Source of the DNA: Dehalococcoidia bacterium
GTDB taxonomy: Bacteria > Chloroflexota > Dehalococcoidia > Bin125
Length of the DNA stretch: 64,000 nt
Direction: 5' to 3'
NCBI GenBank assembly: GCA_965203775.1
Contig: OZ241913.1
Location: forward strand, 1,081,390-1,145,389
Shown here: positions 1 through 64,000 of the stretch, piece by piece
How positions within the stretch are numbered: the stretch's first letter is position 1
Layout of the letters: every line of letters starts with the position of its first letter
The notes under the pieces: generated by a model
Told to the model about the DNA's origin: nothing
What the model saw: only the letters and a program-made list of their open reading frames with translations
Databases searched by the model: none
Position numbers and translations under genes: made by a program

Positions 1-91
1 CACCTTGCGCAGTTGATCCAGCGAAATCGAAGCAAGCGGCATCAGGTCCCTGCCTTTCCCGGCGTCCTTTGCGTTCCCGTCCGCCTTGATC

Positions 92-778
92 CTAACCGCC
101 CACGAACTCTCCCGCGCTCGGACACCGATCACGCAGCACGCAGGCTCCGCACGCTGGCCGCCGCGCGTGGCAGACCCGCCGCCCGTGGCGAATGATCGAC
201 ACATGGAAGTCGTAGAACTTCGCCTCCGGCATCTGCGCCTCCAGCGCCTCGTGCGCCTTCACCGCGTTCACCTTCGCCCCAATCAGCCCCAACCGCTGCG
301 ACACCCGATGCACATGCGTATCCACCGGCAGCGCCGCCCGCCCCAGCGAAAACAGCAGCACGCACGCCGCCGTCTTCGGCCCCACCCCCGGCAGCGACAC
401 CAGCCACTCCTTCGCCTCTGCAATCGGCATCGTCTCCAGGAGCGACGCATCCCAGCCCGGCCCCAGCCGCTCGCGCAGCTGCGTCAGCAGCTCCCGCATT
501 CGCGCCGCCTTGGTCGGCGCGAGACCGCCCGGCCGAATCGTCTCCTCCAACTCCGCCGGATCGCTCGCCAGCACCGCGTCCCAGTCCGCGTACCGCCCCA
601 GCAACTGCTGAAACGCCCGCCCCGAGTTCGTGTCCGACGTGTTCTGCGAAAGCAGCGTCAGCACCAGCTCGGTGACCGGATCCCCCGTCGGACGCCACGG
701 CGTCAGCGGCGCCTCCTTTGTCAGCCGATTGACAATCGCCGTCGGCCGCAAGGGCTTCACCGCGCTCACCGCGCTCAT
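92..778 (-). CDS. nth: endonuclease III (Nth, HhH-GPD base-excision glycosylase)
   Basis: HhH-GPD region and C-terminal 4Fe-4S motif CHARRPACGACVLRDRC. Start trimmed to the ATG at 776-778 (MSAVSAVKPL), which overlaps the upstream gene stop as ATGA. Confidence 0.8.
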   Translation of the reverse strand: MSAVSAVKPLRPTAIVNRLTKEAPLTPWRPTGDPVTELVLTLLSQNTSDTNSGRAFQQLLGRYADWDAVLASDPAELEETIRPGGLAPTKAARMRELLTQLRERLGPGWDASLLETMPIAEAKEWLVSLPGVGPKTAACVLLFSLGRAALPVDTHVHRVSQRLGLIGAKVNAVKAHEALEAQMPEAKFYDFHVSIIRHGRRVCHARRPACGACVLRDRCPSAGEFVGG

Positions 779-1920
779 CCCGCCGCCAGCAGACGCTGCG
801 CCGCGCCTCCGCCGGGCAACCGCCCGAGCTCCGCCGCGTAGGTGCTCTCGCCCCGCATCACCCTGAAGAACGCCCGCCACAGGTAGTTCACCGCATTCGA
901 CGCCTGCCGCGCCAGCCACGGCCAGCTCGTCGCGCAGAAGTAGTAGAGCCGCGAGATCGTCCGCGCCGCGTCCAGCTCCGGCTGAATCTCCCGGTCCACC
1001 GCCGCGCCGTATGCCGCCGCCGCATCGCCCCCGCCCAAAACCGCCCCCGCCGCCAGATTCGCCGAGTGCGCCGCGTAGGCGATCCCCTCCGCCGTGAACT
1101 CGTCGGCCAGCCCCGCCGCGTCGCCCAGCAGCAGCGCCGCGCCTTGCGCGACCGGCTCGCTGCGACTCCGCCGATAGCGGATCGGGTGCCCCGCCACCTG
1201 CTCAATCTCCGCCTCCGCCAGCCCCAGACGCTCCAGGTACCGCCCCGCCTGCCGCCGAATCTCCCGCCCCCGCCCCGGCGCCGCGACCAACCCCACCGAA
1301 AGCGCCCCCTCTTTCGGAAAGACCCAGCCGTACCCCCACGGCCGGTAGCCCACATCCACATTCGCCGCCCCCCGCCAGCGCTCAAGCGCCCCCTGCGGCG
1401 CGGCCACCTCCAGCTCATACGCCGCGCTGCGCGTGCCCCCGACGGCGAAGCCGCACTGCCGCGCGGTGATGCCCGTCGCGCCGTCCGCCGCGATCAACCA
1501 GCGCGCCGTCTCGCGCCCGCGCGGCGTCTCCACCTCGACCCCCTCCGAGCGCAGCGCGACCCCTTGCGCCGGGCAGCCGTCGCGCAGCTCCGCGCCCGCC
1601 GCGAGCGCCTCGTCCGCCAGCCACTCGTCGAACCGATCGCGCATCACCATCGCCGCCAGCGGCTCGGCCGAGCGCTTGCGAAACCAGCTCGAACCGAAGC
1701 GGCTCACCTCGATCGTGTCCACCACGCCCTCCGACACCTCCCCGATCGGCAGCCCCAGCAGCGCCTTCGTGCGCGCCGGCACGCCGCCCCCGCAGGCCTT
1801 GTAGCGCGGCAGCCGCTGCTGCTCCAGCAGCAGCGGCCGCGCGCCGCCCGCGGCCAGCCGACGCGCCGCCGTCGCGCCCGCCGGCCCCGCTCCGATCACG
1901 ATCGCGTCCCAGGCCGCCAT
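775..1920 (-). CDS. geranylgeranyl reductase family FAD-dependent oxidoreductase
   Basis: N-terminal dinucleotide-binding motif IVIGAGPAGATAARRLA. ATG at 1918-1920 preferred over the GTG at 1957-1959. Confidence 0.7.
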   Translation of the reverse strand: MAAWDAIVIGAGPAGATAARRLAAGGARPLLLEQQRLPRYKACGGGVPARTKALLGLPIGEVSEGVVDTIEVSRFGSSWFRKRSAEPLAAMVMRDRFDEWLADEALAAGAELRDGCPAQGVALRSEGVEVETPRGRETARWLIAADGATGITARQCGFAVGGTRSAAYELEVAAPQGALERWRGAANVDVGYRPWGYGWVFPKEGALSVGLVAAPGRGREIRRQAGRYLERLGLAEAEIEQVAGHPIRYRRSRSEPVAQGAALLLGDAAGLADEFTAEGIAYAAHSANLAAGAVLGGGDAAAAYGAAVDREIQPELDAARTISRLYYFCATSWPWLARQASNAVNYLWRAFFRVMRGESTYAAELGRLPGGGAAQRLLAAG

Positions 1921-1950
1921 CGCCGCAGGGTACCCCCGCGCGGCGGCGGC

Positions 1951-1956
1951 TATAAT
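1951..1956 (+). promoter_or_regulatory. candidate -10 hexamer TATAAT about 33 nt upstream of the acyl-CoA dehydrogenase ATG, with GAGGAG Shine-Dalgarno at 1977-1982
   Basis: Perfect TATAAT in an otherwise >70% GC context. No convincing -35. Confidence 0.3.
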
Positions 1957-1988
1957 CACCGCACGACGGCATCCCCGAGGAGATCGAC

Positions 1989-3170
1989 ATGGACTACAAA
2001 TTCACGACCGAGGACGAATCGTTCCGCAGCGAGGTGGTCGACTTCATCGACGGCAACTGGGTGCCGCCCCAGGGCGCCAACGAACCCGGCGACGACTCCT
2101 TCTACGAGGCCGAGCGCGCCTTCGAGAAGCGCGCCGCCAGCAAGGGCTGGCTGACGATGGCCTGGCCGACCGAATACGGCGGCCGCGGCGCGAGCCACAT
2201 CCAGCAGACCATCTACCGCGAAGAGGCCGCCTACCGCGGCGCGCCCGGCGCCGGCGGACAGGGCATCTCGATGGTCGGCCCCTGCCTCATGCTGCACGGC
2301 ACCGAAGAACAGCGCCGCGAGCACCTCCCCCGCATCGCCAACGCCGAGTCCTACTGGGCCCAGGGCTTCTCCGAGCCCGGCAACGGCTCCGACCTCGCCG
2401 GACTCCAGACCCGCGCCGTCCGCGACGGCGACGACTTTGTCATCAACGGCCAGAAAATCTGGACCTCTGGCGCCCACCACGCCGACTGGATCCACGTCCT
2501 CACCCGCACCGACCCCGAAGCCCCCAAGCACCGCGGCATCTCCTACTTCCTGCTCGACATGAACTCGCCCGGCATCGAAGTCCGACCGCTGATCAACATG
2601 CTCGGCGAGCACGGCTTCAACGAGGTCTACTTCACCGATGTCCGCGTCCCCGCCAGCAACATGCTCGGCGAGTACAACCGCGGCTGGTACGTCGCCGCCA
2701 CCCTGCTCGACTTCGAGCGCTCCGGCGTCCAGTGGTCCGCCACCTCCCGCAAGAGCATTGAGCTGATGTCCGACTACGCCGCCGACCAGGCCGGCCGCCG
2801 CGGCGGCGCCACCCTGCTCGAAGACCCCGGCGTCCGCAACGGCCTCGCCAACCTCGCCATCGAGTCCGAAATCTCCCGCCTGATCTCCTACCGCGTCGTC
2901 GACATGCAGAGCAAAGGCCTCGTCCCCAACCACGAAGCCTCCATGTCCAAGATGTTCGGCAGCGAGCTCGGCCAGCGCGTCGCCCGCTTCGGCGTCAACA
3001 TGATTGGCCTCCCCTCCCAGCGCATCGACCCCGACGACCCCGCCGCGCCGATCGCCGCTCGCCTCGGACGCTCCTACATGTCCAGCGTGCCCAGCACCAT
3101 CGCCGCCGGCACCAGCGAAATCCAGCGCAACATCATCGCCACCCGCGGCCTCGGCCTCCCCCGCCAGTAA
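1989..3170 (+). CDS. acyl-CoA dehydrogenase family protein
   Basis: 393 aa. ACAD N/M/C architecture (WPTEYGGRG..., ...TSEIQRNIIA near the C-terminus). Confidence 0.85.
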   Translation: MDYKFTTEDESFRSEVVDFIDGNWVPPQGANEPGDDSFYEAERAFEKRAASKGWLTMAWPTEYGGRGASHIQQTIYREEAAYRGAPGAGGQGISMVGPCLMLHGTEEQRREHLPRIANAESYWAQGFSEPGNGSDLAGLQTRAVRDGDDFVINGQKIWTSGAHHADWIHVLTRTDPEAPKHRGISYFLLDMNSPGIEVRPLINMLGEHGFNEVYFTDVRVPASNMLGEYNRGWYVAATLLDFERSGVQWSATSRKSIELMSDYAADQAGRRGGATLLEDPGVRNGLANLAIESEISRLISYRVVDMQSKGLVPNHEASMSKMFGSELGQRVARFGVNMIGLPSQRIDPDDPAAPIAARLGRSYMSSVPSTIAAGTSEIQRNIIATRGLGLPRQ

Positions 3171-3277
3171 ACCGCTGCGCACACCCGCGCGCCGCGCTCC
3201 CGCCCGAATTCGCGGCTTCGTGGCACGCTGGAGGTGCGTCAACCGGAAGGTGTCGCACCGGGCAGGAGGAACCCCCG

Positions 3278-3504
3278 TGACGACTGAAGACCCCGCCCTC
3301 TCGCCGCCCGCAGGCACAAAGGCCGAAGATCTGCTCAATCAGCTGGAGATCGCGCGTGCCGCCCGCGAACACGCTCGAAAGGTCCGCGCAGGCAAGCCCG
3401 TCGTCGGCCGCTGGCCGCTCAAGCCTCCGACGAAGCCCGCGGGCGCTCCCGCGGACGAGCCGGTGCCTGGATTGCTCGATCGCTGGCGACAGGGCGGCGC
3501 GTGA
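3278..3504 (+). CDS. small hypothetical protein (75 aa), translationally coupled to the downstream protease (GTGA overlap)
   Basis: GTG start after the acad stop. Its stop TGA overlaps the GTG start of the 3501 ORF. No recognisable family. Confidence 0.35.
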
Positions 3505-4349
3505 CCACATCTGGAGCCTCCGGAACCAACCCGAAACGAACGCCCCTCTTTGAGGCCGCGCAAGGGCGTCGCTATCACCGCCAGGAACTCATTCGCGAGT
3601 ACCAGGCCGCGTTTCAATGCCGCTTGGTCGTGTTTGTGGGAGAGATCAGCCCCTACAGCGTCACATTCTTCGAAGACATGTTGTACGACGCTGATCCTTC
3701 TGAAGACCTCCATGTCATCCTGAGTACGCCCGGCGGCGACGGAGAAACGGCGCTTCGACTGATTCGTCAAGCGCAGGCTCGATGCGAAGAACTGACTGTC
3801 ATTGTGCCTGATCGTGCAAAAAGCGCGGGGACGCTGTTCGTGCTTGGGGCGCATTCCATCCTGATGGGACCGAGCAGCGATCTTGGCCCAGTAGATCCGC
3901 AAATTCCGATGCCGGACCAAAGCCTGGTCGCCGCGAAGACGATCATTGCGGCCGTTGAGCACGCTGAGGAACGCATTCGGAACGACCCGAACACATTCCC
4001 GTTGTACGCATCGCTCCTGGCCGACGTCAGCGGTCTACAAGTTCAGGCGGCCCGCGAGGCGATCGAGCGATCAAACGACCTCATTCATGAAGCGCTCGCA
4101 TCATGCACAGACCGCAGCGACGATTGCGTGAATGAAATTGCCAAACAGGCGCTGCCGCGTTTGGTCAAGGAACCGCAGAGCCATGCCGCCACGATCTCAG
4201 CGCACGACGCCGAGCGATTGGGCATGCCGGTGCTCCATGCCGATCCCGCAGGCGAGCAGTGGGAGAGCATCTGGCGGCTTTGGGTGGAGTACGTCGCAAT
4301 TCCCGAGACTCATGTCTATGAAGGAGAACGAGCCTCGCACATCTTCTGA
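3501..4349 (+). CDS. SDH-family (serine dehydrogenase proteinase, ClpP/crotonase-fold, S49-like) serine protease
   Basis: Motifs LSTPGGDGETALRLI and AKSAGTLFVLGAHSILMGPSSDLGPVDPQI. Local GC about 58% against about 72% in the flanks. Confidence 0.6.
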   Translation: MTTSGASGTNPKRTPLFEAAQGRRYHRQELIREYQAAFQCRLVVFVGEISPYSVTFFEDMLYDADPSEDLHVILSTPGGDGETALRLIRQAQARCEELTVIVPDRAKSAGTLFVLGAHSILMGPSSDLGPVDPQIPMPDQSLVAAKTIIAAVEHAEERIRNDPNTFPLYASLLADVSGLQVQAAREAIERSNDLIHEALASCTDRSDDCVNEIAKQALPRLVKEPQSHAATISAHDAERLGMPVLHADPAGEQWESIWRLWVEYVAIPETHVYEGERASHIF

Positions 4350-4424
4350 TCGAAGCGGTGTCACGTAGGCATGCAGCCAGAACCGCGACATCCAACGTGC
4401 GCGGAACATGATCAGGAAACTCCC

Positions 4425-4748
4425 ATGACCGAATGGGAACGCCTCGGCGGGCTGACGGTCCGCAAATTCGATTGGGTGGATCATCTGCGCGATGACGAAG
4501 ATGTCGCCGCGTACCTCGAGGCCGCCTACGAGTGGGGCGACCCCAAATTCATCACCACATGCCTCGCGGAAGTCGCCCGCGCCTACGGCGTAGCTGAGCT
4601 TCAACGCCCCGGCAGCGACGGCGCCGAGACGCTTGGCGACGCAACAGCCGCCCTCAACACGCTGCAGGCCGCGCAGATCCTCGACCTCCTGCGCAATTTC
4701 GGCTTGCAAATGCACTCCGCCGAGCCGATCCAGACACCCACTCGCTGA
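4425..4748 (+). CDS. divergent addiction-module antidote-like protein (HigA/TIGR02684-like N-terminal region, degenerate HTH)
   Basis: FDWVDHLRDDEDVAAYLEAAYEWGDPKFITTCLAEVARAYG resembles the conserved N-terminal part of the HI1420-type antidote family. AGGAAA SD sits 6 nt before the ATG at 4425. The longer ORF from 4371 is less likely. Confidence 0.5.
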   Translation: MTEWERLGGLTVRKFDWVDHLRDDEDVAAYLEAAYEWGDPKFITTCLAEVARAYGVAELQRPGSDGAETLGDATAALNTLQAAQILDLLRNFGLQMHSAEPIQTPTR

Positions 4749-4832
4749 AGAGAAGACGCTCTGCTATCGCTTCTCTGCCTGTAAGCTGGACTCGTAGGCC
4801 GCCTTGTCTACTCCTGAACCGATCGGAGCAGC

Positions 4833-5870
4833 ATGCGTGACGGAATCGACGCCGCCCTCCACATAGTGCATCGAAACGGCCCCGAATACGGCCCCGGCGC
4901 CTCGAACCATGCGCCGATGGCGATCGAGGCGATGACCGCAATGGGGCGCGGCGGCGGCATCATTCCTTGGCTGGAGGCCTACCGCGCAGAGCTGGACGAA
5001 GCCCCGCGCAGCGTCGCCCCAATCGCGCCCGACGAGTGGCGCGAAGCCCTTTCCGATCCAACCCGCGTCACCGATTGGATCGCCTTTTTCGACCGCGAGA
5101 TCGACCAACTTGGCTGGCGCGAAGCGGTCGCCTTGTGGGTTCCCCGCCTCGCGCCCGCGCTGATCTCCCGCGCGGCCCACGGACTAATCCGAACCACCCA
5201 CGCCGCGCGCAGCCTGACCAACGCCGAAACAGCGCCGCGCTTGCACGAACTCGCCCAGGGCCTGGGCTACTGGGCTTCCACCTGGCAAACGCTGCCCGGC
5301 GAGCCCGCCGCGTTTGCCGCTCCGCGCGCGCCGTCGCAGGCCATGCAAGGCGTTCAGCGCTTGCACGAACCCGGCTTCGTCAGCCAGGGCTTGATCTGGC
5401 AGACCATGCTGCGAATGCGCGAACAACCCAACTTCGCCGATACCATCAACCTGGCCGCGCCGGGCGAAAGCGTATCGGCGTTTCTGTCCAATCTCACCCA
5501 AACCGCCGCGCACTGGTACATGAGCGACCGCACGGTACCGTTCGTGTTCGTCCACACCGTAACCGCGCCGAGCGCGTTGCGCTTTGTTACACCGTATCTC
5601 TCGGACGCCAATGCGCGGCTGGCCGCCCGTTACGCCTGGCAAGCCTGCGCCGCCATGTACGCCTGGTACATGCTCGAAGAGCCGAACCCTGCCTACGATA
5701 CCGACGCCGAACTGCCCGGGCGGGACGACCTGATCGACCGCGCAATCCACGCCGCCGGCCCGCACGCAATCAAATTCACCGAAGCCTGCCTGCGCGAGTA
5801 CGAACTCAACCCCAACCCAATCTATCTGCATGCCGCCCACGACGCCACGGAGCGGATCGGCGACGGCTAA
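4833..5870 (+). CDS. hypothetical protein (345 aa), possibly DUF4243/questin-oxidase-like
   Basis: Long ORF with non-repetitive composition. Family call is from memory only. Confidence 0.45.
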   Translation: MRDGIDAALHIVHRNGPEYGPGASNHAPMAIEAMTAMGRGGGIIPWLEAYRAELDEAPRSVAPIAPDEWREALSDPTRVTDWIAFFDREIDQLGWREAVALWVPRLAPALISRAAHGLIRTTHAARSLTNAETAPRLHELAQGLGYWASTWQTLPGEPAAFAAPRAPSQAMQGVQRLHEPGFVSQGLIWQTMLRMREQPNFADTINLAAPGESVSAFLSNLTQTAAHWYMSDRTVPFVFVHTVTAPSALRFVTPYLSDANARLAARYAWQACAAMYAWYMLEEPNPAYDTDAELPGRDDLIDRAIHAAGPHAIKFTEACLREYELNPNPIYLHAAHDATERIGDG

Positions 5871-5899
5871 ATGCGTAGAACGTGAACAGCCCCAAGACC

Positions 5900-6800
5900 T
5901 GTTCACACTAATCACGCCCTCCACCCCTCCCTCCGTCATTCCTGCGCAGGCAGGAACCCAGGCGACCACCAGCGCCTGCGCTCGCCACCGGTATCTCGCC
6001 ACGCCCACCACCCCCCCAACACCCACCCCTTCCCCAATTCATCCCTCCCCCCTTCCAGGGGGGAGGTGAGGAGGGGGGTGGGCAGCCACGCCAACGCACC
6101 AAGCGCACCCAGCCCCAATCCCGACGCCACCCCTCCGTCGCACCCGCCCCAACCGTCATACCCCCGCCCCCTCTGTCACTCCTGCGCCCTCTTCCGTCAT
6201 TCCTGCGCAGGCAGGAACCCAGGCGACCACCAGCGCCTGCGCTCGCCACCGGTATCTCGTCACGCCCACCACCCAGCCAACACCCACCCCTTCCCCAATT
6301 CATCCCTCCCCCCTACTAGGGGGGAGGTGAGGAGGGGGGTGGGCAGCCACAAGCCAACGCACCAAACGCGCCCTGCCCCGATCCCTACCCCACACCTCCA
6401 TCGCCCCCGCCCCAACCGTCATACCCGCGCCCCTCTGTCACTCCTGCGCCCCCCTCCGTCATTCCTGCGCAGGCAGGAACCACGCGACCCCCAACCTACC
6501 CCCAAATCCACCCCCCACACGCATCCCTCCTCACACCCCCCAACACCCACCCCTTCCCCAATTCATCCCTCCCCCCCTACCAGGGGGGAGGTGAGGTGGG
6601 GGGTGAGAAGCCACGAGCCAACGCCCCAAGCGCACCCAGCCCCAATCCCTACGCCACACCTCCATCGCCCCCGCCCCCTCCGTCATCCTTGCACCTCCTC
6701 CGCCGCACCCGCCCCCTTCCGTCATTCCTGCCCCCTCCGTCATTCCTGCGCCCCCTTCGTCATTCCTGCGCAGGCAGGAACGGAAGGAAAGAGCGCAAAC
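5900..6800. repeat. tandem triplication (about 260 bp unit) of composite REP-like element (module A + module B)
   Basis: Three near-identical units starting near 5930, 6190 and 6450. Each holds GTCATTCCTGCGCAGGCAGGAAC and CCCTTCCCCAATTCATCCCTCCCCCC..GGGGGGAGGTGAGG. Confidence 0.9.
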
Positions 6801-6801
6801 C

Positions 6802-7284
6802 CTAACCCCCAGCAGTTTCCAAATCCCTGAGATGCTTCCGAACATGCCCCACCGTCACCCCGATCAACACCTCCAGCAGCGTCCCCTCAACGCCCCCCGC
6901 CGACCGCGTCCGCTGCGCCAGCAGCGCATCCTCCGCGCCGGCCACCGCCTCGATCGTCGCCGCCCGGTTGCGCCCAAACTCCTCCAGCAACTCCTCGATG
7001 CCCGCCTCCACCCGCTTCGCCACCTGCCGCTCGTTGTACGCATCCATATCAAACGTCCCGCCCGCCGAGCTGTCCGAACCGCCCGCTTCCGCCCGCTCGA
7101 TCAGCCGCGGATACGTCCACTCGATCGCCGCCAGGTGCGCCAGCAACTGCCGCGCGTTCCAGCCGTTCTCATACACCCCGCGCTCCAACTCCGCCTCCTC
7201 AATTGCCCCAACCACCTCCGGCAGCCGCCCGGCGTCCTCCCGCAGCGCCGCCAGCAACTCCTCGCGCGTGCGAAGCTCGCTCAT
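6802..7284 (-). CDS. DinB_2 / mycothiol-dependent maleylpyruvate-isomerase-N-terminal-like family protein
   Basis: Start at MSELRTREELLAAL (ATG complement at 7282-7284). The long N-terminal extension in the 6-frame ORF is repeat-derived. ATGA overlap with the upstream SDR. Confidence 0.65.
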   Translation of the reverse strand: MSELRTREELLAALREDAGRLPEVVGAIEEAELERGVYENGWNARQLLAHLAAIEWTYPRLIERAEAGGSDSSAGGTFDMDAYNERQVAKRVEAGIEELLEEFGRNRAATIEAVAGAEDALLAQRTRSAGGVEGTLLEVLIGVTVGHVRKHLRDLETAGG

Positions 7285-8162
7285 TCGCCCGCGTCCGGAT
7301 CGAGCGGCGGGAACTCCGCCCCCGTCAGCTCCGCGCTGATTCGCCAGAGCGCCGCGGCCGCCTCCGCATCCCGCGAGGCCGCGTTGCCCGGCCGACGCTT
7401 GCTCCGCTCGAAGTACTCCCCGCCCTGCTCTCGCATTTCCGCCTCCACCGCCGCCTCCACGACCGGCGACGCGCCTTGCCGAGGCGTCAACATGAACGGG
7501 AGCTTCTGCATCGCCCGCCAGGCCAGCCCGAACACGCCGTCCAGATCGCCGTCCCGCCCCAACTGCGTCCGCACCGCGCCCGGATGCACCGCCACGCTCG
7601 TCAGCCCCCGCCCCCCGTAGCGCCGCTGCAACTCCCGCGTGAACAGGATGTTGCCCAGCTTCGACGACGCATACGGATACACCCGCCCCCAGCGCCGCTC
7701 CAGCGTGGGATCGTCCAGCGGAAACCCGTTCGCCCGCCGATGCAGCACCGAAGACACATTCACCACCCGCGCATCGTCCGACTCCAACACCCGCTCCAGC
7801 AGCAGCCCCGTCAGCAGAAAGTGTCCGAAATGATTCACCTGTAGTGTCCGCTCGATCCCGTCCTCCGTCAGCGCCCGCTCCGACACGTTGATCCCCGCGT
7901 TGTTGATCAGCACATCGATCCGCTCCAGCCGCTCCAGCGCCTCCGCCGCGCATTCCCGCACCGACGCGAAGCTGGCCAGGTCCAGATCGAGCAGGGACGG
8001 CTCAGCCCCCTCGCCGGCCGCGCGAATCCGCTCCAGCGCCGCTTCTCCGCGCCCTGCGTCCCGCGCCGTGATCGCTACCGCCCAGCCCTGCTGTCGCAGC
8101 GCAATCGCCGCCCACAGCCCAATCCCGCTGTTCGCCCCCGTGATCAGCGCCGTGCGTGTCAT
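7281..8162 (-). CDS. SDR family NAD(P)-dependent oxidoreductase
   Basis: TGANSGIG glycine-rich motif and YxxxK (YASSK). Confidence 0.8.
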   Translation of the reverse strand: MTRTALITGANSGIGLWAAIALRQQGWAVAITARDAGRGEAALERIRAAGEGAEPSLLDLDLASFASVRECAAEALERLERIDVLINNAGINVSERALTEDGIERTLQVNHFGHFLLTGLLLERVLESDDARVVNVSSVLHRRANGFPLDDPTLERRWGRVYPYASSKLGNILFTRELQRRYGGRGLTSVAVHPGAVRTQLGRDGDLDGVFGLAWRAMQKLPFMLTPRQGASPVVEAAVEAEMREQGGEYFERSKRRPGNAASRDAEAAAALWRISAELTGAEFPPLDPDAGE

Positions 8163-8165
8163 CGC

Positions 8166-8393
8166 TCACTCATCTCTTCGCCGCGCCTCAGGATGGCCGT
8201 CGGCTGAATCCATCGCGCCACCGGACTGCTCCGCAACTTGGCTCATTCCGCGCGAGCGAGCGATGTCTCCGAGCGCTTTCGCGACGAGCATCGGGTCGCC
8301 CTCCTCCAGCGCCGCGTTCAGATACGCAAGACGATTAGCCTCGTCTCCGAGATAATCCGCTGCGTCCCAGCGATAGGTCTCGATTCTTGCCAT
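8166..8393 (-). pseudogene. truncated/decayed addiction-module antidote (TIGR02684-like) remnant
   Basis: WDAADYLGDEANRLAYLNAALEEGDPMLVAKALGDIARSRGMSQVAEQ matches the antidote-family N-terminus, but the C-terminal HTH part is degenerate and the ORF is only 75 aa. Confidence 0.45.
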
Positions 8394-8405
8394 CAGGGTC
8401 GCCCA

Positions 8406-9404
8406 TCAGGATCGCCTTGCAGCCAGAGTAGCAAACCACTCCACCGCCTCCCCAAACGCCTCCTCCAGCGGCGTCTGCGGCAGCCCCAACTCCTCAATCG
8501 CCTTGCTCACGTCGTACCACTGCCGCCGCCGACTGATCCGCACCCCCGCGACCGTCGCCCGCGGCGCCCGCCGCGCGAGCGCGCACCAGCCCTCCTCAAC
8601 CACCGCCCAGCCAAACGCCGCCTGCCACGGAATCGCCGCCCGCGGCGGCGTTGCCCCGCTCAGCGCCGCCGCCCGCTCGATGATCTCCCGCAGCGTCAGA
8701 TTCCCCTCCGCGTGCCCCAGGATGTAGCGCTCCCCAACCTTCCCCCGCTGCGCCGCCAGCACATGCCCCCGCGCCACATCCCGCACATCCGCCACATTCA
8801 GCCCCGCGCTGCCGATATAGGCCGGCATCCGACCGCTCGCCGCGTCCGCGATCAGCCGACCCGTCGGCGTCGGCTTGCGATCCAGCGCCCCGATCGGCGC
8901 CGTCGGCAGCACCGCCACCGCCGGCAGACCCTCCGCCGCGACCATCCGCTGCACCAGCCGCTCGCTTACGATCTTGCTCCGCTCATACGGCCCCGGCGCA
9001 TTCTTCGCCGCCGCCCACTGCCGCTCATCCGCGACGCCGCCCGTCGAGCCGATCGCCGCCACCGACGATGTATGCACCACCCGCTCCACACCCTGCCGCA
9101 GCGCCGCTCGCATGATTCGCTCCGTCCCCAGCACGTTCGCCCGCCAGACATCGCGCCGCGCGCCGCGCGACAGGTCGTACCGCGCCGCGACGTGAAACAG
9201 CGTGTCCACCCCCGCCAGCGCCCGATCCAGCGACGCCTCGTCCGTCACATCGCCTTCAACCACCTCGACGGGCAGCCCTTCAACGTTGGCCCGATCGCTG
9301 CCCGCCCGAACCAGCGCCCGCGCTTCGGCCCCGGCCTCCAGCGCCGCCCGCAGCACATGCGCCCCGATAAAACCGCTCGCGCCCGTCACCAGCGCCAACT
9401 GCAT
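8406..9404 (-). CDS. hpnA: NAD-dependent epimerase/dehydratase, hopanoid-associated sugar epimerase (HpnA)-like
   Basis: LVTGASGFIGAHV Rossmann motif. Adjacent to an HpnG-like phosphorylase. ATG at 9402-9404. Confidence 0.6.
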   Translation of the reverse strand: MQLALVTGASGFIGAHVLRAALEAGAEARALVRAGSDRANVEGLPVEVVEGDVTDEASLDRALAGVDTLFHVAARYDLSRGARRDVWRANVLGTERIMRAALRQGVERVVHTSSVAAIGSTGGVADERQWAAAKNAPGPYERSKIVSERLVQRMVAAEGLPAVAVLPTAPIGALDRKPTPTGRLIADAASGRMPAYIGSAGLNVADVRDVARGHVLAAQRGKVGERYILGHAEGNLTLREIIERAAALSGATPPRAAIPWQAAFGWAVVEEGWCALARRAPRATVAGVRISRRRQWYDVSKAIEELGLPQTPLEEAFGEAVEWFATLAARRS

Positions 9405-10207
9405 CAGAGCCTGGCGTCGTCCGCGGCTGTCGGCTCGGCCACCGCCGGAATCACATACATCAGCGCCTGTTCCAGCGCCCGAATCGACCGCCCCAGATTG
9501 ATCCGCAGCCGCACCAACTCCCGCGCCAGACCCGGCCGACGCGCCAGCGCCGCCGCAATCACCAGCGGATTCGGGCGGCTCGCCCACGCCGCCGGCTCCG
9601 ACGGCACCTGCTCATCCACCGCGTCGATCACCACCCGCAGCGCGCCGAACGCGACGCCCCGCGCCGCGCAGACCGCCGCCCACTCCGCATCCTCCATCTG
9701 CACAATCGCCGCCCCCCGTTCCGCCGCCGCGCGCTTCTCCTCAAAGCTCGCCAGCACCACCGGCGAAGTCAGCGAGTCGCCCACCTCCGCCTGAATCCCC
9801 GCCCCGCTCAGCGCCCGCCAGGCTGCCTGCCGCAGATCCGCATCGCCGACCACCGCCGCGCCGCCCTCCGTCCGCAGCAGCCGATCGCTCACAATCACGT
9901 CCCCGCAGCGCAGATCCGCCCGCAGCCCGCCCGCGATCCCCACGCTCAGCACCGCCTGCAACGCTTCCGCCTCAAGCAACTGCTCCGCCGCCGCCCGCGC
10001 CGCCGCCGGCCCCGGACCGCTCACCACGCTCAGCGTCCGATCCGACGGCAGCAGGCTGCGCCCCCCGCGCGCCGCCCGCGCCTCCGCGGGCAGCGCCGCC
10101 ACGATCGCCAAGCGCCCGGTCCGGCCTGCATCCACCTGCGTCGCCTCCCAAACGCGAGTCTCGCACGGATTACCCTTCCACGCGGCTACCATTGTCCCCA
10201 CGACCAC
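9404..10207 (-). CDS. hpnG: PNP_UDP_1 family phosphorylase/nucleosidase, hopanoid-associated phosphorylase (HpnG)-like
   Basis: MTA/SAH-nucleosidase-like C-terminal region (AIVQMEDAEWAAVCAARGVAFGALRVVID). Context with the hpnA-like gene and nearby hpnH. Confidence 0.55.
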   Translation of the reverse strand: MVVGTMVAAWKGNPCETRVWEATQVDAGRTGRLAIVAALPAEARAARGGRSLLPSDRTLSVVSGPGPAAARAAAEQLLEAEALQAVLSVGIAGGLRADLRCGDVIVSDRLLRTEGGAAVVGDADLRQAAWRALSGAGIQAEVGDSLTSPVVLASFEEKRAAAERGAAIVQMEDAEWAAVCAARGVAFGALRVVIDAVDEQVPSEPAAWASRPNPLVIAAALARRPGLARELVRLRINLGRSIRALEQALMYVIPAVAEPTAADDARL

Positions 10208-10239
10208 CCGCGCGCAGCGACACCCGAAACGGAGCCGCC

Positions 10240-11034
10240 ATGTCCGAGACGACGTTCGAGACCGTCCTCTACGAACTCGAAGACCAGATCGCCACCATCA
10301 CCCTCAACCGCCCCGAGCGCCTCAACGCCCTCAACGGAACGCTCCTCCGCGAACTCCGCCAGGCCCTCGAAGCCGCCGCTTCCGACAACGACGCCCGCGT
10401 TGTCGTCCTCACCGGCGCCGGCCGACTGTTCAGCGCCGGCGGCGACCTCAAGGACGGCACCGGCGCCGAGCCCAACCTCGAAGCCAGTATCGGCTCGCTC
10501 ACCTACTTCGAGCGCAGCGCCCTGCTGCTGCACGAAATGGCCAAGCCCACCATCTGCGCGCTCAACGGCGGCGCCGCCGGCGCCGGCTGCTCAATCGCCC
10601 TCGCCGCCGACCTCCGCTACATGGTCGACTCCGCCTACCTCTACACCGCCTTCCTCAATGTCGGCGCCTCCGGCGACTTCGGCGGCACCTGGACCCTCCC
10701 CCGCCTCGTCGGACTCGCCCGCGCACGCGAGATGTACCTGCTGCCCGACAAGGTCGACGCCGAAACCGCGCAGCGCCTCGGCCTCGCCAACGGCGTCTTC
10801 CCCGCCGACGAACTCATGCTGAGCGTCCGCGCGATCGCCGAGCGCCTGCGCGACTCCCACCCGCTCGCCATGGGCCAGATCAAGGCCAACCTCAACGACG
10901 CCTTCTCAATCCCCTTCTCCGAAGCCCTCCGCCGTGAGGCCGACCGCATGCGCCGCCTCGGCCTCAGCGAAGACTCCGCCGAAGCACGCAACGCCTTCAT
11001 CGAAAAGCGCAAGCCGGTCTTTAAAGGCCGCTAA
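10240..11034 (+). CDS. enoyl-CoA hydratase/isomerase (crotonase) family protein
   Basis: ITLNRPERLNAL ... GGAAGAGCSIALAAD crotonase signatures. GGAG SD before the ATG at 10240. Confidence 0.8.
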   Translation: MSETTFETVLYELEDQIATITLNRPERLNALNGTLLRELRQALEAAASDNDARVVVLTGAGRLFSAGGDLKDGTGAEPNLEASIGSLTYFERSALLLHEMAKPTICALNGGAAGAGCSIALAADLRYMVDSAYLYTAFLNVGASGDFGGTWTLPRLVGLARAREMYLLPDKVDAETAQRLGLANGVFPADELMLSVRAIAERLRDSHPLAMGQIKANLNDAFSIPFSEALRREADRMRRLGLSEDSAEARNAFIEKRKPVFKGR

Positions 11035-11069
11035 CAGATTCAAAGGCCGCCAACGGAACGGAGCGCCAC

Positions 11070-11837
11070 ATGCTGCGGATGCGCCAAATCTGCCTCGTCG
11101 CCGAAGACCTCGACACCATCGAAGCCCACCTGCGCGGCGTCTTCGGACTCGAAATCTGCTACCGCGACGAAGGCGTCGCCGCCTTCGGATTGCACAACTT
11201 CCTCATGCCCGTCGGCGACAACTTCCTCGAAGTCGTCTCCCCGCTCCGACCCGGCACCGCCGGCGGACGCTTCCTCCAGCGCCGCGGCGGCGACGGCGGC
11301 TACATGGTGATCATGCAGTGCGACGACATCGCCGCCCGCCGCGCCCACGTCGCCGAACTCGGCATCCGCCTCGTCAACGACTCCCCCGGCGAGCGCTCCG
11401 ACGGCATCCAGCTGCACCCCAAGGATGTCCCCGGCGCAATCGCCGAACTGCGCTGGAACGAAGGCGACGACGACCCCGCCGGCCCCTGGCAGCCCGCTGG
11501 CCCCAACTGGCTCCCCGCCCAACGCGCCGAGATCATCGCCCGCATGACCGCCGCCGAGCTCCAGTCCGACAACCCGCAAGCAATGGCCGCCCGCTGGTCC
11601 GAAGTACTCCAGCGCCCCCAAACCCAAAACAACGCCGGCCAACCCACCATCGCCCTCGACGACGCCCAACTCCGCTTCGTCGAAGCAACCGACGGCCGCG
11701 GCGACGGCCTCAGCGGCCTCGATGTGGAAACAGTGGACCACCCCCACATCATCCAGGCCGCCCGCCACCACGAACTGAAAATCTCCAACGACGAAACCAC
11801 CATCACCCTCTGCGGCATCCACTTCCGCCTCACCTAA
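11070..11837 (+). CDS. VOC/glyoxalase-like domain protein
   Basis: 255 aa ORF. Glyoxalase-like N-terminal region. Weak family assignment. Confidence 0.5.
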   Translation: MLRMRQICLVAEDLDTIEAHLRGVFGLEICYRDEGVAAFGLHNFLMPVGDNFLEVVSPLRPGTAGGRFLQRRGGDGGYMVIMQCDDIAARRAHVAELGIRLVNDSPGERSDGIQLHPKDVPGAIAELRWNEGDDDPAGPWQPAGPNWLPAQRAEIIARMTAAELQSDNPQAMAARWSEVLQRPQTQNNAGQPTIALDDAQLRFVEATDGRGDGLSGLDVETVDHPHIIQAARHHELKISNDETTITLCGIHFRLT

Positions 11838-11976
11838 CCCCACCCCCACCGCCACCCCCGCACAGGCAGGAACCCCACCGTCATTCCTGCGCCCCCCACC
11901 GTCATTCCTGCGCAGGCAGGAACCCGCGCACCCACCCCGCGCACCCACCCTCCGCCACCCCTGCGCCCCCCCACCG

Positions 11977-13000
11977 TCATTCCTGCGCAGGCAGGAATGT
12001 GGAGTCAGCTTGCAAATGCAACAGTTGGTTGTGGAGCACTTCGGCGGGGGTCTGGTAGTCGAGGCACTTGCGGGGGGTGTTGTTGGCGGCGCGGATGACG
12101 GCGTGGAGCGCGGCGGCGGAGAGCGCGTTGAGGTCGGTGTTGCGGTGCAGGCGGCGGCGCAGCCGGCCGATCGCGTTCTCCACGCCGCCCTTCTGCCAGG
12201 GCGAATGCGGGTCGCAGAAGAACGTCTCGATGCCCAGGTCGTGGAGCCGGTGATGGCGGACGAACTCGGAGCCGTTGTCGAAGGTCGCGCTGCGCCGGAG
12301 GGCCGGCGGGAGGCGCCGGAACAGCCCGCGCAGGACGCGGCTGAGCAGCTCGGCGGCCTTGCTCGGCAGAGCCGCGGCGAGCAGCGCGCGGGAGCGGCGC
12401 TCCTGCAGCACGAGCAGCGGCGGGCGCCCCTGGCCGAAGCTCATCAGGTCCACCTCCCAGTGGCCGTAGACCAGCCGCGCGTCGGCCTCGGGCGGGCGCT
12501 CGCTGAGCGGGCGGCGCTCCTGCAGGTAATCGGTCGAGCCGCGCGCGCCGCGCGTGCGGCTGTAGCCGCGCTTGACCCGCCCGCGGGGCAGATAGCGGGC
12601 GAAGCGGTAGTCCTTGGTGCGGGCGATCTGGGCGTGGATGAAGCGGTAGATGCTCTCGGGCGAGATCACATGCCGCCCGGCTTCGCGTTTGAGCCGTCCG
12701 GCGACCTGCTGGGGCGAGAGGCCGGCGGCGAGCATGTTCAGCACCTGCTCGCGCAGTTCGGCGTCGCGCTCCAGCCGCAAGCCGCGGAAGCCCAGTCATG
12801 CAGTGGGCGCGGGTTTGCTGCTGGGCGTAGTCCGGGTCGTAGCCGCCGTCGGCGCGCGCGTTGCGCTTCAACTCTCGAGTAATCGTCGCTGGCGCGCGAT
12901 CCAGAGTTGCCGCGATTTGCCGCGCGGAGCGGCCCTCGGCGTGTAGTCGGGCCAGCCGCCAGCGCTCCTCGCGGCTGAGCTGCGTGTGCGTTCGGGCCAT
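11977..13000 (-). pseudogene. IS30-family transposase, frameshifted (HTH N-terminus in one frame, DDE core in another)
   Basis: N-terminal MARTHTQLSREERWRLARLHAEGRSARQIAATLDRAPATITRELKRN in frame 12005..13000. DDE core (HWEVDLM, FDNGSEF, CDPHSPWQKGGVENAIGRLRR) in frame 11977..12780. Frames switch near 12780-12800. Confidence 0.7.
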
Positions 13001-13440
13001 CGCTCCACCTCCAACATCCGTTGCACCCCAAGCGCCAACTTAGCGAACCCAGACGACTCCAGGGCCGTTCACGCTAAGCGCGCCCACCACCCGCCCCTTC
13101 CCCAATTCATCCCTCCCCCCTTCCAGGGGGGAGGTTAGGTGGGGGGTGGGAGGCCCCGAGTGTCCACCAGCGGCCGAGCCGCAGCCCGCACCCTCCAAGA
13201 CGCATCCACACTCCCTTCACCCCCGCGCCCCTCTTCCGCCACCCCCGCGCCCCCCTCTCCGTCATTCCTGCGCAGGCAGGAACCACCCACCCCCTTCCCC
13301 AATTCATCCCTCCCCCCTTTTAGGGGGGAGGTTAGGTGGGGGGTGGGAGGCCCCGAGCGTCCACCAGCGGCCGAGCGGCAGCCCGCGCCCTCCAAGGCGC
13401 ATCCACACCCCCGCTCCCCCCAGCTATCACACAGGCGCCC

Positions 13441-13522
13441 CACTGGTGTAAAGTGACAACCGTGAACCACACCGCCAACCTCCCGACCGCCGCCCAACGC
13501 GCCCGCCGCGCGGCAGCGGCGC
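13441..13522 (+). promoter_or_regulatory. conserved leader (about 80 bp) shared by the three RCC1-like genes, candidate -10 TAAAGT
   Basis: Near-identical to 34347-34431. Related to 48741-48821 (TGGTGTAGAGT variant). Confidence 0.35.
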
Positions 13523-15310
13523 TTGCCCGATCGGGGGGGGGGGGGGGATAAATTCCTCCCGATCGCCCTAGCGATCGCCGCGCTCCTACTCGCCGCCCTG
13601 ACCCTCGCTCAAGCCGCCACGCCCACCTCAACCAGCCGCTACCTCGCGCTCGACGCCGGCGGCGAGCATCAATGCACGCTCCGAGCCGACGGCGCAATCC
13701 GCTGCTGGGGCGGCAACTCCGCCGAGCTGCGCGATGTTCCGGAGGGGCGCTACGCCGCCGTCAGCGCCGGGGCTTGGCACAACTGCGCAATTCGGCGGGG
13801 GAGCGGGGCGGTCGTCTGTTGGGGCGGCGACTCGAACGCGCCTGACGGCGCGTTCAGCGAGATCGCCGTCGGCTGGCAGTTCGCCTGCGGCGTGCGCGAA
13901 ACGGGCGAGCTTGAGTGCTGGGGAACCAGCAGCTTCGGCCGCAGCGTGCTCGACTACGGGCAGGCCGAGCCGCCGGAGGGGGAGTTCAGCGCGGTTAGCG
14001 CGGGCTATCTGCACGCCTGCGGGCTGCGGACGACGGGAGAAGTTGCCTGTTGGGGGCGCGCCAACCTTGGGCGCACTGATGCGCCCGAGGGAGTCTTCAC
14101 GCAGGTGAGCGCGGGCACGACGCACTCCTGCGCGCTGCGCGAGAGTGGCGCGGTGGAGTGCTGGGGTCTGAACAACTTCGGGCAGTTGGATGCGCCGTCG
14201 GGCGTCTTCACTCAAGTGAGCGCCGGCGCGTGGCACTCCTGCGGGTTGCGCGAATCGGGGGTCATCGAATGCTGGGGGGATGATCGCTATGGGCAGTCCA
14301 ACGCCCCGTCCGGGCGCTACCTCGCTGTGAGCGCGGGAACGCGCCATTCCTGCGCCCTAAGCCGCGCGAGTGCTCGCTGCTGGGGCGGGCAGGATGATCG
14401 CCTGCTCGAGCTGATCGCGGGGCTCTCCCCGACAAGCGCCCCCCGGACCGTCGCTGCTCCCTCAATCCCTGATGAGGACGGCGCAACACCGGACCCGCCG
14501 ACGCCCACGCCGACATCCACGACATTCACCGCTGTCAGCGCGGGCGGGCGGCACACTTGCGCTTTGAAGAGCACCGGGGCGATCGACTGCTGGGGCGCGA
14601 ACGCATACGGCCAGAGCACGGATCCGACGGGCACATTCACCGCCGTCAGCGCGGGCATTTGGCATACTTGCGCCGTGACCAGCGCAGGTACGATCTCCTG
14701 CTGGGGGTTGAGCACGGAGCAACGGACCAACGCGCCGTCGGGCAGCTTTACGGCGGTCGGAGCCGGCGACCAACACAGCTGCGGCCTGCGCAGCACCGGG
14801 GCGGTCGAATGCTGGGGCAACAATCTGCATGGGCAAAGCAACGATCCGACAGGCAGCTTTACAGCGATCAGCGTCGGCACGAATCACAGCTGCGGCCTGC
14901 TGAGCAGCGGCGCGCTCTCGTGTTGGGGGCACAGCGGCAGCAATCGGCTCAACGCGCCGTCGGGCAGCTTCAGCGCGGTCAGCGCCGGCGGGCAGCACAG
15001 TTGCGCCATCACCAGTGCCGGCGCAATCGACTGCTGGGGGTACGGTGCCAACGGGCGAGCCGATGACCAGAGCGGCAATTTCAGCGTGGTGAGCGTGGGC
15101 GACGGGCACAGCTGCGCCGTGACTAGCGCGGGAGCGATCTCGTGCTGGGGACTGGATACTCGGCGCCAAGTGCGCGATGCGCCCTCCTCAGGCACGTTCA
15201 CGGCGGTCAGCGCGGGCCTCGATCACACCTGCGGCATCAAGGCCGACGGCACGATCTCCTGTTGGGGCCGAAACATCGAAGACCAGGCACCGGCGACGCG
15301 CTCGCCCTGA
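13523..15310 (+). CDS. secreted RCC1/BLIP-II-like repeat protein (two beta-propeller domains joined by a PT-rich linker), paralog 1. G15 tract at 13533-13547 inside codons 5-9
   Basis: TTG start. MPDRGGGGDK then signal-peptide-like IALAIAALLLAALTLAQA. Repeated CWG..G(Q/R)...P.G.F..VSAG..H.C motifs about every 50 aa. Confidence 0.7.
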   Translation: MPDRGGGGDKFLPIALAIAALLLAALTLAQAATPTSTSRYLALDAGGEHQCTLRADGAIRCWGGNSAELRDVPEGRYAAVSAGAWHNCAIRRGSGAVVCWGGDSNAPDGAFSEIAVGWQFACGVRETGELECWGTSSFGRSVLDYGQAEPPEGEFSAVSAGYLHACGLRTTGEVACWGRANLGRTDAPEGVFTQVSAGTTHSCALRESGAVECWGLNNFGQLDAPSGVFTQVSAGAWHSCGLRESGVIECWGDDRYGQSNAPSGRYLAVSAGTRHSCALSRASARCWGGQDDRLLELIAGLSPTSAPRTVAAPSIPDEDGATPDPPTPTPTSTTFTAVSAGGRHTCALKSTGAIDCWGANAYGQSTDPTGTFTAVSAGIWHTCAVTSAGTISCWGLSTEQRTNAPSGSFTAVGAGDQHSCGLRSTGAVECWGNNLHGQSNDPTGSFTAISVGTNHSCGLLSSGALSCWGHSGSNRLNAPSGSFSAVSAGGQHSCAITSAGAIDCWGYGANGRADDQSGNFSVVSVGDGHSCAVTSAGAISCWGLDTRRQVRDAPSSGTFTAVSAGLDHTCGIKADGTISCWGRNIEDQAPATRSP

Positions 15311-15354
15311 GCGGGTTCCTGCCTGCGCAGGAATGACGAAAGCGTGAACAGCCC

Positions 15355-16362
15355 CTACCGAATCGCCCCCGTCAACGCCCGCAGCCCACGCCTCACATTC
15401 TGCGTCGCATCGATCACCGCCGTCGCCTCATAGCCCGAATGCACCATGCAGTCCACGCACTTCGGGTTCCCGCTCGCCACCCCGTAATTCTCCCACTCCG
15501 TCTCCTCGATCAACTCCCGGAACGTCTCCGCGTACCCCTCGTCCATCAGGTAGCACGGACGCTGCCAGCCGAACACCGTCCGCGTCGGATTCCCCCACGG
15601 CGTGCAGTCGTACTCGATCTCCCCCTTGAGAAAATCGAGAAACAGCCGCGAATGGTTGAACGTCCAGCGCTCCGGCGCGTCATCCAGAATCTCGCGGAAC
15701 AACTCCTTCGTCTGATTCCGCGCCAGAAAATGCTCCTGATCCGGCGCCTTCTCATACGGATAGCCCGGCGAGATCATCAGCCCGTCCACGCCCAACTCCG
15801 TCAGACGCTCGAACATCCCCCGAATCCGCTCCGGGTTCGCGCCCAGGAAAAACGTGCTGTTCGTCGTCACCCGAAAGCCGCGCTCCTTCGCCGCCGAAAT
15901 CGCGCGAATCGCCACATCCCACACCCCGTCGCGGCAGACCGACGCATCGTGATCCGCCTCCAGCCCGTCCACATGCACCGAGAATGTCAGATACGGGCTC
16001 GGCTCGAACTCATCCAGCTTCCGCTCCAGCAGCAGCGCGTTGGTGCAGAGATAGACGAACTTGCGCCGCTCGACGAAGCCCCGCGTGATCTCCCCGATCT
16101 CGTTGTGAATCAGCGGCTCGCCTCCCGCAATCGAGACCACCGGCGCGCCGCACTCCTCGATCGCCGCCCAGCACTCCTGCGGCGACAGCCGCCGACGCAA
16201 AATCTCCGTCGGATGCTGAATCTTGCCGCAGCCCGCGCACTCCAGATTGCACTGCAGCAGCGGCTCCAGCATCAGCACCAGCGGGTAGCGCTCCACCCCC
16301 CGCACGCGCTGCCCCAGCACATACTTCCCGACCTCAAACGACTGCCGCAGCGGAATGCCCAC
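15355..16362 (-). CDS. hpnH: hopanoid biosynthesis-associated radical SAM protein HpnH (adenosylhopane synthase)
   Basis: YPLVLMLEPLLQCNLECAGCGKIQ radical-SAM CxxxCxxC and HpnH-like length. GTG start at 16360-16362 chosen because the upstream 34 codons are encoded by a module-A repeat. Confidence 0.7.
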   Translation of the reverse strand: MGIPLRQSFEVGKYVLGQRVRGVERYPLVLMLEPLLQCNLECAGCGKIQHPTEILRRRLSPQECWAAIEECGAPVVSIAGGEPLIHNEIGEITRGFVERRKFVYLCTNALLLERKLDEFEPSPYLTFSVHVDGLEADHDASVCRDGVWDVAIRAISAAKERGFRVTTNSTFFLGANPERIRGMFERLTELGVDGLMISPGYPYEKAPDQEHFLARNQTKELFREILDDAPERWTFNHSRLFLDFLKGEIEYDCTPWGNPTRTVFGWQRPCYLMDEGYAETFRELIEETEWENYGVASGNPKCVDCMVHSGYEATAVIDATQNVRRGLRALTGAIR

Positions 16363-16389
16363 AGAGCACACCCCAATCGATTCGCGATT

Positions 16390-16625
16390 CAAAGCCACAC
16401 TACAGCATCCCGCCCCCCAACCGTCATTCCCGCGCAGCCAGGAACCCGCGCCCCCTCTCGTCATTCCTGCGCAGGCAGGAACCCACCACCGTCATTCCTG
16501 CGCCCCCTCTCGTCATTCCTGCGCAGGCAGGAACCCACCACCGTCATACCCACTCCCACCACCGTCATACCCGCGCCCCCTCTCGTCATTCCTGCGCAGG
16601 CAGGAACCACCCGCCCTAAGCCCGA
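16390..16625. repeat. REP-like module-A array (5 copies with 7-21 bp spacers)
   Basis: GTCATTCCTGCGCAGGCAGGAAC repeated with near-identical short spacers. Confidence 0.9.
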
Positions 16626-17212
16626 ACACCCGCCCCCAACGCCCGCCGATAATCCTCCGCCGTGTTCAAATTAAGCAACACCCCCGCATCCCCCACCTCC
16701 ACAAAAATCGTCCGCTCCCGCCAGCGACGCCGCACCTCCCGCAGACCCTCCCCCCGCTCCGACGCCCGCCGCAACTCCGGCAGCAGCGCCGCGTCGAACA
16801 CCGGCGGATGCCCGTTCCGCCCGCCGTGGCGAGGCACCGCAATCCGCGCCTCCCGATTGGCCCCAAGCGCCTCAACCAACGCCCGCACCGCCGACGCCGA
16901 GCACGGCTGATCCACGCTCGCCACCACCACCCGCTCCACATGCCGCGGCACCGCCCGCGCCCCCGCCCGAATCGACCCCGCCCGCCCCTCCCGCCACGCC
17001 CCGTTGATCGTCCACCGCGCCCCGCGCGGCAACGCCCGCCGCACCGCGCCCGACCGCGCGCCCAGCACCACAATCACCGGATCGCAGCCCGCCGCCGCCA
17101 GCGCCGCCACCTGCGCCGCGACCAGCGGACGCCCGCCCCAATCGAGCAGCGCCTTCGACTCCCCCATCCGCGACGATGCCCCCGCCGCCAGCAGAATCGC
17201 CGCCGTACTCAC
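16616..17212 (-). CDS. MobA-like NTP transferase domain protein (MocA/MobA family, molybdenum cofactor nucleotidyltransferase)
   Basis: AAILLAAGASSRMGESKALLDWGGRPLV N-terminal signature. GTG at 17210-17212. Confidence 0.65.
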   Translation of the reverse strand: MSTAAILLAAGASSRMGESKALLDWGGRPLVAAQVAALAAAGCDPVIVVLGARSGAVRRALPRGARWTINGAWREGRAGSIRAGARAVPRHVERVVVASVDQPCSASAVRALVEALGANREARIAVPRHGGRNGHPPVFDAALLPELRRASERGEGLREVRRRWRERTIFVEVGDAGVLLNLNTAEDYRRALGAGVRA

Positions 17213-17784
17213 GCCGCCGCCCGTTCCAGCGCCAGCAGCAGCGCCGCCCGCGCCGCCGCCGCCAGACATTCAAGCGCCGCCTCATCGATCACATCCCCCA
17301 CGCCGAACGGTTGCGCCTCGATCCGCGCCGTCTCCCCCGCGATCTCCACCAGCTGCGCCGACGCCGCCCGCCCGCGCAGCGCACCCTCGATCTGCCGCGC
17401 CCGCAGCGGGTACGGCGCGACGCCGACGATCACCACCGCCGCGTCCCCAATCCGCCCGCCGCGCAGCCGCAGCGCCAGCGCGACGCCCGGATCGCTTGAT
17501 CGTCCCCCCCCAACCCAGGCGCTCGCCGCCTCCCCGACCGGCGCGGCGAGCGCCCGCGCCCCGGACAAATCCACCGTCCCATCGTCCAGCAGCCGCTCTT
17601 CCAGCGCGACCGACGCCCCGCCGTCCAGCTCCAGCGCCGCGCCGCCCGCAATCAACGCCGCCAGGAGTGGACCGTTCAGCGCGCAGCGCAACGCCGCGCC
17701 GCCCGCGCCCGCGCAGACATCGCCCAGCGCCGACGCAGCCGCAACAGCGCCGCAATCGATCGCCGCATCAAGCAGCAGGCGCAT
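17209..17784 (-). CDS. hypothetical Ala/Gly-rich protein (possibly an XdhC/CoxI-type molybdoenzyme accessory factor)
   Basis: 4-bp overlaps with both neighbours suggest an operon. Family not recognisable from sequence alone. Confidence 0.35.
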   Translation of the reverse strand: MRLLLDAAIDCGAVAAASALGDVCAGAGGAALRCALNGPLLAALIAGGAALELDGGASVALEERLLDDGTVDLSGARALAAPVGEAASAWVGGGRSSDPGVALALRLRGGRIGDAAVVIVGVAPYPLRARQIEGALRGRAASAQLVEIAGETARIEAQPFGVGDVIDEAALECLAAAARAALLLALERAAA

Positions 17785-18167
17785 TATGCCCGCGCGCGGT
17801 AGTCCGCCAGCGCCCGCTTGAGCGCCGCCGCCGCCAGCACCGAGCAGTGAATCTTGCTCTTCGGCAGACCCCCCACCGCGTCCACGAAATCCTGCCGCTT
17901 CAGCTGCGCCGCCTCGTCGAGCGGCATCCCGATCAGCACCTCCGTCGCCACCGAGCTCGTCGCGATCGCCGCCGCGCAGCCCCGCGTCAGAAAGCGCGCC
18001 TCCGCAATCCGCTCCTGCTCAATCCGCAGCATCAGCCGCATGTGGTCGCCGCAGACCGGATTCCGCTCCTCGCCCACTGCGTTCGCTTCCGCCAGCTCGC
18101 CCGCGTTGCGCGGATTGCGGAAATGATCCAGCACCGTCTCGTTATAGGCCTGCAGATCGCCGGCCAT
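17784..18167 (-). CDS. IscU/SufU-like Fe-S cluster assembly scaffold (NifU N-terminal domain)
   Basis: NPVCGDHMRLMLRI, GCAAAIATSS, HCSVLAAAALKRAL motifs. AAGGAGG SD before the ATG at 18165-18167. Confidence 0.75.
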   Translation of the reverse strand: MAGDLQAYNETVLDHFRNPRNAGELAEANAVGEERNPVCGDHMRLMLRIEQERIAEARFLTRGCAAAIATSSVATEVLIGMPLDEAAQLKRQDFVDAVGGLPKSKIHCSVLAAAALKRALADYRARA

Positions 18168-19470
18168 CGCCCCCTCCTTGCCGCTGCTGCGGCTCAGCAT
18201 ATTCCGCCTCCGCGAGGTCGCAGATCAGCCGCAGCAGCGTCCGCAGCGAGCGCGTCCGATCCCGCGGCGAAAACCACTCCCGCGTGCTGTGCTGCTCGTC
18301 CGAGCGCCCGCCCCAACTCAGCGCAATCGCCGCCACTCCCGCCGCATACGCCGCGTTCGCGTCCGTCGAGGCCGCGCTCAGGCACGGCGTCAGACCTTCC
18401 GCCTGTAGCGCAGCGATCGCGGCGCGCACAAGCGGCGCATCGGCGTCGATCCGCCCCGCCGGACGCTCGCCGATCGATTCCACAAGCGGCGGCCGCGCGC
18501 CCTCCGGCCGTCGCGCCGCCTCCGCCTCATGCCCGCGCCGCACCGCCTCGAGAAACGCCGCGTCCAGCTCGGCCAGCGCCTCCGCGCTCTCGCTGCGCAG
18601 ATCCGCTTGCAACGACGCCGACTCGGGGATCGCGTTCACGCTCCCCGGCGCCGAAACCACCCCGATGTTGTACGTCGTGCGCGGCGTCTCCGGCAGCCGC
18701 AGCGCGCCCAGGCGCTCCGCCGCCCCGCCCAGCGCAAACGCCGGGTTGTAGCGCCCCGCGTGCGCCCACGAGTGCCCGCCCGCCCCGCGAAACTCCACCG
18801 CGTAGCGCCGCGAGCCCACCCCGCGATGCACAATCATCCCCGGCTCCGAGTGATCAATCGTCGCAAACGCCGCCGCCGAGCGCCCCCGCTCCGACGCGAA
18901 GAAATGCCGCGCCCCGCGTAGATCGCCCCGCCCCTCCTCCCCCACCGTCGCCAGAAACACCAGCGGACGCCTCAGCCGAATTTCCCCCGCCTCAAGCGCC
19001 CGCGCCAGCGCCAGCATCGCCGCCAAACCCGCCGCCGCGTCCGAAATCCCCGGCGCGTGATACTCCCCCGCCGGCGTCGGCTCTCCGCCGCGGTACGGAT
19101 TCGGCTCGCCCGGCCGTGCCACCCGCACCGCCTGATCCGCCCCAAACACCGTGTCCAAATGCGACGAGATCACAATCGCCGCGCCGCCGCGCGTTCCCGC
19201 CCGCTCTCCAATCACGTTCCCCACCGCGCCGCCATGCGTTCCCGCCCGCTCTCCAATCACATTTCCCACCGCGCCGCCATGCGTTCCCACCCGCTCTCCG
19301 ATCACATTCCCCACCGCGTCCCGCTCCACCCGCGTCCCGATCACGTTCCCCACCGCGTCGCGTTCCACCCGCAGCCCGATCGCCGCCATTCGCGCCGCCA
19401 CCGCGTCCGCGCGCGCCGCCTCCGCCCCCGTCGGCGCCGCAATCTCGCACAGCCCAATCTGCTCGGCCAT
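18142..19470 (-). CDS. M20 family metallopeptidase (ArgE/DapE/peptidase-T-like) containing an in-frame 42-bp tandem repeat
   Basis: HxD ... GEEG M20 signatures (SSHLDTV, FLATVGEEG). ATG at 19468-19470. The upstream part of the 6-frame ORF is repeat-derived. Confidence 0.65.
   Translation of the reverse strand: MAEQIGLCEIAAPTGAEAARADAVAARMAAIGLRVERDAVGNVIGTRVERDAVGNVIGERVGTHGGAVGNVIGERAGTHGGAVGNVIGERAGTRGGAAIVISSHLDTVFGADQAVRVARPGEPNPYRGGEPTPAGEYHAPGISDAAAGLAAMLALARALEAGEIRLRRPLVFLATVGEEGRGDLRGARHFFASERGRSAAAFATIDHSEPGMIVHRGVGSRRYAVEFRGAGGHSWAHAGRYNPAFALGGAAERLGALRLPETPRTTYNIGVVSAPGSVNAIPESASLQADLRSESAEALAELDAAFLEAVRRGHEAEAARRPEGARPPLVESIGERPAGRIDADAPLVRAAIAALQAEGLTPCLSAASTDANAAYAAGVAAIALSWGGRSDEQHSTREWFSPRDRTRSLRTLLRLICDLAEAEYAEPQQRQGGGDGRRSAGL
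19190..19400 (-). repeat. in-frame tandem repeat (about 42 bp, roughly 4 copies) inside the M20 peptidase gene, encoding (A/V)GTHGGAVGNVIGER units
   Basis: Protein shows VERDAVGNVIGTRVERDAVGNVIGERVGTHGGAVGNVIGERAGTHGGAVGNVIGERAGTRGG. Confidence 0.8.
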
Positions 19471-19559
19471 AATCTCGGCCTCACGATCGGCCAACCAAAC
19501 GCCAGCCCGGCGCAGCGCTTCAGGCAAACTACTCACGCCCGCCACACTAAGCCCTGTCC

Positions 19560-19875
19560 ACACTTCCGTCACACCCGCGCCCCCTCCGTCATTCCTGCGC
19601 AGGCAGGAACCCGCGCCCCTCCCCGTCATTCCTGCGCAGGCAGGAACCCGCGCCCCTCTCGTCACACCTGCGCAGGCAGGAACCCGCACCCCTCCCCGTC
19701 ACACCCGCGCAGGCAGGAACCCGCACCCCTCCCCGTCACACCCGCGCAGGCAGGAACCCGCACCCCCTCCGCCATCCCAGCCCCCCCTTCCGTCATTCCT
19801 GCGTAGGCAGGAACCCGCACCCCCTCCGTCACCCCCGCACCCCTCCCCGTCATTCCTGCGCAGGCAGGAACACCG
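19560..19875. repeat. REP-like module-A minisatellite (7 copies, about 41 bp period)
   Basis: GTCAT(T/A)CC(T/C)GCGCAGGCAGGAACCCGC(G/A)CCCCTCCCC repeated. Confidence 0.9.
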
Positions 19876-19877
19876 CA

Positions 19878-20330
19878 TCACACCCCAAGCGCCTCAAACA
19901 CAGCCTGAAACTGATTGAGATCAGCCGGCTGATAAAACGGAATCGCCAGCACCACCAGCCCCCCCGCGTCGGCCGCAAAGGCCGCCCTCGCGCTCCGACC
20001 CGCCGCCTCGTCCGCCACACCGAACGCTCGCGCCGCCTCCAACTGCGGATCGCTGAACAGCGGAAACGGAAAACCCTGCGCCGACGCAAAGCGCCGCTGC
20101 GACTCCACATCGTCCGCGCTGATCGCCGCCACCGACGCGCCCAACTCCGCGATCAGCTCCCACTCGTCGCGGAACGCGCACAACTGCGTCGTGCAGGTCG
20201 GCGTGGCATCCTCCCGATAGAACAGCACCAACAGCGGCCCACTGCCCAGCAGATCGTGCAGCGCCAGCGCTCCCTGCGGCCCCTGCAGCGTCGGATTGGG
20301 CAGGCGATCGCCCACCGCAAGCGCCGTCAC
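19878..20330 (-). CDS. peroxiredoxin (AhpC/TSA-Bcp-like thiol peroxidase)
   Basis: LVLFYREDATPTCTTQLCAF redoxin motif with peroxidatic Cys. Confidence 0.75.
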   Translation of the reverse strand: MTALAVGDRLPNPTLQGPQGALALHDLLGSGPLLVLFYREDATPTCTTQLCAFRDEWELIAELGASVAAISADDVESQRRFASAQGFPFPLFSDPQLEAARAFGVADEAAGRSARAAFAADAGGLVVLAIPFYQPADLNQFQAVFEALGV

Positions 20331-21433
20331 GACGCGCCACTCCCCAACCCCGGCAACTCCCCAATCGCCCCCCGCGTCGCCGCCATCACCCTAATCCGCC
20401 CCAACCCCTCGGCGTCGCTCAGCGCCTCCAGCGCCCGCCGCGCCGCGAGCCGCGCCCGCGCATCCTCAACCTCCTCCAACAGCCCGCCCCCAATCTCCCC
20501 CAACCACTCGGCCTGGCTGCGCGGCGCGCGCCAGTCCAGCCCGGCCGCCTCAACCGCCTCGCGCGCCTGATCGATGTCGATGTGGCAGCTGATGTCCTGC
20601 TCGCCCGCGTAGGCGTAGGGATCCTCCCCCGGCGCATGCCGCCGAAACGTCATCAGCGTCCCCCCCAGCCGCCGCGAGTCGTACAGCTGCGCGCGCGGAT
20701 ACCCGTAGTCGAACAGCAGCAGCAGCCCCTCGCCCAGCAGGCCGGCGAGCGACCCCACGATCGCTCCGCGCGCCGGCGACACCTCCGCAATCTGTCCCGG
20801 CGCAGCCGCGACGCCCCGCAGCGGCGCCAACAGCCGCGCGTCGCGGACCGGCGCGGGCGCATCGCAGAACCTCCCGTCGCCGTCGCAATCCACCAACAAC
20901 TCCGACCAGCCCTCCTCCCCGAACCGCAGCCGATGCGCCGGCTGCGCATCCAACAACTCGTTCGCCAGCACCAGATGCGCCCCGCCCGCCGCTTCCCCAA
21001 TCTCCCGCCGCCACTCCACCACAGCGCGCGCGCCCGCCAGACGGGCCCGCTGGCGCTCGACTGCGGCTTCGTCGCCCTCGATCAGCGTCAGCGAGATCGG
21101 CGCGGCGAGCGCCTCCAGCAGCGACTCCGCCAGCGCGCCCGTGCCCGGCCCAACCTCCACAATCCGAAGCGGATTGGGACGCCTCAGCGCCTCATGAACC
21201 GCCCCCGCAACCTTCCCCACCGCCGCGCCGAACAGCGGATGCAGCTCAGGGCTGGTCAGAAAATCTCCATCCGGACCGACCGTCGGCCGCCCCCGCCGGT
21301 AGTAGCCCCGCCCCGGCTCGTAGAGCGCCGCGCCCATCCACTCCGCATACGTGATCGGCCCGCCCGCGCGAATGCGCGCGCAAAGCAGCCGCGCCAGCGG
21401 CGTGGCTGCGGCGGCCCCTGCGGCCGGCGGCAT
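20327..21433 (-). CDS. class I SAM-dependent methyltransferase, MidA/NDUFAF7 (DUF185) family
   Basis: ITYAEWMGAALYEPGRGYY ... IVEVGPGTGALA. ATG at 21431-21433. Confidence 0.7.
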   Translation of the reverse strand: MPPAAGAAAATPLARLLCARIRAGGPITYAEWMGAALYEPGRGYYRRGRPTVGPDGDFLTSPELHPLFGAAVGKVAGAVHEALRRPNPLRIVEVGPGTGALAESLLEALAAPISLTLIEGDEAAVERQRARLAGARAVVEWRREIGEAAGGAHLVLANELLDAQPAHRLRFGEEGWSELLVDCDGDGRFCDAPAPVRDARLLAPLRGVAAAPGQIAEVSPARGAIVGSLAGLLGEGLLLLFDYGYPRAQLYDSRRLGGTLMTFRRHAPGEDPYAYAGEQDISCHIDIDQAREAVEAAGLDWRAPRSQAEWLGEIGGGLLEEVEDARARLAARRALEALSDAEGLGRIRVMAATRGAIGELPGLGSGAS

Positions 21434-21458
21434 CGCGCCAGTCGTCCCGACCGGAAAC

Positions 21459-21971
21459 TCAGCCGCCCACGCCCAGCACCGACACGCTGACCGTGCGATC
21501 CCGCGCATCGTCCAGCTCCACCAGAAAGATGCTCTGGTACTCGCCGATGTGCAGCTCCCCGTTCAGCACGGGCAGCGTCTCGCTCGTCCCCAGCAGCATG
21601 TGCTGGCAGTGCGAGTGGCCGTTCTCCGGCTCGTTCTCGTGCATGTTCACCGTGCGAATCGCGAAGTCGTTGTGCCGGTAGTACGCGCCCTCAGGCGCGA
21701 ACGCCGCCAGCCGGTCGCGCAGGTCCTCGAGCAGCAGCGGCTCGTGCTCCTGCAGAATGATCGCCGCCGTCGTGTGCTGCGAAAACACCGAAACCTGGCC
21801 GTAGGCAACTCCCGACTCGCGCAGAATCGCGCGCACATCGTCGGTGATGTCCAGGAACCACGGTCCGCACTCCGTGCGGTACCGCAACTCCTCATGCGCA
21901 TGCCGAAAGGCCGGGGGATCGGAGGCGGGCGCAGCAACCGGCAGCGGCCGGATTGCCGTGGCTCTGGCCAT
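21459..21971 (-). CDS. YjbQ/UPF0047 family protein (secondary thiamine-phosphate synthase-like)
   Basis: GQVSVFSQHTTAAIILQE ... NGHSHCQHMLLG conserved YjbQ motifs. Confidence 0.7.
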   Translation of the reverse strand: MARATAIRPLPVAAPASDPPAFRHAHEELRYRTECGPWFLDITDDVRAILRESGVAYGQVSVFSQHTTAAIILQEHEPLLLEDLRDRLAAFAPEGAYYRHNDFAIRTVNMHENEPENGHSHCQHMLLGTSETLPVLNGELHIGEYQSIFLVELDDARDRTVSVSVLGVGG

Positions 21972-22086
21972 TCTCCTCCTCGAATTTCACGAACTGCAAG
22001 ATGATCGGGATGAGATGAGATCGATGCGCCCCCGGGTTGCAGCAGTCCCGCACGCGCCCCACCAGTATAGCGATCTTCCCGCCGCC

Positions 22087-22944
22087 TCACCCGCCGCCCA
22101 GCTGCCGCCTCACCCGCTGCACGATCGCCCCCACCCGATTCGCGTCCGCCGCGTTCTCCGCATGCTCCTGGTAGAGCTCCAAATCCTCCAGCGCGGCCTC
22201 CAGCGAACCCAGCTCAAAATGCAGCAGACCCCGATCACGCCGCTCCTCCAGCGCCCACGGCGTCAGCGCCAGCAGATATTCCGTCGTCTCCAGCGCCTCC
22301 CCGAACTGCCGCTTCCGCACGCACGCCCCCTTCAGATTGGTCAGAATCCGCTGCAAAATCTGCCGCTTCGTCACCCCGCTCAGAAACGCCTCCGCGCTCG
22401 GCCCCGCCTGCGGATTCGTCTGCCGCAGCCGCGCCGCCAACTGCTCGCGGTCGATCGACCGGCCCTCGTGAAACGGATCCAGATAGTGCTCCCCCCGCTC
22501 ATCCTCAAACTTCACCAGAAAGTGAAACGGCGCGCCCACCCCCTGCAGCGCAATCCCCGCCCGCCGCCCCGCCTCGATCATGATCACCGCCAGCGTGATC
22601 GGCATCCCCCGCTCCGTCTCCAGCGCCCGGTGCAGGCAGCAGTTCGCCGGCTCGTAATACGTCTCCGTGTCGCCCCGAAAGCGGCGCCGCTGGAACAGCG
22701 TCTCGCACAGCGCCTCAACCGCGCCGACCGCGCCGGGCGCCGCGGCCGTCTCATCCGCCAGGGCTTGCAACCGGTTCAGCGCCGCCAGCGCGTCGAGCTT
22801 CGGATCCACAATCCGGCCGATCTGCAGGCAGGCCAGATCGAGCCGCAGCGCCGCGTCGGGTCCCTGCGCAATCTGCCCGAACTGCGCCGCGCGGCGCTTC
22901 GCCGCCCAGCGATCCACGGAACTCGGGTCGGGATTTACACGCAC
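22087..22944 (-). CDS. transglutaminase-like (Transglut_core2) / TPR protein of the SirB1/UPF0162 type
   Basis: YYEPANCCLHRALETERGMPITLAVIMIE and C-terminal TPR-like helices. Confidence 0.6.
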   Translation of the reverse strand: MRVNPDPSSVDRWAAKRRAAQFGQIAQGPDAALRLDLACLQIGRIVDPKLDALAALNRLQALADETAAAPGAVGAVEALCETLFQRRRFRGDTETYYEPANCCLHRALETERGMPITLAVIMIEAGRRAGIALQGVGAPFHFLVKFEDERGEHYLDPFHEGRSIDREQLAARLRQTNPQAGPSAEAFLSGVTKRQILQRILTNLKGACVRKRQFGEALETTEYLLALTPWALEERRDRGLLHFELGSLEAALEDLELYQEHAENAADANRVGAIVQRVRRQLGGG

Positions 22945-23063
22945 GTTGCGAATCTCCGCGTGTCAGCCGCGAGGCTAACAGCCTCGCGCCCCTGCGCCGC
23001 ATTATGCTGGCACAGACAAATCGCGCTACCGCGAAATGTGCTCCCAGGAGGCCGCCCCGCGCT

Positions 23064-24527
23064 ATGGCCAAGGCACAGACGACCCGCACCGGTCTGCCGC
23101 TCGACCGCAAGGCGCGCCTCCGGATCCCCCCGCATCACGTCACCAAACAGACGCCCCACGAGCGCGTCCATAACTGGGACGAGGTCTATTACGGCTACAC
23201 CGCCGGCCCCGCCATGTTCGAGGCCCAGCGCTGCATCCAGTGCCCCGCCGCGCCTTGCACCAAAGCCTGCCCCATCGACAACGACATCCCCGGCGCGCTC
23301 GCCTTCCTCGAAGTCGGCAAGCTCGCCGACGCCGCAGCCGTCTTCCGCCAGACCAGCGAAATGCCCGAACTCTGCGGACGCCTCTGCCCCCAGGAAGCGC
23401 TCTGCGAGGGCGTCTGCGTCGTCGGCAAAAAGGCCAAACCCGTCGCCATCGGCAAGCTCGAAGCCTTCCTCGGCGACTGGGACCGCGGCCGGCGCGGCGG
23501 CTTCCCCATCCCCGCTCCCGAGCGCGAGAGCGGCCGGCGCGTCGCCGTCGTCGGCTCCGGCCCCGCCGGGCTGGCCGTCGCCGAAGCCATGCGCGCCGCC
23601 GGACACGCCGTCACCGTCTTCGAAGCCTGGCCCGCCGCCGGCGGCGTCCTCCGCTACGGCATCCCCAACTTCAAATCCGCCAAAGACATCGTCGACGAAA
23701 AAGTCGAAGCGCTCCGCGCCGCCGGCGTCGAATTCCGCTTCGAGACCCGCGTCGGGCAGGAAGTGACCTGGGACGACCTCGACGACTGGGACGCGGTCTT
23801 CCTCGGCCACGGCGCGGGCGCCGGCAAACGCCTCCGCCTCGAAGGCGAAGAACTCGCCTTCGTCTACTCCGCCACCGAATTCCTCGTCCGCGCCAACCTC
23901 CCCGCCGCCGAACTGCCCGCCGCCATGCGCAGCCGACCCGAAGCCGAAGGCAAGCGCGTCGTCGTGGTCGGCGGCGGCGACACCTCCATGGACTGCGTCC
24001 GCTCCGCAATCCGCCTCGGCGCGTCCCATGTCACCCTGCTCTACCGCCGCACCGAAAACGAAATGCAGGGACGCCTCGAAGAACGCACCCACGCCCGCGA
24101 AGAAGGCGTCAGCTTTGAATACCTCACCACCCCCGTCCGACTGCTCGGCAAAGACGGCCATGTCGCCGCCGTCGAATGCGTCCGCATGACCCTCGGCGAA
24201 CCCGACGACAGCGGCCGCCGCCGCCCCATCCCCCACCAGGGCTCCGAATTCATCCTCGACGCCGATGTCGTCGTCGTCGCCGTCGGCTACGACGTCAGCC
24301 GCGAGCTCTACGAAGACTCCGGCATCGACGTCAACGACTGGGGCGAAGTCCTGGTAGACGAGGCCGGCCGCACCTCCCGCCCCGGCGTCTTCGCCGCCGG
24401 CGACAACGTCCACGGCGCAGACCTCGTCGTCACCGCCCTCAGCAGCGCCCACGCCGCCATCCCCACCATGCAAGAGTGGCTCGCCGACCACCTCGCCCCC
24501 GCCGCCGCCCCCACAGCCGCCGGCTAG
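23064..24527 (+). CDS. glutamate synthase small-subunit (GltD)-like NAD(P)H-dependent FAD/Fe-S oxidoreductase
   Basis: N-terminal Cys cluster (CIQCPAAPCTKACP), two dinucleotide-binding sites (VVGSGPAGLA and VVVVGGGDTSMDC). CAGGAGG SD. Confidence 0.8.
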   Translation: MAKAQTTRTGLPLDRKARLRIPPHHVTKQTPHERVHNWDEVYYGYTAGPAMFEAQRCIQCPAAPCTKACPIDNDIPGALAFLEVGKLADAAAVFRQTSEMPELCGRLCPQEALCEGVCVVGKKAKPVAIGKLEAFLGDWDRGRRGGFPIPAPERESGRRVAVVGSGPAGLAVAEAMRAAGHAVTVFEAWPAAGGVLRYGIPNFKSAKDIVDEKVEALRAAGVEFRFETRVGQEVTWDDLDDWDAVFLGHGAGAGKRLRLEGEELAFVYSATEFLVRANLPAAELPAAMRSRPEAEGKRVVVVGGGDTSMDCVRSAIRLGASHVTLLYRRTENEMQGRLEERTHAREEGVSFEYLTTPVRLLGKDGHVAAVECVRMTLGEPDDSGRRRPIPHQGSEFILDADVVVVAVGYDVSRELYEDSGIDVNDWGEVLVDEAGRTSRPGVFAAGDNVHGADLVVTALSSAHAAIPTMQEWLADHLAPAAAPTAAG

Positions 24528-24681
24528 CCCCCCAACCATCATTCCTGCGCAGGCAGGAACCCGCGCCCCCTCTCCGTCATTCCTGCGCAGGCAGGAACCT
24601 GCCACCCCCTCCCGTCATTCCTGCGCAGGCAGGAACCCGCGCCCCCTCTCCGTCATTCCTGCGCAGGCAGGAACCCACGCC

Positions 24682-25164
24682 CTAGCCGGAAAAGCGCCAG
24701 CGGGTGGCGTTGCTCGGGAAGCCCGCCTCACTCCAGGCGATCGCTTTGCGCAGCTCCAGACGGAAAACGGGAAAGCCCTCCGCCATCGGCGGCATCTCGT
24801 ACTTCTCGTTGAACGCCTTCAGCACCGCGGGGCTGAGCGGAAGCTGATCGAACCGCCCGTCGAGCAACACCACATCGTCGCCGCTCTCAAGATGGACGGC
24901 CGCGCGCGGATCGCGCGCAATGTTCTTCGCCGTCAGCGACTCCACATCAGTCAGAAAGTGAAACGCATCCTCCGCCCAGACGCCCCAGACAGGCACCGAA
25001 TGCGGCCGCCCCGACGGGCGCGTAGTGGCGATCCAGTAGTTCCGCTCGCCCGCAAACCGCTCAACCACATCGCTCCAGGCAATCGGCGTAAACGGGTGGT
25101 CAGGGTCCCCCAGCCCAAAGCTGGGCGGCATCTCCGGGCGATCAGGCTGAGGCGCTTGGGGCAT
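24682..25164 (-). CDS. pyridoxamine 5'-phosphate oxidase family (PPOX-class FMN/F420-binding) protein
   Basis: Split-barrel family signature region. GGAGG SD before the ATG at 25162-25164. Confidence 0.6.
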   Translation of the reverse strand: MPQAPQPDRPEMPPSFGLGDPDHPFTPIAWSDVVERFAGERNYWIATTRPSGRPHSVPVWGVWAEDAFHFLTDVESLTAKNIARDPRAAVHLESGDDVVLLDGRFDQLPLSPAVLKAFNEKYEMPPMAEGFPVFRLELRKAIAWSEAGFPSNATRWRFSG

Positions 25165-25199
25165 CGCAATTCCTCCACCCAGCAAGTCTAACAAGCAGA

Positions 25200-25745
25200 A
25201 TCACTCACAGTCGCACCAGTGATTCGCCCACCCCCTCCCCAACCGTCATTCCTGCGCCCCCCATTCCGTCATTCCTGCGCAGGCAGGAACCCAACTCTCC
25301 CCCACACTCCGCACCCACCCCCCTCCCCAATTCATCCCTCCCCCCTTCCAGGGGGGAGGTTAGGTGGGGGGTGGGAGCCCCGAGCAACCACCAGCCCCCA
25401 CTCACACCACCGCCACCCCCCTCCCCCATCCGCCATCCCCGCGCCCTCCCAACCGTCATCCCTGCGCAGGCAGGAACCCTGCTCTCCCCGACACTCCGCA
25501 CCCACCCCCTTCCCCAATTCATCCCTCCCCCCTACCAGGGGGGAGGTTAGGTGGGGGGTGGGAGCCCCGAGCAACCACCAGCCCCCACTCACACCACCGC
25601 CCCCCTCCCCCAACCGCCATCCCCGCGCCCCCCAACCGCCATCCTCATCCGCCATCCCCGCGCCCTCCCAACCGTCATCCCTGCGCCCCCCAACCGTCAT
25701 TCCTGCGCAGGCAGGAACCGCGCAGAAACACCAGCACCCCAACCC
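25200..25745. repeat. composite REP-like array (modules A and B, multiple copies)
   Basis: Two A+B units plus an extra A copy. Confidence 0.9.
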
Positions 25746-25747
25746 CC

Positions 25748-26164
25748 CTACACCACCTCACCCAGCGCGTCGTAAGTACCGAGATACCAAAGATTCCCCT
25801 CCGGGTCCGCCAGCGTGAACGCATGCGAACCATAGCCCGTGTCCTCCAGCGGCTGCATCACCGTCGCCCCGGCCGCCTGCGCGCGCGCGTAAATTTCGTC
25901 CACCTGCGCCGCGGACTCAGCGGTCAGATTGACCGAGCCATGGCGGTAGGAAAGGTCGTACCAGACCTCAGACTCCGGCTCCACCGAGCCGAGCATGATC
26001 AGACTGCCGCGCCACTCAATCTGCGCGTGATCGATCCGCCCGTCCTCGCCGGGCGCTACGAAATGCTCGGTCATACCGAAGATCTCGCGCAGCCAGGCGA
26101 TCGCGGCGGGCGCGTCGGCATAGCGCAGGCTGGGAATCACGGTCTGGCGGGATGCGTCGGGCAT
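25748..26164 (-). CDS. VOC (glyoxalase/bleomycin-resistance/dioxygenase) family protein
   Basis: 138 aa. Tandem paralog of the next gene. Confidence 0.7.
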   Translation of the reverse strand: MPDASRQTVIPSLRYADAPAAIAWLREIFGMTEHFVAPGEDGRIDHAQIEWRGSLIMLGSVEPESEVWYDLSYRHGSVNLTAESAAQVDEIYARAQAAGATVMQPLEDTGYGSHAFTLADPEGNLWYLGTYDALGEVV

Positions 26165-26170
26165 GGCGCG

Positions 26171-26590
26171 TCACTCCATCGGCGCAAGCGGATCGTAGGT
26201 GCCGAAATGCCACATGTTGCCCTCAGGGTCCGCGGCGGTGAAGGCGTGCGAGCCGTAGTCGGTGTCCTCCAGCGGCACGGCAATCTTCGCGCCCGCGGCC
26301 TGCGCGCGCGCGTACAGCTCGTCGACCTGCGCCGCCGACTCGGCGGCGAGGCTGACCGAGGCGTGCCCCGCCGTGTGGCTGAGGAAATCATGCCCCGCAA
26401 CGCCCCGCTGCGAGCCCAGCATCACCAGACTGCCGCGCCACTCCAGCTGCGCGTGATCAATCCGCCCGCCCTCGCCAGGCACGACGAAATGCTCGTTGAA
26501 GCCGAACGTGTCGCAGAGCCAGGCAATCGCGGCGGGCGCGTCGGCGTAGCGCAGCGCGGGGATGATCGTCTGGTGCGGTGTCTCGCTCAT
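26171..26590 (-). CDS. VOC family protein (tandem paralog)
   Basis: 139 aa. Roughly 60% identical to the preceding ORF. Confidence 0.7.
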   Translation of the reverse strand: MSETPHQTIIPALRYADAPAAIAWLCDTFGFNEHFVVPGEGGRIDHAQLEWRGSLVMLGSQRGVAGHDFLSHTAGHASVSLAAESAAQVDELYARAQAAGAKIAVPLEDTDYGSHAFTAADPEGNMWHFGTYDPLAPME

Positions 26591-26603
26591 GGCTGGCCTC
26601 CGT

Positions 26604-28688
<2,085 letters not shown>

Positions 28689-28838
28689 GAATGCTCCATC
28701 ACAGGACCCGCGTTGGACCCACGTAGCGCCCAAGCTAACAGCGCGCCCGCAGATCGCCATCGCCGCGCAGAGCAACGGCGGGCGGTGGGCGCAGGAATGA
28801 CGGAAGGGGCGCGAGGGTGAGGGAAGTGTGAACAGGGC

Positions 28839-29759
28839 TTAGACCGGCTCGCCGATTAGGTAGCGGCCTACTGCTTGCTCGAACTCGCGGGTTTCTGGCT
28901 CGCTGAGATCGCGGTAGGGGGGGCGTGCGTGGGTTAGCGGCAGGCCGCTGGTGAAGGCGAGCAGCTGCTTCAGCGCGCCGACTTTGGGGAATGAGTTCAG
29001 GATTGCGTGCAGCTCGTTCAGCTGGCGCTGGGGGCGCTCCGCGTCGCCGCCGTTGCGGTGCGCGTACTGGATCGTGCTGACCAGCGCCGGCACCGCGTTG
29101 GCCAGGCCCGACACCCCGCCCACGCAGCCCACGCCGTAGAGCGCGGCGTGCGCCTGATCCGCCCCCGCCATCACGCGGAACTCGCTGCCCGGGCCGCTTT
29201 CGGGTACCAGCTCGAGATAGCGGCGGGTGCGCTCCGCGTCGCCCGACGAGTCCTTGATCCCCGCCAGCAGATCGCCGTGCAGCTCCAGCAGCGCCAGCAG
29301 CACCTCGTCCGGGATGTCGAGCCCGGCCTGGGGCGGGATGTTGTAGAGCAGCGCCTTTGCGCCGCCCGGCAGCGACTCGAGCACCGTCGAAAACCAGTTG
29401 ACCAGCCCCTGCGCCTCGATGTTTTTGAAGAAGTAGGGCGGCAGCAGCGCGACGGCGTGCGCGCCGGCGTCGAGCGCCTCGTTGGCCGCGCGGATCGTGT
29501 CCGGCAGCGAGACCATCGTCGCGCCCGCCACGACCGTCATCCCGCCCGCGGCAGCGGCGACCGCCGCAATCAGCCGGCGGCGCTCCTCCAGCCCCACCGA
29601 CGGGCCCTCGCCGTTGGTGCCCAGCGTGAGCACCCCGTCGATCCCGAAGCCGCGCAGCCATTCGAGGTGACCGGCTACCCACTCCAGATCCAGCTCCGCG
29701 CCGTTGCGCGTAAACGGCGTCACCTGCGCGACCATCAGACCGTCCAGATTGAGCGTCAT
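28839..29759 (-). CDS. DapA/NAL family lyase (dihydrodipicolinate synthase-like)
   Basis: VAQVTPF ... GTNGE motifs. ATG at 29757-29759. Confidence 0.7.
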   Translation of the reverse strand: MTLNLDGLMVAQVTPFTRNGAELDLEWVAGHLEWLRGFGIDGVLTLGTNGEGPSVGLEERRRLIAAVAAAAGGMTVVAGATMVSLPDTIRAANEALDAGAHAVALLPPYFFKNIEAQGLVNWFSTVLESLPGGAKALLYNIPPQAGLDIPDEVLLALLELHGDLLAGIKDSSGDAERTRRYLELVPESGPGSEFRVMAGADQAHAALYGVGCVGGVSGLANAVPALVSTIQYAHRNGGDAERPQRQLNELHAILNSFPKVGALKQLLAFTSGLPLTHARPPYRDLSEPETREFEQAVGRYLIGEPV

Positions 29760-29846
29760 TGTCGCCTCCGCCCCCGCAGCGTAGCGGCGCGGCGCCCACA
29801 CTCCGTCTGTGCTCTGCTTGCGTTCGGCCTACAGTCCGCAGCAGCG

Positions 29847-31160
29847 ATGACGCGGCTCTACATCACCTCCGCGACCGGCGCGCTGAGCGCCGCCGACGCT
29901 CCCGTAGGCGGCGGCGTGGCCGTGCTCGAAGCGCTGCTGCCCCAGCTCGAGCGCGAGGCGATCGACTACACGCTGCTCACGCCCGGCTCCGTGGACGCGG
30001 TCGCCGGCCGCCGCCGCACGCTGGCCGTCCCCACCCTGCGCGGCGGGGACGCCGAGCGGCTGTTGCGGCTGGGCGAGCGCGACTACGCCCGCTTCGCGCT
30101 CGAGTGGCAGGCGGCGCTCAACCGCTTCTTCGCCGAGGTTCCCGCCGATGGCGCGGTGGTGCTGGCCAACGATGTCAGCGAGGGGCCGCCGTTTCGCGCC
30201 CTGGCGCGGCGCGGCTTTCGCCAGATCGTCCTCTTCCACGTGGTCGTCGCCGAGTTCTTCGCCTGCCGCTATCTGCGCTCGCTGCCGATCGGCGCGGCGC
30301 GCGCGGCGGCGCTCTGGCGCGGCGCGGAGCGCCTCGACCTGACCCGCTTCGCGCCCGACATCGCGCGGCTGGTCTGGCACAAAGAAGGCGAGGCCGCGCG
30401 CTACGCGGACGCGCTGGTGACGCCCTCCGCGCCGCTCGCCGCCTCCCTCGCAGCCTGCTACCCGCAGAGCGATGTTGCCCGCCGCTCGCACACCATCGAG
30501 TGGGGCGTAATCGGCGAGCCCAATCCGGGGCGCCGCGATCGCCGCGCGGCGGCCCTGGCCGCGGTCGGCGCGGACCGCAACCGCATGCAGCTGCTCACCC
30601 TCAGCCGCATCTCGCCGGAGAAACGGCTCGACCTGCTGCTCGACGCGCTGGCGCTGATCGAGCGCCAGTCGCCCGCGACGGCGCAGCGACTCGAGCTGAC
30701 CATCGCCGGCGCGCCCGCCTACATGGGCGGCGACGCCTACTTCGAGCAGCTGCGCCGCCGGGCGCGGCGCTTGCGCTTCGTCCCCGTGCGCTTCCCCGGC
30801 TACGTCTCCGCGCCGCTCAAGTGGGAGCTGCTGGCCGCCGCCGACCTGCTCTGCTCGCCCTCGCTCTACGAGGCCTACGGACTGACCATCGCCCAGGCGC
30901 TCGCCTCGGGCGCGCCCGTCCTGGCCGCCGACCACGAGGGCGCGCAGGCGATCATCACGCCGGCGACGGGCTGGATCGCCCGCGGGCGCGCGACCAACTT
31001 CGCGGCGGCGATCCGCCGCGCCGCCGCCGCGCACGAGACGGGCGAGCTGCGCGCGATGCGCGAGGCCGCGGCCGCCTGGGGCGCGGCGCACCCGTTCTCG
31101 CACGCCGCGTCGCGCATCATCCAACTCATCCGTACCCTGTCGCGGGAGGTGGCGCCATGA
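29847..31160 (+). CDS. glycosyltransferase family 4 (GT-B, RfaG-like)
   Basis: C-terminal EAYGLTIAQALASGAPVLA GT4 motif. ATG at 29847. Confidence 0.7.
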   Translation: MTRLYITSATGALSAADAPVGGGVAVLEALLPQLEREAIDYTLLTPGSVDAVAGRRRTLAVPTLRGGDAERLLRLGERDYARFALEWQAALNRFFAEVPADGAVVLANDVSEGPPFRALARRGFRQIVLFHVVVAEFFACRYLRSLPIGAARAAALWRGAERLDLTRFAPDIARLVWHKEGEAARYADALVTPSAPLAASLAACYPQSDVARRSHTIEWGVIGEPNPGRRDRRAAALAAVGADRNRMQLLTLSRISPEKRLDLLLDALALIERQSPATAQRLELTIAGAPAYMGGDAYFEQLRRRARRLRFVPVRFPGYVSAPLKWELLAAADLLCSPSLYEAYGLTIAQALASGAPVLAADHEGAQAIITPATGWIARGRATNFAAAIRRAAAAHETGELRAMREAAAAWGAAHPFSHAASRIIQLIRTLSREVAP

Positions 31161-31789
31161 CCAACCAACGCGCCGTGCTGTTCGACTTTGGCGGCGTCCT
31201 GATCCGCATGGACGCCGACGCCTACGACGGAATCGGCGAGCGCTGGAATCTGCCGCCCGGCGCGCTGATCGAGGCCTTCTACACGATCCCCGAGTGGCAC
31301 GCGATCGAGACCGGCGAGGGCAACTGGGAGCGCTGGCAGCGCGGCGTCGAGCAGCGCCTCGCGCCCTGGCTGACCGATCCCGTCGGCGATGTCCAGGCAA
31401 TTCTCGACGCCTGGTACGCGCAGCCCTGGCGCTATCACCTGCCCAACTTCGAGCTCGCCCGCGAATTGCAGGCAAGCGGCTGCAAGATCGGCGTGCTCAG
31501 CAACGCGCCCGACGACTTCCGCGAGACCTTTCTGAGCAGATCGCCGATCGGGATCGAGTGGGATGCGATCGTCGTCTCCGGCGAGGTCGGCATGCGCAAG
31601 CCCGATCCACGCATTTTCCACCTCGCCGCCGATCAGATCGGCGAGCCGCCCGAACGCTGCTTCTTCATCGACGATCTCCAGGAGAACGCCGCCGGCGCGC
31701 GGGCGATCGGGATGCGCGCCTTCCACTTCACCCGCAGCAACTACCGCGCCCTGCGAATCGCGCTGCGCACGGCGGGGATCGACTGCTGA
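31157..31789 (+). CDS. HAD family hydrolase
   Basis: VLFDFGGVL motif I, SN..D motif. ATGA overlap with the glycosyltransferase stop. Confidence 0.7.
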   Translation: MTNQRAVLFDFGGVLIRMDADAYDGIGERWNLPPGALIEAFYTIPEWHAIETGEGNWERWQRGVEQRLAPWLTDPVGDVQAILDAWYAQPWRYHLPNFELARELQASGCKIGVLSNAPDDFRETFLSRSPIGIEWDAIVVSGEVGMRKPDPRIFHLAADQIGEPPERCFFIDDLQENAAGARAIGMRAFHFTRSNYRALRIALRTAGIDC

Positions 31790-31792
31790 GCG

Positions 31793-32596
31793 CTACTCCT
31801 CGGGCGATTTGGCGGCCTGCGTCCGCTCGCGCAGCGCGACGTGAAAGATGGCAGCGAAGACCGCGCCCAGTCCCGGCGCAACCCAGTAGACCCAGTGGTC
31901 GGACCAGAACCAGGCCAGCGCGGCCGGCCCGAATGCGCGCGCCGGATTCATCGACGCCCCGCTCACGTCGCCGCCCAGCGCCACCGCCGCCGCGACGTAG
32001 AGCCCGATCGCCACAGCGAAGACCGGCCCGACGCTGCGCCGCTCGGCCAGCAGCAGAATCGCGTAGACCAGGAAAAACGTCAGCACGATCTCCATCCCGA
32101 TCGTCTGCATCAGCGGACCGCCGGGCATGTTCGCGCCGAGCGACGAAACGCCCTCCCCGGTGTGGTTGCGGAACAGCCCGTGCAGCACCGACCCGGCGAT
32201 CAGCGCGCCGGCCAGCTGCGCGCCAACGTAGGGCGCGAGCCGCCGCCCCGGCAGCCGCCCCGACAGCCACAGCCCCAGCGAGACCGCGGGATTCAGGTGC
32301 GCGCCCGAAATGCTCCAGAAGGCGAAGATCATCACCGCCACGCCGAAGCCGTTGACCAGCCCCACCCCCAGCATCCCCAGATTGCCGCTCGCCCACCAGT
32401 TGACATGCGCCGAGCCCGCGCAGAAAAACACCAGCCCAAACGTGCCCAGCACCTCCGCCATCACCCAGCGCGCATGCGCCGCGTTGCCCCGCAACACAGC
32501 CGGCAGCCAACCCCCAACCACCCGCCCAGCCCGCTCCAGCGGCCCCACAACCAGCGCCCCAGCACCCAGCGGCTCAGTACCATCCTCAGCGCACAT
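31793..32596 (-). CDS. MIP/aquaporin family channel (start uncertain; the ATG at 32459-32461 gives a typical short N-terminus)
   Basis: Two NPA boxes (NPAVSLG and NPARAFG). The N-terminal 38 codons of the 6-frame ORF are repeat-encoded. Confidence 0.75.
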   Translation of the reverse strand: MCAEDGTEPLGAGALVVGPLERAGRVVGGWLPAVLRGNAAHARWVMAEVLGTFGLVFFCAGSAHVNWWASGNLGMLGVGLVNGFGVAVMIFAFWSISGAHLNPAVSLGLWLSGRLPGRRLAPYVGAQLAGALIAGSVLHGLFRNHTGEGVSSLGANMPGGPLMQTIGMEIVLTFFLVYAILLLAERRSVGPVFAVAIGLYVAAAVALGGDVSGASMNPARAFGPAALAWFWSDHWVYWVAPGLGAVFAAIFHVALRERTQAAKSPEE

Positions 32597-32599
32597 ACG

Positions 32600-32989
32600 C
32601 CGAGCATACGCAGCGCCCGCACCCCACCCGTCATTCCTGCGCAGGCAGGAACCCACGCCTCCCTCTCCGTCATTCCTGCGCAGGCAGGAACCGCACCCCC
32701 TCTCCGTCATTCCCGCGCTCCTCCTCCGTCATTCCTGCGCAGGCAGGAACCCACCCACCCCACCACCCACCCCTTCCCCAATTCATCCCTCCCCCCTTTT
32801 AGGGGGGAGGTTAGGAGGGGGGTGGAAAGCCCCGAGCGTCCACCAGCGGCCGAGCGCGGCAACCCGCACCCACCAAGACGCATCCACACTCCCTTCACCC
32901 TCGCGCCTCCTCTCCGTCATTCCTGCGCAGGCAGGAACCCTCCCACCCCACCACCCACCCCTTCCCCAATTCATCCCTCCCCCCTTTTA
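32600..32989. repeat. composite REP-like array (modules A and B). The last module B is interrupted by the IS5-family insertion
   Basis: Sequence match to other arrays. Confidence 0.85.
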
Positions 32990-34177
32990 GAGACCTTTGA
33001 AAAAGTCGGCTGGCGGGGTTGTTGGGGGCGTTTTAGGGCGCGGGATGGCGCGGTTGGGGCCTTGCGCGGGGGGTTCGGGCGGGTGTTTTTGGGGCTGCGC
33101 GGGCGGGTTGGGCGCACTGCGCCCGGCGGCGGCGAGGCTTAGACTGCGGCCTGCAGCCGCACGAGTTTGCGCAGGTTGAAGGCGAGGCATTTGAGGTAGA
33201 ACTCGAAGCGGTTGCGCTCCAGGCTGTAGTAGCGCGTGGTGCGGTAGCCGTAGCTGCGTTTGAACGTGCCGAAGACCGGCTCGACCTTGCGTCTGGTTCG
33301 CTCCCAGAGCGCGTTCAGTTCGCGCTCCGCCTCCGTCAGCGGGTGGTAGCGGTCGGCCCGTCTGAGGATGCGGCAGTCGATCCGCATCGCCTCCAGCAGT
33401 GCGCGCCGCTCGGCCTTGTCGTAGGCGCGGTCGGCGTGCACCGCCGCCTCGTCGCCGGTCAGCAGCGCCTCGGCGACCTGCGACTCGTTGACGTTGGCCG
33501 GGGTGAAGACGCCGCGGCGGATCAGTTGGGTGTCGGCGTCGACCCCGATGTGGCCTTTGTAGCCGTAGCAGGCGTTCCCGCGGGCGCCGCCCCAGGCGGC
33601 GTCCGGGTCGGTCGGCCCCTGGGCCGACTTGGAGCGCCGCCGCGAGGCCTGCGCCTCGATCAGCGTGGCGTCCATCAGCGTCGCGCGGCCCGGCTCGATG
33701 AACAGCCCCTGCGCCTCCAACTGCTCGTCCAACTCGCGCAGCAGCGCCTCGCCCAGCCCGCGCTGCGCGAACAGCGCGCGGTAACGGCTGATCGTGGAGT
33801 GATCGGGGATCTCCTCGCAGAGGCTCAGCCCCGCGAAGCGGCAGAACGAGGCGCGCTCCCAGAGCATGTCCTCCATCGCCGGGTCGGACAGGTCGCGCCA
33901 CTGCTGCAGCAGACAGATTTTGAGCATGACCAGCGCCGGGTAGGCCTTGCGGCCCATCCGCGAGCCGTGCAGCCCGGCCAGCAGCCGCGCGAAGCGCGTC
34001 CAGTCAATCGCCGCGTGGATCGCCTCCAACTGCGCGTTGCGCCCGCGACGCTCCGGTATCTGCGCCTCGCCGAACGACCCCTGCCTGCGCTCACGCTCCA
34101 TGCCGCACCCCTTTCGCGTCCAACCCACCGCGTTCCCCACAAGAATCGCCGATCCCCCAGAGTTGTGCAAAGGTCTC
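32990..34177 (-). mobile_element. IS5-family insertion sequence (1188 bp) with 10-bp terminal inverted repeats GAGACCTTTG and 5-bp target-site duplication TTTTA
   Basis: Left end GAGACCTTTGAAAAAG, right end CAAAGGTCTC. Flanking TTTTA at 32985-32989 and 34178-34182. Removing the element restores an intact module-B repeat CCCCCCTTTTAGGGGGG. Confidence 0.8.
33139..34170 (-). CDS. IS5-family DDE transposase
   Basis: YGYKGHIGVDADTQLIRRGVFTPANVNESQ ... VEPVFGTFKRSYGY ... FYLKCLAFNLRKL, typical of the IS5 group. Confidence 0.8.
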   Translation of the reverse strand: MHNSGGSAILVGNAVGWTRKGCGMERERRQGSFGEAQIPERRGRNAQLEAIHAAIDWTRFARLLAGLHGSRMGRKAYPALVMLKICLLQQWRDLSDPAMEDMLWERASFCRFAGLSLCEEIPDHSTISRYRALFAQRGLGEALLRELDEQLEAQGLFIEPGRATLMDATLIEAQASRRRSKSAQGPTDPDAAWGGARGNACYGYKGHIGVDADTQLIRRGVFTPANVNESQVAEALLTGDEAAVHADRAYDKAERRALLEAMRIDCRILRRADRYHPLTEAERELNALWERTRRKVEPVFGTFKRSYGYRTTRYYSLERNRFEFYLKCLAFNLRKLVRLQAAV

Positions 34178-34431
34178 TTTTAGGGGGGAGGTTAGGTGGG
34201 GGGTGAGAGGCCCCGAGCGTCCACCAGCGGCCGAGCGCGACAACCCGCACCCTCCAAGACGCATCCACACTCCCGTCATTCCTGCCTCCCCACCGTCATT
34301 CCTGCGCAGGCAGGAACCCGCGACGAGCGCAGCTATGACGAAGGCGCCCCACTGGTGTAAAGTGACAACCGTGAACCACACCGCCAACCCCCAAACCACC
34401 GCCCAACGCGCCGGCCGCGCGTTGGCGGCGC

Positions 34432-36249
34432 TTACCCGATCGGGGGGGGGGGGGGGATAAATTCCTCCCGATCGCCCTCGCGATCGCCGCGCTCCTGCTC
34501 GCCGCCCTGACCCTTGCCCAGGCCGCCACGCCCACCTCAACCAGCCGCTACCTCGCGCTGGACGCCGGCGGCGAGCACCAATGCACCCTCCGCGCCGACG
34601 GCGTGATTCGCTGCTGGGGCGGCAACTCATCCGAGCTGCGCGATGTTCCGGAGGGGCGCTACGCGGCGGTCGGTGCCGGGGCGTGGCACAACTGCGCGAT
34701 TCGGCGGGGGAGCGGGGATGTCGTCTGCTGGGGCGGAGACTCGAACGCGCCTGACGGCGCGTTCGTTGATGTGGCCGCAGGCTGGCAGTTCGCCTGCGGC
34801 GTGCGCGAGGCAGGCGAGCTTGAGTGCTGGGGAACCAGCAGCTTCGGGCGCAGCGTGCTCGACTACGGCCAAGCGGAGCCGCCCGATGGCGAATTCAGCG
34901 CGGTTAGCGCCGGCTACCTGCACGCCTGCGGACTGCAAACGACAGGCGAAATCACCTGTTGGGGCCGCGCCAACCTCGGACGCACCAACGCGCCATCAGG
35001 CACTTTCACCCAAGTAAGCGCCGGCACCACGCACAGCTGCGCCCTGCGCGAAACCGGCGCAGCCGAATGCTGGGGCCTCAACAACTTCGGCCAGATGGAC
35101 GCTCCCTCAGGCGTCTTCACCCAAATCAGCGCCGGAGCCTGGCACAGCTGCGGGTTGCGCGAATCAGGCGCAATCGAATGCTGGGGCGACGACCGCTACG
35201 GCCAGTCCAACGCCCCATCCGGGCGCTACCTCGCCGTGAGCGCGGGAATGCGCCACTCCTGCGCCCTAAGCCGCGCGGGCACGCGCTGCTGGGGCGGGCA
35301 GGACGATCGCCTGCCTGAGCTGATTGTGGAGCTCGCGCCGGCAAGCAGCACCCGGACCGTCGCGGCTCCCTCAAGCGGCGACGAAAGCGATACGACGCCG
35401 GACCCTGTGACGCCCACGCCGACACCAACACCGACTCCGCCGACGACGACCTTCACCACGCTGAGCGCGGGCGACTATCACAACTGCGCGCGACGCAGCA
35501 CGGGCACGATCGACTGCTGGGGCAGTAACACAAACGGTCAGAGCGCCGATCCCTCCGGCAGCAGCTTCACGACAGCCAGCGCGGGCACCTCGCAGAGCTG
35601 CGGGCTGACCAGCGCCGGTGCGCTCTCCTGCTGGGGGCTGAGCACTACGCGTCCGACCACGGCGCAGGCGCAATCCAGCACGTTCACCGCGGTTGACGCC
35701 GGCGGGGTTGTCTGCGCCGTGCGCAGCGCGGGCACGCTCGCCTGCTGGGGGACGGCCGCCTATGGCGAAGACACGCCACCGACGGGCAGCAGCTTTACGG
35801 CGGTGAGCGTGGGCGACGAGCACGCCTGTGCGCTGAGCAGCGCGGGCGCCATCTCCTGTTGGGGTCGAAGCGCCAATGGGCGGACGACGGTTACGGCTGG
35901 CACGTATACGGCCGTGAGCGCGGGCGGGTTCCATAGCTGCGGGCTGACCAGCACGGGCGCGATCGTCTGCTGGGGCTGGAATGGCTACGGTCAGAGCGCC
36001 GCGCAAACGGGGACATTCACGGCGGTCAGCGCGGGCTGGGGGCACACCTGCGGCCTGCGCAGCACGGGCGCGATCGAGTGCTGGGGTCGGAGCAGCGCCC
36101 ACCCGACCACGGCGCAGGGGCAATCGAGCACGTTCACGGCGGTCGCGGCAGGCCGCGATCACACCTGCGGGCTGAAGAGCGACGGCACGATCGCCTGCTG
36201 GGGCAGCAACGCGAGCGGGCAAGCGCCGACGGCGGGCGTGTCGCCGTAG
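34432..36249 (+). CDS. RCC1-like double beta-propeller secreted protein, paralog 2. Canonical TTG start replaced by TTA; G15 tract at 34442-34456; first usable in-frame start GTG at 34603
   Basis: The frame is open from 34432 and encodes the same signal peptide as paralogs 1 and 3, but the track ORF starts at 34603 because no start codon remains upstream. Confidence 0.55.
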   Translation, partial: LPDRGGGGDKFLPIALAIAALLLAALTLAQAATPTSTSRYLALDAGGEHQCTLRADGVIRCWGGNSSELRDVPEGRYAAVGAGAWHNCAIRRGSGDVVCWGGDSNAPDGAFVDVAAGWQFACGVREAGELECWGTSSFGRSVLDYGQAEPPDGEFSAVSAGYLHACGLQTTGEITCWGRANLGRTNAPSGTFTQVSAGTTHSCALRETGAAECWGLNNFGQMDAPSGVFTQISAGAWHSCGLRESGAIECWGDDRYGQSNAPSGRYLAVSAGMRHSCALSRAGTRCWGGQDDRLPELIVELAPASSTRTVAAPSSGDESDTTPDPVTPTPTPTPTPPTTTFTTLSAGDYHNCARRSTGTIDCWGSNTNGQSADPSGSSFTTASAGTSQSCGLTSAGALSCWGLSTTRPTTAQAQSSTFTAVDAGGVVCAVRSAGTLACWGTAAYGEDTPPTGSSFTAVSVGDEHACALSSAGAISCWGRSANGRTTVTAGTYTAVSAGGFHSCGLTSTGAIVCWGWNGYGQSAAQTGTFTAVSAGWGHTCGLRSTGAIECWGRSSAHPTTAQGQSSTFTAVAAGRDHTCGLKSDGTIACWGSNASGQAPTAGVSP

Positions 36250-36419
36250 TCTCAACTCCGTCATAGCTGCGCATGCCGCCTGTGTGGGCGGGGGTGGGAG
36301 AGGGTAGGGGCTTGGGTGCTGTGTTCGGCGAGATACCCGCGGCGGAGCGCGGGTATGACGGATCTTTCTTGCGCGGGTATGACATGGGGGCGCGGGTGCG
36401 ACGGCAGTGTGAACAGGTA

Positions 36420-37520
36420 CTAAAGCGCCGCCAGATCCACCGGCGCGCCTGAGCGCGCCGACTCATAGATGCCGAAGACAATCTTCATCGTTTCGATGTT
36501 GTCGCGCCCACTGCTGATCGGCTCGCCGCCGTCCAGGCAGCAGCGCGCGAAATGCTGGATTTCGTTGATGTAGGGATCATCGGTGGGCAAGCCGAGGTCG
36601 TCCGTCTCAATCGGCTCAAAGCTTTGCGCGCCGCGAAAGCCGCGCTCCCCATCCTGCGCGGCGCTGGCGATTACCGCCGGGGCGCGGTGCGCGGCCAGCG
36701 GCGATCCGTCTTCAGGCGGCGGCGTCCAGGCGCTGCCGTGCTCGCCCAACAGCATCAGCTGAAACGCCCACGGCGTGCGGCTGCTGAAGCTGGCCGTGAG
36801 CTGCCCCACCGCGCCGTTGGCGAACTCCAGCGTCGCCGCGGCGCGATCTTCCGCGCCGTTGCTGAAGCTCGGATGGCCCGTCCAGCTGCGCGCGTCCACC
36901 CGCGCAACCTCGCCCACGAGATAGCGCAGCAGATCGAGATGGTGCACCGCAAGCATCGTCACCACGCCCCCGCCGCCGCGCTTGCCGTCGAAACCCCACC
37001 AGCCGGCGCCCGGGGCGATCGGCTGCCGGCCGTCCTCCAGCGCGGCGGTCAGGAAGGTGTCGCAGCGGGCCGACCAGATGCGCCCCAGCTCGCCCGCCTG
37101 GATGCGCCGCCGCAGACCCACATAGCTGGGCACGTGGCGCAGCTGCTGCGCGACCATGAATGTCACGCCCGCCCGCTCCGTCGCCTCCAGAATTGCGCGG
37201 CACTCGTCGAGCGAGATCGCCATCGGCTTCTCGAGCAGCACATGCTTGCCCGCCCGCGCCGCGGCGATCGCCAGCGGCGCGTGCTGGTCGTGGATCGTGC
37301 AGATGTCGACCGCGTCCACATCCGACTGCGCGAGCAGCTGCTCGGCGTCGCTGAACACCGCGTCCACGCCCGCCTCGTCGGCGAAGCGCCGCGCCGCGTC
37401 CTCGCGGATGTCGCACACAGCGGTGAGCCGCACCTCGTCGGGCGCGAGCTGGTAGCCGGGCAGGTGCATCCGCGAGATCGAGCCGGTCCCGATCAGGCCA
37501 ACTTTCAGCGGCTCAGTCAT
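36420..37520 (-). CDS. Gfo/Idh/MocA family oxidoreductase
   Basis: VGLIGTGSISRMHLPGY N-terminal Rossmann, EKPMA motif. ATG at 37518-37520. Confidence 0.8.
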   Translation of the reverse strand: MTEPLKVGLIGTGSISRMHLPGYQLAPDEVRLTAVCDIREDAARRFADEAGVDAVFSDAEQLLAQSDVDAVDICTIHDQHAPLAIAAARAGKHVLLEKPMAISLDECRAILEATERAGVTFMVAQQLRHVPSYVGLRRRIQAGELGRIWSARCDTFLTAALEDGRQPIAPGAGWWGFDGKRGGGGVVTMLAVHHLDLLRYLVGEVARVDARSWTGHPSFSNGAEDRAAATLEFANGAVGQLTASFSSRTPWAFQLMLLGEHGSAWTPPPEDGSPLAAHRAPAVIASAAQDGERGFRGAQSFEPIETDDLGLPTDDPYINEIQHFARCCLDGGEPISSGRDNIETMKIVFGIYESARSGAPVDLAAL

Positions 37521-37644
37521 GGCGCCCGCCGTTTCTCTGCGCAACGATAGCGATCTGCGGACGCGCTGTTAGCGTGGGCCCAGCGCAGCCGAGCACGAGC
37601 AAGTCAAAGCGGACACGGCGACGGCAGCCGACTGACTTCGGCCC

Positions 37645-38616
37645 CTACTTGCGGGCGATGGCCCGGCGGGCGGCGTCGGCGATCGCGGTCGGGGTGAGCT
37701 CGAAGCGCTCCAGCAGCGCTTGCCAGGGCCCCGACTCGCCGAAGCGGTCGGCGACGCCGACCTGCTCCATCGGCGCGGGCGAGTGGAGCGCAAGCACGCG
37801 CGCGACGGCCGAGCCGAGTCCGCCGATCACGTTGTGCTCTTCGGCGGCCACGATTGCGCCGGTTTCGCGCGCCGCGGCGATGATCGCCGCCTCATCGAGC
37901 GGCTTGAGCGAGGCCATGTTGAGCACGCGCGCCTCAATGCCCTCGGTGGCCAGGGCGGCGGCGGCCCGCAGGGCGGGCTCGACCAGCAGGCCGCAGGCGA
38001 GCAGCGCGACATCCGAGCCCTCGCGCAGCAGGTCGGCGCGGCCCAACTCGAAGCGCGGGCCGGCGGCGTAGACGACGGGCAGCTTGGGGCGGCCGACGCG
38101 GATGTACCAGGGCTCGGCGTCCTGCGCGGCGGCGACCATCGCCGCTTCGGCCTCGACGATGTCGCAGGGCGCGACCACGTTCATGCCCGGCAGCGCGGTC
38201 ATCAGCGCGAGATCTTCGATCGCCTGCGCGGATGCGCCGTCTTCGCCCACGCTCACGCCGCCGTGGCTGGCGACGAGCTTGACGTTCATGCGCTGCTGGG
38301 CAATCTGCACGCGGATTTGGTCGTAGCAGTGGCCGGGCAGGAAGACGGCGAAGGAGGCGGCGAAGACGGTCTTGCCGGTGGCGGCGAGGCCGGCGGCGAT
38401 GGAGATCAGGTTGGCTTCCGCGGCGCCAACGGTGTACCAGCGCTCGGGGAATTCGGCGGCCAGCTTGTTGCCCCCGGTCGAGGCGGAGAGGTCCGCGTCG
38501 AGCGCAACGAGGTCGCAGCCCTCGCGGGCGAGGCGCAGCAGCGCAGGGCCGTAGGCCTCGCGTGTCGCGGCGGGCGGGGCGGCGGCGGGCGCGGCGGGCG
38601 CGGACTGAGTGGTCAT
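37645..38616 (-). CDS. transketolase, C-terminal subunit (pyrimidine-binding + C-terminal domains)
   Basis: Split-transketolase architecture. ATGA overlap with the N-terminal subunit. Confidence 0.8.
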   Translation of the reverse strand: MTTQSAPAAPAAAPPAATREAYGPALLRLAREGCDLVALDADLSASTGGNKLAAEFPERWYTVGAAEANLISIAAGLAATGKTVFAASFAVFLPGHCYDQIRVQIAQQRMNVKLVASHGGVSVGEDGASAQAIEDLALMTALPGMNVVAPCDIVEAEAAMVAAAQDAEPWYIRVGRPKLPVVYAAGPRFELGRADLLREGSDVALLACGLLVEPALRAAAALATEGIEARVLNMASLKPLDEAAIIAAARETGAIVAAEEHNVIGGLGSAVARVLALHSPAPMEQVGVADRFGESGPWQALLERFELTPTAIADAARRAIARK

Positions 38617-39455
38617 CCGCGAATCTCCGCGAGCGCCTGGGCGAGCTGCTCGTCGCTCGGACCTTTGCCGTGCCAGCCGGCCGGGTTGTCGGCCATAAAC
38701 GAGACGCCTTTGCCCTTGACCGTCTCGGCGATCACGACCTGCGGCCCGGGCGCCGCGCGGGCGGCGCAGAGCGCCTTGACGACCGCGCCAACGTCGTGTC
38801 CGTCAACGTTGTGGACGCCCCAGCCGAAGGCGGACCATTTGTCGTCGAGCGGCTCGATGCGCATGATTTCAGCGCCTGGGCCGTCGTTCTGGAAGTGGTT
38901 GCGGTCGACGATCGCGGTCAGGTTGTCGAGCGCGAAGTGGGCGGCCGACATCGCCGCCTCCCAGTTCTGCCCTTCATTGAGTTCGCCGTCGCCGAGCAGG
39001 CACCAGGTGTGGGAAGCGCACCCGTCGAGCCGGTGTCCGAGCGCGAGGCCGACGCTGAAGGAGAGGCCCATGCCCAGCGCGCCGCCGCTCATCTCCACGC
39101 CCGGCGGGCGGCCGCGCACGACATGCCCCTGCAGGTCGCTGCCCAGCGAGCGGAAGCCGGACAGCGAGTCGGGGCTGAAGTAGCCGGCTTCGGCGAGCGC
39201 GGCGTAGATCACGGGCGTGGCGTGGCCCTTGGAGAGCACGAAGCGATCGCGCTCCGGCCAGTCGGGGTCGGTCGGGTCGTGGCGCATTACGCCGCCGAAA
39301 TAAAGCGCGGTGAGAATTTCGACGGCGGAGAGCGAGCCGCCCGGGTGGCCGGACTGCGCGGCGTGAGTCATGCGCACGATGTGCTCGCGGAGGCGGCGGG
39401 CGATCGTTTCGAGCTCGGCGGTCTTGGGGGCCTGCGTCAACTGCTCGGTGGTCAT
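38613..39455 (-). CDS. transketolase, N-terminal subunit (TPP-binding)
   Basis: SGHPGGSLS ... GDGELNEGQNWEA TPP-binding motifs. ATG at 39453-39455. Confidence 0.8.
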   Translation of the reverse strand: MTTEQLTQAPKTAELETIARRLREHIVRMTHAAQSGHPGGSLSAVEILTALYFGGVMRHDPTDPDWPERDRFVLSKGHATPVIYAALAEAGYFSPDSLSGFRSLGSDLQGHVVRGRPPGVEMSGGALGMGLSFSVGLALGHRLDGCASHTWCLLGDGELNEGQNWEAAMSAAHFALDNLTAIVDRNHFQNDGPGAEIMRIEPLDDKWSAFGWGVHNVDGHDVGAVVKALCAARAAPGPQVVIAETVKGKGVSFMADNPAGWHGKGPSDEQLAQALAEIRG

Positions 39456-39577
39456 CGCATCCCGGGCTGATCTGCGAGCTGGACCGGCCAGGCGTGGGCC
39501 GGTTCGGGCGTTGCGGCTTGCGCGCAATGCTAACGGCGCGCTGGGCGGCCGTCGCAGACATAAGCGCGTAGGCTGGG

Positions 39578-39835
39578 TTGGTGACTGAGCCCGCCGAGGA
39601 ATCGTTCGACGAATCGTTGCGCCTGTTCATCGCCGCGCGGCTGCCAGAGCGCGCGCAAGCGGAGGCGGGCGCGGCGCTGGCGCAGCTGCGCGCGGCGGGC
39701 TTGCCCGGCTGGCGCTGGGTTCGGCCGGCCGGGCTGCACCTGACGCTTCGCTTCCTGGGCGAGACGCGGCCCGATCAGGTCTGCCCCGCCGCCGAGGCGA
39801 TGCGGCTGAACGAAGAGCTGAGCGGCGCGGGTTGA
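39578..39835 (+). pseudogene. N-terminal fragment of RNA 2',3'-cyclic phosphodiesterase (ThpR/LigT, 2H family)
   Basis: RLFIAARLP ... LHLTLRFLGE (first HxT motif) but only 85 aa. The second HxT half is absent. Confidence 0.5.
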
Positions 39836-39889
39836 GCGGCGCTGTAGAATAAGGAGGCCGACTGAGCGAGGGACCTGCGAGGAGCAGCA

Positions 39890-40147
39890 ATGCAGAGCAG
39901 CCTGATCTCCAAGATCGAGAAGGCCCGAATCTACGCGAGCGAGAGCGATCGCTTCCGCTTCACCGCGCTGCAGTGCGATGTGCGGGGGGACTCCACGACG
40001 CACACCGCCCAACTCGGTCCCGACGGCTGGAGCTGCGACTGCCTGTTCTTCGCCGAGTTCGGCACCTGCTCGCACACAATGGCCCTGGAGCGCCTGCTGG
40101 ACGAGATGCTCCCGGAGCGCTACCGCCCAGCAATACCAAGCGCCTGA
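39890..40147 (+). CDS. small SWIM zinc-finger-like protein (CxC..CxH)
   Basis: WSCDCLFFAEFGTCSHTMAL. GGAG SD 7 nt before the ATG. Confidence 0.5.
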   Translation: MQSSLISKIEKARIYASESDRFRFTALQCDVRGDSTTHTAQLGPDGWSCDCLFFAEFGTCSHTMALERLLDEMLPERYRPAIPSA

Positions 40148-40189
40148 GGGCGGTCAGGGCCTCCCAAGGCTGTGCCGCCTTGTAGGGGT

Positions 40190-41100
40190 TAGGGGCTTTA
40201 GAGGTTGTGCCGCCCCCCGTCACCCCCGCGCCCTCTCCCCGTCATTCCCGCACCCCCTCTCCGACATTCCTGCGCCCCCTCTCCGTCATTCCTGCGCAGG
40301 CAGGAACCCGCAACCTCCCAATCCCCGCCTCACCTCCCCTCTTCCCCAATTCATCCCTCCCCCCTTCCAGGGGGGAGGTTAGGTGGGGGGTGGAACGCCG
40401 CGAGCGCACACCAGTCACGCCCCGCCCCGAAAATCACCCACGCCACCCGCCCCCCCGTCATTCCCGCGCCCGCCCTCCCGTCATCCCCGCGCCTCTCCCG
40501 TCATTCCTGCGCCCCCTCTCCGTCATTCCTGCGCAGGCAGGAACCCGCAACCTCCCACCCCCCGCCTCACCTCCCCTCTTCCCCAATTCATCCCTCCCCC
40601 CTTCCAGGGGGGAGGTGAGGTGGGGGGTGGAACGCCGCGAGCGCACACCAGTCACGCCCCGCCCCGAAATCACCCACGCCACCCACCCCCCGTCATTCCC
40701 GCGCCCGCCCTCCCGTCATCCCCGCACCCCCTCTCCGACATTCCTGCGTCCCTCTTCCGTCATTCCTGCGCAGGCAGGAACCCACCCGCGCCCACCCCCC
40801 ACCTCACCTCCCCTCTTCCCCAATTCATCCCTCCCCCCTCCCAGGGGGGAGGTTAGGTGGGGGGTGGGACGTTGCGAGCGACTACCAGCGATCGTTCGCG
40901 CCCCACTCGCCCACGCTGCGCCTCGACCGCCACGCTGCCATCTCATCCACCGTCATTCCTGCGCAGGCAGGAATCCAGCGCGCCTGCGCTCCATTCCGTC
41001 ATTCCTGCGCAGGCAGGAACCCGCGCCCTCCTCCCCGTCATTCAGGCCACTCTCTTTCCGTCATTCCTGCGCAGGCAGGAACCACCCCACACCCCCACTT
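40190..41100. repeat. composite REP-like array (3-4 A+B units)
   Basis: Repeated units near 40250-40400, 40490-40640, 40730-40870, 40940-41090. Confidence 0.9.
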
Positions 41101-41189
41101 CCCCCAAATCCTGCTACACTCACACTAGAACAGGAGTGCCGAACCATGCCTCTCTCCCCACAACACCGCCGCCCCTCCCTCCACGTCGA

Positions 41190-41300
41190 CGCCGTCAACC
41201 CCAACCTTGCCAACGCTGACCAAAACTTGACAGAGGTTGACACCAGGTTGACAAAAGTTGACAAGGGTTGACAAAAGTTGACACCGTCAACCCCTACCCC
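41190..41300 (+). promoter_or_regulatory. phased array of six direct GTTGACA repeats (10-11 bp period) flanked by inverted GTCAAC copies; iteron/operator-like
   Basis: AACTTGACAGAGGTTGACACCAGGTTGACAAAAGTTGACAAGGGTTGACAAAAGTTGACACCGTCAACCCC. GTCGAC and GCCGTCAAC lie upstream, GCGTCAAC..TGTCAAC downstream. Confidence 0.5.
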
Positions 41301-41628
41301 CACCCCAAACCCCAGCAAAACACAGCAAAACCGCAGCCACACCCACCACCCCGACACCCCCAGCGTCAACCTGCGCTGTCAACCCCTCCGACACACCCCG
41401 AACAACCCTGAACAAATCCGAACAACCCTGAACAAACCCGAACACCGCCGAACGCCCCGACCAGATAGGGAGCACCCCCAAATCACCCCCCAACACCCCC
41501 AAAAAAACAAACCCCGAACACCCTCTGCGCCGCCCGCCCGCGCGGTTCCTGCCTGCGCAGGAATGACGGAACGGGGGGCGCAGGGCATGACGGTTGGGGG
41601 GTGGCGGGGAGAGGAGCGTGAACAGGCG

Positions 41629-42105
41629 CTAGACGCCGGCGGTTTTGCGCCAGGCGCGGATGTCGGCCGTGTGCATGATGTCGTGCTCGATCAGGGCGTC
41701 GACGACGTCGTTGGGGCTGAGGCAGTCGGCCCCGAAGTCGTAGCAGGGCTGCTCCCGCTCGTCGTCGGTCTGGGCGCGGAGGCGGCGGGCGAGTTCCTCC
41801 GTGGAATTGCTCAGCGCGCTGAGCAGCTCGGGCAGCCCGCGATCGGCCCAGCTGCCCGGCACTGCGCCGTTCATCTCGTGCTCTTTGGGAAATTCGCCGA
41901 TTGGCTCGCCGCGGTCGTAGCGGTTCAGGACGCCGAGCAGCCAGGCGTCCCACGCGGTGAGGTGGGCGAGGCATTCGCGGATGCTCCAGACGCCGACCAC
42001 GTTGGGCTCGTCGTAGGTCTGCTCGGGCAGGTCGGCGGCCGCCTCGATCAGGCAGCGGCGGCTTTCCTCCAGGTCGATCGTTTCGCTTCGGGCTTCCGTA
42101 GTCAT
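41629..42105 (-). CDS. DinB_2 family protein
   Basis: WSIRECLAHLTAWDAWLLGVL ... HDIMHTADI. Confidence 0.65.
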   Translation of the reverse strand: MTTEARSETIDLEESRRCLIEAAADLPEQTYDEPNVVGVWSIRECLAHLTAWDAWLLGVLNRYDRGEPIGEFPKEHEMNGAVPGSWADRGLPELLSALSNSTEELARRLRAQTDDEREQPCYDFGADCLSPNDVVDALIEHDIMHTADIRAWRKTAGV

Positions 42106-42391
42106 GGCGTGTCCTGGGCAAGTTCTGGATTGGGGATCGAAATCGGGAATGCGCGGCCAGGGCCGCGGCGCGGGTCGCGCACTGCAACACAGTTGGGTTA
42201 ACGCTAGCCAAGCGGCGCCGCGGGTTTGCGTAGCCTGCGCTACAGAGCAGCGCGGGCGCGGGCGCTCGCTTGACGCTCAGGCGAGGCGCTAGATAGCCTG
42301 CGCACTTGGCGCCGCCGTCGTGGGGCCGTCGCATCGTGGCCGCTCCCGCGCGCCAGATCCGCCCCACCTTGCGCCCGAATGCTGGAGACGC

Positions 42392-43000
42392 ATGCGCTCT
42401 ATCGGACTCACGGGCGGGATCGCCTCGGGCAAATCCACGGTGGTCGGACTCCTCCAGGAGTTCGGGGCGGCGACGATCGACGCCGACAAGCTGGGACACC
42501 AAACCTACGAACCGGGCACGGACACGTTCCGCGCCGTGGTCGCCGCGTTCGGCGACGAGCTGGTCGCCGCCGACGGCACAATTGACCGTCGCGTGCTGGG
42601 CGGCAAGGTGTTCGGCAAGCCCGAGGAGCTGAAGCGGCTGACCGACATCGTCTGGCCGGGCATCCGCGCGCTGGCGGCCGCCGAGCTTGAGCGGCTCGCC
42701 GCAGCTGGGCAGACGGAAGTCGCCGTGCTGGAAGCGGCGGTGCTGATCGAGGCCGAGTGGCAGGATCTGGTGGATGAGGTCTGGGTGGTGTCCGTCTCGC
42801 CGCAGGCGGCGCGGGAACGGCTGATGGCGCGTAACAACATGAGCGCGGAGGACGCGGACGCGCGGATCAACTCCCAACTGAGCAACGACGAGCGGCTCGA
42901 GCACGCCGATGTGGTGATCGACACCGATTGCCCGCTGGAGGAAGTGCGCGGGCGCGTTGAGGCCGCCTGGGCCGAGCTCGGGCGGCGCAATGCCGACTGA
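42392..43000 (+). CDS. coaE: dephospho-CoA kinase
   Basis: IGLTGGIASGKST P-loop. GGAG SD before the ATG at 42392. Confidence 0.85.
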   Translation: MRSIGLTGGIASGKSTVVGLLQEFGAATIDADKLGHQTYEPGTDTFRAVVAAFGDELVAADGTIDRRVLGGKVFGKPEELKRLTDIVWPGIRALAAAELERLAAAGQTEVAVLEAAVLIEAEWQDLVDEVWVVSVSPQAARERLMARNNMSAEDADARINSQLSNDERLEHADVVIDTDCPLEEVRGRVEAAWAELGRRNAD

Positions 43001-43075
43001 GCCGACCAGGCCGACTGAGCCGACCGGGCCAACTGGACGGCAGGCAAGCGGATCGCAGCAGCGAGGGGACCATCG

Positions 43076-43972
43076 ATGACCACCGCAACCGAACCGATCA
43101 CCGAATACCGCTCCTGGGCGGTCGAGGAGTTTCGCCTCGAAGAAGAGCCCTACTACGTCCCCGTGAAGGACGAGGTGGAGGTCTTTCAGTCGGCCTGGAA
43201 CAGCAAGATCCCGGTGCTGCTCAAGGGCCCGACGGGCTGCGGCAAGACGCGCTTCGTGGAGTACATGGCCTATCACCTCAACCGCCCGCTGGCGGTGATG
43301 CGCGACGGCAAAGCGGAAATCGAGTCGGAGTCGAATCTGCCGCTGGTCACGGTCGCCTGCCACGAAGACCTGACGGCGAGCGACCTCGTGGGCCGCTACC
43401 TGCTCGAGGGCAACGAGACGGTCTGGATCGACGGGCCGCTGACCCGGGCGGTGAAGGCGGGCGCGATCTGCTACCTGGACGAGGTGGTGGAGGCGCGCAA
43501 GGACACGACGGTTCTGATCCACCCGCTGACGGACCACCGCCGAATCCTGCCGGTGGAGAAAAAGTCGCAACTGCTGCAGGCGCGCGACGGCTTTCTGCTG
43601 GTGATCTCCTTCAACCCGGGCTACCAGAGCGCGCTGAAGGACTTGAAGCAGAGCACGCGGCAGCGGTTCGTGGCGATCGAGTTCGACTACCCGCCGCGCG
43701 AGACCGAAGCGGAGATCGTGCGGCACGAGTCGGGCTGCGACCCGGAGACGGCGCTGAACCTGGCCAAGATGGCGGAGAAGATTCGCAACCTGCGCGAGCA
43801 CGGCCTGGCCGAGGGCGCGAGCACCCGGCTGCTGATCTACGCGGGGCGGATGATCACCCAGGGCGTCTCCCCGCGGCGGGCCTGCCAGGTCTCGATCGTC
43901 TGGCCGCTGACCGACGACGGCGAGATCCAGCGCAGCATCGAAGAGGTCGTGTCCTCGATCTTCGAGGACTAG
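43076..43972 (+). CDS. CbbQ/NirQ/NorQ/GpvN-family MoxR-type AAA+ ATPase
   Basis: Walker [12 protein letters not shown], Walker B ICYLDEV, 298 aa. Confidence 0.8.
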
Positions 43973-43997
43973 ACGCGGACGGGCGGGAGGTTCGGGC

Positions 43998-44576
43998 GTG
44001 CGTCTGGGCATCGTGAGCGACATCCACTGCAACATCGCGGCGCTGGACCGGGCGGTCGAGCAGATGGGCGAGATCGACGAACTGCTCTGCGCGGGCGACG
44101 CCTGCTACCAGTACCGCTTCTCCAACGAGGTGGCCGAGCGGCTGCGCGAACTGGGCGGCCGCTACGTGCTGGGCAACCACGAGGAGATCCTGCTCAGCGA
44201 GGCGGGCGCGCGCGCGCAGGCCTCGGAAACGGTCAACCGCGAACTGCTCGAGTGGACCCGGCAGCAGCCCCAGATCATCCGCTGCGAGGTGGGCGGGAAG
44301 CGCCTGCTGATGTTCCACGCCACGCCCTGGGCGCCCTACCGCGACTACCTGTTCCCCCACGATCCGCAGCTGGAACGGCTGGCGGAGGAAGAGGCGGACT
44401 TCATCATCTACGGGCACACCCACGCGCCGCTGGTGCGGCGAATCGGGCGCGCGCTGGTGATCAACCCCGGCTCGGCGGGGGAAGCGCGGGGCGTAGAGCG
44501 CAGCCTCACCTATGCTGTATTGGATACGGCCGCCGACGCGGCCACAATCGAGCAGATCGTCGTCGACGCGCCGTAA
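43998..44576 (+). CDS. calcineurin-like metallophosphoesterase (YfcE-type)
   Basis: GIVSDIHCN ... GDA ... GNHE ... GHTH motifs. Confidence 0.75.
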   Translation: MRLGIVSDIHCNIAALDRAVEQMGEIDELLCAGDACYQYRFSNEVAERLRELGGRYVLGNHEEILLSEAGARAQASETVNRELLEWTRQQPQIIRCEVGGKRLLMFHATPWAPYRDYLFPHDPQLERLAEEEADFIIYGHTHAPLVRRIGRALVINPGSAGEARGVERSLTYAVLDTAADAATIEQIVVDAP

Positions 44577-44614
44577 GCCGGCGGCGGCCCTGCCCACCCT
44601 CTGGACGGATGCCG

Positions 44615-47600
44615 ATGACCGATCGATCTACTTCCGAGTCGCCGCTGGAGACGGCGCGAGAGGCGCTGCGCGCCTTTCCGCCCGCCCTGAGCCAGGAATT
44701 CGAGTCCGCCGTTGAAGCGGTGCAGCCCGTGCTGGAGCCGGACGAATTCGCCGGCTGGATCGAGACGGGCCTGCAGGTCGCGCGGCACTCGCTGCGCTCC
44801 TGGGAGGCCGCCTCGGAGTACTTCCGCGGCAGCGGGCCGATGCTGGAGCAGGTGACCTACGAGCGAATGCGCGAGTGGTGCGATGTGGGCGTGGGGCTGA
44901 TGGATACCTCGCCGGCGCTGGCCGGGGCGCTGTTCCGCGCGAGCCCGCAGGTGCTGCCGCACCTCGCCGTGGCGCAAGCGCCCGACTGGGCCTCGCAGGG
45001 GCAATCCCTCTACAAGGGAACCTGGAAGTCCGGCTCGCTCTCGGCCCAGTACTTCGATGTCAGCCCGCAGGTGCTGCCGCACCTGCCGCTGAGCCAGATG
45101 CGGCTGCTGGTCGAACTGATCGACTCGCTGGCGAGCCACTCGTATGAGCTGGCCAGCGCCTGCCTGGGGATGGCGCCGACGGTGCTGGGTCAGCTCGAGC
45201 GCAGCGATCGCGCGCCGTTCCTGGAGTTCGGCGGAATCGTGGCGCACACGGCCTGGGTGGACGCCCGGGTCTACTTCGAGCGCGGTCCGGTCGCGCTACA
45301 GCAGATCAACGCGGAGCAGCGCGGGCGCTACCTGGGTCTGGCCGGGCAGGTGGCGCTGAAGGTGGGGCGGCTGGGCCACCCCTATTTCATCGAGTCGGCG
45401 CAGGCGCTCTCGGAGGTCGACCGCGACCTGCACGAGGGTCTGCTCGAGCTGTCGGAGCAGCTCGCGCCGCACTCGGGCGACGCGGCCATGGAGTTCCTCA
45501 AGTCCAGCCCGCGCGTCGTGCAGCGGCTGAGCATCGACGACATCGCGCGCTGGCAGGACTTCGGGCTCAACATCCTGCAGCAGAGCGTGGACGGCGGCGA
45601 GGCGTTCTTCCGGCTCGAGTCGACGCGCGGCGAAGAGGTGATGGAGGCGCTCTCGGCGCGGGTGGATCTGGATCGCGTCTCGGAGCTGATCCGGATGTAC
45701 TGCAAGGCGCTGACCGGCGTGGATGTGGGGATCAAGTCGTCGGAGGAGCTGGCCTCAAAGGGCGTGGGCTGGGTCGACGAAAGCAGCCCGACCACGGAGG
45801 GAACGACGATCTACCTGCCGGACATGGTCGAGCGCTACGCGAGCAAGGACGACAATTTCAGCGTTTACAAGGTGTTCGCGACGCACCAGGCCGGGCGGCT
45901 GGAGTTCGGCTCGTTCGAATACGACCAGCAGCGCTCGCCCCGCGTCTTCGAGCCGCAGGCGAACGGACAGGGCGCGAGCGTGAGCAGCGGCAACGGCGCC
46001 GCGCCGACCGGCGTTGCCGGAGAGACGCCTGAGGGAGCCGAGCAGGCGGAGATCCACACGGACATGGAGCGCTTCTTCGACCGCTTCGGCGACCGGCGGC
46101 TGGCCCACGATCTGTTCACAATCGTGGAGGACACGCGAATCGACACGATCGTCAAGCGGGAGTACGCCGGCGTGCGGCGCGCGCTGAACCGCCTGCAGCA
46201 GGCCGCCGCGGAGCAGCGGCGGCCGGTCGAAAACATGCCGGCCCGACAGGCGATGGTGGAAAACCTGCTGCGCGCCAGCCTCGACGACGCCGGCCGAATC
46301 CGCTGGCCCTCCGAGCTGGGCGAGCAACTGCGCGTCCCGCTGCGAATCCTCAACCAGATCCGCCAGGAAGGCGCGACCGTTGAGGACTCGGCGGCGGCCA
46401 CCCAGATGCTCTACGAGTGGGTCGCCCAGGTGCCCAATGTCGAGCTGGACGCCGAGGACTGGAGCGAGTTCGAGGATCCGCCGATGGCCGGCGAGCAGGA
46501 AGAGGGCGACGCGGATCTGATGCCGGGCAGCGGCTCGAGCGGGCTCGAAGAGTCGTTCATGCCGTTCATGCCGGGCAGCGAGGAGCGCCCCTACGACAGC
46601 CCCGAGCCGGTTGACTTCCGCGGCGATTTCAAGCCCGAACTGGTCCAACTGCTGATGAAGCTGAAGGGCGAGACGGGCACGGGCGACGCGCCGCCGATCC
46701 CCCTCTCCAAAGAACAGCTGCAGGAACTGCTCGAGAAGAGCGTGGAGATCTCGATCAACGAGCTGATGGACATGGACCTGGCCGAGTCCTCGGGCATGTT
46801 CCTGGACAACCTGCTCAAAGAGGTCAACAGCGTGCAGGGCGACCGCCCCGAAGGCCAGCAGGCGATGGGCGACGACAGCACCGGCGCGGACGACGGCGAG
46901 GAGCTGCCCGTCGAGGCGCAGTCCTTCTACTACGACGAGTGGGACTTCCGCGCGGCCGACTACAAGCCCCGCTGGTGCCGCGTGCAGGAGCAGCGCGGCG
47001 AGGTCGGCGACGTGGGCTACTACCAGGAGACGCTCCACGACCACGCCCAGCTGGTGCAGGAAACGCGCAAGCAGTTCGAGATGCTGCGCCCGGAACTCTT
47101 CCGCAAAATGAAGCGGCTGACCGACGGCGAGGACTACGACCTCGACGCCGTGATCGAGTGGTACACCGAGAAGATCGCCGGGGCCACGACGGAAACGAAG
47201 CTCTTCTACCGCCGCAACAAGGTGGAGCGCGATGTGGCCGTGGCCTTCCTGCTGGACGTCTCGGCCAGCACCGACGAGGAGATCCAGAAGCATCAGGACC
47301 GGCGGCAGGACGATCAGTTCGACGACGATCCGCGCAAATACCTCTCGTGGTGGGCGCAGCGTCGGGCCGAGGCCGCGCGGCACCCGGGCAAGCGAATCAT
47401 CGACCTCGAAAAGGAAGCGGTGGTGCTGCTGATCGAAGCGCTGGAGGCGATCGGCGACAAGTACGGCGTCTACGGCTTCAGCGGCTACGGGCGCGACAAC
47501 GTCGAGTTCTTCGTCTACAAGGACATGGACGAGCCCTTCGGCGACCGGACCAAGGAGCGGATCGACAAAATCGCGCCCGTGCGCTCGACGCGGATGGGCC

Positions 47601-47917
47601 CCGCGATTCGGCACTGCATCTGGAAGCTGCAGAACACCGACGCGAAGGTGAAGATCCTGATGCTGCTCTCCGACGGGCGGCCCCAGGACCACGGCTACGG
47701 GCGGGACCGAACGGAAAAGGAATACGCAATTCACGACACCAAGATGGCGCTGACCGAGGCGCGGCGCGAGGGCATGGTGCCGTTCGCGCTGACCGTCGAC
47801 CGGGCCGGGCACGACTACCTGAAGCAAATGTGCCAGGACATGGCCTACGAGGTGGTCGCCGACATCGAGTCGCTCCCGCGCCGCCTGCCGGCGCTCTACC
47901 GCCGGCTGACGGGCTGA
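44615..47917 (+). CDS. large (1100 aa) CbbO/NorD-like protein with C-terminal von Willebrand factor A domain
   Basis: C-terminal vWA with MIDAS LLDVSASTDE ... ILMLLSDGRPQD. ATG at 44615-44617. The upstream extension overlaps the phosphoesterase gene and is rejected. Confidence 0.7.
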   Translation: MTDRSTSESPLETAREALRAFPPALSQEFESAVEAVQPVLEPDEFAGWIETGLQVARHSLRSWEAASEYFRGSGPMLEQVTYERMREWCDVGVGLMDTSPALAGALFRASPQVLPHLAVAQAPDWASQGQSLYKGTWKSGSLSAQYFDVSPQVLPHLPLSQMRLLVELIDSLASHSYELASACLGMAPTVLGQLERSDRAPFLEFGGIVAHTAWVDARVYFERGPVALQQINAEQRGRYLGLAGQVALKVGRLGHPYFIESAQALSEVDRDLHEGLLELSEQLAPHSGDAAMEFLKSSPRVVQRLSIDDIARWQDFGLNILQQSVDGGEAFFRLESTRGEEVMEALSARVDLDRVSELIRMYCKALTGVDVGIKSSEELASKGVGWVDESSPTTEGTTIYLPDMVERYASKDDNFSVYKVFATHQAGRLEFGSFEYDQQRSPRVFEPQANGQGASVSSGNGAAPTGVAGETPEGAEQAEIHTDMERFFDRFGDRRLAHDLFTIVEDTRIDTIVKREYAGVRRALNRLQQAAAEQRRPVENMPARQAMVENLLRASLDDAGRIRWPSELGEQLRVPLRILNQIRQEGATVEDSAAATQMLYEWVAQVPNVELDAEDWSEFEDPPMAGEQEEGDADLMPGSGSSGLEESFMPFMPGSEERPYDSPEPVDFRGDFKPELVQLLMKLKGETGTGDAPPIPLSKEQLQELLEKSVEISINELMDMDLAESSGMFLDNLLKEVNSVQGDRPEGQQAMGDDSTGADDGEELPVEAQSFYYDEWDFRAADYKPRWCRVQEQRGEVGDVGYYQETLHDHAQLVQETRKQFEMLRPELFRKMKRLTDGEDYDLDAVIEWYTEKIAGATTETKLFYRRNKVERDVAVAFLLDVSASTDEEIQKHQDRRQDDQFDDDPRKYLSWWAQRRAEAARHPGKRIIDLEKEAVVLLIEALEAIGDKYGVYGFSGYGRDNVEFFVYKDMDEPFGDRTKERIDKIAPVRSTRMGPAIRHCIWKLQNTDAKVKILMLLSDGRPQDHGYGRDRTEKEYAIHDTKMALTEARREGMVPFALTVDRAGHDYLKQMCQDMAYEVVADIESLPRRLPALYRRLTG

Positions 47918-47921
47918 GCCC

Positions 47922-48254
47922 GTGCAACTGATCGGGGCCGGGCTGACTGTCGCCTCCCTGGCCGCGGCGATCGCCGCCGTGCTGCTGGGCGCGGCCTCGA
48001 CCAATCTCTATCTGGGCGCGGCAATCGCCGCCGGGGCGGGCACGGCGCTGTTCGCCGCGCAGCTAATTCACAGCCGCGCGGAGCTGTCGGCCTGGAGCGC
48101 GGTCGCGCCGCTCGGCGTGGCGCTGGGGCTGCTCGGCGTAGCGGCGAGCGGCGCCTCGTGCGGAGTGGCCTGCCTGGCGGTCGGCGCCCCGCTGGCCGGG
48201 CTGGCGCTGTACGCGCCGGAGCTCAATCTGCGGCTGCGCTCGGTCTTCCGCTAA
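47922..48254 (+). CDS. small Ala/Gly-rich membrane protein (about 3 TM helices)
   Basis: Hydrophobic composition. Immediately follows the vWA gene. Confidence 0.45.
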   Translation: MQLIGAGLTVASLAAAIAAVLLGAASTNLYLGAAIAAGAGTALFAAQLIHSRAELSAWSAVAPLGVALGLLGVAASGASCGVACLAVGAPLAGLALYAPELNLRLRSVFR

Positions 48255-48279
48255 CCGCGGGATTTGCTACTCTGGCGGC

Positions 48280-48711
48280 ATGGTCACTCTCGATCGACTT
48301 CCGATGCGCGATGTGCTCGTTGAGCAGCTCGACTGGGCGGAGGACGACGCGCGGGCGTTCTTGGATGTCCTCTTTGCGCCGGTGGAGAATCTGGCGACCA
48401 AGGACGATGTTGAGGCGGTCCGCGTGGAGCTACTCGCCGCTCGTGAGGAGCTCCTCACGGTTCGCAATGAGCTGCGCGGGGAGATCAATGGCGTCCGCGA
48501 TGAGCTGCGCGGCGACATCAACGGGGTTCGCGACGATCTGAAGCAATACATAGACCAACGTCTCGCCGAGCTGGCGAAGCAGCAAGACGAGCGCGAGCGT
48601 CGCATATACGCCGAGGTCAGATCGATGGTTCGCGCAGCCGAGGTGCGCATGCTGCTGCTGTTCACCGGAGGTTTTGGCACCGTGATCGGCCTTCTGCTCG
48701 AGCGGACCTAA
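48280..48711 (+). CDS. coiled-coil protein with C-terminal TM helix (DUF1640-like); internal NELRGEINGVRDELRGDINGVRDDL repeats
   Basis: Heptad-like repeats followed by a hydrophobic C-terminus LLLFTGGFGTVIGLLL. Confidence 0.5.
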   Translation: MVTLDRLPMRDVLVEQLDWAEDDARAFLDVLFAPVENLATKDDVEAVRVELLAAREELLTVRNELRGEINGVRDELRGDINGVRDDLKQYIDQRLAELAKQQDERERRIYAEVRSMVRAAEVRMLLLFTGGFGTVIGLLLERT

Positions 48712-48740
48712 GGAGGCGAAAGCGCCGCCGCAAGCTGTGC

Positions 48741-48821
48741 GCTGGTGTAGAGTTTCACTCATGCGACGCGACTCCCACACCCCGACCACCCTCCAACGCG
48801 CCTGCCGCGCGTTGGCGGCGC
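48741..48821 (+). promoter_or_regulatory. leader of RCC1-like paralog 3 (related to 13441-13522)
   Basis: Shares the ...CAACGCGCC.GCCGCGCG(TT/GC)GGCGGCGCTTGCCCGATCGG 3' half with the other two leaders. Confidence 0.3.
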
Positions 48822-50642
48822 TTGCCCGATCGGGGGGGGGGGGGGGGGGATAAATTCCTCCCGATCGCCCTCGCGATCGCCGCACTCCTGCTCGCCGCTC
48901 TGACCCTCGCCCAAGCCGCCACCCCCACCTCAACCAGCCGCTACCTGGCGCTCGACGCGGGCGGCGAGCATCAATGCACCCTCCGCGCCGACGGAGTCAT
49001 CCGCTGCTGGGGCGGCAATCAGGCAGATCTGCGCAACATCCCCGACGGCCGCTACAGCGCCATCAGCGCCGGCGCATGGCACAACTGCGCCATCCGCCAG
49101 GGCAGCGGCGAAATCGCCTGCTGGGGCGCAGATCAGAACGCGCCTGACGGCGCGTTCAGCGAGATCGCCGTCGGCTGGCAGTTCGCCTGCGCCATCCGCG
49201 CGAGCGACAGCGAGCTCGAATGCTGGGGAACCAACAGCTTCGGCCGCAGCGTTCTCGACTACGGCCAAGCCGACCCGCCCAACGGCGAGTTCACCTCCGT
49301 GAGCGCCGGCTACCTCCACGCCTGCGGACTACAAACGACAGGCGAAATCACCTGTTGGGGCCGCGACAACCTCGGACGCACCGACGCGCCTGAGGGCGTC
49401 TTCACACAGGTAAGCGCCGGCACCACGCACAGCTGCGCCATCCGCGAAAACGGCGCAGCCGAGTGTTGGGGCCTCAACAACTTCGGGCAGTTGGACGCCC
49501 CCTCAGGAGCCTTCACTCAAATCAGCGCGGGCGCATGGCATAGCTGCGGATTGCGCGAATCAGGCGCAATCGAGTGCTGGGGAGATGACCGCTACGGGCA
49601 GTCCAACGCTCCATCCGGGCGCTATGTCGCTGTGAGCGCAGGAATGCGCCACTCATGCGCGCTCAGCAGCGAGCGCGCTCGCTGCTGGGGCGGTCAGGAT
49701 GATCGCCTGCCTGAGCTGATCGCGGAGCTCGCCCCAACGAGCGCCACCCGGACCGTCGCGGATAGTTCGGCTGAGGACGAAAGCGACACAACGCCGGACC
49801 CTGTGGCGCCCACACCAACCCCCACGCCGACACCGACACCGACGACTACTTTCACCACGCTGAGCGCGGGCCAGTATCACACCTGCGCGCGGCGCAGCAC
49901 GGGGACGATCGACTGCTGGGGACAAAACACATACGGCCAGGACGCCGATCCCTCCGGCAGCAGCTTCACGGCGGTCAGCGCGGGCATTACTCAGAGCTGC
50001 GCGCTGACCAGCGCGGGCGCGCTCTCCTGTTGGGGGCGAAGCGTTAACCGTCCCACCACAACCCAGGCGCAATCCAGCACGTTCACAGCGGTCGCCGCCG
50101 GCGGGGTTGTCTGCGCCGTCCGCAGCGCGGGCACGCTCGCCTGTTGGGGGGCGACCGCCTACGGCCAAAACAACCCGCCTTCGGGCAGCAGCTTCACGGC
50201 GGTGAGCGTGGGCCATGATCACGCTTGCGCGCTGAGCAGCGCGGGGACGATCTCCTGCTGGGGTCGGAACAACAGCGGACAGCGAGATGTTACAGCCGGC
50301 ACCTACACGGCCGTCAGCGCGGGTGGGGTTCATACCTGCGGGTTGACCAGCACGGGCGCGATCGTCTGTTGGGGTTGGAACGCCTTGGGCCAGACCGACG
50401 CGCAGACGGGCACGTTCACGGCGGTCAGCGCGGGCTGGGGGCATACCTGTGGTTTGCGCAGCACGGGCACGATCGAGTGCTGGGGCAACAACGCGAACGG
50501 GCAAAGCACGGTCACTGCAGGTACGTACACGGCAGTCGCGGCAGGGCGCGAGCACACCTGCGGGTTGAAGACCGACGGCGCGATTGCCTGCTGGGGCAGT
50601 AACGCGAGCGGGCAAGCGCCGTCCACAGGCGTGTCGCCCTGA
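48822..50642 (+). CDS. RCC1-like double beta-propeller secreted protein, paralog 3. G18 tract at 48832-48849
   Basis: TTG start, MPDRGGGGGDKFLPIALAIAALLLAALTLAQA, two CWG-repeat propellers joined by a PTPTPTPTPTP linker. Confidence 0.7.
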   Translation: MPDRGGGGGDKFLPIALAIAALLLAALTLAQAATPTSTSRYLALDAGGEHQCTLRADGVIRCWGGNQADLRNIPDGRYSAISAGAWHNCAIRQGSGEIACWGADQNAPDGAFSEIAVGWQFACAIRASDSELECWGTNSFGRSVLDYGQADPPNGEFTSVSAGYLHACGLQTTGEITCWGRDNLGRTDAPEGVFTQVSAGTTHSCAIRENGAAECWGLNNFGQLDAPSGAFTQISAGAWHSCGLRESGAIECWGDDRYGQSNAPSGRYVAVSAGMRHSCALSSERARCWGGQDDRLPELIAELAPTSATRTVADSSAEDESDTTPDPVAPTPTPTPTPTPTTTFTTLSAGQYHTCARRSTGTIDCWGQNTYGQDADPSGSSFTAVSAGITQSCALTSAGALSCWGRSVNRPTTTQAQSSTFTAVAAGGVVCAVRSAGTLACWGATAYGQNNPPSGSSFTAVSVGHDHACALSSAGTISCWGRNNSGQRDVTAGTYTAVSAGGVHTCGLTSTGAIVCWGWNALGQTDAQTGTFTAVSAGWGHTCGLRSTGTIECWGNNANGQSTVTAGTYTAVAAGREHTCGLKTDGAIACWGSNASGQAPSTGVSP

Positions 50643-50885
50643 GCGAGGTTCCTGCCTGCGCAGGAATGACGAAGAGGGCGCAGGAATGACGGGAGAGGGC
50701 GCAGGGGTGACGGAGGGGGCGGCAGGAATGACGGAGTGGGTGGCAGGCACGACGGAACGGGAGCGTGCGGGGTTTGAGCGGCGGCAAGCGTGCTTGGTGC
50801 TCGGCGCGGCGAGATACCCGCGGCGAGCGCGGGTATGACGGATCTGGCTGTGCGGGGGCGGCGGATGGCGATGTGCGAGCAGGCC

Positions 50886-51356
50886 CTAGCCGCCCGAGGC
50901 GGCGGCGGGCTCCGCCGCATTGCCGCTTGCGCCGCAGGCGATGTTCTGCTCGGCGCAGCAGGTGTCCTCGATCAGCGTGACCAGCTCTGCGGCGGGCTGG
51001 TCGTCGGTGATCGTGTAGACCTCCCAGCGCAGGCCGGCCGGGTCGCGCACCCAGACCTTGTCCTGCTCCGCGTGGCAGCAGACCACCGCGTCCTCGATTT
51101 CCAGCTCGTGCCCGAGCTGGCCGAGCCGCTGCGTCTCCGCGACGACTTGGCCGGTGCTCTCGACCTCGACGCCGAGGTGGTTGAGGTCGCCGCCCTGGCC
51201 GTTCTCGATCAGCACCAGCTTGAGCGGCGGGTCGGCCACCTCGAAGTTGGCGTAGCCGGGCCGCACCTTGTGCGGTTCGGTGCGGAAGAGTTGCGAGTAG
51301 AAATCGATCGCCGAGTCGAGCTCGGCCACGTTGAGCGCCAGCTGCACGCGAGCCAT
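50886..51356 (-). CDS. ArsI/CadI-family VOC metalloenzyme (vicinal Cys pair)
   Basis: VOC fold with VVCCHAEQD and a second CC pair near the C-terminus, as in ArsI/CadI. Confidence 0.6.
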   Translation of the reverse strand: MARVQLALNVAELDSAIDFYSQLFRTEPHKVRPGYANFEVADPPLKLVLIENGQGGDLNHLGVEVESTGQVVAETQRLGQLGHELEIEDAVVCCHAEQDKVWVRDPAGLRWEVYTITDDQPAAELVTLIEDTCCAEQNIACGASGNAAEPAAASGG

Positions 51357-51419
51357 TGGGTTCCCCCTTGTGTTGCTCCTGCGTCGATTCGGTTCGACTT
51401 GCTCAGCCTACCCCGATCC

Positions 51420-52508
51420 TCAGGCAGCGGCGTTCACCGCCTGCATTCGCGGAATCACCCAGCGGCCGAAGCGCTCCGCTTCCGCGTCGTGCGGATAGCC
51501 GCTCAGGCAAAACTCGCTGCAACCCAGATCGACGAAGCGCTGGAGCGTCGCCGCGACCTGCTCCGGATTCCCGACGACGCAGACGCCCGCGCCGGTGCGC
51601 ACCGTGCTGATGCCGCTCCAGAGATGCGGCGCGATCAGGTAGTCGTTGTCGGCCGAGGCTTCGGCGAGCTGCCACATCCGCGTGTCGGCCTCGGAGTCGG
51701 CCGCGATTGCCCGGCGGCGCTCCCGCTGCCGCTCGGTGGTTCCCTCGATCAGCGCGTGCGCCGCGTCCCAGGCTTCGGCTTCGGTCTCGCGCACCACGAC
51801 CTGCAAGCGCATCCCGAAGCTCAGCTGCTCGCGCCCCGCGCGCCGCGCGCGGGCGCGAATGTCGGCGATCTTCTCCGCCGTCCGCTCGGGCGTATCGCCC
51901 CAGAAGAAGTAGCAGTCGGCGTGCCGCGCGCCCACCTCGCGCGCCGCCTCCGACTCGCCGCCGATGTAGAAGCGCGGCCAGGGCCGCTGTAGCGGCTTGG
52001 GCTGCACCTCCGCGCCGCGCAACTGGAAGTGCCGCCCCTCCCAGTCGAGCGGCGCATCCGCCGTCCAGAGCGCCTTCATAATCTCGACCGACTCGTCCAT
52101 CACCGCGTAGCGCTGATCGTGCGGGATCAGCAGCCCGTCTTGCGCGAGTTGGGCCGGGTCGCCGCCGGCGATCAGGTTGATCGCCATCCGCCCGCCGCTG
52201 AGCTGGTCGAACGTTGCGATCATCTTCGCCATCAGCGTCGGCACGATGTAGCCCGGCCGCGCCGCGACCAGCATGCTCAGCCGGGTGGTCTTGGCCGAGA
52301 CCATCGCGCAGGCGATCCAGGCCTCCCAGCAGGCCGACGCGACGGGCACGAGCGCGTACTCGAAGCCGGCCCGTTCCGCGGCCAGCGCGACCCGCTCGAA
52401 CAACTCGAGCCCGGGCGGCGAGGTGCAGGTCGGATCGACAAAGCGATCAAAGTCGCCGTAGGTGGGGATGAACCAGCCGAAACGCAGCGGCGCTTCGTTC
52501 GTCGGCAT
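51420..52508 (-). CDS. LLM-class (luciferase-like) flavin-dependent oxidoreductase
   Basis: LRFGWFIPTYGD N-terminus. AGGAGG SD before the ATG at 52506-52508. Confidence 0.75.
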   Translation of the reverse strand: MPTNEAPLRFGWFIPTYGDFDRFVDPTCTSPPGLELFERVALAAERAGFEYALVPVASACWEAWIACAMVSAKTTRLSMLVAARPGYIVPTLMAKMIATFDQLSGGRMAINLIAGGDPAQLAQDGLLIPHDQRYAVMDESVEIMKALWTADAPLDWEGRHFQLRGAEVQPKPLQRPWPRFYIGGESEAAREVGARHADCYFFWGDTPERTAEKIADIRARARRAGREQLSFGMRLQVVVRETEAEAWDAAHALIEGTTERQRERRRAIAADSEADTRMWQLAEASADNDYLIAPHLWSGISTVRTGAGVCVVGNPEQVAATLQRFVDLGCSEFCLSGYPHDAEAERFGRWVIPRMQAVNAAA

Positions 52509-52678
52509 CGCGCGCCTCCTCTCTCTGTCTGTGGGCGGTACATGGGCTGACTTGGGCCGCATTCGGCTTGATGCTACCGCCGCGCGCTTCGATTTGAAGC
52601 TCAGCGCTTATTCGGGGACACTCTGGCGACGGCGGACGTTCCGCAAGACAGAGCAAGGGCTCGGCAAGGGAGGCGCAG

Positions 52679-53482
52679 ATGGCGGGCAAACTCGACGGCA
52701 AAGTGGCGATCATCACCGGCGGCAACAGCGGGATTGGCGAGGTCACCGGCCACACCTTCGCGCAGGAGGGCGCGAAGGTGATCCTGATGGCGCGGCGCGA
52801 AGAGCAGGGCCGCGCCGTCGAGCGGGCGATCCGCGACGCCGGCGGCGAGGCGTCCTTCGTCGCCTGCGATGTGGGCGACGACCAGTCCGTGCTCGACGCC
52901 GTCGCGGCGGCCGCGCAGGTCTACGGTGAGGTGCATCTGCTCTTCAACAATGCCGGCGGCGGCGCGGGCAGCTACTTCCCCAACGAGCCGCAGAACGAGT
53001 GGGATCGCGTGATCAACGTCAATCTGACCGGCACGATGCGGGTCAGCCAGGCGGTCTGGCCGCACATCGCGGCGGCCGGCGGCGGCTGCGTGGTCAACAT
53101 GTCCTCGCTCGCCGCCCAGCGCGGCTTCTCGCCCAGAATGCAGGAGGAATTCGGCACCACCTCCGCCTCCTACTACGCGGCCAAGGCCGGCGTCGACGCG
53201 CTGACCCGCTACATGGCCGGCGTCGGCGGGCGCGACAACATTCGGGTCAACTGCGTTCGCCCCGGCCAGATCATCACGCCGGGCGCGACGCGCGGCACCT
53301 ACAACGACCCCGACGGCGGCCACCACGTCTTCGAGAAGATGTTCGATTTCGCCCAGATCGTGCCTGGCCCCGGCTACTCGCAGGATGTGGCCAACCTCGT
53401 GCTCTTCCTCAGCTGCGAGGATTCCCGCTTCATCACGGGCGAGATCATCAACATCGACGGCGGCGTGGCGGCCAAAATCTGA
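52679..53482 (+). CDS. SDR family oxidoreductase
   Basis: VAIITGGNSGIG, NNAG, YxxxK (YYAAK). Confidence 0.85.
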   Translation: MAGKLDGKVAIITGGNSGIGEVTGHTFAQEGAKVILMARREEQGRAVERAIRDAGGEASFVACDVGDDQSVLDAVAAAAQVYGEVHLLFNNAGGGAGSYFPNEPQNEWDRVINVNLTGTMRVSQAVWPHIAAAGGGCVVNMSSLAAQRGFSPRMQEEFGTTSASYYAAKAGVDALTRYMAGVGGRDNIRVNCVRPGQIITPGATRGTYNDPDGGHHVFEKMFDFAQIVPGPGYSQDVANLVLFLSCEDSRFITGEIINIDGGVAAKI

Positions 53483-53573
53483 GCGGGCGGGCTCCGCCGG
53501 CCGCCGCGGCCTATGATCGATCCCAGATTCGCGCCCGTCGCGAGATACGGGCGCGGCGCGGAAGGAGCGGACG

Positions 53574-54011
53574 ATGCAGGTTCGAGAGCTTGGCCACGCG
53601 GTGATCAAGGTGCGCAACCGCGAGCAGGCGGAGGCGTTCTACGGCGGCGTGCTGGGGATGACGCTCGCCGCGCGCCACGAAACGATGCCGATGACCTTCT
53701 ACACGCTCGGCAACCACCACGATCTCGCGCTGCTCGAAGTCGGCGAGGACGGCCCCGACGCCGACCCCAAGGCGCCCGGCCTCTATCACCTCGCCTTCTG
53801 CATCGGCGACACGCTCAACGAGCTGCGCGCCGCGCGCGATGAGCTCGAAGCGGCCGGCGTCACCGTGCACGCCGTGATCGACCATGTCGTCTCCAAGTCG
53901 CTCTACATCAACGACCCCGACGGCAACGGCGTCGAGCTGTACGTAGACGGCTCCGATGTCTGGAAGACCGACCCGCAAGCCGTCGCCCAAGGCGAGCCGC
54001 TGGCGCTGTAA
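53574..54011 (+). CDS. VOC family protein (glyoxalase-I-like)
   Basis: LGHAVIKVRNREQAEAFYGGVLGM ... HLAFCIG. Confidence 0.7.
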   Translation: MQVRELGHAVIKVRNREQAEAFYGGVLGMTLAARHETMPMTFYTLGNHHDLALLEVGEDGPDADPKAPGLYHLAFCIGDTLNELRAARDELEAAGVTVHAVIDHVVSKSLYINDPDGNGVELYVDGSDVWKTDPQAVAQGEPLAL

Positions 54012-54034
54012 GCGGCGAACCGAGAGGGCGCGCC

Positions 54035-55703
<1,669 letters not shown>

Positions 55704-55785
55704 GGGGCGCGCGGGTTCCTGCCTGCGCAGGAATGACGGGTGAGGGCGTAGCCTGTGCGTGATTGCGGCAGCGGAGGAGTTGGTC

Positions 55786-56538
55786 ATGGACGAAATCACG
55801 TATGAGGTGAGCGAGCGGATCGCTTCGATCCGGTTGGAGCGGCCGGAGAAGCTCAACGCGATGACCGACGCGATGTATGCGGCGATTGGCGACGCCGTGC
55901 GCGAGGCGGAGACCGACCCCGAGGTGCGCTGCATCGTCGTCAGCGGCAGCGGGCGCGCCTTCACTTCCGGGCACGACTTGGGCGAGTTCGCCGGGCGCAG
56001 CGAGTGGCGGCCCTGGCGCGCCGAGCGCTTCGACAACGGCCTCGAATGCGCCAAGCCGATCATCGCCGCGATCCAGGGCTACTGCCTGGCGGGTGGGCTC
56101 GAACTCGCGCTCTTCTGCGACATCCGCATCGCCGACGAGACGGCGCAGTTCGGCTGCCCCGAGGTGCGCTGGGGCATCCTGCACGGCTACGGTGCGCTGC
56201 GCCTGCCCGGGCTAATCGGCGGCTCGGATGCGATGCGTCTGCTGCTCACGGGTGAATTCATCGACGCGGCGGAGGCGCTGCGGATCGGCTTGGTCAGCGA
56301 GGTCGTCGCGCCCGACCGCCTGGCGGAGCGCGCCCGCGAGCTGGCGGCGGCGATCTCCGCCAACGGCCCCACGGCGATTCGGATGACCAAGGAGTTGGCG
56401 CAGCGCAGCCGCGACGCCTCGCTGGCCGACGGGCTGCGTATCTATCAGGAGTACAGCCGCCAGGCCTTCGCCTCCGCGGACGCCGCCGAGGGCCTGGCCG
56501 CTTTCGCCGAGCGGCGTGACCCGCGCTACGAGTCCTGA
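55786..56538 (+). CDS. enoyl-CoA hydratase/isomerase family protein
   Basis: Crotonase fold. ATG at 55786 with GGAGG SD. Confidence 0.8.
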   Translation: MDEITYEVSERIASIRLERPEKLNAMTDAMYAAIGDAVREAETDPEVRCIVVSGSGRAFTSGHDLGEFAGRSEWRPWRAERFDNGLECAKPIIAAIQGYCLAGGLELALFCDIRIADETAQFGCPEVRWGILHGYGALRLPGLIGGSDAMRLLLTGEFIDAAEALRIGLVSEVVAPDRLAERARELAAAISANGPTAIRMTKELAQRSRDASLADGLRIYQEYSRQAFASADAAEGLAAFAERRDPRYES

Positions 56539-56569
56539 CCGGCGCGGCGGTTGCCAGACGGTTGCCGAA

Positions 56570-56646
56570 TGGTGGGCCCTCTGGGACTCGAACCCAGGAC
56601 CTTCGGATTAAAAGTCCGCTGCTCTGCCAAACTGAGCTAAGGGCCC
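56570..56646 (-). tRNA. tRNA-Lys (anticodon UUU)
   Basis: Reverse complement folds as acceptor GGGCCCT/AGGGCCC, D arm GCTC-AGTTTGGCA-GAGC, anticodon loop CUUUUAA, T arm CTGGG-TTCGAGT-CCCAG, encoded CCA. Confidence 0.85.
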
Positions 56647-56649
56647 AAG

Positions 56650-57085
56650 GCCAGTCTACGCGGCCAGCGCGCATGCGGGCGCGCTCACACAAGAGTCTGT
56701 TCACGCATCCCTCAGCCCCACCATCCCCCAACCGCCATTCCTGCGCAGGCAGGAACCCACCATCCACGCGCTTCCGTCATTCCTGCGCAGGCAGGAACCC
56801 GCGCGCCCCTCACCGTCATTCCTGCGCTCTATCCGTCATTCCTGCGCAGGCAGGAACCCGCGCGCCCCTCACCGTCATTCCTGCGCTCTATCCGTCATTC
56901 CTGCGCAGGCAGGAACCCACCCACCCACGCTCCCGTCATTCCTGCGCAGGCAGGAACCCGCGCACCCCCCAACCGTCATTCCTGCGCAGGCAGGAACCCA
57001 CCACCGCTACTCAACTTCCCCCATCCCAAATTCATCCCTCCCCCCTTCCAGGGGGGAGGTTAGGTGGGGGGTGAGACGCCGCGAG
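56650..57085. repeat. composite REP-like array (7 module-A copies + 1 module B) adjacent to tRNA-Lys
   Basis: Sequence match. Confidence 0.9.
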
Positions 57086-57133
57086 CCGACACCACCGGTC
57101 GTGCGCGCCCCGATCCGTCCACACCCTCCCGCC

Positions 57134-57520
57134 TCAGTCCTCCGTCACCTCCGTCACGCTGTCCCGCCGCGTGATCGCCAGATGCGACATCGGCGAGCCT
57201 GTGTCGCCCGCGCCGTGCCAGTGATCCTCGCCCGCCGGGATGATCACGAAATCACCCACGCTGATTGTGCGCTCCCCCTCCGCGTTGCCCACCTTGCCGA
57301 TCCCCGCGACCACGTACAGCATCTGCTCCGACGAGTGCGTGTGGCGCTTGGTCCGCGCGCCCGCGCCGAACTGCACGACCGCCAGGTTGAAATCCGCGTC
57401 GTCGCCGCCCTGCTGACCGCCGATCGCCCCCGCCAGCGCGCGCACCCAGACATCGCCGCCCGTGAAAATCGGCGCGTTCGCCTGGTTCGTGTTCCCCTCC
57501 GCTGCCTGCGTCACTCGCAT
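57134..57520 (-). CDS. cupin domain protein
   Basis: HTHSSEQMLYVVAG ... GDFVIIPAGEDHWHG two-His cupin motifs. Confidence 0.7.
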   Translation of the reverse strand: MRVTQAAEGNTNQANAPIFTGGDVWVRALAGAIGGQQGGDDADFNLAVVQFGAGARTKRHTHSSEQMLYVVAGIGKVGNAEGERTISVGDFVIIPAGEDHWHGAGDTGSPMSHLAITRRDSVTEVTED

Positions 57521-57556
57521 TGCTGCCGCTCCTTACTGTGTGTGCTCGCCAGCTGT

Positions 57557-58324
57557 CTAGCTGTTCGCGCTGATGAACTCCTGCACCCGCCGCCAGGCGT
57601 CGGCGCAGGCGTCCTGATGCTCGTCATACGTGCGGTCGAAGAACGAGTGCGGCGCGCCCTCGTAGGTGATGAACTCGTTCGCCACGCCCCGCGCGTCCAG
57701 CGCCGCCGCGAACTTGTCCACCTCCGCCCGCGGAATGCCCTCATCCGCGCCGCCCATCAGACCGAGCAGCGGGCAGGCGACCTGCTCGACTTGCCCCAGC
57801 GGCGAAGCGCCCCCATTCAGGCCCTCCCGCGTTGGGTGGCCGTAGAAGCCGATCGCCCCGCTCAGGCCGTGCCCCGCCGCCCCTTGCAGCCACGAGTTGC
57901 TCCCGCCGAAGCAGAAGCCCACCGTGAACAGCGCCCGCTCCGCGTCGTCGGCCCGCAGCACCGCCGCCGCCGCCGCCACATCCGCCGCGATCCCCTCCGG
58001 CGTCGTGCCCCGCACGTGCGGCCAGAAGTCGAACTCCGCGTCGCGCTTGCCCACCCCGGCGGTCCGCCCGAAATAGTCGATCGCGACCGCCTCCACGCCC
58101 GCCTCCGCGAAGCGAATCGCCAGCTCCTCGTAGAAGCGGAACAGCCCGCGCACATCGGGCAGCACCACGATCGCCGGCCCGCCCGACTGCTCCGGCCGCG
58201 CGTGAAACGCGGCGAACTCCACCCCGTCCGACGCCCGCAGCGTCAGATCCTCCAGATCGACCGCCGCCCCCGCAATCGGCGGCACCGCCGGCAGAGCCTC
58301 GTATCGGTGGCACATCGCGCGCAC
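57557..58324 (-). CDS. dienelactone hydrolase family protein
   Basis: alpha/beta hydrolase with GFCFGG nucleophile elbow. Confidence 0.75.
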   Translation of the reverse strand: MRAMCHRYEALPAVPPIAGAAVDLEDLTLRASDGVEFAAFHARPEQSGGPAIVVLPDVRGLFRFYEELAIRFAEAGVEAVAIDYFGRTAGVGKRDAEFDFWPHVRGTTPEGIAADVAAAAAVLRADDAERALFTVGFCFGGSNSWLQGAAGHGLSGAIGFYGHPTREGLNGGASPLGQVEQVACPLLGLMGGADEGIPRAEVDKFAAALDARGVANEFITYEGAPHSFFDRTYDEHQDACADAWRRVQEFISANS

Positions 58325-58476
58325 TCCTCTCCGTCAACTGCTCAACCAACCACGACGCCCACAGGATAGTGCGCCGCTTGACATCTGCGCCGAGCGAGTT
58401 AGTGTTGATCTGACACGAAGTAGGGCGGCCGGCCCGCCGACGCCCCAGACGGACGCAGAGAGAGCAGGAAGACGCA

Positions 58477-59157
58477 ATGCCCCAGACCGCCAAAACCGCA
58501 CCCGAGCCGCTCAAAATCTGGTACCTGATCGACCGCTCCGGCTCCATGCGCCCGCTCCGCAAGGCCGTCGTCCGCGAGACCAACAAGCTGCTCGCCGAGC
58601 AGCGCCGCGGCGACGACGACTGCCGCATCACCATCGCCCAGTTCGACTCCCAAGAGCCCTTCGAGCTGATCGTCGACGATGAAGCGATCGGCGACGTCAA
58701 GCCTCTCACCGCCGACGACTACAAGCCGCGCGCCACCACCCCGCTCTACGACGCCATCGGCGCGCTGATCAGCCGCGCCGACCGCCGCATCAGCGAGCGC
58801 CAAACCGCACGCCTGCCCGAAGAAGACCAACTGCTCGTCATCTTCACCGACGGCCTCGAAAACGCCAGCACCGACTACCAGCGCGACACCATCATCGAGC
58901 TGCTCGACGAGCGCCAGAACCAGGGCTGGACGATCGGCTACCTCGGCGCGAACCAGGACGCCTACGCCGAAAGCCGCAAGCTCGGCATCGACCGCCGCAG
59001 CGCCTCCAACTTCGACGCCTCCGCGGGCGGCGTCGCCCGCGCCAACCGCTCCGTCAGCCGCGGCATTACGGAGCGCCGCGCTATGACACGCGCCCACCGC
59101 CGCCGCGCCAACCGCGACTTCTTCCAGGGCACCCGCGAAGCCGAGCAGCCCGAATAG
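58477..59157 (+). CDS. stand-alone cytoplasmic vWA-domain protein
   Basis: MIDAS DRSGSM ... TPLYDAI ... FTDGLEN. Confidence 0.6.
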   Translation: MPQTAKTAPEPLKIWYLIDRSGSMRPLRKAVVRETNKLLAEQRRGDDDCRITIAQFDSQEPFELIVDDEAIGDVKPLTADDYKPRATTPLYDAIGALISRADRRISERQTARLPEEDQLLVIFTDGLENASTDYQRDTIIELLDERQNQGWTIGYLGANQDAYAESRKLGIDRRSASNFDASAGGVARANRSVSRGITERRAMTRAHRRRANRDFFQGTREAEQPE

Positions 59158-59222
59158 CCGCCCCAGCAGCAGGGCGAGTAGACTGTGCGGCACGCGACCG
59201 CCAAGCGACGGAGAAACAACCC

Positions 59223-60113
59223 ATGACCCTCCCCACCTTCGAGAACATCCTGCTCGAACGCACCGGAACCGACGACCGCATCGGCGTCGTCACCCTCAAC
59301 CGCCCCGAAAAAATGAACGCCCTCTCCCAGGAACTCATCTACGACTTCCGCGACGCCCTCGAATACTTCGAAACCGACGACGACGTCCGCGTCCTGATCG
59401 TCAAAGGCGCCGGGCGCACCTTCTCCGCCGGCTACGACCTTACCCCCGCCGGCGGCTACGGCGCCGACGCCGTCCACCGCGCCTTCCGCACCAGCGACGA
59501 CGACGGCAACCGCCTGATCATGGGCATCCGCGGCGGCATGGCCCGCGTCACCGACATCTGGCTCTACTTCTGGAACATGCAGAAGGTCACCATCGCCCAA
59601 CTGCACGGCTACGCCATCGCCGGCGGCTTCGAACTCTCCATGATGGCCGACCTCGTCGTCGCCGCCGACGACACCCAAATCGGCCACCCCGGCCTGCGCT
59701 TCGCCGGCAGCCGCACCTCCGCCATCCTGCCCCTCCTCACCAACATGCGCAAAGCCAAAGAGCTCTTCTACACCGGCGACCCAATCCGCGCCACACAGGC
59801 CGCCGAGCTCAACCTGATCAACTACGCCGTCCCCAAAGACCAACTCGAAGAGCGCACCCTCGCCCTCGCCGAGCGCATCGCCAACCTCCCCGCCGACCAC
59901 CTCGCCCAACTCAAAGTCCACGTCAACCGCTTCTACGAAAACATGGGCATCTACGCCTCGCTCCGCTCCTCCACCGACCTCGACGCCGTCGGCACCTTCA
60001 CCTCCCAGCACTACGAATGGTCCCGCCGCATGCGCGAAGAAGGCCTGAAAGGCGCCCTAGCCTGGCGCGACGGCCCCTTCGGCGACTACTCCCAAGCCCC
60101 CCGCAACCGCTAA
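59223..60113 (+). CDS. enoyl-CoA hydratase/isomerase family protein
   Basis: VTLNRPEKMNAL ... crotonase fold. Confidence 0.8.
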   Translation: MTLPTFENILLERTGTDDRIGVVTLNRPEKMNALSQELIYDFRDALEYFETDDDVRVLIVKGAGRTFSAGYDLTPAGGYGADAVHRAFRTSDDDGNRLIMGIRGGMARVTDIWLYFWNMQKVTIAQLHGYAIAGGFELSMMADLVVAADDTQIGHPGLRFAGSRTSAILPLLTNMRKAKELFYTGDPIRATQAAELNLINYAVPKDQLEERTLALAERIANLPADHLAQLKVHVNRFYENMGIYASLRSSTDLDAVGTFTSQHYEWSRRMREEGLKGALAWRDGPFGDYSQAPRNR

Positions 60114-60119
60114 CCGCCG

Positions 60120-60535
60120 CCGCCCACGCACACGACCCATCCCTCCCCCCTCTCAGGGGGGAGGTTAGGTGGGGGGTGGGAAGCCACCCACCAGCACCAC
60201 CACCCGCAAGCAACCCCCAAACCCCCACTCCCACCCCCTCCCGCCATACTCACTCTCGCCCCTCCCATCATCCCCGTCCCCCTCCCGCCATACCACTCGT
60301 GCGCCCTCCCATCATCCCCCCTCCTGCCATACCCGCCCCCATCCGTCATTCCTGCGCCCCCCTCCCGTCATTCCTGCGCAGGCAGGAACCACGCGACCAC
60401 TGACATCGCTACGCCCCAACACCCCAACACCCCACTCAAGCCGCATCCACGCCGCCGCTGAACCTCACTGCCGGAACACAACTGCGTTCACTACGTGAGT
60501 TTCTGCCTACGCAGGAATGACGGAAGCGGGCGCAG
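60120..60535. repeat. composite REP-like elements (module B + A, plus an inverted A)
   Basis: Sequence match. Confidence 0.85.
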
Positions 60536-60638
60536 TATGACGGATCTAGAGAAGTGCGAACACGCTCTAGCGGCCCCGTGGGAACCAAGCAGCGCACCCC
60601 ATCGTCTGGCTAGCATCGCAGTGAATGGGAGGCCGCAA

Positions 60639-62120
60639 ATGCGCGTGGCGGCAATGGCGCTGATTGGACTGTTCGGGCTGCTGGCCGCGCTGCCCGGCGC
60701 GGCGGGACCCGCGCAGGCCGACGGACCGCCCGATGCGGGCGAGCCATCTGTGGAGCGCTGGTCGGCCGATCCGCGCCTCTGGCTGGCCCTGATCGAGTGG
60801 CGCCAGCGCCTCACGCTCGAGCTGGCAAGCTCCCGCGAGATCTGCACCGCGGGCACGCTGACGGAGGTCTCCTGGCAGATCAGCGGCGGCAAGCCACCCT
60901 ACAAGCTGCAAGTCGAGGGAACCCCCGTCAACGCCGACGCCGACAACATCCGCATCAACTGCGGCGCGCTGAGCGAGGCGGAGGCGGCGGACGAGGAAGC
61001 GGCGCTGGCCGCCAAGCGGATCACGGCGGCGGTGACGGACTCGAGGGGCGTGCGCCGCGAAGCCACGATCAAGGTCGCAAGGGCACGGGCGCTGCCGGCG
61101 CCGACCAATGTCCGGTACTCGTCGAGCCACCGCACCGTACTGGCGCTTTGGGACGAAGTGGCGGGGGCTGGTTCTCAATCGCCCCACAGCATTCACCCAG
61201 TTACTCGCAGCGCGTTGCGCACGACTGCCATGGTGCGCACTCGCGCCAAGGGCGATGCTATGTGGCGCTACAAAGTCGTTGACCGCGAGGGCCATAACGA
61301 GCTTGGGCTGGATGCGCAGCCCGGTACGCACGAGTTTTCCGTCGCAGCTGTGAGGCACCCACTGGAGTTGGAGACGCCTGCGGCGTTGAATTGGAGCGAC
61401 GCGCTCGCATATACCGCGACAAAGCCCGCCCCGAACGTGACGCTCACCGCGACGCACGACACGGTAACCGTATCGTGGGACCGTCAACCGCTCGCCCGGC
61501 ATCCGGGCTGGAACGTAGAGCTGCTTGACGTTGAAGGAGGCGGCATGCGGAGCGACATCATGAGCCACCGGATGATCTCCGATCAAGGCAGCTCATCGGC
61601 TCGCCACACGGTGACTTTCACGCACCTGCCGCCCGATACCGCGTTCAACGTGCACGTCTACCTAAACCTCGCCGAGCACGAGCCCATCCCGTCGTGGATG
61701 GCGTCGCTCTCATCTGAACATCCGCGCACGGTTCGCACCAAACCGGCACCACCAGATTGGACCCCGTGGCCCGTCGGCGCGCAAAACCTACAAACCACTG
61801 CGACTGACGACAGCATCACCATCTCGTGGGACGCACCGTCAGATAGCGCTGCTGATCGCTGGTTCGTCGAGCTGTACGACTCTACATCCGGACGTCTGCT
61901 ATATGCGCGCTGGGCATACCTCAGCGAAAGCCCACTGACAATCAACCGCCTGCTTCCGACAACGACGTACCGCATCACCGTGGAGCATATCGATCTGCAA
62001 ACGACTACAACGACAGCGACTGTTACTACATCCGCTACTGCTGCGGCCGGCGCCGGCGCGCCCGACTTCAGTAGTGCGTGCTACTGCCCCGATCCGACGA
62101 AACTGTTTCACGGGCAGTGA
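60639..62120 (+). CDS. secreted protein with fibronectin-type-III-like repeats; lower local GC (about 60%)
   Basis: Signal peptide MRVAAMALIGLFGLLAALPGAAGPAQA. Repeated units of about 95 aa (...VSWD..., ...ISWDAP..., RITVEH). GGGAGG SD. Confidence 0.55.
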   Translation: MRVAAMALIGLFGLLAALPGAAGPAQADGPPDAGEPSVERWSADPRLWLALIEWRQRLTLELASSREICTAGTLTEVSWQISGGKPPYKLQVEGTPVNADADNIRINCGALSEAEAADEEAALAAKRITAAVTDSRGVRREATIKVARARALPAPTNVRYSSSHRTVLALWDEVAGAGSQSPHSIHPVTRSALRTTAMVRTRAKGDAMWRYKVVDREGHNELGLDAQPGTHEFSVAAVRHPLELETPAALNWSDALAYTATKPAPNVTLTATHDTVTVSWDRQPLARHPGWNVELLDVEGGGMRSDIMSHRMISDQGSSSARHTVTFTHLPPDTAFNVHVYLNLAEHEPIPSWMASLSSEHPRTVRTKPAPPDWTPWPVGAQNLQTTATDDSITISWDAPSDSAADRWFVELYDSTSGRLLYARWAYLSESPLTINRLLPTTTYRITVEHIDLQTTTTTATVTTSATAAAGAGAPDFSSACYCPDPTKLFHGQ

Positions 62121-62206
62121 CCAGCCGGTTGGCAAGATGGCTCCATTTGCCAACACTTGGCCGATCGGGGCGTAGGGCTTGAGCGTCGCTGCCGCGGTCC
62201 TCTCCG

Positions 62207-62767
62207 CTACCCAGTAGCGGCGGGGTACCCCTCCGACGCCTTGAGGGCTTCGATTTGGGCGGTGTGCATTTGGTCGTGGACGGACTGGAACAGCGGCCAG
62301 GCGCGGCAGGGCAGCGGGCCGAAGAAGGCGTGCTCAACCGTCACCTCATCGTTGGGCTGCGGCGGCATTCGCAGGCCGACGGAGAGCAGCTGCTCTGAGG
62401 CCGCGACCAGCCGCTCGCGCAACTCCGCCACGCCCGCCTCGCCGACCGCGATCTGCCCCGGCGGGCCCTTTGGCTCGGTGCGCCCGTGCGCCGTGGCCTC
62501 GATGATTGCGGCGATATTGGGCGTCGCGGTGATCAGATGGCGCAGCACCTCGGCGATCGACCATGTCTCTTCCTCGTCGCCCGCGGCGGCGTGCGGCGGC
62601 CGCCAGACCGCCTGCGCGTCACTCACGTCCAGCGTCGCGCCGATCAGCGCGGCGCGCGCGGCGGCGAGGCGCTGCCAGATTGCGGGCCAGGGCAGCGCGG
62701 CCGCGTCTTCGAGCAGCCGCGCGCGCTGCGCGGCGATTTGGTCTTGCTGCGGTGCTTGGTCGGTCAT
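62207..62767 (-). CDS. DinB_2 family protein
   Basis: WSIAEVLRHLITATP ... HDQMHTAQIEALK. ATGA overlap with the upstream LLM gene. Confidence 0.65.
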   Translation of the reverse strand: MTDQAPQQDQIAAQRARLLEDAAALPWPAIWQRLAAARAALIGATLDVSDAQAVWRPPHAAAGDEEETWSIAEVLRHLITATPNIAAIIEATAHGRTEPKGPPGQIAVGEAGVAELRERLVAASEQLLSVGLRMPPQPNDEVTVEHAFFGPLPCRAWPLFQSVHDQMHTAQIEALKASEGYPAATG

Positions 62768-63669
62768 GACTGGCGGAACTCCGTTGCGATCTCGTTGATG
62801 AAGCGGTCCATCTGCTCGGTGCGCTCGAAGGCGTTCGCGCCGAGCGTGAAATCGGGAATGATCAGCTCGTCGACGCCGACATCGATGTACTCCTGCACGG
62901 TGCGCAGCAGCTCGTCGCGCGAGCCGCCCAGCACGGGGCGCCCCGACGCGCGGGCGCCCGCGACGCGCTCCTCGTCGTCGCTGTAGAGCAGCAGCGTGCA
63001 GGCGGAGCGCTGGATTTCGGCCGGGTCGCGCGCGAGGTCGCGGCAGTGCGCGTCGAGCACGCCGTTCTTGTGCCGCAGCACCTCCGGCGTGCCCCAAACA
63101 TTCCACTCGGTCGCGTACTGCGCGGTAATTCGCAGCGTGCGCTTCTCGCCGCCGCCGCCGATCATCAGCGGCAGCGGAGTCTGAATCGGCTTCGGTTCGA
63201 GCGGCGCGTCGACAAGCTGGTAGTGCTCGCCCTCGAAGTTGCTCTTCTGGTAGCGAAACAGGTCGGTGACGATCCGGCAGGCCTCTTCGAGCTTGTCCAG
63301 CCGCTCGCGGATGGTGCCCAGCGGGATGCCGTAGGCGGTGTGCTCGCGCTCCTGCCAGCCCGCACCGAGCCCCAGGATGAAGCGCCCGCCGGAGACGACA
63401 TCGATCTGCGCCGCCATCTTGGCCACGACGGCCGGGTGGCGGTAGGTGTTGCCGCTGACCATGTGGCCCATGTGGATGCGCGGGACGCGCACGGCGAGGG
63501 CGCTGAGCACGACCCAGCTTTCGTGCTGCGTTTCGTCGTTCTGCTCCGCCACGGGCATGAAGTGGTCGGCGAACCAGAGCCGGTCCCAGCCGGTCTGCTC
63601 GGCGTGGCGGCTGACATGCAGCACCTCCGCCCAGGGATTGGCGGCGGAGGGCCAAAATCCGAATCGCAT
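62764..63669 (-). CDS. LLM-class flavin/F420-dependent oxidoreductase
   Basis: Luciferase-like TIM barrel (GHMVSGNTYRHPAVVAKMAAQIDVVSGGRFILGLGAGW). Confidence 0.75.
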   Translation of the reverse strand: MRFGFWPSAANPWAEVLHVSRHAEQTGWDRLWFADHFMPVAEQNDETQHESWVVLSALAVRVPRIHMGHMVSGNTYRHPAVVAKMAAQIDVVSGGRFILGLGAGWQEREHTAYGIPLGTIRERLDKLEEACRIVTDLFRYQKSNFEGEHYQLVDAPLEPKPIQTPLPLMIGGGGEKRTLRITAQYATEWNVWGTPEVLRHKNGVLDAHCRDLARDPAEIQRSACTLLLYSDDEERVAGARASGRPVLGGSRDELLRTVQEYIDVGVDELIIPDFTLGANAFERTEQMDRFINEIATEFRQS

Positions 63670-63781
63670 CAGTCGCTCCCTTCCGAGGCATCGCGCGGCG
63701 GCTTACAGGTTAACGATTGATTGTCATCGGATCGCAGCGGGGCGGGCGGCGATACCCTGAAGCCGCAGAGGGGAGACGCCG

Positions 63782-64000
63782 ATGCGCACCGTGCTGGTGG
63801 TGGAGGACGAGCGGCATCTGGCCGAGACGCTGCGCTACAACCTCGAAGGCGAGGGCTATCGCGTGCGCACCGCCGGCGACGGCGTCGAGGGACTCTCGCT
63901 GGCGCGCACGCTCCAGCCCGACCTGGTGCTGCTCGACCTGATGCTGCCCGCAATGGACGGCGTGGGCGTGCTGCGCGGCATCCGCGAAGAGTCGCAGGTG
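63782..64000 (+). CDS. OmpR/PhoB-type response regulator receiver domain (3' partial at window edge)
   Basis: VLVVEDERHLAETLRYNLEGEGYRVRTA ... DLVLLDLMLPAMDG receiver signature. Confidence 0.75.
   Translation, partial: MRTVLVVEDERHLAETLRYNLEGEGYRVRTAGDGVEGLSLARTLQPDLVLLDLMLPAMDGVGVLRGIREESQV

Follow-up and report, generated by a model that had tools for sequence, protein, structure and literature searches.

The island between the acad and DUF4243 genes

The window analyzed here, a stretch of 64,000 nucleotides of a Dehalococcoidia genome, contains a short island of three genes, all on the + strand, that is flanked by an acad gene on one side and a DUF4243/Questin_oxidase gene on the other. 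The first gene encodes a small basic protein of 75 aa (positions 3277..3504, from GTG 3277 to TGA 3504) and is preceded by a GGAGG ribosome-binding site that can be read from the sequence (3264..3268, 8 nt before the GTG). A 75-aa product is also predicted for this gene by public gene callers. The start is one base upstream of the position (3278) given in the preliminary description. The second gene (3501..4349) encodes an SDH-family ClpP-fold serine protease of 282 aa, and its GTG start codon (3501-3503) overlaps the stop codon of the small ORF (TGA, 3502-3504) in a GTGA sequence (3501..3504), an arrangement that implies translational coupling, as originally noted. The third gene (4425..4748) encodes a HI1420/HigA-like protein of 107 aa that matches PF21716. 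An alternative ATG at 4371 would give a 125-aa product for this gene; the gene callers applied to 14 public relatives give 107 aa in 13 cases and 105 aa in one. The small ORF and the protease gene are collectively denoted the cassette below.

The decrease in GC content across the island, on the basis of which its acquisition had been proposed, is present and is sharpest at third codon positions, although the level of about 72% originally ascribed to the flanks is wrong, the adjoining genes having only about 67-68% (68.4% with a GC3 of 93.4% in acad; 66.8% with a GC3 of 80.6% in DUF4243/Questin_oxidase). The GC content is 59.4% (GC3 65.7%) in the protease gene, 63.8% in the HigA-like gene and 69.2% in the whole window; the small ORF, with 71.1% (GC3 75.0%), is itself not low in GC. 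Because the GC content of the cassette is below that of the flanks also in 70 of the 79 other loci that encode protease relatives (mean difference -5.3 points, Wilcoxon p = 4e-13), the dip in the window is more than a chance fluctuation. A blastn comparison with locus L006 from a sister Dehalococcoidia delineates an exchangeable segment without a strand of its own (3174..4792), which begins after the acad stop codon and ends before the DUF4243 start. The aligned blocks are 92-3173 (87.7% identity) and 4793-5870 (81.9%), only part of the protease gene aligns between them (68%), and the homology fades about 60 nt past the acad stop codon. Together with the GC data, this supports the proposed acquisition, with the region being a foreign or exchangeable segment.

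The search for an integration site at the island revealed no direct repeats on its flanks, no tRNA gene and no Rfam RNA element, and the window contains no second copy of the cassette. The promoter search yielded no sigma-70-like site, and the sole terminator-like match was within chance expectation. A 9-nt inverted repeat is located at 3233-3259 and is not conserved in L001, the locus with the protease most similar to that of the window among those compared (92% identity); more generally, the search for an operator gave no convincing candidate, the upstream inverted repeats across the loci being scarcely longer than those in shuffled controls (6.2 vs 5.5 nt).

The protease and its obligate small partner

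The protease matches the PF01972 family (SDH_protease; ClpP-like Ser-Asp-His proteinases, formerly DUF114) with 46.4 bits over residues 70-244, above the gathering score of 31.3, and contains all three of the motifs by which it was initially recognized (LSTPGGDG, AKSAGT and GPVDPQI). Against NCBIfam NF047768 (Clp_like_SDH), it scores 59.8 bits, below the equivalog cut-off of 250; by this measure, it is a relative rather than an equivalog. It belongs to a distinct subfamily, which differs from other PF01972 members in an N-terminal helix of its own (PLYEA..A.RYERQ.LIR) and a helical domain at the C-terminus, as well as in its constant pairing with a small basic protein without a family assignment. 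In a Foldseek search with the AF2 model of the protease (pLDDT 90.2), the top matches among solved structures are ClpP and the NfeD protease 1510-N (probability 1.00), and those among viral proteins are the giant-virus SDH proteinases (TM ~0.6), the members of PF01972 to which the protease is structurally closest. The predicted catalytic triad is intact, in the order Ser-Asp-His that PF01972 requires. Ser108 (codon 3822..3824, in the AKSAGT motif), the predicted nucleophile, is invariant in 41 close and 10 distant relatives and aligns with the AASAGT motif of 1510-N, which holds the catalytic Ser97 of that enzyme. Asp132 (3894..3896, GPVDPQ), to which a catalytic role can be attributed from the family definition, is invariant in the aligned relatives, including those from plasmids and phages, and His228 (4182..4184, SH motif in the C-terminal helical domain), the likely third member of the triad, is invariant in close and distant relatives. 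All three residues are conserved even where the relatives are only 21-31% identical to the window protease. The protein is acidic and soluble (pI 4.9, or ~5.1 in the comparison of the pair; net charge of about -10), and no hydrophobic or TM segment was detected in it (maximum KD19 1.07). The SDH-type ClpP-fold proteases comprise a large Pfam family that is represented in bacteria, archaea, phages and giant viruses, and in the literature searched, no biological role has been assigned to any member of PF01972 and no paper on the pair of the small protein and the SDH protease was found.

The small protein consists of a conserved core of about 45 aa with the signature PAL.PP..(D.DW).ERIE.AK.ARE..KAR.GKP..F, and a variable C-terminal tail; its sequence shows a helix-like pattern. 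The core is basic (pI ~10.2, net charge of about +4), and the protein contains no TM segment. The small protein has no match in NCBIfam, PADLOC or PHROG, nor any match in Pfam at a useful E-value. Likewise, neither the small protein nor the protease nor the HigA-like protein has a match in PADLOC-DB 2.0 at E <= 0.1. When all 80 homologs of the small protein were scanned singly against Pfam, no family was matched consistently; 4 of them matched DUF6927 (best E 7.6e-4), which we regard as noise. The DUF6527 family, which was compared with the small protein given that it precedes the homologous protease in Bub-type operons, is unrelated to it (hhalign probability 0.07%). A word-index search and an exhaustive profile search of large databases returned 5 matches each, the small protein being too short and too divergent for such searches to get past close relatives. 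The dN/dS values obtained in the comparison with L001 (small ORF, 0.07; protease, 0.09), together with the invariance of the triad residues, indicate that both are real genes under purifying selection.

The comparison set consists of 80 loci with genes for protease relatives, drawn from at least eight major lineages. A homolog of the small ORF was identified with jackhmmer in all 80; in 78 of these, it is located directly upstream of the protease gene, in the same direction and tightly coupled to it, and in the remaining two (L010 and L041), an IS256-like transposase is inserted between the two genes. The genes overlap by 4 bp in 27 of the 80 loci, and nearly all other loci in which the start could be placed show either an overlap of up to ~30 nt or a gap of at most ~35 nt. 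Hence the small ORF is the universal partner of the protease rather than a side detail of the locus, and the features by which type II toxin-antitoxin (TA) pairs are recognized, namely, two adjacent, co-directional, coupled and always co-occurring genes, are those of the small ORF and the protease in 80/80 loci. All-against-all clustering of the ORFs in these loci, which was used to search for a third component, showed that only the protease and the small ORF recur across lineages, and the 150 immediate neighbors of the cassette match 138 different Pfam families. The pairwise identities of the small protein and the protease are correlated (r = 0.68), as expected from co-inheritance alone, with the small protein being the faster-evolving of the two.

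The cassette is found in Chloroflexota, Gemmatimonadota, Gamma- and Alphaproteobacteria, Actinomycetota, Acidobacteriota, Spirochaetia, Rhodothermales and Dormibacteria, with proteases that are ~50-60% identical whatever the taxon; a single cultured carrier was found, Actinocorallia longicatena JCM 9377 (L080). A pattern-based scan of 185,579 species genomes detected 208 relatives. Between the window and two loci of sister Dehalococcoidia (L006 and L056), the flanking proteins are far more similar (96-98% identity for acad, 83-84% for DUF4243 and 72-88% for SDR) than the proteases (54-59%), and tblastn detects no counterpart of the small protein in L006 and only a 48-residue match, with 44% identity, in L056. 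The low identity of the cassette between well conserved neighbors at the same site indicates that the cassette has been replaced. The small ORF and the protease gene behave as a single unit in inheritance, divergence and replacement, and this uncharacterized two-gene cassette moves between bacterial phyla. The neighbors of the cassette include PIN and YoeB/Phd TA pairs, Fic and transposases, and by our estimate, a raw count of at least ~10 of the 150 immediate neighbors, among the matches listed, match PADLOC models (for example, DISARM, type IIG RM, M78/CapP-like proteins and SNF2 helicases); many others are ordinary metabolic genes. More distant relatives of the protease occupy accessory positions in phages, in one case beside HicAB, or are encoded on plasmids, at the end of Bub/6E-type ubiquitin-like operons.

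Possible functions of the cassette

The best explanation of the cassette, with a rough probability of 0.45, is that it functions as an autonomous TA-like or defense-like protease system. Under this scenario, the small basic protein, whose gene is coupled in translation to that of the soluble, acidic and cytoplasmic SDH protease and exchanged horizontally along with it, would bind the cognate protease and restrain it, in the manner of a type II antitoxin or a pseudo-substrate. Loss or displacement of the small protein would then leave the protease free to cut cellular or invader proteins, and the outcome might be addiction or an effect akin to abortive infection, in which the protease would be the harmful partner. 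The opposite charges of the basic small protein and the acidic protease, neither of which has a TM segment, are compatible with this possibility, and so are the co-occurrence, coupling, mobility and replacement of the two genes, the lack of a recurrent third component, the signs of selection, the PIN, YoeB/Phd, Fic, transposase and PADLOC-matching neighbors and the relatives in phages and plasmids. The observations that count against it are that neither the small protein nor the protease has a PADLOC match, that no convincing operator was found, that a 282-aa protease is unlike the classic small type II toxins, and that many neighbors are ordinary metabolic genes. The strict co-occurrence of the two genes fits, in addition, an obligate pair of an enzyme with an adaptor or with a substrate. 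We know of no characterized type II toxin with the ClpP fold of the SDH proteases.

The similarity to type II TA systems such as HigBA extends to the small gene that precedes and is coupled to a larger enzyme gene, the strict co-occurrence, the faster evolution of the small partner, the mobile, patchy and low-GC character of the cassette, and the HigA/HI1420-type gene in the island. The differences are that no HigB/RelE is encoded in the island, that a protease of 282 aa would serve as the effector, and that the conserved partner is not the HigA-like protein. A more specific proposition, which we put forward only tentatively and consider somewhat doubtful as a whole, is that the pair represents a new family of protease-based TA or abortive-infection cassettes, in which a short basic protein, helix-like in its sequence pattern, would keep a ClpP-fold protease inactive and would release it when lost or displaced, with alleles swapped at fixed slots and between phyla, and with the protease subfamily separately recruited as the terminal gene of plasmid Bub-type operons. 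What is now defined is a clean, self-contained SDH subfamily with an obligate small partner; given this partner and the clear signs that the cassette is exchanged horizontally and that alleles are replaced at one fixed site, two genes and one point mutant suffice to test what the family does. Should the cassette be an addiction or defense module, it would extend the TA and defense repertoire by a new class of effector and would provide a lead to the role of the homologous fifth gene in Bub-type operons. The delineation of the subfamily also helps to correct a likely trail of mis-annotation, in which SDH proteases are labeled "serine dehydrogenase" and the orphan HigA-like gene is labeled "antidote".

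An unlikely alternative to the TA-like function is that the small protein is the dedicated substrate of the protease and is processed, for example by trimming of the tail after the GKP..F core, to yield an active peptide, a tag or a regulator. The architecture of the small protein, with its conserved core followed by a variable tail, would suit such a role, and there are precedents in the cleavage of the operon partner stomatin by NfeD and in the peptidases that mature ubiquitin-like proteins. The NfeD protease cleaves stomatin from its own operon, and 1510-N (MEROPS S49), deposited as a 'stomatin-specific protease', is the nearest solved relative of the window protease by sequence (E = 7e-7), shares with it the GG...SAGT active-site region and is likewise encoded beside a protein partner. 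However, this match is limited to residues 47-140 of the window protease, which lacks a membrane anchor; no stomatin (Band_7) is among the recurrent neighbor families listed; and in place of the Ser-Lys dyad of 1510-N, the family of the window protease conserves Ser/Asp/His.

The closest annotated relatives of the protease terminate Bub/6E ubiquitin-like operons, which is also in line with processing of the small protein. These full-length relatives (28-31% identical in the alignment, 30-34% by tblastn) are encoded by the last gene of multiubiquitin-E2-E1-DUF6527 operons on plasmids of Methylocystis, Phenylobacterium, Rhizobium and Microbacterium, where the protease gene overlaps the preceding gene. 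In Bub systems, peptidases process or remove the Ubl (PMC11601596). In the passages searched, the only peptidases named for Bub are the JAB peptidase (BubC) and BubE (DUF6527), and the term 'ClpP' is absent from the text of that paper. In contrast to the Bub operons, the window contains no gene for an E1, E2, Ubl or DUF6527, none of these is among the recurrent neighbors in the 80 loci, and the small partner is not related to DUF6527. The processing scenario is further weakened by the fact that neither a modifying enzyme nor a transporter, E1 or E2 is recurrent beside the cassette in the 80 loci, by the lack of a beta-grasp-sized domain in the small protein, and by the observation that no conserved motif resembling a cleavage site could be defined in it beyond the core.

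It is also quite improbable, in our assessment, that the cassette serves an ordinary housekeeping role in protein quality control or stress response, as an accessory protease assisted by a small adaptor or chaperone subunit, such that the GC and synteny patterns would simply reflect a frequently transferred operon. ClpP-fold proteases often work with small adaptors, metabolic genes are numerous among the neighbors of the cassette, and the Dehalococcoidia cassette keeps its place by acad across lineages in which acad is 88-98% identical. These features notwithstanding, the distribution, with the 208 hits cited above, is very sparse and patchy for a housekeeping function, same-site alleles diverge as much as alleles from different phyla, the GC content is consistently below that of the host, IS elements are tolerated within the cassette, and relatives are found in accessory positions in phages and on plasmids.

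The HigA-like gene as a probable lineage-specific addition

The preliminary description envisaged a conflict-type module in which the protease is paired with the HigA-like protein. The region does look like a conflict-type module, but the conserved pair consists of the small ORF and the protease. The assignment of the HigA-like protein to the HI1420-type antidote family was partly substantiated, in that it scores 37.3 bits against PF21716 (dnstrm_HI1420; threshold 27; profile positions 2-88 of 90) but only 44.1 against TIGR02684, below the NCBI cut-off of 53.7. The C-terminal half of the protein carries the sequence RP.SDGAETLGDA.AAL, which we take to be located where the usual Xre-type HTH motif would be expected, and its single-sequence AF2 model is of poor quality (pLDDT 48.5). 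In agreement with the original observation, no ORF for a RelE/HigB-type toxin is present on either strand of the window, with the upstream position being taken by the protease. The HigA-like gene similarly follows a protease gene, and not a HI1419/HigB-type killer gene, in L001, L089, L090 and L091, directly behind it with a 75-76-nt spacer even where the next gene is different.

Only 14 relatives of the HigA-like protein were identified in a large protein database, all 67-93% identical to it, and the three that could be placed all follow proteases that are 87-93% identical to that of the window and lie on short contigs of the same narrow clade. Among the 80 cassette loci, phmmer searches and ORF clustering detected a HigA-like gene downstream of the protease in L001 alone. 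Locus L006, with a 98% identical acad and the same flanking genes as the window, contains a cassette without any HigA-like gene. By the criterion set in the preliminary description, that the two genes be neighbors in other genomes too, the pairing of the protease with the HigA-like protein does not generalize, the conserved neighborhood being confined to one narrow clade, and the functional link initially suggested for these two genes does not hold beyond that clade. The association of the HigA-like gene with the cassette arose only within a single narrow lineage of Dehalococcoidia, in which the HigA-like protein is most likely an orphan regulator of the antitoxin type and not a partner of the protease. 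Very probably, the unit comprises just the two genes of the cassette, with the HigA-like gene as a passenger.

The proposal that the protease is a toxin or abortive-infection effector with the HigA-like protein as its antidote, perhaps in a three-part system with the small ORF that would resemble ImmA/IrrE-HTH pairs, accommodates the PF21716 match, the constant length of 107 aa under purifying selection (dN/dS ~0.29), the uniform spacer and the absence of a HigB-type gene from the window, but is very unlikely, given that the HigA-like gene is missing from 79 of the 80 loci and limited to one narrow clade, that the other loci show no recurrent HTH or antitoxin family behind the protease gene, and that the non-synonymous evolution of the HigA-like gene is about three times that of the protease (dN/dS 0.28-0.30 vs 0.08-0.12). 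The resemblance to ImmA/IrrE (M78) with an HTH repressor is by analogy only, in that a protease gene adjoins a gene for an HTH-type regulator; M78 proteins are metalloproteases, in contrast to the serine ClpP-fold protease of the window, where moreover the pairing is not conserved. A second, truncated HI1420-like gene is present at 8166-8393 in the window, which suggests that orphan copies of the HI1420 family are common in this lineage.

Gene content of the island and affinities of the protease

The island consists of three co-directional genes on the forward strand. A 75-aa ORF (GTG at 3277 to TGA at 3504, with a GGAGG 8 nt upstream of the start) is coupled through a GTGA overlap of its stop to the gene for a 282-aa protease (GTG at 3501, to 4349), which is followed by a 107-aa HigA-like ORF (ATG at 4425, to 4748, with an alternative longer reading from the ATG at 4371). 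The preliminary description had recognized this trio and the coupling correctly but placed the start of the small ORF at 3278, one base off. There are no further credible ORFs in the island region; a RelE/HigB-like ORF is absent from both strands, which agrees with the lack of such a toxin noted in that description. The reported GC dip is present in the protease gene (59.4%; GC3 65.7%) and the HigA-like gene (63.8%), but the flanks, given as about 72%, are nearer 67-68% (68.4% for acad, with GC3 of 93.4%, and 66.8% for the DUF4243/Questin_oxidase gene); the whole window has 69.2%, and the small ORF, at 71.1%, is not low.

Assignment of the 282-aa protein to the SDH family is borne out by the PF01972 profile (46.4 bits against a threshold of 31.3), and the score with the NCBIfam equivalog model (59.8 against a cut-off of 250) marks it as a distant relative only; the phage family phrog_11747, annotated as of unknown function, matches it at 6e-33. 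In the alignment of 41 relatives, K107-S108 (within AKSAGT), D127, D132-P133-Q134 and H228 are invariant, and S108, D132 and H228 remain so once plasmid and phage relatives with 21-31% identity are added, in agreement with the Ser-Asp-His order for which the family is named. The confident AF2 model (pLDDT 90.2) has a ClpP-like core and, C-terminal to it, a helical domain. Among solved structures it best matches ClpP subunits and the NfeD protease 1510-N, and no PF01972 member is among its matches to solved structures. Acidic (pI 4.9) and free of hydrophobic segments of membrane-span length, the protease is predicted to be a soluble cytoplasmic enzyme.

Structurally, the protease model is best matched (TM ~0.6) by "serine dehydrogenase proteinases" of giant viruses, which are also the top viral fold matches; Hyperionvirus, Edafosvirus, Klosneuvirus and relatives of Mimivirus/Marseillevirus each carry several SDH-type proteinases. 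Four homologues in NCBI records (P0018, P0057, P0089 and P0118) are likewise named "serine dehydrogenase"; because the proteins so named are proteases, SDH (for Ser-Asp-His) has apparently been expanded wrongly.

The conserved unit and its small basic partner

Two conserved peptide patterns were used to search 185,579 genomes (one per species), yielding 208 relatives of the protease, and the neighborhoods of 80 of these were analyzed. The carriers include Dehalococcoidia and other Chloroflexota, Gemmatimonadota, Gamma- and Alphaproteobacteria, several classes of Actinomycetota, Acidobacteriota, Spirochaetia, Rhodothermales and Dormibacteria; nearly all are metagenome-assembled genomes, the one cultured strain being Actinocorallia longicatena JCM 9377. 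The proposed pairing of the protease with the HigA-like gene does not extend beyond one narrow clade: of the 80 loci, L001 (a 92% identical relative) alone has a HigA-like gene behind the protease gene, and the two other matches, in L002 and L044, are located elsewhere, on the opposite strand.

Homologues of the 75-aa protein were detected in 40 loci in a single-pass search (39 with E below 0.1) and in all 80 after iterative search. In 78 loci the small ORF is directly upstream of the protease gene and co-directional with it; in the other two loci the pair is split by an IS256-like transposase gene, inserted within the small ORF in L010 (2646-3878) and just after it in L041 (2574-3980), and the protease ORF is intact in both. 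Stop and start overlap by 4 bp in 27 loci, and nearly all the remaining junctions with a placeable start are short overlaps or gaps of at most about 35 nt. In all-against-all clustering of the ORFs from the 80 loci, only these two genes recur across lineages, and the 150 immediate neighbors match 138 different Pfam families. Thus, the conserved unit comprises the small protein and the protease, and we are highly confident that this two-gene cassette is the unit and the HigA-like gene a passenger.

The small protein has a conserved core of approximately 45 residues (PAL.PP, a short spacer and then D.DW.ERIE.AK.ARE..KAR.GKP..F) between a variable N-terminus and a variable C-terminal tail. The median pI is 10.2 for this basic core and 5.1 for the acidic protease. 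The 75-aa product is also predicted independently by public gene callers, and a dN/dS of 0.07 relative to L001 shows strong purifying selection on its gene. The small protein evolves more quickly than the protease, yet the two diverge together (r = 0.68 for pairwise identities); between the window and L002, for example, the proteases are 66% and the small proteins 42% identical. It has no match in Pfam, NCBIfam, PADLOC or PHROGs, and no family could be assigned after searches of family libraries and sequence databases. A relationship with DUF6527 was considered and rejected on direct comparison.

The HigA-like gene and orphan copies

The affinity of the 107-aa protein with HI1420-type antidotes, part of the preliminary description, is upheld by PF21716 (dnstrm_HI1420; 37.3 bits against 27, over the whole profile) and not by TIGR02684 (44.1, below the cut-off of 53.7); its C-terminal half appears to depart from the usual HTH motif. 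Just 14 relatives turned up among 5.8 billion database sequences, all 67-93% identical, 13 of which are 107 aa long and one 105 aa. In the three short contigs where the gene can be placed (L089-L091), the same spacer as in the window (75-76 nt) separates it from the 3' end of a gene for a protease 87-93% identical to that of the window, and in one of them a different gene comes next; therefore, the HigA-like gene travels with the cassette inside a narrow clade. Purifying selection acts on it (dN/dS 0.28-0.30, compared to 0.08-0.12 for the protease), though less tightly than on the cassette genes. The protease-HigA module originally proposed, if confined to this clade, is an alternative that we consider improbable.

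Another HI1420/PF21716-like gene lies on the minus strand at 8166-8393 of the window; it is shortened to 75 aa and covers only profile positions 2-57, and full-length copies (119-120 aa) occupy the syntenic place in L002 (6237-6599) and L085 (10268-10627). No HigB-type toxin gene was identified beside any of the three, and orphan HI1420-type copies seem to be usual in this lineage.

Mobility, genomic company and possible function

In 70 of 79 loci, the cassette is poorer in GC than the adjoining 3 kb on either side (by 5.3 points in the mean over all loci compared, p = 4e-13), and protease similarity between phyla (roughly 50-60%) is about the same as between related genomes. The same acad gene is found upstream of the cassette in L001, L006, L056, L063, L002, L044 and L038, and the same DUF4243 gene downstream in L001, L006 and L056. 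Between the window and L006, the flanking genes are highly similar (acad 98%, DUF4243 84%, SDR 88% and an HhH-GPD protein 85% identical), but the proteases are just 59% identical, the window small protein is undetectable in L006 by tblastn, and L006 lacks a HigA-like gene. DNA homology ends about 60 nt past the acad stop and returns 40 nt before the DUF4243 start. This pattern in the window clade looks like cassette replacement via recombination in the conserved flanks, which is typical of, though not exclusive to, accessory conflict genes.

This anatomy is best explained by an autonomous mobile two-gene module whose parts act on each other: a short, fast-evolving basic protein comes first and is coupled to an enzyme with a strictly kept active site, the two are never apart, their distribution is sparse and patchy, their GC content is below that of the host, and alleles are swapped at a fixed site. 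The reading we favor is a TA-like or defence-like cassette in which the small protein would restrain its cognate protease, and we assign it a probability of roughly 0.45.

Part of the genomic company may point to defence. About 10 of the 150 immediate neighbors, by an estimate among the matches listed, match PADLOC models at E <= 1e-10, and these listed matches include a DISARM methylase and helicase, a type IIG RM system, an M78/CapP-like protein and PDC-S01. The annotated contexts of three carriers contain PIN and YoeB/Phd TA pairs, Fic and LexA, together with Mu-type, IS21 and DDE transposases and plain metabolic genes. Distant relatives of the protease (21-24% identity in the alignment) occupy accessory positions in a Mu-like Shewanella phage and in Porphyromonas phages, where they adjoin HicAB. 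In Porphyromonas phage phage027a_F0568 (L084, 2687-4714), an SDH-type protease with a 112-aa uncharacterized gene directly upstream lies next to HicA/HicB; the group is surrounded by portal, adaptor and neck genes and seems to occupy an accessory position.

The closest annotated relatives (28-31% identity in the alignment; 30-34% by tblastn over 88-96% of the query) share the N-terminal motif of the protease. On plasmids of Methylocystis, Phenylobacterium, Rhizobium and Microbacterium (L081, L082, L092, L093 and L094), multiubiquitin-E2-ThiF(E1)-DUF6527 (Bub/6E-type) operons end with a full-length relative as their fifth gene. In the passages searched, the paper characterizing Bub lists BubE (the DUF6527 protein) and a JAB peptidase as the peptidases of the system and does not mention an extra SDH-type protease; "ClpP" is absent from its text (PMC11601596). 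In L081, L082, L092 and L094, the operon is immediately preceded by an oppositely oriented RHH/CopG gene (annotated DUF6290 in L081), and the first three of these also have a Fic gene close by.

By analogy with NfeD/stomatin and Ubl-processing peptidases, the cassette could instead combine a protease with its dedicated substrate, which we consider unlikely; a plain accessory protease with an adaptor seems slightly less probable still. In the TA-like or defence-like reading, the cassette would be a TA-like mobile unit, but one in which the conserved enzyme is a ClpP-fold protease. The protease family is already known from Pfam but functionally blank; the obligate small partner, the cassette behavior and the link to Bub-type operons are absent from the family libraries and papers searched. 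The cassette offers a clean, testable two-gene system with a predicted function.

Between the DUF4243 gene and a DinB-like gene, the window contains a 261-bp tandem repeat (5932-6731, 3.1 copies) built around the short palindromic unit CGTCATTCCTGCGCAGGCAGGAAC, which is also found at 11899-11998 and in L001 and L006. A tRNA-SeC gene is located at 58150-58234 on the minus strand, and therefore the organism probably uses selenocysteine.

Follow-up and report, generated by a model that had tools for sequence, protein, structure and literature searches.

Repeat arrays in the 64-kb window

The window, by which we mean the whole 64-kb stretch of Dehalococcoidia DNA analysed here, carries two palindromic modules, A and B, at 17 intergenic sites, and all of the arrays built from them are intergenic (Table 1). 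A previous reading made from the sequence alone (the sequence-only reading) had proposed that palindromic REP-like repeats form intergenic arrays here, and these were found to be real. Module A (GTCATTCCTGCGCAGGCAGGAAC) gave 48 matches at up to 3 mismatches compared with 0.00 expected from shuffles, 35 of them perfect, and the core of module B gave 13 matches compared with 0 expected, or 13-14 copies when one split by an insertion sequence (IS) is counted. Modules were present in all 15 coordinate ranges proposed previously, and three more sites came to light at 41545-41567, 36255-36416 (degenerate) and 28786-28835. The arrays sum to 5235 bp, which corresponds to 8.2% of the window, in agreement with the earlier estimate of about 8%, and to approximately 47% of its non-coding DNA.

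Tandem Repeats Finder resolved a 261-bp unit repeated 3.1 times at 5932-6731, matching the 260-bp unit previously counted three times at 5900-6800, together with a 237-bp unit (x2.9) at 40213-40888, a 187-bp unit (x2.2) at 25231-25644 and 37-39-bp arrays. The 187-, 237- and 261-bp units are A-B composites, the 261-bp unit of 5899..6781 being made up of an A hairpin, a spacer, a B hairpin, a tail and two to three truncated half-copies, termed h. With regard to the flanking genes, 7 of 15 window sites were convergent, 6 tandem and 2 divergent, which amounts to a preference for convergent or unidirectional junctions. The single A at 15315..15351 also brackets the 3' end of an RCC1-repeat gene (13523-15310). 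The IS that interrupts a B loop has TTTTA on both flanks, is absent from the orthologous site of the Dehalococcoidia MAG OZ241849.1 and was present as one copy only in all of the DNA sampled.

Table 1. Repeat arrays and associated features of the window (A, B, modules; h, truncated half-copy; head, CTGTTCAC motif)
Position	Strand	Composition and context
5899..6781	+	Head (inverted copy at 5882-5889), three 261-bp units, terminal A at 6759-6781
11873..11998	+	Small array h, A, h, A; convergent genes either side
13065..13400	+	Head-like motif, B (13111), A (13261), B (13308); upstream of RCC1-repeat gene 13523-15310
15315..15351	-	Single A, mRNA sense; head 4 nt past stop of gene 15355-16362
16415..16607	+	Four A with h copies; two - strand genes flank
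19554..19871	+	Head, seven A, two h; 37/57-bp periods; two - strand genes flank
24530..24674	+	Four A units, 38-bp period
25235..25718	+	187-bp A-B units (x2.2), h copies, terminal A
28786..28835	-	Truncated h; head 4 nt past stop of gene 28839-29801
32616..32989	+	A, A, h, A, B, A, followed by the left half of a loop-interrupted B hairpin
32990..34178	-	1.19-kb IS in the B loop; DDE_Tnp_1 and DUF772 transposase at 33139-34101
34179..34345	+	Right half of the split B, tail, h, A (34295); upstream of RCC1-repeat gene 34603-36249
36255..36416	.	Degenerate half-copies, both strands; head 4 nt past stop of gene 36420-37520
40213..41082	+	Largest array: 237-bp (h x3, A, B) units (x2.9), then three more A units
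41545..41625	-	Single A, mRNA sense; head 4 nt past stop of DinB-like gene 41629-42105
50648..50880	-	A, four h, degenerate head; between RCC1-repeat gene 48822-50642 and gene 50886-51347
55715..55737	-	Solitary A; two + strand genes flank
56697..57125	+	Head, six A with interleaved h (59/41-bp periods), then B; adjoins tRNA 56573-56646
60135..60521	.	B (60141), degenerate half-copies, A (+, 60367), diverged A (-, 60499)

The warning that the arrays corrupt open reading frame (ORF) predictions was well founded. At least 16 ORFs of at least 100 aa lie inside arrays, among them one of 354 aa at 40207-41271, and gene starts are over-extended: for the - strand genes at 15355, 18142 and 31793, choosing the longest ORF carries the start 34-71 codons into an array. 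As for the gene names, the DinB calls held, whereas the supposed HpnH (4833-5870) is Questin-oxidase-like and the supposed IS30 transposase (60495-62120) is a fn3-domain protein. For the annotation of MAGs, such arrays yield many spurious or over-extended ORFs, which the peptides VIPAQAGT, SFLRRQEP and PACAGMT can serve to flag.

Structure and conservation of modules A and B

Both modules had been outlined as palindromic, which stands, while their boundaries are better drawn otherwise. Module A is laid out as CGTC / ATTCCTGC / GCAG / GCAGGAAC / CC(C/G/A) and forms a 7-bp stem, TTCCTGC/GCAGGAA, closed by a GCAG loop; only seven pairs form because the outermost pair is A.C. Module B has a 9-bp stem (CCTCCCCCC/GGGGGGAGG) capped by a T-NNN-A loop of 5 nt, the whole lying inside an imperfect hairpin of approximately 66 nt. 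Folded as DNA, module A gave -7.2 kcal/mol (z = -3.0) and module B -20.8 kcal/mol. Module A is followed by CCC or CCG, and module B by TTAGG.

Across 46 window copies and 106 copies from OZ241849.1, the conserved block of module A is exactly CGTCATTCCTGCGCAGGCAGGAACC, over which the information content is about 2 bits before falling in the flanks, the linkers being variable. Copies identical over 23-25 nt made up 35 of 48 in the window and most of the 106 in OZ241849.1, and such near-identity beside varying linkers points to purifying selection, very recent spread or strong homogenisation. The linkers between A copies are 14-16 nt long and resemble one another (CCCGCGCCCCCTCTCC), as opposed to the unique spacers of about 26-50 bp of a CRISPR array, which was thus rejected as an identity for these loci.

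Module A is assigned to the CGTC-1 family and the NTS/SRM hairpins

On the basis of its sequence features, we assign module A to the CGTC-tagged REPs of family CGTC-1, the type of Neisseria dRS3, and hence to the hairpins known as NTS or Ssn-related motifs (SRMs). CGTC-1 repeats are defined by an unpaired CGTC tag, an 8-bp stem starting from A-T, a 4-nt loop and a 3-nt CCA-like tail, and the Neisseria dRS3 has been placed among them (Di Nocera et al. 2013, PMC3733652). Module A has the tag, stem, loop and tail features, although only seven stem pairs form. Like the published family, it carries an unpaired CGTC, a stem that starts A-T-T, a loop of four nucleotides and a short C-rich tail, favours convergent and unidirectional intergenic positions and lacks a RAYT association. 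It departs from that family in arrangement. CGTC repeats in PMC3733652 are mostly head-to-head dimers, with head-to-tail arrangements called 'negligible', whereas the window copies lie nearly all head-to-tail within arrays; moreover, 5' half-copies are abundant here, and Chloroflexi is not among the five phyla of that survey.

Ssn nucleases and their hairpin motifs were first described in 2025 (Chenal et al. 2025, PMC11893778), where cutting by Nm SsnA was found to depend on GTC, and its binding on the C that follows the palindrome. The module A block includes both features, GTC 5' of the palindrome and C 3' of it, and ends exactly at the positions needed by Ssn. What most clearly sets module A apart from the NTS consensus CGTCATTCCCGCGMAVGCGGGAATCYRG is a compensatory change of a single stem pair from C:G to T:A, and owing to this change the published SRM pattern, HGTCWYN(0-2)YYVSBRHN(0-5)WNVSBRGN(0-2)RNCYNB, had no match in the window. 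When only that stem pair was relaxed (V to N, B to N) the same pattern gave 41 matches, 37 on the + strand and 4 on the - strand. Altering the stem sequence abolishes the activity of Nm SsnA even if the hairpin is preserved (PMC11893778), so that recognition of the T:A variant would need a matching enzyme.

In other respects the likeness to the Neisseria dRS3/NTS elements (PMC11893778) is close, comprising the CGTCAT tag, the GCAG loop, a near-identical stem and the conserved C after the palindrome, and extends to directional, almost exclusively intergenic copies that cluster around genes encoding proteins of secreted or surface type. The elements described here differ in the T:A pair, in a closing A.C pair (GGAAC rather than GGAAT), in their Chloroflexota host, in their long head-to-tail arrays and in a strong polarity with GC skew. 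Like the Neisseria intergenic mosaic elements (NIMEs), in which dRS3 hairpins are interleaved with RS repeats, they alternate a small conserved hairpin with longer lineage-specific segments in A-B composites, differ between close relatives by whole units and adjoin variable surface-protein genes; unlike NIMEs, they are strictly unidirectional as arrays, and module B, a long G/C hairpin whose loop varies, has a sequence unrelated to theirs.

Dispersal and turnover in a close relative

The window is 95-97% identical to OZ241849.1. Restriction of the elements to this region, as opposed to dispersal along the genome, had been named as what would refute the sequence-only reading. It was not borne out: the exact 23-mer of module A was spread along the whole OZ241849.1 chromosome, in at least 33 separate 8-kb bins from 8 kb to 3.18 Mb. 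At orthologous arrays the outer units are kept while whole internal units differ, and h in one genome corresponds to a full A in the other. For instance, the OZ241849.1 ortholog of array 16415..16607 has an extra A-B-h-h unit, and the internal units of array 19554..19871 are unlike those of its ortholog. The arrays thus gain and lose whole units between close relatives.

The truncated h at 28786..28835 abuts the left junction of an 8.8-kb inversion relative to OZ241849.1. An SRM-mediated origin of this inversion was rejected, as its two ends carry a gene leader duplicated in inverted orientation over 56 bp, and not module A. A phage or mobile origin of the modules was likewise set aside, neither A nor B having any match in viral contigs. 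Outside this lineage, the identical 23-mer is conserved across phyla, and inverted pairs of the motif occur in other phyla.

Array orientation follows GC skew and not gene direction

The modules had been reported in both orientations, which understated a strong bias: 43 copies of module A lie on the + strand and 5 on the - strand, and every oriented B is on the + strand. Over 58 clusters, with the arrays masked, orientation correlated with regional GC skew (Spearman -0.69, p = 2e-9), the coding-strand component of the skew being about 0.007. Along the OZ241849.1 chromosome, A copies were counted by strand as 14:49 versus 39:4 (Fisher p = 1.5e-12), although copy-level p-values overstate significance because copies within an array are not independent. 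The orientation of the arrays therefore follows the strand asymmetry of the chromosome, not the direction of the flanking genes. In the few contexts in which gene direction and skew disagree, the two were near-equal predictors (5 vs 4). Polarity was not significant in other lineages bearing the motif (31 vs 22, p = 0.27), nor in other Dehalococcoidia MAGs, other phyla or metagenome loci. Neither PMC11893778 nor PMC3733652 mentions strand polarity of such repeats.

A terminator or mRNA-stabilising role had been suggested for the modules, and they could accordingly be viewed as RNA elements, that is, 3'-end terminators or stabilising stem-loops. Their enrichment at convergent and unidirectional junctions (7 and 6 of 15 sites), as reported for REPs generally, would fit this role, as would a minority 'head-type' subclass in mRNA sense, in which a CTGTTCACRC motif lies 4 nt past the stop of four window genes; this motif was found at 22 of 124 array starts where about 4% would be expected. 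However, no T/U tract follows A or B, so that no module joins a GC-rich hairpin to a T-run as an intrinsic terminator does, and a terminator scan of the window gave 11 sites against 10.6 expected, none of them at a module. Large arrays in the window stay on the + strand downstream of + and - strand genes alike, and in convergent contexts regional skew predicts orientation in 14 of 16 clusters. At the gathering score Rfam found only a tRNA in the window and gave no family for the modules. A permissive Rfam scan of the largest array returned only sub-threshold, microRNA-precursor-like matches on both strands, as any generic long hairpin would. Seven tandem hairpins or arrays of 870 bp also far exceed the needs of termination. 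Orientation that tracks GC skew and ignores gene direction argues for a replication-linked constraint at the DNA level and against a terminator role, and we regard a mainly RNA-level function as improbable.

Strict strand polarity with GC skew could also be expected if the arrays served chromosome architecture, for example if G-rich GGGGAGGG-like motifs on the complementary strand oriented a translocase towards the terminus. The array linkers contain CCCTCCCC and CCCCTCCC, and the GGGGAGGG-like motifs presumably resemble the E. coli KOPS GGGNAGGG. Against this, the conserved part of the element is the hairpin and not the linker, and polarity could arise in other ways; such a role appears very unlikely.

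The 23-mer is associated with ssn genes in other genomes

Six-frame ORFs were searched with an Ssn profile derived from 120 genuine homologs, an ssn gene being one for a GIY-YIG protein of cd10448 type with a length of about 95-110 aa. In 12 of 120 metagenome loci an ORF matching this profile (E = 1e-20 to 1e-61) adjoins the 23-mer, compared with a rough chance expectation of about 0.2; the 12 loci represent at least seven lineages, including Rhodanobacter/Dyella, and mostly show the layout SRM(+)-ssn-SRM(-). The same layout was seen in Citromicrobium (locus L029), where 17 bp separate the identical 23-mer from a GIY-YIG ORF (PF01541, E = 1.6e-16). The identical 23-mer is thus associated with ssn genes in other genomes.

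No Ssn or GIY-YIG ORF was detected in the 64-kb window, in 264 kb from 33 OZ241849.1 loci or in nine loci from other Dehalococcoidia, a sample of approximately 10% of the genome. Beside the largest array, the small ORFs at 39581-39835 and 39890-40147 were considered as ssn candidates and rejected, the former being LigT-like, the latter weakly SWIM-like and neither of them GIY-YIG. Homology searches for a Dehalococcoidia Ssn returned only Sphingomonadales and Rhodanobacteraceae, a representative search at 50% identity gave 12,624 Ssn family members without taxonomy labels, and the metagenome scan returned no contig of the lineage of the window. Among genomes with more than 200 SRMs, 19% have no Ssn (PMC11893778).

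A link to RAYT/IS200-type transposases had also been suggested, in which case the modules would be REPs or REPINs mobilised by a Y1 transposase encoded elsewhere in the genome. They do resemble REPs, BIMEs and the REPIN-RAYT systems of Gammaproteobacteria as short, high-copy extragenic palindromes in mosaic clusters with an occasional IS in a hairpin loop, and a replication-related orientation bias is known for IS200/IS605-type single-strand transposition (PMC6006769). However, those systems have a GTAG tag, inverted dimers and a Y1 (HUH) transposase, none of which was seen here. The tag is CGTC, and no RAYT gene was found with CGTC repeats at its flanks (PMC3733652); the copies are direct repeats and not the inverted pairs that define REPINs. 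A heuristic phmmer search with two approximate Y1-transposase queries found no credible match in the window or the Dehalococcoidia loci. A weak match beside module A in locus L056 (6268-6597) was discarded, having no Pfam domain and overlapping a real dehydrogenase gene on the other strand. Other genomes have a GIY-YIG gene next to the identical sequence. Overall, we consider the suggested RAYT link hardly credible.

The result of the Ssn search could be read differently, with the arrays as selfish or neutral CGTC relics that have neither a serving enzyme nor a function, change by replication slippage or unequal recombination only and owe their polarity to differences in slippage or deletion between the leading and lagging strands. 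CGTC repeats have been proposed to lack a dedicated enzyme and to be perhaps near extinction (Di Nocera 2013, PMC3733652), many truncated and decayed half-copies are present here, and whole-unit gains and losses between orthologs are what recombination or slippage predicts. This is countered by the sequence identity of most A copies beside varying linkers, by a conserved block that ends at the positions needed by Ssn and by conservation of the same 23-mer across phyla, and relics are in our view an unlikely account. The sequence-only reading as a whole was partly supported.

Discussion

The explanation that we favour, and hold to be probable, is that these loci are SRM-type hairpin arrays under a replication-linked constraint at the DNA level and putative targets of an Ssn nuclease. 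Module A is predicted to fold into a hairpin when single-stranded. Such an SRM hairpin is, in other bacteria, what the small, single-strand-specific GIY-YIG nucleases (Ssn) recognise, and it flanks their genes. In the Dehalococcoidia lineage studied here, a high-GC soil lineage, module A has multiplied to about one site per 4 kb, and its head-to-tail arrays with truncated h and the lineage-specific long hairpin B are the counterpart of the Neisseria mosaic elements, turning over as whole units are gained or lost. The h copies correspond to the full hairpin minus its 3' arm and may have arisen by slippage, for which the simplest route would be between the GCGC of the loop and the GCGC of the linker.

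If Ssn acts on the module A copies of this organism, as we infer, the tagged strand would be the one that it binds and cuts, and this strand is kept on the locally C-rich strand. As a usual rule, the locally C-rich strand is the leading-strand template. The elements thus appear to be constrained as DNA, by the single-stranded state that accompanies replication, and not by what they do as RNA, and their polarity may reflect avoidance of self-cleavage on the lagging-strand template. A more specific proposal is that selection keeps the Ssn-cuttable strand off the single-stranded lagging-strand template, making the arrays a polar, genome-wide 'self-safe' system that is possibly coupled to the control of recombination around phase-variable secreted RCC1-repeat proteins; this we offer tentatively and judge unlikely.

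The same hairpin is present here at extreme density in Chloroflexota, a phylum without earlier reports of CGTC repeats, and in a variant missed by the published SRM pattern, so that current surveys probably undercount these systems. Its polarity offers a testable link between the motif of a single-strand-specific nuclease and replication. If the 'self-safe' proposal were true, it would provide the first indication of a role for SRM/Ssn beyond Neisseria, as well as the first evidence of chromosome strand architecture being shaped by Ssn activity.

Repeat census and dispersal

Module A (GTCATTCCTGCGCAGGCAGGAAC), one of two hairpin repeats in the window, matched 48 times with ≤3 mismatches allowed, 35 times perfectly, where 100 shuffles gave none, and the core of the other, module B, gave 13 matches against 0 expected, with one further copy split by an insertion. 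The repeats described by the sequence-only reading were thus borne out at its sites, and its density of about 8% agreed with the summed array length of 5235 bp (8.2% of the window, or ~47% if only non-coding DNA is counted). That reading was also right in placing copies on both strands, but overlooked a strong bias, with 43 copies of module A on the + strand and 5 on the −, and every oriented copy of module B on +. Also overlooked were the head motif CTGTTCACRC, which marks many array starts, and the h units. These form a third component of 20-22 bp, represent the 5' half of A (CCGTCATTCCTGCGCC...) and stand in tandem ahead of full A. All arrays in the window were intergenic, using genes called with a codon model; Tandem Repeats Finder returned the units in the table and several further arrays at 37-59-bp periods.

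The exact 23-mer core of module A was scanned across 185,579 species genomes. Among the matches listed, Dehalococcoidia (Chloroflexota) MAG chromosomes dominated, foremost OZ241849.1 (3.31 Mb, ~70% GC), to which the window is 94-98% identical across syntenic blocks; the window therefore comes from a close relative. In OZ241849.1 the 23-mer occupied at least 33 separate 8-kb bins spread from 8 kb to 3.18 Mb, so that the repeats are dispersed genome-wide and not restricted to one region, in keeping with the earlier reading. Single exact 23-mers, among the matches listed, came from Planctomycetota, Bacteroidota, Omnitrophota, Zixibacteria, Binatia, Alpha- and Gammaproteobacteria, and these often adjoined sister hairpins of the GTCATTCC...GGAATGAC type. 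At L035 and L042, loci from animal gut Alphaproteobacteria MAGs, the 23-mer adjoins what we take to be a tRNA 5' end on the opposite strand, and a direct repeat of GATGGGGCCAAAAC comes next, an arrangement suggestive of insertion at a tRNA gene with target duplication.

Hairpin structure and family

When folded as single-stranded DNA, module A pairs TTCCTGC with GCAGGAA in a 7-bp stem closed by the loop GCAG (−7.2 kcal/mol, z = −3.0), and module B forms a 9-10-bp stem (CCTCCCCCC/GGGGGGAGG) within a ~66-nt imperfect hairpin (−20.8 kcal/mol). Across 46 window and 106 OZ241849.1 copies, near-maximal conservation of A spans exactly CGTCATTCCTGCGCAGGCAGGAACC and drops in the linkers. Module B, seen nowhere beyond the window and the relative closest to it, has a ~90-nt conserved core and a 5-nt T-NNN-A loop with a variable centre (TTCCA, TCTCA, TTTTA, TACCA, TACTA, TCCCA and TTTCA, differing mostly by C/T).

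REPs have been divided into GTAG-tagged and CGTC-tagged superfamilies (Di Nocera et al. 2013, PMC3733652). In family CGTC-1 of that study, which includes the Neisseria dRS3, the stem starts with A-T, the loop has 4 nt and the tail is CCA-like; the family was reported from five phyla, Chloroflexi not among them, and, it appears, has no transposase of its own. SsnA, a GIY-YIG nuclease of 94 aa, requires single-stranded DNA and the tagged strand to bind and cut NTS (CGTCATTCCCGCGMAVGCGGGAATCYRG), the oriented form of dRS3, the cleavage falling a few nt upstream of the motif; GTC 5' of the palindrome controls cutting and C 3' of it controls binding, and ssn genes across phyla are flanked by NTS-like SRM hairpins (Chenal et al. 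2025, PMC11893778). The main departure of module A from the Neisseria NTS is a compensatory change of a single stem pair, C:G to T:A; the closing pair is also weaker (GGAAC, in the NTS GGAAT). Because of that single C:G to T:A pair the published SRM pattern misses module A, matching nowhere in the window, and 41 times once the two stem-pair positions alone were relaxed. Module A is thus assigned with high confidence to the CGTC-1/NTS-type (SRM) family.

The RAYT (the Y1 transposase of REPs) suggested earlier was found neither in the window nor in the sampled loci, and Rfam held no family matching the hairpins. A CRISPR reading was rejected on the array structure, and a viral origin found no support, with 0 copies in viral contigs. 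The proposed terminator or 3'-end role did not hold in general: no T-run follows an A or B hairpin in the window, where terminator-like sites numbered 11 against 10.6 expected, with 0 at a module. It fits a minority subclass, in which four − strand genes show the stop, 3 nt, the head (exactly 4 nt past the stop codon) and then h/A in mRNA sense, and which supplies most '−' copies in the window. The head precedes 22/124 array starts against ~4% expected.

Association with Ssn

In Citromicrobium (L029), a GIY-YIG ORF (PF01541, E = 1.6e-16) is followed 17 bp downstream by an exact 23-mer and preceded 17 bp upstream by a second T:A-type hairpin, with tags pointing outward. A metagenome 23-mer scan (120 loci, 644 kb), searched with an Ssn profile built from 120 real homologs, gave an Ssn ORF (E = 1e-20 to 1e-61) within a few hundred bp of the 23-mer in 12/120 loci, against a rough chance estimate, made with no computed null, of ~0.2 for a 300-bp single-copy gene. 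These 12 loci, mostly arranged SRM(+)-ssn-SRM(−), cover at least 7 lineages (GC 0.44-0.67), one being Rhodanobacter/Dyella. SRM-derived peptides, including the T:A-type IPACAGMT, also occur in Ssn ORFs over-called in the public protein library. Since the 23-mer stands beside ssn genes in other genomes, module A is a genuine Ssn-associated motif.

The window, 264 kb of OZ241849.1 and nine loci of other Dehalococcoidia MAGs, a sample of ~10% of the genome, yielded no Ssn ORF, and further homolog searches gave proteobacterial sequences only; 19% of SRM-rich genomes are without Ssn (PMC11893778). An Ssn may act on the module A copies of this organism, a reading given moderate confidence.

Array turnover and neighbouring genes

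Orthologous arrays of the window and OZ241849.1 keep their outermost units and flanks and vary in the interior by whole modules. At 16.4 kb OZ241849.1 has one A-B-h-h unit more than the window, unit numbers are unequal in the 19.5-kb and 32.6-kb arrays, and one window h is a full hairpin at the matching place in OZ241849.1. The h sequence is the 38-bp unit minus 16 nt between loop GCGC and linker GCGC, and h copies may originate through hairpin-promoted slippage deletion. The arrays are a NIME-like mosaic (NIME, Neisseria intergenic mosaic element).

Other REARRANGEMENTS in the window were an IS within a module B loop and an 8.8-kb inversion. The IS, the sole copy across all sampled DNA, has terminal inverted repeats GAGACCTTTG and sits exactly in the loop, with TTTTA either side; OZ241849.1 has there an intact module B (loop TACCA) and no IS, and the insertion is therefore recent. 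At the ends of the inversion, which is relative to OZ241849.1, lies not module A but a gene leader duplicated in inverted orientation over 56 bp; in OZ241849.1 this leader is single and stands between two divergent genes.

Secreted RCC1-repeat paralogs have in common a conserved leader, CACTGGTGTAAAGTGACA..GTGAAC, and in each a poly-G directly precedes the signal peptide KFLPIALAIAALLLAALTLAQA. G16 would bring an upstream GTG into frame, which suggests from the sequence that these genes may be phase-variable, poly-G lengths in long-read MAGs being unreliable. Two of the three window genes have module A or half-copies on both sides, tags outward, similar to the Neisseria NTS-gene-NTS arrangement; the third has neither upstream.

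Coordinates of features (window unless a locus or OZ241849.1 is named)
Feature	Position	Strand	Remarks
Tandem unit, 261-bp x3.1	5932-6731
Tandem unit, 187-bp x2.2	25231-25644
Tandem unit, 237-bp x2.9	40213-40888
IS, 1.19 kb	32990-34178	-	DDE_Tnp_1 + DUF772 transposase, 320 aa
Inverted segment	~28785-37579		breakpoints 28724-28784, 37523-37579
Head after stop codons	15351, 28835, 36416, 41625	-
Head at 5' array border	5899, 19554, 56697	+
Head, inverted pair	5882-5906		two copies
RCC1-repeat paralogs	13441-15310, 34350-36249, 48740-50642; L019, L033, L039, L050, L057		PF13540, E ~1e-91 to 1e-93
RCC1-repeat genes, bracketed	13523-15310, 34603-36249
RCC1-repeat gene, none upstream	48822-50642
Poly-G tracts, RCC1	13533-13547 (G15), 34442-34456 (G15), 48832-48849 (G18)		G15-G16 in OZ241849.1
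Other long homopolymers	54290-54303 (G14); L006 7471-7484 (G14); L007 4026-4041 (G16)		L007: inside repeat array, GATC either side
Iteron-like 10-bp direct repeats	41227-41284		TTGACAnnGG x5.6
Iteron-like 10-bp direct repeats	41387-41453		ACCCCGAACA-like x5.9
Strong-skew blocks	1-26000 vs 26000-56000; L006, L007, L043, L044, L048, L057 (OZ241849.1)

The iteron-like sets lie between the largest array and a DinB-like gene, around a short ORF from ~41165.

Orientation and GC skew

The + orientation of the window arrays holds beside +/−, −/− and +/+ neighbour genes. With arrays masked, the tagged strand was the one locally rich in C (Spearman −0.69, p = 2e-9, 58 clusters), a cluster-level statistic being safer than a copy-level one as copies in one array are non-independent. 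The skew is regional and not a coding-strand effect (coding component ~0.007), and is unusually strong, reaching ±0.25 over 8 kb with repeats masked and independent of coding strand; array density is highest in strongly skewed blocks. In OZ241849.1 skew is positive over the first ~1 Mb, where '−' copies prevail, and negative over the remainder, where most copies are '+' (14:49 versus 39:4, Fisher p = 1.5e-12), with exceptions in bins of locally reversed skew. Transcription gives no information on orientation between convergent genes, and in such intergenic regions orientation matched skew in 14/16 clusters; since cases with gene direction and skew in conflict split 5 versus 4, transcription may still contribute in part.

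Other lineages with the motif, in which inverted pairs are frequent, showed no detectable polarity, and neither PMC3733652 nor PMC11893778 discusses it. The kind of repeat is already known; what is new is the lineage, a phylum without an earlier report, the organisation and the polarity, module A being a variant invisible to the published pattern, in polar head-to-tail arrays and unusually dense. The leading strand is usually G-rich and the tagged strand here is C-rich, and the Ssn-cleavable strand would therefore lie on the leading-strand template, off the strand with the greatest single-stranded exposure. The polarity may reflect avoidance of self-cleavage by Ssn.

Follow-up and report, generated by a model that had tools for sequence, protein, structure and literature searches.

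Textbooks describe homopolymer contingency loci from Neisseria, Haemophilus, Campylobacter, and Helicobacter. The poly-G tracts of Campylobacter and Helicobacter usually span 8 to 13 G and lie in AT-rich genomes. In Neisseria, pilC carries a homo-G tract in its signal-peptide region, and the opa genes carry CTCTT repeats in the coding region of the leader peptide (PMC5354566). In the phasome of Campylobacter jejuni and Helicobacter pylori, intragenic poly-G tracts cluster in genes for surface structures and for restriction-modification (PMC6321876). Leaderless genes have a published signature, a TANNNT box that precedes the start codon by about 12 bp, which has also been reported in Chloroflexi (PMC3160421). 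Our full-text literature searches found no report of homopolymer contingency loci in Chloroflexota or in sponge-type symbionts. Here, we describe a family of RCC1-repeat genes from a Dehalococcoidia bacterium that, judging from sequence comparisons, probably undergoes slipped-strand phase variation together with recombination between paralogs, in a manner analogous to pilC and opa.

The window, by which we mean the whole stretch of 64,000 nucleotides that was analyzed, contains three copies of a conserved leader, each lying directly 5′ of a poly-G tract (15, 15, and 18 G) and an RCC1_2 gene (Table 1). Ungapped comparison from the -10 region to the tract gave 83/92 matching positions (90%) between copies 1 and 2, while copy 3 matched copy 1 at 68/92 and copy 2 at 70/92 positions (74–76%). 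The three related leaders upstream of RCC1-like paralogs noted in a preliminary description of this DNA are thus real, and so is the partial divergence that it ascribed to the third: copy 3 is 85–91% identical to the other two in its 3′ half and 61–63% identical in its variant 5′ half. The ends of the repeat needed correction, as the start proposed for copy 2 (34347) is 3 nt too early and the conserved block extends 10 nt further than described, up to the tract. The motif CTGGTGTARAGT-N7-RTG occurs three times in the window against a chance expectation of 0.01. In a stack of 17 paralogs, similarity starts abruptly at CTGGTGTA(A/G)AGT (13443 in copy 1) and past this point runs at about 0.8, equal to the level of the gene body. 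Because similarity starts so sharply and then stays at the gene-body level, we regard the leader as the 5′ end of a duplicated gene unit.

Table 1. Coordinates of the features discussed in the text, given as positions in the window.
Feature	Position	Strand	Basis or remark
Leader, copy 1 (-10 region to tract)	13441-13532		
Leader, copy 2 (-10 region to tract)	34350-34441		
Leader, copy 3 (-10 region to tract)	48740-48831		
RCC1-repeat propeller gene, predicted secreted, copy 1	13547..15310	+	PF13540 RCC1_2 6e-93, PF25390
RCC1-repeat gene, copy 2	34456..36249	+	Pfam
RCC1-repeat gene, copy 3	48849..50642	+	Pfam
Rest of putative signal peptide DKFLPIALAIAALLLAALTLAQA, cleavage-type motif AQA/A, copy 1	13547..13615	+	Translation
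-35-like hexamer ATCACA, copy 1	13426..13431	+	17 nt before -10 box; read from sequence
-35-like hexamer ATGACG, copy 2	34335-34340	+	Counterpart of copy 1 ATCACA
Putative -10 box TAAAGT, copy 1	13449..13454	+	Paralog stack
Putative -10 box TAAAGT, copy 2	34358-34363	+	Paralog stack
Putative -10 box TAGAGT, copy 3	48748-48753	+	Paralog stack
Candidate start codon GTG, copy 1	13462..13464	+	Conserved position; putative leaderless mRNA 5′ end
Candidate start codon GTG, copy 2	34371-34373	+	Conserved position
Candidate start codon ATG, copy 3	48761-48763	+	Diverged copy, start kept as ATG
Codons 2-24 of long ORF (putative signal peptide n-region), copy 1	13465..13532	+	Frame open in all alleles
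Codons 2-24 of long ORF, copies 2 and 3	34374-34441; 48764-48831	+	Frame open in all alleles
Alternative TTG, in frame at n = 0 mod 3, copy 1	13523..13525	+	ORF listing; 10 nt before tract
TTA at TTG position, copy 2	34432-34434	+	Sequence
Alternative TTG, copy 3	48822-48824	+	ORF listing
Poly-G tract, copy 1, 15 G	13533..13547	+	One G above joining length
Poly-G tract, copy 2, 15 G	34442..34456	+	One G too long
Poly-G tract, copy 3, 18 G	48832..48849	+	One G too long
TAA ending 29-codon GTG ORF when tract is +1 G, copy 1	13549..13551	+	Translation
REP-type 131-nt repeat	13094-13224, 13291-13421, 34151-34281		Upstream of copies 1 and 2
Transposase ORF, HTH_38	12005-13000		Pfam; upstream of copy 1
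Transposase ORF, DDE_Tnp_1/DUF772	33139-34170		Pfam; upstream of copy 2
DNA methyltransferase (N6_N4_Mtase + Mrr_cat), split by tract	54035..55703	+	Frames, Pfam
Poly-G tract in methyltransferase, 14 G	54290-54303	+	Fourth window tract

To follow the module beyond the window, we scanned a genome collection for CCGATC followed by G12. The scan returned 15 loci, all in a single record, OZ241849.1, which is the 3.31-Mb chromosome of a MAG (Dehalococcoidia bacterium) that is 95–99.6% identical to the window and belongs to a different strain. All 15 loci show the same module and then an RCC1 gene. With two extra members that have slightly different flanks (GATTC and G15 in L006; CTCGATC and G16 in L103), the family in OZ241849.1 has at least 17 members, a count obtained by searching with the tract itself, which tract-less members could escape. 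Through exact-protein look-ups, we also located the module in another four sister assemblies and in several Illumina scaffolds of short length; the other look-ups of this kind gave no match. Every family 5′ end in the sequences examined (window, OZ241849.1, and sister loci) bears a tract. The earlier view of leader and G tract as a conserved 5′ module therefore stands for every visible family member, including the further paralogs that the genome-wide, tract-keyed search brought in. A scan of JGI metagenomes for the leader gave four matches, all at chance level, and a protein database search with frame-corrected copy 3 gave best matches of about 40% identity and no close relative. An association of the organism with a host is only hinted at, by the co-retrieval of same-style assemblies of sponge-type taxa.

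The RCC1 proteins of the window are about 600 aa long and contain 8–12 RCC1_2 repeats (PF13540, E 1e-85 to 1e-93). Their nearest solved chain is the extracellular propeller domain of plant ACR4/CRINKLY4 (2e-20), a similarity that agrees with the presence of two cysteines per blade. The DNA after the tract, ATAAATTCCTCCCGATCGCC, opens the signal-peptide-like sequence DKFLPIALAIAALLLAALTLAQA/ATP, and the propellers are accordingly named here as putatively secreted proteins. Differences among paralogs at the first, second, and third codon positions amounted to 46/48/380 in the part of the signal peptide past the tract and to 698/573/2386 in the gene body. As the differences fall overwhelmingly at third codon positions, we consider the RCC1 genes to be functional and not decaying. 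The ORFs past the tract (444–605 aa) are intact in all phases, and purifying selection on the protein begins only 3′ of the tract.

Upstream of the tract, we picked the -10 and -35 boxes by eye in the paralog stack. TA(A/G)AGT is found in all alleles save the divergent L104 (TAGGGT), 6–7 nt 5′ of an (A/G)TG codon that is invariant in about 33 of the about 33 alleles read and lies 71–73 nt 5′ of the tract, with ATG being specific to the copy-3 lineage. This near-universal occurrence at a fixed distance from a conserved start codon lends credibility to the -10 box that had been suggested for the leader. Most of the 17 stacked paralogs have (T)ATGACG or ATCACA 17 nt upstream of the -10 box. This -35-like hexamer derives from the inverted REP unit GGAATGACGG, has no equivalent in copy 3, and is weak, with 4/6 matches and a score under the scanner threshold; a sigma-70 consensus scan found no site with 9/12 matches. 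Given that the -10 box is only 6–7 nt from the invariant GTG/ATG, the leader is most likely made up of a promoter, a start codon, and the first 24 codons of an ORF rather than being an untranslated leader. The arrangement has the signature of a leaderless gene (TA(A/G)AGT, 6–7 nt, (A/G)TG, and no SD, with TAGGGT in L104 as the exception), and a leaderless mRNA probably begins at the GTG/ATG, the TSS being placed by prediction. A GGAGG-type SD precedes most of the other genes in the window but is lacking in the RCC1 family genes, so leaderless GTG initiation would be an exception among the mostly SD-led genes of the window.

Phase variation through promoter spacing, as in porA or fim, was considered and rejected, with the tract lying 71 nt 3′ of the -10 box and start codon. 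A candidate promoter pair spanning the tract, TTGCCC and TAAATT, has a spacer of 17–25 nt, mostly at least 20, against the 16–18 nt needed.

The peptide encoded by codons 2–24 appears essentially unconstrained. Paralog differences by codon position were 366/321/310 in this segment, with no periodicity in any frame, and the 33 columns around and after the (A/G)TG showed 19 pairwise differences per column compared to 20 at third positions of the signal peptide, which is approximately the synonymous rate. The absence of periodicity upstream of the tract is compatible with both a 5′ UTR and an unconstrained peptide. Nucleotide conservation is higher in the 3′ half of the leader than in the 5′ half.

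G runs in the window number 24 at length 5, 35 at length 6, and one at length 7, after which there are just those of 14, 15, 15, and 18; the longest C run is 8. All four long tracts are located in the 5′ part of ORFs. The repeat is thus far above the genome background (a gap from 7 to 14–18) and sits within an ORF 3′ of its start, where the use of (A/G)TG as that start is inferred by us from its conservation. In translation, a tract of n = 2 mod 3 joins the GTG/ATG ORF to the signal peptide and propeller; an extra G brings a stop at the TAA just past the tract, and a missing G brings one 17 codons further on. Across the family, tracts range from 12 to 20 G. Among 28 scorable alleles, only 4 were in frame (G17, G20, G20, and G20), whereas 14 were +1 and about 10 were -1, phase calls that rest on assembled 12–20 nt homopolymer lengths, which are error-prone. 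The scarcity of in-frame alleles and an over-representation of n = 15 count against the switch. A single-G change produced an ORF of 471–632 aa in every out-of-frame allele with sufficient downstream sequence. Out-of-frame alleles are otherwise intact and, by the codon-position differences given above, under purifying selection. Window copies 1–3 are each one G over the in-frame length, and together with the methyltransferase described below, all four window tracts are exactly +1. This shared +1 may be biology or a systematic length error; biology is favored by the methyltransferase allele with G8 in a sister strain, where the offset is +1 as well.

Based on these features, the family would work as follows. 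Transcription would start at or next to the GTG/ATG, from a promoter belonging to each gene and with a weak -35 element borrowed from a REP, giving a leaderless mRNA. The ribosome would read 24 loosely constrained, arginine-rich codons, then the tract as glycines, and then the signal peptide core and the propeller. The tract, which at 12–20 G is long enough for slippage during replication, is presumed to slip, and n = 2 mod 3 alone would join the two halves of the ORF. Each paralog would in this way have its own heritable on/off state, independent of the others, and the cell would show a changing subset of a protein family, secreted or on the surface, that has at least 17 members. Copies 1–3 in the window would all be off, each being one G too long.

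The strongest competitor, which we nevertheless hold to be unlikely, takes the 71 nt as a true 5′ UTR with translation starting at the TTG shortly before the tract, so that n = 0 mod 3 would be the ON state, which copies 1 and 3 would occupy, with copy 2 as a start mutant. A variant of this reading has dual starts with long, short, and off states, for which the alternative ATGs in two frames of H. influenzae lic1 provide a model. It would account for n = 0 mod 3 being the commonest phase (14/28 alleles), for the lack of codon periodicity upstream of the tract, and for the nucleotide conservation of the leader 3′ half, which resembles that of a translation-initiation region; public gene calls also use TTG for phase-0 alleles (595- and 602-aa genes). 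However, 11 of about 33 alleles have TTA or TCA where the TTG would be, despite intact ORFs of 444–605 aa, and in the present assembly copy 2, where the TTG is missing, has no canonical start in frame. No usable SD serves the TTG, as GGCGG finishes 3 nt 5′ of it, and none of the window genes with an SD at their first candidate start use TTG; they start with ATG or GTG. Moreover, the commonest phase at the copy-3 locus is 1, in which neither start is in frame, and the invariant (A/G)TG at a constant distance from the -10 box would stay unexplained. We therefore prefer GTG/ATG over TTG as the main start. We also rejected the idea that the tract serves as the SD for a start codon lying 3′ of it: the ATA/ATT past the tract is out of frame, and use of the in-frame ATC, at a distance of 14 nt, would cost the signal peptide its n-region.

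We compared tract lengths at the same loci between strains. At the copy-3 locus, where upstream flanks are 97–100% identical between strains, the tract has 18 G in the window, 15 in L098, 16 in L101, L103, L105, and L106, and 20 in L102; short Illumina scaffolds of this locus carry G15 and G16. The public annotation of the in-frame G20 allele of L102 is a 627-aa gene starting from ATG. At the copy-1 locus, the lengths were 15/15/15/16 for the window and sister genomes. Tract length thus differs among close strains at the copy-1, copy-3, and methyltransferase loci, and length polymorphism at fixed loci is an observed property of this system. Most of the inter-strain length differences accompany differences in gene-body sequence and are not pure slippage, the exception being the methyltransferase.

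The methyltransferase gene is split by the fourth window tract and has metabolic genes as its neighbors. One sister strain, with 98.5% identity over 7.3 kb, holds G8 at the tract site between identical local flanks, and the G14 and G8 alleles are both out of frame by +1. This is a length-polymorphic SSR within a DNA methyltransferase ORF (PF01555, G14 versus G8), as in phasevarions, and the gene is in its predicted behavior a second class with the same kind of switch. The two gene classes that bear tracts, a Cys-rich propeller of extracellular type and a restriction-modification methyltransferase, are classic phase-variation classes. Every feature that defines an SSR contingency locus and can be tested on sequence is present here, and reversible switching itself is predicted, with tract slippage as the mechanism that we infer.

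Slippage could also act at another level. In this reading, tract length barely matters, and slippage of RNA polymerase or the ribosome on 12–20 G causes a constitutive, low, and non-heritable heterogeneity. The G tracts exceed an RNA:DNA hybrid in length, and a run of G allows tRNA-Gly to re-pair in all frames. Out-of-frame alleles being kept intact would suit this reading, as would a methyltransferase that is +1 in two strains despite G8 versus G14. On the other hand, it leaves unexplained why inter-strain tract lengths fall in all three phases, it is compatible with simultaneous switching at the DNA level, and GGG makes up 26% of Gly codons, which offers no obvious hungry-codon pause; a rare-codon pause for ribosomal slippage was rejected for the same reason, GGG not being rare. 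We consider slippage during expression as the principal explanation to be quite improbable, and replication slippage remains our preferred reading.

Gene bodies at the family's loci also vary between strains. At the copy-3 locus, identity between the window and four sister strains is about 100% as far as about 48781, a stretch that takes in the -10 box, the ATG, and seven initial codons; beyond this point, identity is about 0.9 in the rest of the leader, 0.7–0.9 in the first half of the gene, and 0.4–0.7 in the second half. Gene bodies there are 50–90% identical between strains compared to 97–100% for the flanks, with the break inside the leader and the collapse of identity about 50 nt 5′ of the tract. 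The copy-2 locus is about 88–97% identical through the leader; within the gene, identity declines from about 85% to 60%, and it is back at 98–100% about 75 nt past the stop. Both loci thus carry mosaic alleles of the kind that defines cassette antigenic variation, and divergent bodies inside near-identical flanks indicate that alleles have been replaced or converted between paralogs. Such inter-paralog recombination would swap the gene body from mid-leader onward and would form a second layer of variation, for which the near-invariant block of leader 3′ half, tract, and signal peptide is the likely upstream homology arm.

These data bear on the earlier proposal, made with the REP repeat and IS element 5′ of copies 1 and 2 in view, that the family spreads or recombines as a unit. 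The REP repeats and IS elements are indeed where they had been placed. Both IS elements are missing at the orthologous loci of OZ241849.1, so they are not part of a spreading unit and are best seen as recent strain-specific insertions. Recombination itself is supported by the break at the copy-3 locus, but the promoter and the leader's 5′ half lie outside the exchanged unit.

The mosaic alleles raise the question of whether the tract is mainly a G-quadruplex or recombination initiator at the DNA level, which drives gene conversion between paralogs as the G4 upstream of Neisseria pilE does, with effects on frame being secondary. A run of at least 15 G is able in principle to form a three-tetrad G4, and the drop in identity shortly before the tract within single-locus alleles would fit such a role. 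Against it, each copy has its own promoter and start, hence there are no silent cassettes, and the methyltransferase bears a like tract without having paralogs in the window. We regard this as very unlikely to be the main function of the tract. A pilE/pilS-type conversion system, with one expression site and promoterless silent cassettes, was rejected on similar grounds, with every copy having a -10 box, a start, and a tract.

The preliminary description had also raised an RNA structure in the leader, to be checked for covariation across the paralogs, and had pointed to a GGTGT...ACACC inverted repeat. A structured cis-regulatory RNA leader common to the paralogs, such as a riboswitch, attenuator, or thermosensor, would be in keeping with the GC-rich region and with the hairpins drawn by RNAalifold, including a pairing of the G tract with CCUCCC. 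Yet for 15 leaders the RNAalifold covariation term was +0.63 kcal/mol, with compensatory changes in 1/34 pairs, and the single-sequence fold was no more stable than shuffled sequences (MFE z = -0.6). Rfam had no match over the leader, its only hits being sub-threshold ones of miRNA models to the upstream REP palindrome. In its 5′ half, the leader evolves at a neutral rate. The inverted repeat is present in copies 1 and 2 and is lost in other members (CACGCC, CACGGT, and CGCATT). The suggested structure thus found no support, and a structured RNA leader is highly improbable.

An assembly artefact or a set of decaying pseudogenes, which the error-prone nature of long homopolymers and the same +1 offset of the four window tracts might bring to mind, is scarcely credible in view of tracts with conserved flanks in at least six assemblies, Illumina scaffolds included, of intact ORFs with the strong third-position bias given above, and of a short G8 methyltransferase allele that is out of frame too.

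These findings have consequences for annotation and biology. Public gene calls for the family use three start types depending on the phase of the tract, so that the family is annotated inconsistently, and its genes could be wrongly scored as truncated or as pseudogenes. Should the switch be real, the RCC1-repeat family is an interface that the organism varies under fluctuating selection, and the tract-length spectra in existing long-read data are a direct handle on that selection. It is possible, and we put this forward only tentatively, that the organism has a two-layer surface variation as seen in obligate host-associated pathogens, with at least 17 phase-variable secreted propellers whose bodies are exchanged through the anchor of leader 3′ half, tract, and signal peptide, possibly aided by G4, plus a phase-variable methyltransferase. 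Were this so, it would imply strong fluctuating selection on exposed proteins, for example by a host, phages, or grazers.

Compared to known systems, the family most closely resembles pilC and opa, in which a hypermutable repeat likewise lies between the start codon and the mature protein and turns a surface or secreted protein on or off by frameshift (PMC5354566). Like opa, it comprises many genes, each equipped with a promoter and repeat of its own; the majority of copies are off, and recombination also reshuffles alleles. It differs from both in belonging to an uncultured Dehalococcoidia, in its RCC1/CRINKLY4-type propeller fold, in its longer tracts (12–20 G) and larger family (at least 17), and in its probably leaderless GTG/ATG initiation; the switching of the Neisseria genes is also matched here by a prediction from sequence alone. 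The leaderless genes of Actinobacteria and Deinococcus-Thermus, also reported in Chloroflexi, have the same spacing of the TANNNT box and no SD (PMC3160421), whereas the 5′ end proposed here is a predicted one and leaderless genes are seemingly a minority in the window. Phase-variable methyltransferases of phasevarions likewise have an SSR within an N6/N4 methyltransferase ORF that is length-polymorphic among strains; the present one differs in being fused to an Mrr-type nuclease domain and in that both known alleles are out of frame. The poly-G loci of Campylobacter and Helicobacter share with this genome a methyltransferase tract, but here the tracts have 12–20 G, the genome is 69% GC, and most tracts are in one paralogous family. 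The unusual aspects are therefore the phylum, the protein family, and the tract length together with the family size: a bet-hedging switch familiar from pathogens is here predicted in Chloroflexota.

Each of the window's four long G tracts, three of them in the RCC1-repeat propeller paralogs (copies 1-3) and one in a DNA methyltransferase gene, exceeds the in-frame length by exactly one G. This uniform +1 could reflect coincidence, selection for the OFF state or a systematic +1 homopolymer error. At the methyltransferase site, a sister strain carries G8 (L082, about position 2935) between identical flanks, with 98.5% identity over 7.3 kb; both alleles, G14 in the window and G8 in the sister strain, are +1 out of frame. 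In another sister genome (ctg394347), the methyltransferase gene is missing and an 87-aa AF2212-like ORF occupies its place. A more diverged relative (L104 12823-12834, on the Illumina scaffold PANK22-1_SAMN12291322 scaffold_688) keeps the architecture with a different sequence: TAGGGT is followed after 7 nt by GTG and then, after 73 nt, by G12 and CGTAAACCGCTC. Its tract is also one G above the in-frame length. Other homopolymers were seen as well, namely a C13 on the + strand of OZ241849.1 (L092 24-36), outside the RCC1 family, about 5.9 kb upstream of that genome's copy-1 locus tract and flanked by one Bac_luciferase and one DinB_2 gene, and a G10 run within REP-rich DNA (L100).

Features of the window and their coordinates
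Feature	Window position	Details
IS-type insertion	11998-13238	HTH_38 ORF 12005-13000
IS-type insertion	32941-34181	DDE_Tnp_1/DUF772 ORF 33139-34170
REP-like unit, example sites	5932-5958, 24529-24675, 32627-32750, 40282-41080	
131-nt repeat	13094-13224, 13291-13421, 34151-34281	10 others
N6_N4 DNA methyltransferase + Mrr-type nuclease domain fusion	54035-55703	split by G14 tract
Long G tracts	13533-13547, 34442-34456, 48832-48849, 54290-54303	

In the automatic public gene calls for the RCC1 family (L098, L101-L105; L090-L092), the choice of annotated start varies only with tract phase, the tract length modulo 3, and the family is therefore inconsistently annotated. Starts at the TTG just before the tract give proteins of 595 and 602 aa, the ATG start gives 627 aa, and starts at internal codons give 455-592 aa.

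Both IS-type insertions are absent at the orthologous loci of the sister genome OZ241849.1 and are strain-specific. Each sits in REP-rich DNA immediately upstream of an RCC1 promoter. The segment at 27311-28784, which adjoins the copy-2 locus, has the opposite orientation and a different location in OZ241849.1 (L019). This indicates that the DNA around the family loci has been rearranged between strains.

Two repeat families populate the window. The 131-nt repeat, with 13 copies in the window and the palindromic core CCCCCCTT(TT/CC)AGGGGGGAGGTTAGGTGGGGGGTGGGAGG, gave weak, sub-threshold matches to miRNA models because it is a hairpin. The short REP-like unit CCGTCATTCCTGCGCAGGCAGGAAC, with the internal palindrome TTCCTGC...GCAGGAA, is present in at least 39 copies across the window, frequently as intergenic tandem arrays with a spacing of about 38 nt. 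In many RCC1 promoters, the -35-like box comes from an inverted copy of this unit. In form, the unit resembles the Neisseria dRS3-type repeat, ATTCCC-N8-GGGAAT.

Follow-up and report, generated by a model that had tools for sequence, protein, structure and literature searches.

Poly-G tracts in RCC1-like propeller genes and a DNA methyltransferase gene of a Dehalococcoidia bacterium suggest slipped-strand phase variation and a candidate phasevarion

The window analysed here, a stretch of 64,000 nucleotides from a Dehalococcoidia genome, contains three large RCC1-like double-propeller ORFs and a DNA methyltransferase gene, each carrying a long uninterrupted run of G. The propeller genes are also accompanied by a conserved upstream box and start codon. 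The features are as follows.

13445–13454, forward strand: conserved GGTGTAAAGT box of copy 1, including the −10-like hexamer TAAAGT at 13449–13454
13462–13464, forward strand: conserved GTG of copy 1, likely the true leaderless start, judged by its spacing from the box in 23/23 loci
13523–15310, forward strand: RCC1-like double-propeller ORF copy 1, counted from the TTG start given in an earlier note
13533–13547, forward strand: G tract of copy 1, G15, uninterrupted
34354–34363, forward strand: −10 box of copy 2, recognised by conservation, with a GTG start at 34371–34373
34432–36249, forward strand: RCC1-like double-propeller ORF copy 2, 597 codons intact beyond the tract
34442–34456, forward strand: G tract of copy 2, G15, uninterrupted
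48744–48753, forward strand: −10 box of copy 3 (GGTGTAGAGT), recognised by conservation, with an ATG start at 48761–48763
48822–50642, forward strand: RCC1-like double-propeller ORF copy 3, matching the RCC1_2 profile
48832–48849, forward strand: G tract of copy 3, G18, uninterrupted
54035–55703, forward strand: β-class N6-adenine DNA methyltransferase gene with a C-terminal Mrr-like nuclease domain, from its N6_N4_Mtase match
54290–54303, forward strand: G tract in the methyltransferase gene, G14, at about codon 86 and out of frame

The positions and lengths of the tracts given in the earlier note (G15, G15, G18, and a fourth G14 at 54290–54303) are exact for the assembly, although lengths of 15–20 nt in a long-read consensus are uncertain by ~1 nt. 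Its judgement that they lie far beyond chance is borne out. A G12 probe finds 18 overlapping matches in the window, every one within these four tracts, against ~0.06 expected from dinucleotide-preserving shuffles, and none of 100 shuffles reaches 18. Apart from the four tracts no homopolymer in the window exceeds 8 nt, and all homopolymers of at least 11 nt in 271 kb of sequence from the lineage lie in RCC1 leaders or the methylase. The GC content, put at 72% in the note, is 69.2% in the window. Nor are all tracts at the 5′ ends of genes, as had been claimed, since the fourth sits 255 nt inside the methyltransferase gene and splits it.

The three large ORFs are indeed paralogous and RCC1-like, with RCC1_2 matches at E values of 6e-93, 2e-85, and 7e-91 (range 6e-93 to 2e-85) and WD40_RLD matches over its cut-off. 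Each window copy has 7+7 ‘CWG’ blades, counted by inspection, and these tandem RCC1_2 repeats are predicted to form 7-bladed propellers. Copy 1 is laid out as a signal peptide, seven blades, a Pro/Thr linker, and seven further blades. Read in the TTG frame, the N-terminus of the window copies is MPDRGGGG(G)DKFLPIALAIAALLLAALTLAQA, where DKFLPIALAIAALLLAALTLAQA followed by A shows a basic residue, a hydrophobic core, and an AxA motif, a signal-peptide assignment made by eye. Two Cys per blade fit an extracytoplasmic location, and the propellers are likely to be secreted. By sequence, the closest solved structure to copy 1 is the extracellular propeller domain of ACR4 (7a0j, E 2e-20). A Tat signal was rejected, the RR being unconserved among paralogs and 17 aa away from the hydrophobic core.

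These copies belong to a larger family. The species-representative genome (Dehalococcoidia MAG OZ241849.1) of this organism, probably a sponge-associated Chloroflexota symbiont, holds 14 tract-bearing RCC1 paralogs with tracts of G15–G20. For comparison, 23 loci were drawn from four single-contig genome assemblies and three separately assembled metagenome scaffolds, and all 23 have the tract at the same position, with lengths of G11–G20 and all three frames occupied. Four leader-bearing homologs were found among ENA proteins. Neither a full-length RCC1 protein search nor an exhaustive HMMER search with one of the leader-bearing homologs (P0139) yielded leader relatives beyond these four, generic RCC1 repeats having swamped both. 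A scan of JGI metagenomes with the 20-mer 3′ of the tract gave a single match, a chance Bacillus-like one, and three Bacillus/Neobacillus matches in the genome scan were likewise dismissed as chance. Gene callers annotate these genes as N-terminally truncated proteins of 448–550 aa; in automated annotation, signal peptides and family alike can thus go unnoticed.

The frame in which the tract is read depends on where translation begins. In 23/23 loci a TAnAGT box is followed after 7 nt (once 6) by a GTG or ATG, itself 71 nt upstream of the tract; the 7-nt spacer varies freely, while box and start codon are kept in every locus. In most of them an ATGACG/ATCACR −35-like box is also present 17 nt upstream of the −10 box. 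A scan for consensus sigma-70 promoters and terminators called nothing, so it is solely conservation that points to a promoter. Since the start falls 7 nt past the conserved −10 box, it would coincide with the beginning of a leaderless mRNA, and leaderless initiation at the GTG/ATG appears likely. Gene callers pick the GTG/ATG frame whenever it is open, and two of the more distant copies, which have no TTG, read through from GTG. The sole indel in the leader among family loci is a frame-preserving one of 9 nt, and the tract flanks are the best-conserved part of the locus (mean pairwise identity 0.90–0.95). Over the 72-nt leader, codon-position entropy (with its window offset by 1 nt) did not single out the GTG frame, and Nei-Gojobori pN/pS did not discriminate between frames in a region that is too short and evolves too fast.

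The earlier note had instead placed the start at a TTG 10 nt before the tract, within a TTG-CCC-GAT-CGG sequence said to begin all three paralogs. This is true of copies 1 and 3, but copy 2 has TTA for TTG. Under that gene model G15 and G18 are ON, so that copies 1 and 3 would be expressed until gain or loss of a single nt silenced them, which would still be phase variation. The model has some attractions: G15 is by far the commonest length and 11/19 tracts of the ATAAATT-flanked type are 0 mod 3, which would be reasonable were most copies maintained ON; in 8/10 fully tabulated copies of the 0 mod 3 phase the TTG is in frame; and MPDRGGGGDK, a hydrophobic core, and AQA together are shaped like an ordinary Sec signal peptide. 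However, the enrichment of 0 mod 3 is not significant (chi-square p ~0.08, with loci that are not independent) and is due to G15 alone, with no 3-nt periodicity. The TTG is a weak start codon preceded, by inspection, merely by a GGCGG-like stretch. It is replaced by TTA in 3/18 close copies (window copy 2, L001, and L008) and missing in 4/5 more distant ones (L021, L022, L023, and L025). Variants GCC/GCT/GCG at the TTG position are silent in the GTG frame but change between Pro, Leu, and Arg in the TTG frame. With an unconserved TTG set against an upstream GTG/ATG and box kept in 23/23 loci, the TTG gene model is probably wrong, and it is retained as a possible but doubtful reading.

Because the start would lie at the upstream GTG/ATG, the tract is more likely at about codons 25–30 of these genes than at codons 5–9. 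The assignment of G15 and G18 as ON states is then reversed, as both are OFF when measured from the upstream start. In copy 1 the GTG frame at G15 stops after 29 codons at the TAA of 13549–13551. On this model all three window copies would be OFF in the assembled consensus, and copy 2 is OFF under either gene model because it is out of frame with its GTG and has TTA in place of TTG. Across the family, the conserved start is out of frame with the propeller in 17/23 copies, and on the GTG/ATG model 3/14 copies in the species-representative genome are ON. Programmed ribosomal frameshifting at GGA-TAA was rejected by inspection, since +1 tRNA re-pairing is poor and −1 gives the wrong frame.

The genes beyond the tracts are maintained nonetheless. 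The ORF is intact in 16/16 complete copies, at 549–601 codons, and 5 of these 16 lack an in-frame start whichever gene model is applied. Values of pN/pS for the propeller copies, out-of-frame ones included, range from 0.16 to 0.61, with copy 2 at 0.27–0.39 against its paralogs. A family of pseudogenes is contradicted by the intact ORFs and by pN/pS below 1.

Tract length differs between close relatives, at steps that are not multiples of 3. At the syntenic position of copy 3 the tract is G18 in the window, G19 in L001, and G17 in L002, and the methylase tract is G14 in the window, G8 in L001, and G11 in L002. For the methylase, flanks of 332 and 2373 nt (2705 nt) are identical between the window and L001, and the only difference is the length of the tract, G14 versus G8. 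The ortholog of copy 1 (L019), 99.6% identical over 2.7 kb, has G15 like the window. These genomes are strains ~95–98% identical to one another, not clones. The earlier note had held that homologs encoding the Gly run by mixed GGN codons would speak against switching; close relatives keep pure homopolymers. G15 accounts for 11/19 ATAAATT-type tracts and none is shorter, an uneven spread that simple unbiased slippage does not predict.

The methyltransferase gene carries the same kind of tract further inside its ORF. From ATG at 54035 to the stop at 55703, G14 splits it into pieces of 172 and 448 aa, and a change of −1 or +2 to G13 or G16 restores a 555/556-aa methyltransferase, which matches the intact homologs P0124 and P0122 at 94% identity along its whole length. 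The split gene has a pN/pS of 0.07. A second allele type, in L024, also has G14, whereas the intact homolog L027 has no tract and reads GAC GGC GGC at that position. All 4/4 tract-bearing alleles (G14, G8, G11, and the G14 of the second type) are out of frame, with a chance expectation of (2/3)^4 = 0.2; intact genes are confined to the homologs that lack a tract, P0122 and P0124. In PADLOC the gene matches MTase_II best (5.7e-59) and MTase_III less well. The gene lies ~5 kb downstream of copy 3 and is solitary: neither adjoining gene matches a PADLOC defence model, and no res or hsd partner occurs among the scanned neighbours, which are metabolic enzymes. It is a candidate for phase-variable epigenetic regulation or for a modifying role in phage defence.

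Constraint on genes that are out of frame could also arise at the level of RNA. Long homopolymers promote transcriptional slippage, as in Thermus dnaX and the poly-A tracts of endosymbionts, and RNA polymerase slippage on G8–G20 would give mixed transcripts with a fixed in-frame fraction, i.e. leaky stochastic expression with no heritable ON and OFF states. This would account for the strong constraint (pN/pS 0.07) on four tract-bearing methylase alleles, none of which is in frame, for the shared phase of the three alleles of one type (8, 11, and 14), and for RCC1 copies that are mostly intact though out of frame. On the other hand, the two methylase allele types need opposite corrections (−1/+2 versus +1/−2), and the RCC1 tracts are found in all three phases, the subfamilies sharing no preferred out-of-frame phase. 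RNA structure flanking the tract is not exceptional either, since folding of the leader gives z = −0.18; a local G6-AUAAAUU-CCUCCC hairpin is present but not distinctive. Change of length in the DNA is certain and the two mechanisms are compatible, and slippage in RNA as the main effect of the tracts is considered unlikely.

Recombination among the paralogs is a further source of change. L002 and L014 are 97–100% identical in the C-terminal propeller and at most 88% in the N-terminal one, and syntenic RCC1 genes are 78–85% identical between flanks of 95–98%, a mosaic pattern that indicates recombination among paralogs. A diversity-generating retroelement was discounted, with no reverse transcriptase match among the window ORFs scanned. 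The G runs on the sense strand could themselves be G-quadruplex or R-loop elements that start such recombination, like the pilE G4 of Neisseria, leaving frame changes as a by-product. In keeping with this, the genes are clearly mosaic with syntenic alleles replaced, paralog homology begins just upstream of the tract, whose flanks are so well conserved, and no ATAAATT-type tract falls below G15, the minimum by our own arithmetic for a three-tetrad quadruplex with 1-nt loops. Yet other subfamilies and the methylase have only G8–G14, the one clear breakpoint falls 1 kb away from the tract, at the linker between the two propellers, and donor and expression sites show no asymmetry because every copy has its own promoter-like box. 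As the primary role of the tracts this is quite improbable.

That errors of sequencing or assembly account for the length differences, in tracts that are fixed, encode a poly-Gly linker, and never switch, is hardly credible: homopolymers of 15–20 nt are indeed the hardest for long-read consensus and the assemblies are MAGs given as consensus sequence, but G14 versus G8/G11 and G15 versus G20 far exceed the usual ±1 errors, metagenome scaffolds assembled separately from other samples carry G11–G14 too, inter-assembly coding alignments of 1.5–2.6 kb are indel-free (HSPs of 2569 and 1474 nt with zero gaps, which makes general homopolymer noise unlikely), and were the Gly linker functional and fixed, 17/23 copies would not be out of register with a conserved start.

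Slipped-strand switching of GTG/ATG-started propeller genes, which would make them simple-sequence contingency loci, is the favoured and probably correct explanation. Long uninterrupted simple repeats lie within ORFs (four tracts in the window and 23 family loci), gain or loss of a unit toggles in silico between full-length and truncated products, tract length varies with unchanged flanks between close relatives, and the genes are intact and constrained though the consensus is often out of frame. The contingency-locus idea of the earlier note is supported by length variation, the occupation of all frames, and constrained out-of-frame ORFs; its TTG gene model and its assignment of ON and OFF are probably wrong.

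In the proposed mechanism, each family member carries its G13–G20 tract in the N-terminal leader-coding part of the gene, just ahead of the signal peptide's hydrophobic core, and slipped-strand mispairing at replication would alter the run by single bases. The phase of the tract would then decide whether translation from the GTG/ATG enters the propeller (ON) or stops just past the tract (OFF). For the ATAAATT-flanked type, ON is predicted at lengths of 2 mod 3 (G14/17/20), with 0 mod 3 stopping at once at TAA and 1 mod 3 stopping 17 codons on. Each copy could switch independently, generating combinatorial surface or secreted repertoires, to which mosaic recombination among paralogs would add diversity, chiefly in the C-terminal propeller. 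The solitary N6-adenine methyltransferase appears to have acquired the same device (G8–G14) inside its ORF and would currently be OFF. Switching within populations is expected on this basis, and its biological role may be to avoid recognition by the host or by phage.

A more elaborate scenario joins these elements. In it, a symbiont with at least 14 leaderless, G15–G20-gated propeller genes in three frame states, possibly subject to transcriptional slippage or quadruplex-stimulated gene conversion as well, would couple them to a phase-variable methylase and present varying proteins to host phagocytes and phages. This combination is rather unlikely as a whole. Host-adapted pathogens provide the textbook examples of phase-variable contingency loci. 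If the switching is real, an uncultivated and presumably mutualistic marine symbiont would use stochastic surface variation, and possibly epigenetic switching, giving a concrete handle on how such a symbiont copes with host phagocytosis and phage pressure. The overall picture suggests slipped-strand phase variation with a candidate phasevarion, a known design in a new phylum and protein family.

A literature search found no report of contingency loci in Chloroflexota or Dehalococcoidia, in sponge symbionts, or in RCC1-like proteins. The earlier note’s view that such switching is undescribed for the RCC1 family agrees with this search, but its extension to high-GC genomes does not hold, as switching at G/C homopolymers in GC-rich genomes has precedents in glpK of M. 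tuberculosis (7C), poly-C of Bordetella bvgS and fim, and the SSRs of Burkholderia (B. mallei). Those cases involve individual genes or promoter tracts, whereas here at least 14 paralogs share one leader cassette.

In Campylobacter jejuni, Helicobacter pylori, and Neisseria meningitidis, genes for surface structures and for restriction-modification likewise contain intragenic poly-G close to the 5′ end, with lengths that differ from strain to strain. Their tracts are typically G8–G13, in AT-rich or moderate-GC genomes and in scattered unrelated genes, whereas here tracts of G13–G20 occur at 69% GC, concentrated in one paralogous family and one methylase. The methylase resembles phasevarions such as H. 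pylori modH (poly-G) and H. influenzae modA in having an SSR inside a methyltransferase ORF that sets its frame, and it is constrained though its consensus is out of frame. It is, however, neither a Type III mod nor a Type I hsd gene as in described phasevarions, its best matches being Type II β-class MTases with an Mrr-like fusion. Like ACR4/CRINKLY4, the propellers have Cys-rich blades and are predicted to be extracellular; ACR4 forms the ectodomain of a plant receptor kinase, while the present proteins pair two propellers in tandem after a putative bacterial signal peptide.

The opa genes of Neisseria combine CTCTT repeats in the signal-peptide coding region with variable domains and recombination. 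In both systems a multi-copy gene family encodes envelope or secreted proteins (11–12 opa genes versus at least 14 here) with a hypermutable repeat in the coding sequence of the leader peptide, frames that switch, or would switch, independently in each copy, variable domains, and recombination between paralogs. They differ in the repeat, a CTCTT pentamer versus a homopolymer, and in the product, an 8-stranded β-barrel outer-membrane protein versus a soluble double RCC1-like propeller. The opa genes belong to a human pathogen, while the present family is that of an uncultivated Chloroflexota bacterium. The resemblance to opa is thus one of mechanism by analogy, and not of membership.

The RCC1-like propeller paralogs of this genome are probably each switched independently by slipped-strand replication at a G tract in the leader, with a methylase gene under the same kind of switch. 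A change in tract length would turn the paralog on or off, and the methylase would have acquired the G-tract switch in addition. The window contains four uninterrupted G runs, the first three at the positions and lengths reported in the earlier note:

13533-13547: G15 tract, RCC1-like double-propeller copy 1
34442-34456: G15 tract, copy 2
48832-48849: G18 tract, copy 3
54290-54303: G14 tract in the gene for a beta-class N6-adenine DNA methyltransferase with a C-terminal Mrr-like domain (ATG 54035, stop 55703)

All 18 matches to a G12 probe fall within these tracts, against 0.06 expected from dinucleotide-preserving shuffles, so their abundance is indeed far beyond chance. The longest homopolymer elsewhere is at most 8 nt, and in 271 kb sampled from the lineage all homopolymers of at least 11 nt lie within RCC1 leaders or the methylase. 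The GC content of the window was measured as 69.2%, not 72%. The description of all tracts as lying at gene 5' ends holds for the three propeller leaders but not for the fourth, which sits 255 nt into the methylase ORF. The flanks of the three propeller tracts are near-identical (...GCGCTT(G/A)CCCGATC-Gn-ATAAATTCCTCCCGATCGCC...). An octamer, CCCGATCG, is found on both sides of the tract in copy 1 (13526-13533 and 13559-13566) and likewise in copies 2 and 3. The arrangement CCCGATCG-Gn-ATAAATTCCT-CCCGATCG is reminiscent of an insert flanked by short direct repeats, which may be coincidence.

The ORFs of copies 1-3 share 74-84% DNA identity and match RCC1_2 repeats (E 6e-93, 2e-85, and 7e-91, respectively) as well as an RCC1-like domain model. 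By inspection, the proteins have a hydrophobic leader that ends at AQA and two sets of seven 'CWG' blades joined by a Pro/Thr linker; each blade has two Cys. Among solved structures, the one nearest in sequence is that of the extracellular propeller of plant ACR4. The ORF after the tract is intact (549-601 codons) in 16/16 complete copies, five of which have no in-frame start under either gene model. Pairwise pN/pS is 0.16-0.24 in the N-terminal propeller and 0.34-0.61 in the C-terminal one; intact ORFs with this pattern are to be expected in genes that spend part of the time in frame. Copies on separately assembled metagenome scaffolds show further lesions (two internal frameshifts and a TGC-to-stop change), which may reflect real pseudogenes or assembly collapse of paralogs:

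L021, 6001-7590
L022, 3695-5397
L023, 650-1464

The earlier note began each gene at a TTG 10 nt before the tract, placing the tract at codons 5-9. This TTG is present in copies 1 and 3 but is TTA in copy 2 and is not conserved in relatives, being TTA in L001 and L008 and absent from L021, L022, L023, and L025. A GTG (21 loci) or ATG (two loci) lies 71 nt upstream of the tract in 23/23 tabulated loci. It follows a conserved GGTGTA(A/G/C)AGT box after 7 nt (once 6), and the sequence of this spacer varies freely. The TAnAGT hexamer is itself preceded, at a distance of 17 nt, by an ATGACG/ATCACR box in most copies. Homology among the paralogs starts at the GGTGTA(A/G/C)AGT box, with mean pairwise identity peaking at 0.90-0.95 around the tract. 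The pre-tract variants GCC/GCT/GCG are silent in the GTG frame and not in the TTG frame, the sole leader indel is 9 nt and preserves the frame, and gene callers take the upstream frame where it is open (L002 as 637 aa; the homologs P0137 and P0139 likewise). These observations therefore favour, with some confidence, a leaderless mRNA beginning at the GTG/ATG. The argument is one of conservation, because formal frame tests on the leader do not discriminate between the start models and a simple promoter scan called no promoter. The leaderless product would read V(N/K)H.A....T.AQRA.RALAALARS-Gly(n)-DKFLPIALAIAALLLAALTLAQA, with the tract at about codons 25-30.

From the GTG/ATG, read-through into the propeller occurs in six of the 23 loci, L002, L010, and L015 (all G17), L016 (G20), L021, and L023, and is absent from the other 17. 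In window copies 1-3 the upstream frame stops after 29-30 codons at the TAA of GGA-TAA directly past the tract. The claim that copies 1 and 3 are in frame thus stands from the TTG, under which both would be ON, but not from the GTG/ATG, where all three copies end at this TAA; copy 2 is OFF under both models. A TTG start is unlikely, and would leave the slippage mechanism the same with ON and OFF states reversed. Across the propeller family all three phases are occupied, as expected for a frame switch.

The comparison set included three related single-contig genomes, one of them OZ241849.1, and flanking genes are 95-98% identical across these and the window genome. More distant relatives lie on scaffolds named PANK22-1_SAMN1229xxxx_METAG, a name from which we guess at sponge metagenomes; this lineage was not found in a JGI metagenome scan. 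Length heterogeneity between assemblies, which the earlier note proposed to seek, is present, with an uncertainty of about 1 nt in the consensus lengths of 15-20 nt runs:

Syntenic with copy 3: G18 window, G19 L001, G17 L002
Syntenic with copy 2: G15 window, G15 L008, G15 L025, G14 L026
Copy 1: G15 window, G15 L019 (ortholog, 99.6% identical)
Methylase tract: G14 window (54290-54303), G8 L001 (9939-9946), G11 L002 (9937-9947)

OZ241849.1 has 14 separate family loci with a tract at the common leader position (G15 in eight, G16 in three, G17 in two, and G20 in one), and more divergent copies have G13, G14, or GGGTG11.

Around the methylase tract, window and L001 are identical over 332 nt on the left side and 2373 nt on the right, the sole difference being tract length. 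G14 splits the gene into 172-aa and 448-aa pieces, while G13 or G16 in silico restores a 555/556-aa methylase that is 94% identical over its full length to the intact 552-aa homologs P0124/P0122. Intact homolog DNA reads GAC GGC GGC at this position, and the tract is therefore derived in this lineage. L024, which represents a second allele type and differs in its flanks, also has G14. The methylase is constrained (pN/pS = 0.07) yet out of frame in 4/4 tract-bearing alleles, and 14/8/11 share one out-of-frame phase, exact multiples of 3 apart (chance about 1/9), which might point to that phase being under selection. Both points would suit expression chiefly via transcriptional slippage. This is rather improbable, as the two allele types need opposite corrections and the length change at the DNA level is certain. 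At L002 16294-21347, a DUF1156 methyltransferase, a DUF499 protein, and a HEPN_Swt1-like gene are clustered in what resembles a defence island; window and L001 have an fn3-domain gene at this position.

At syntenic positions the RCC1 genes share only 78-85% identity, far less than their flanks (95-98%). Copy 3 (48822-50642) and the L001 allele (4590-6242) differ with a pS of 0.42, whereas the methylase next to them has 0-0.04 in these genomes. Between L002 (4366-6279) and L014, identity is 97-100% in the C-terminal propeller but no more than 88% in the N-terminal propeller, the breakpoint falling at the linker. Recombination among paralogs is thus a further source of diversity in the family. 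A three-tetrad quadruplex with 1-nt loops needs a run of at least G15. Tracts flanked by ATAAATT (n=19; copies 1-3 and loci among L001-L019) have a minimum of G15 and are exactly G15 in 11/19, which, with the mosaic genes, gives G-quadruplex-driven recombination a slim chance; against it are the shorter tracts elsewhere in the family (G11-G14 in other subfamilies) and the single clear breakpoint, 1 kb away from the tract. Technical homopolymer noise is hardly credible, because inter-assembly coding alignments of 1.5-2.6 kb contain zero gaps. A decaying pseudogene family is rejected on the intact ORFs and the pN/pS of propellers and methylase. Ribosomal frameshifting and a Tat signal were likewise set aside, as was a diversity-generating retroelement, with no reverse transcriptase match among the window ORFs that were scanned.

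Many intergenic gaps, among them those upstream of copies 1 and 2 and directly downstream of copy 3, are filled by a dispersed repeat family that looks REP- or MITE-like. Its unit of ~20-22 nt, CCGTCATTCCTGCGC(AGGCAGGAACCC), forms arrays as long as 800 nt. Two transposases may be relevant to the spread or rearrangement of the propeller family. At 41226-41450, six GTTGACA motifs spaced by 10-11 nt precede 10-nt CCGAACAA-type repeats in a locally A-rich region, a candidate array that looks like iterons or phased binding sites. The tRNA is the sole Rfam match in the window.

Intergenic repeats: 5932-6781, 11820-11997, 13081-13412, 16403-16626, 19554-19891, 24486-24691, 25216-25763, 32611-32990, 34177-34319, 40209-41106, 50643-50774, 56697-57156, 60138-60432
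11977-12780 (-): IS30-family transposase, just upstream of copy 1
33139-34170 (-): IS5-family transposase, just upstream of copy 2
56573-56646 (-): tRNA

For sponge symbionts and Chloroflexi, the literature was searched for contingency loci or phase variation, and for sponge symbionts also for RCC1; nothing relevant was found. The Neisseria opa family likewise has a leader-coding repeat in many paralogs, each copy being switched, and the propeller tracts resemble the poly-G contingency genes of Campylobacter and Helicobacter. The likeness to phasevarions is confined to the methylase, which is best matched by Type II rather than Type III models. The propellers and methylase lie outside the protein families of all three systems. 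The mechanism is classical; the phylum, ecological setting, protein family, family size, and tract length are new.
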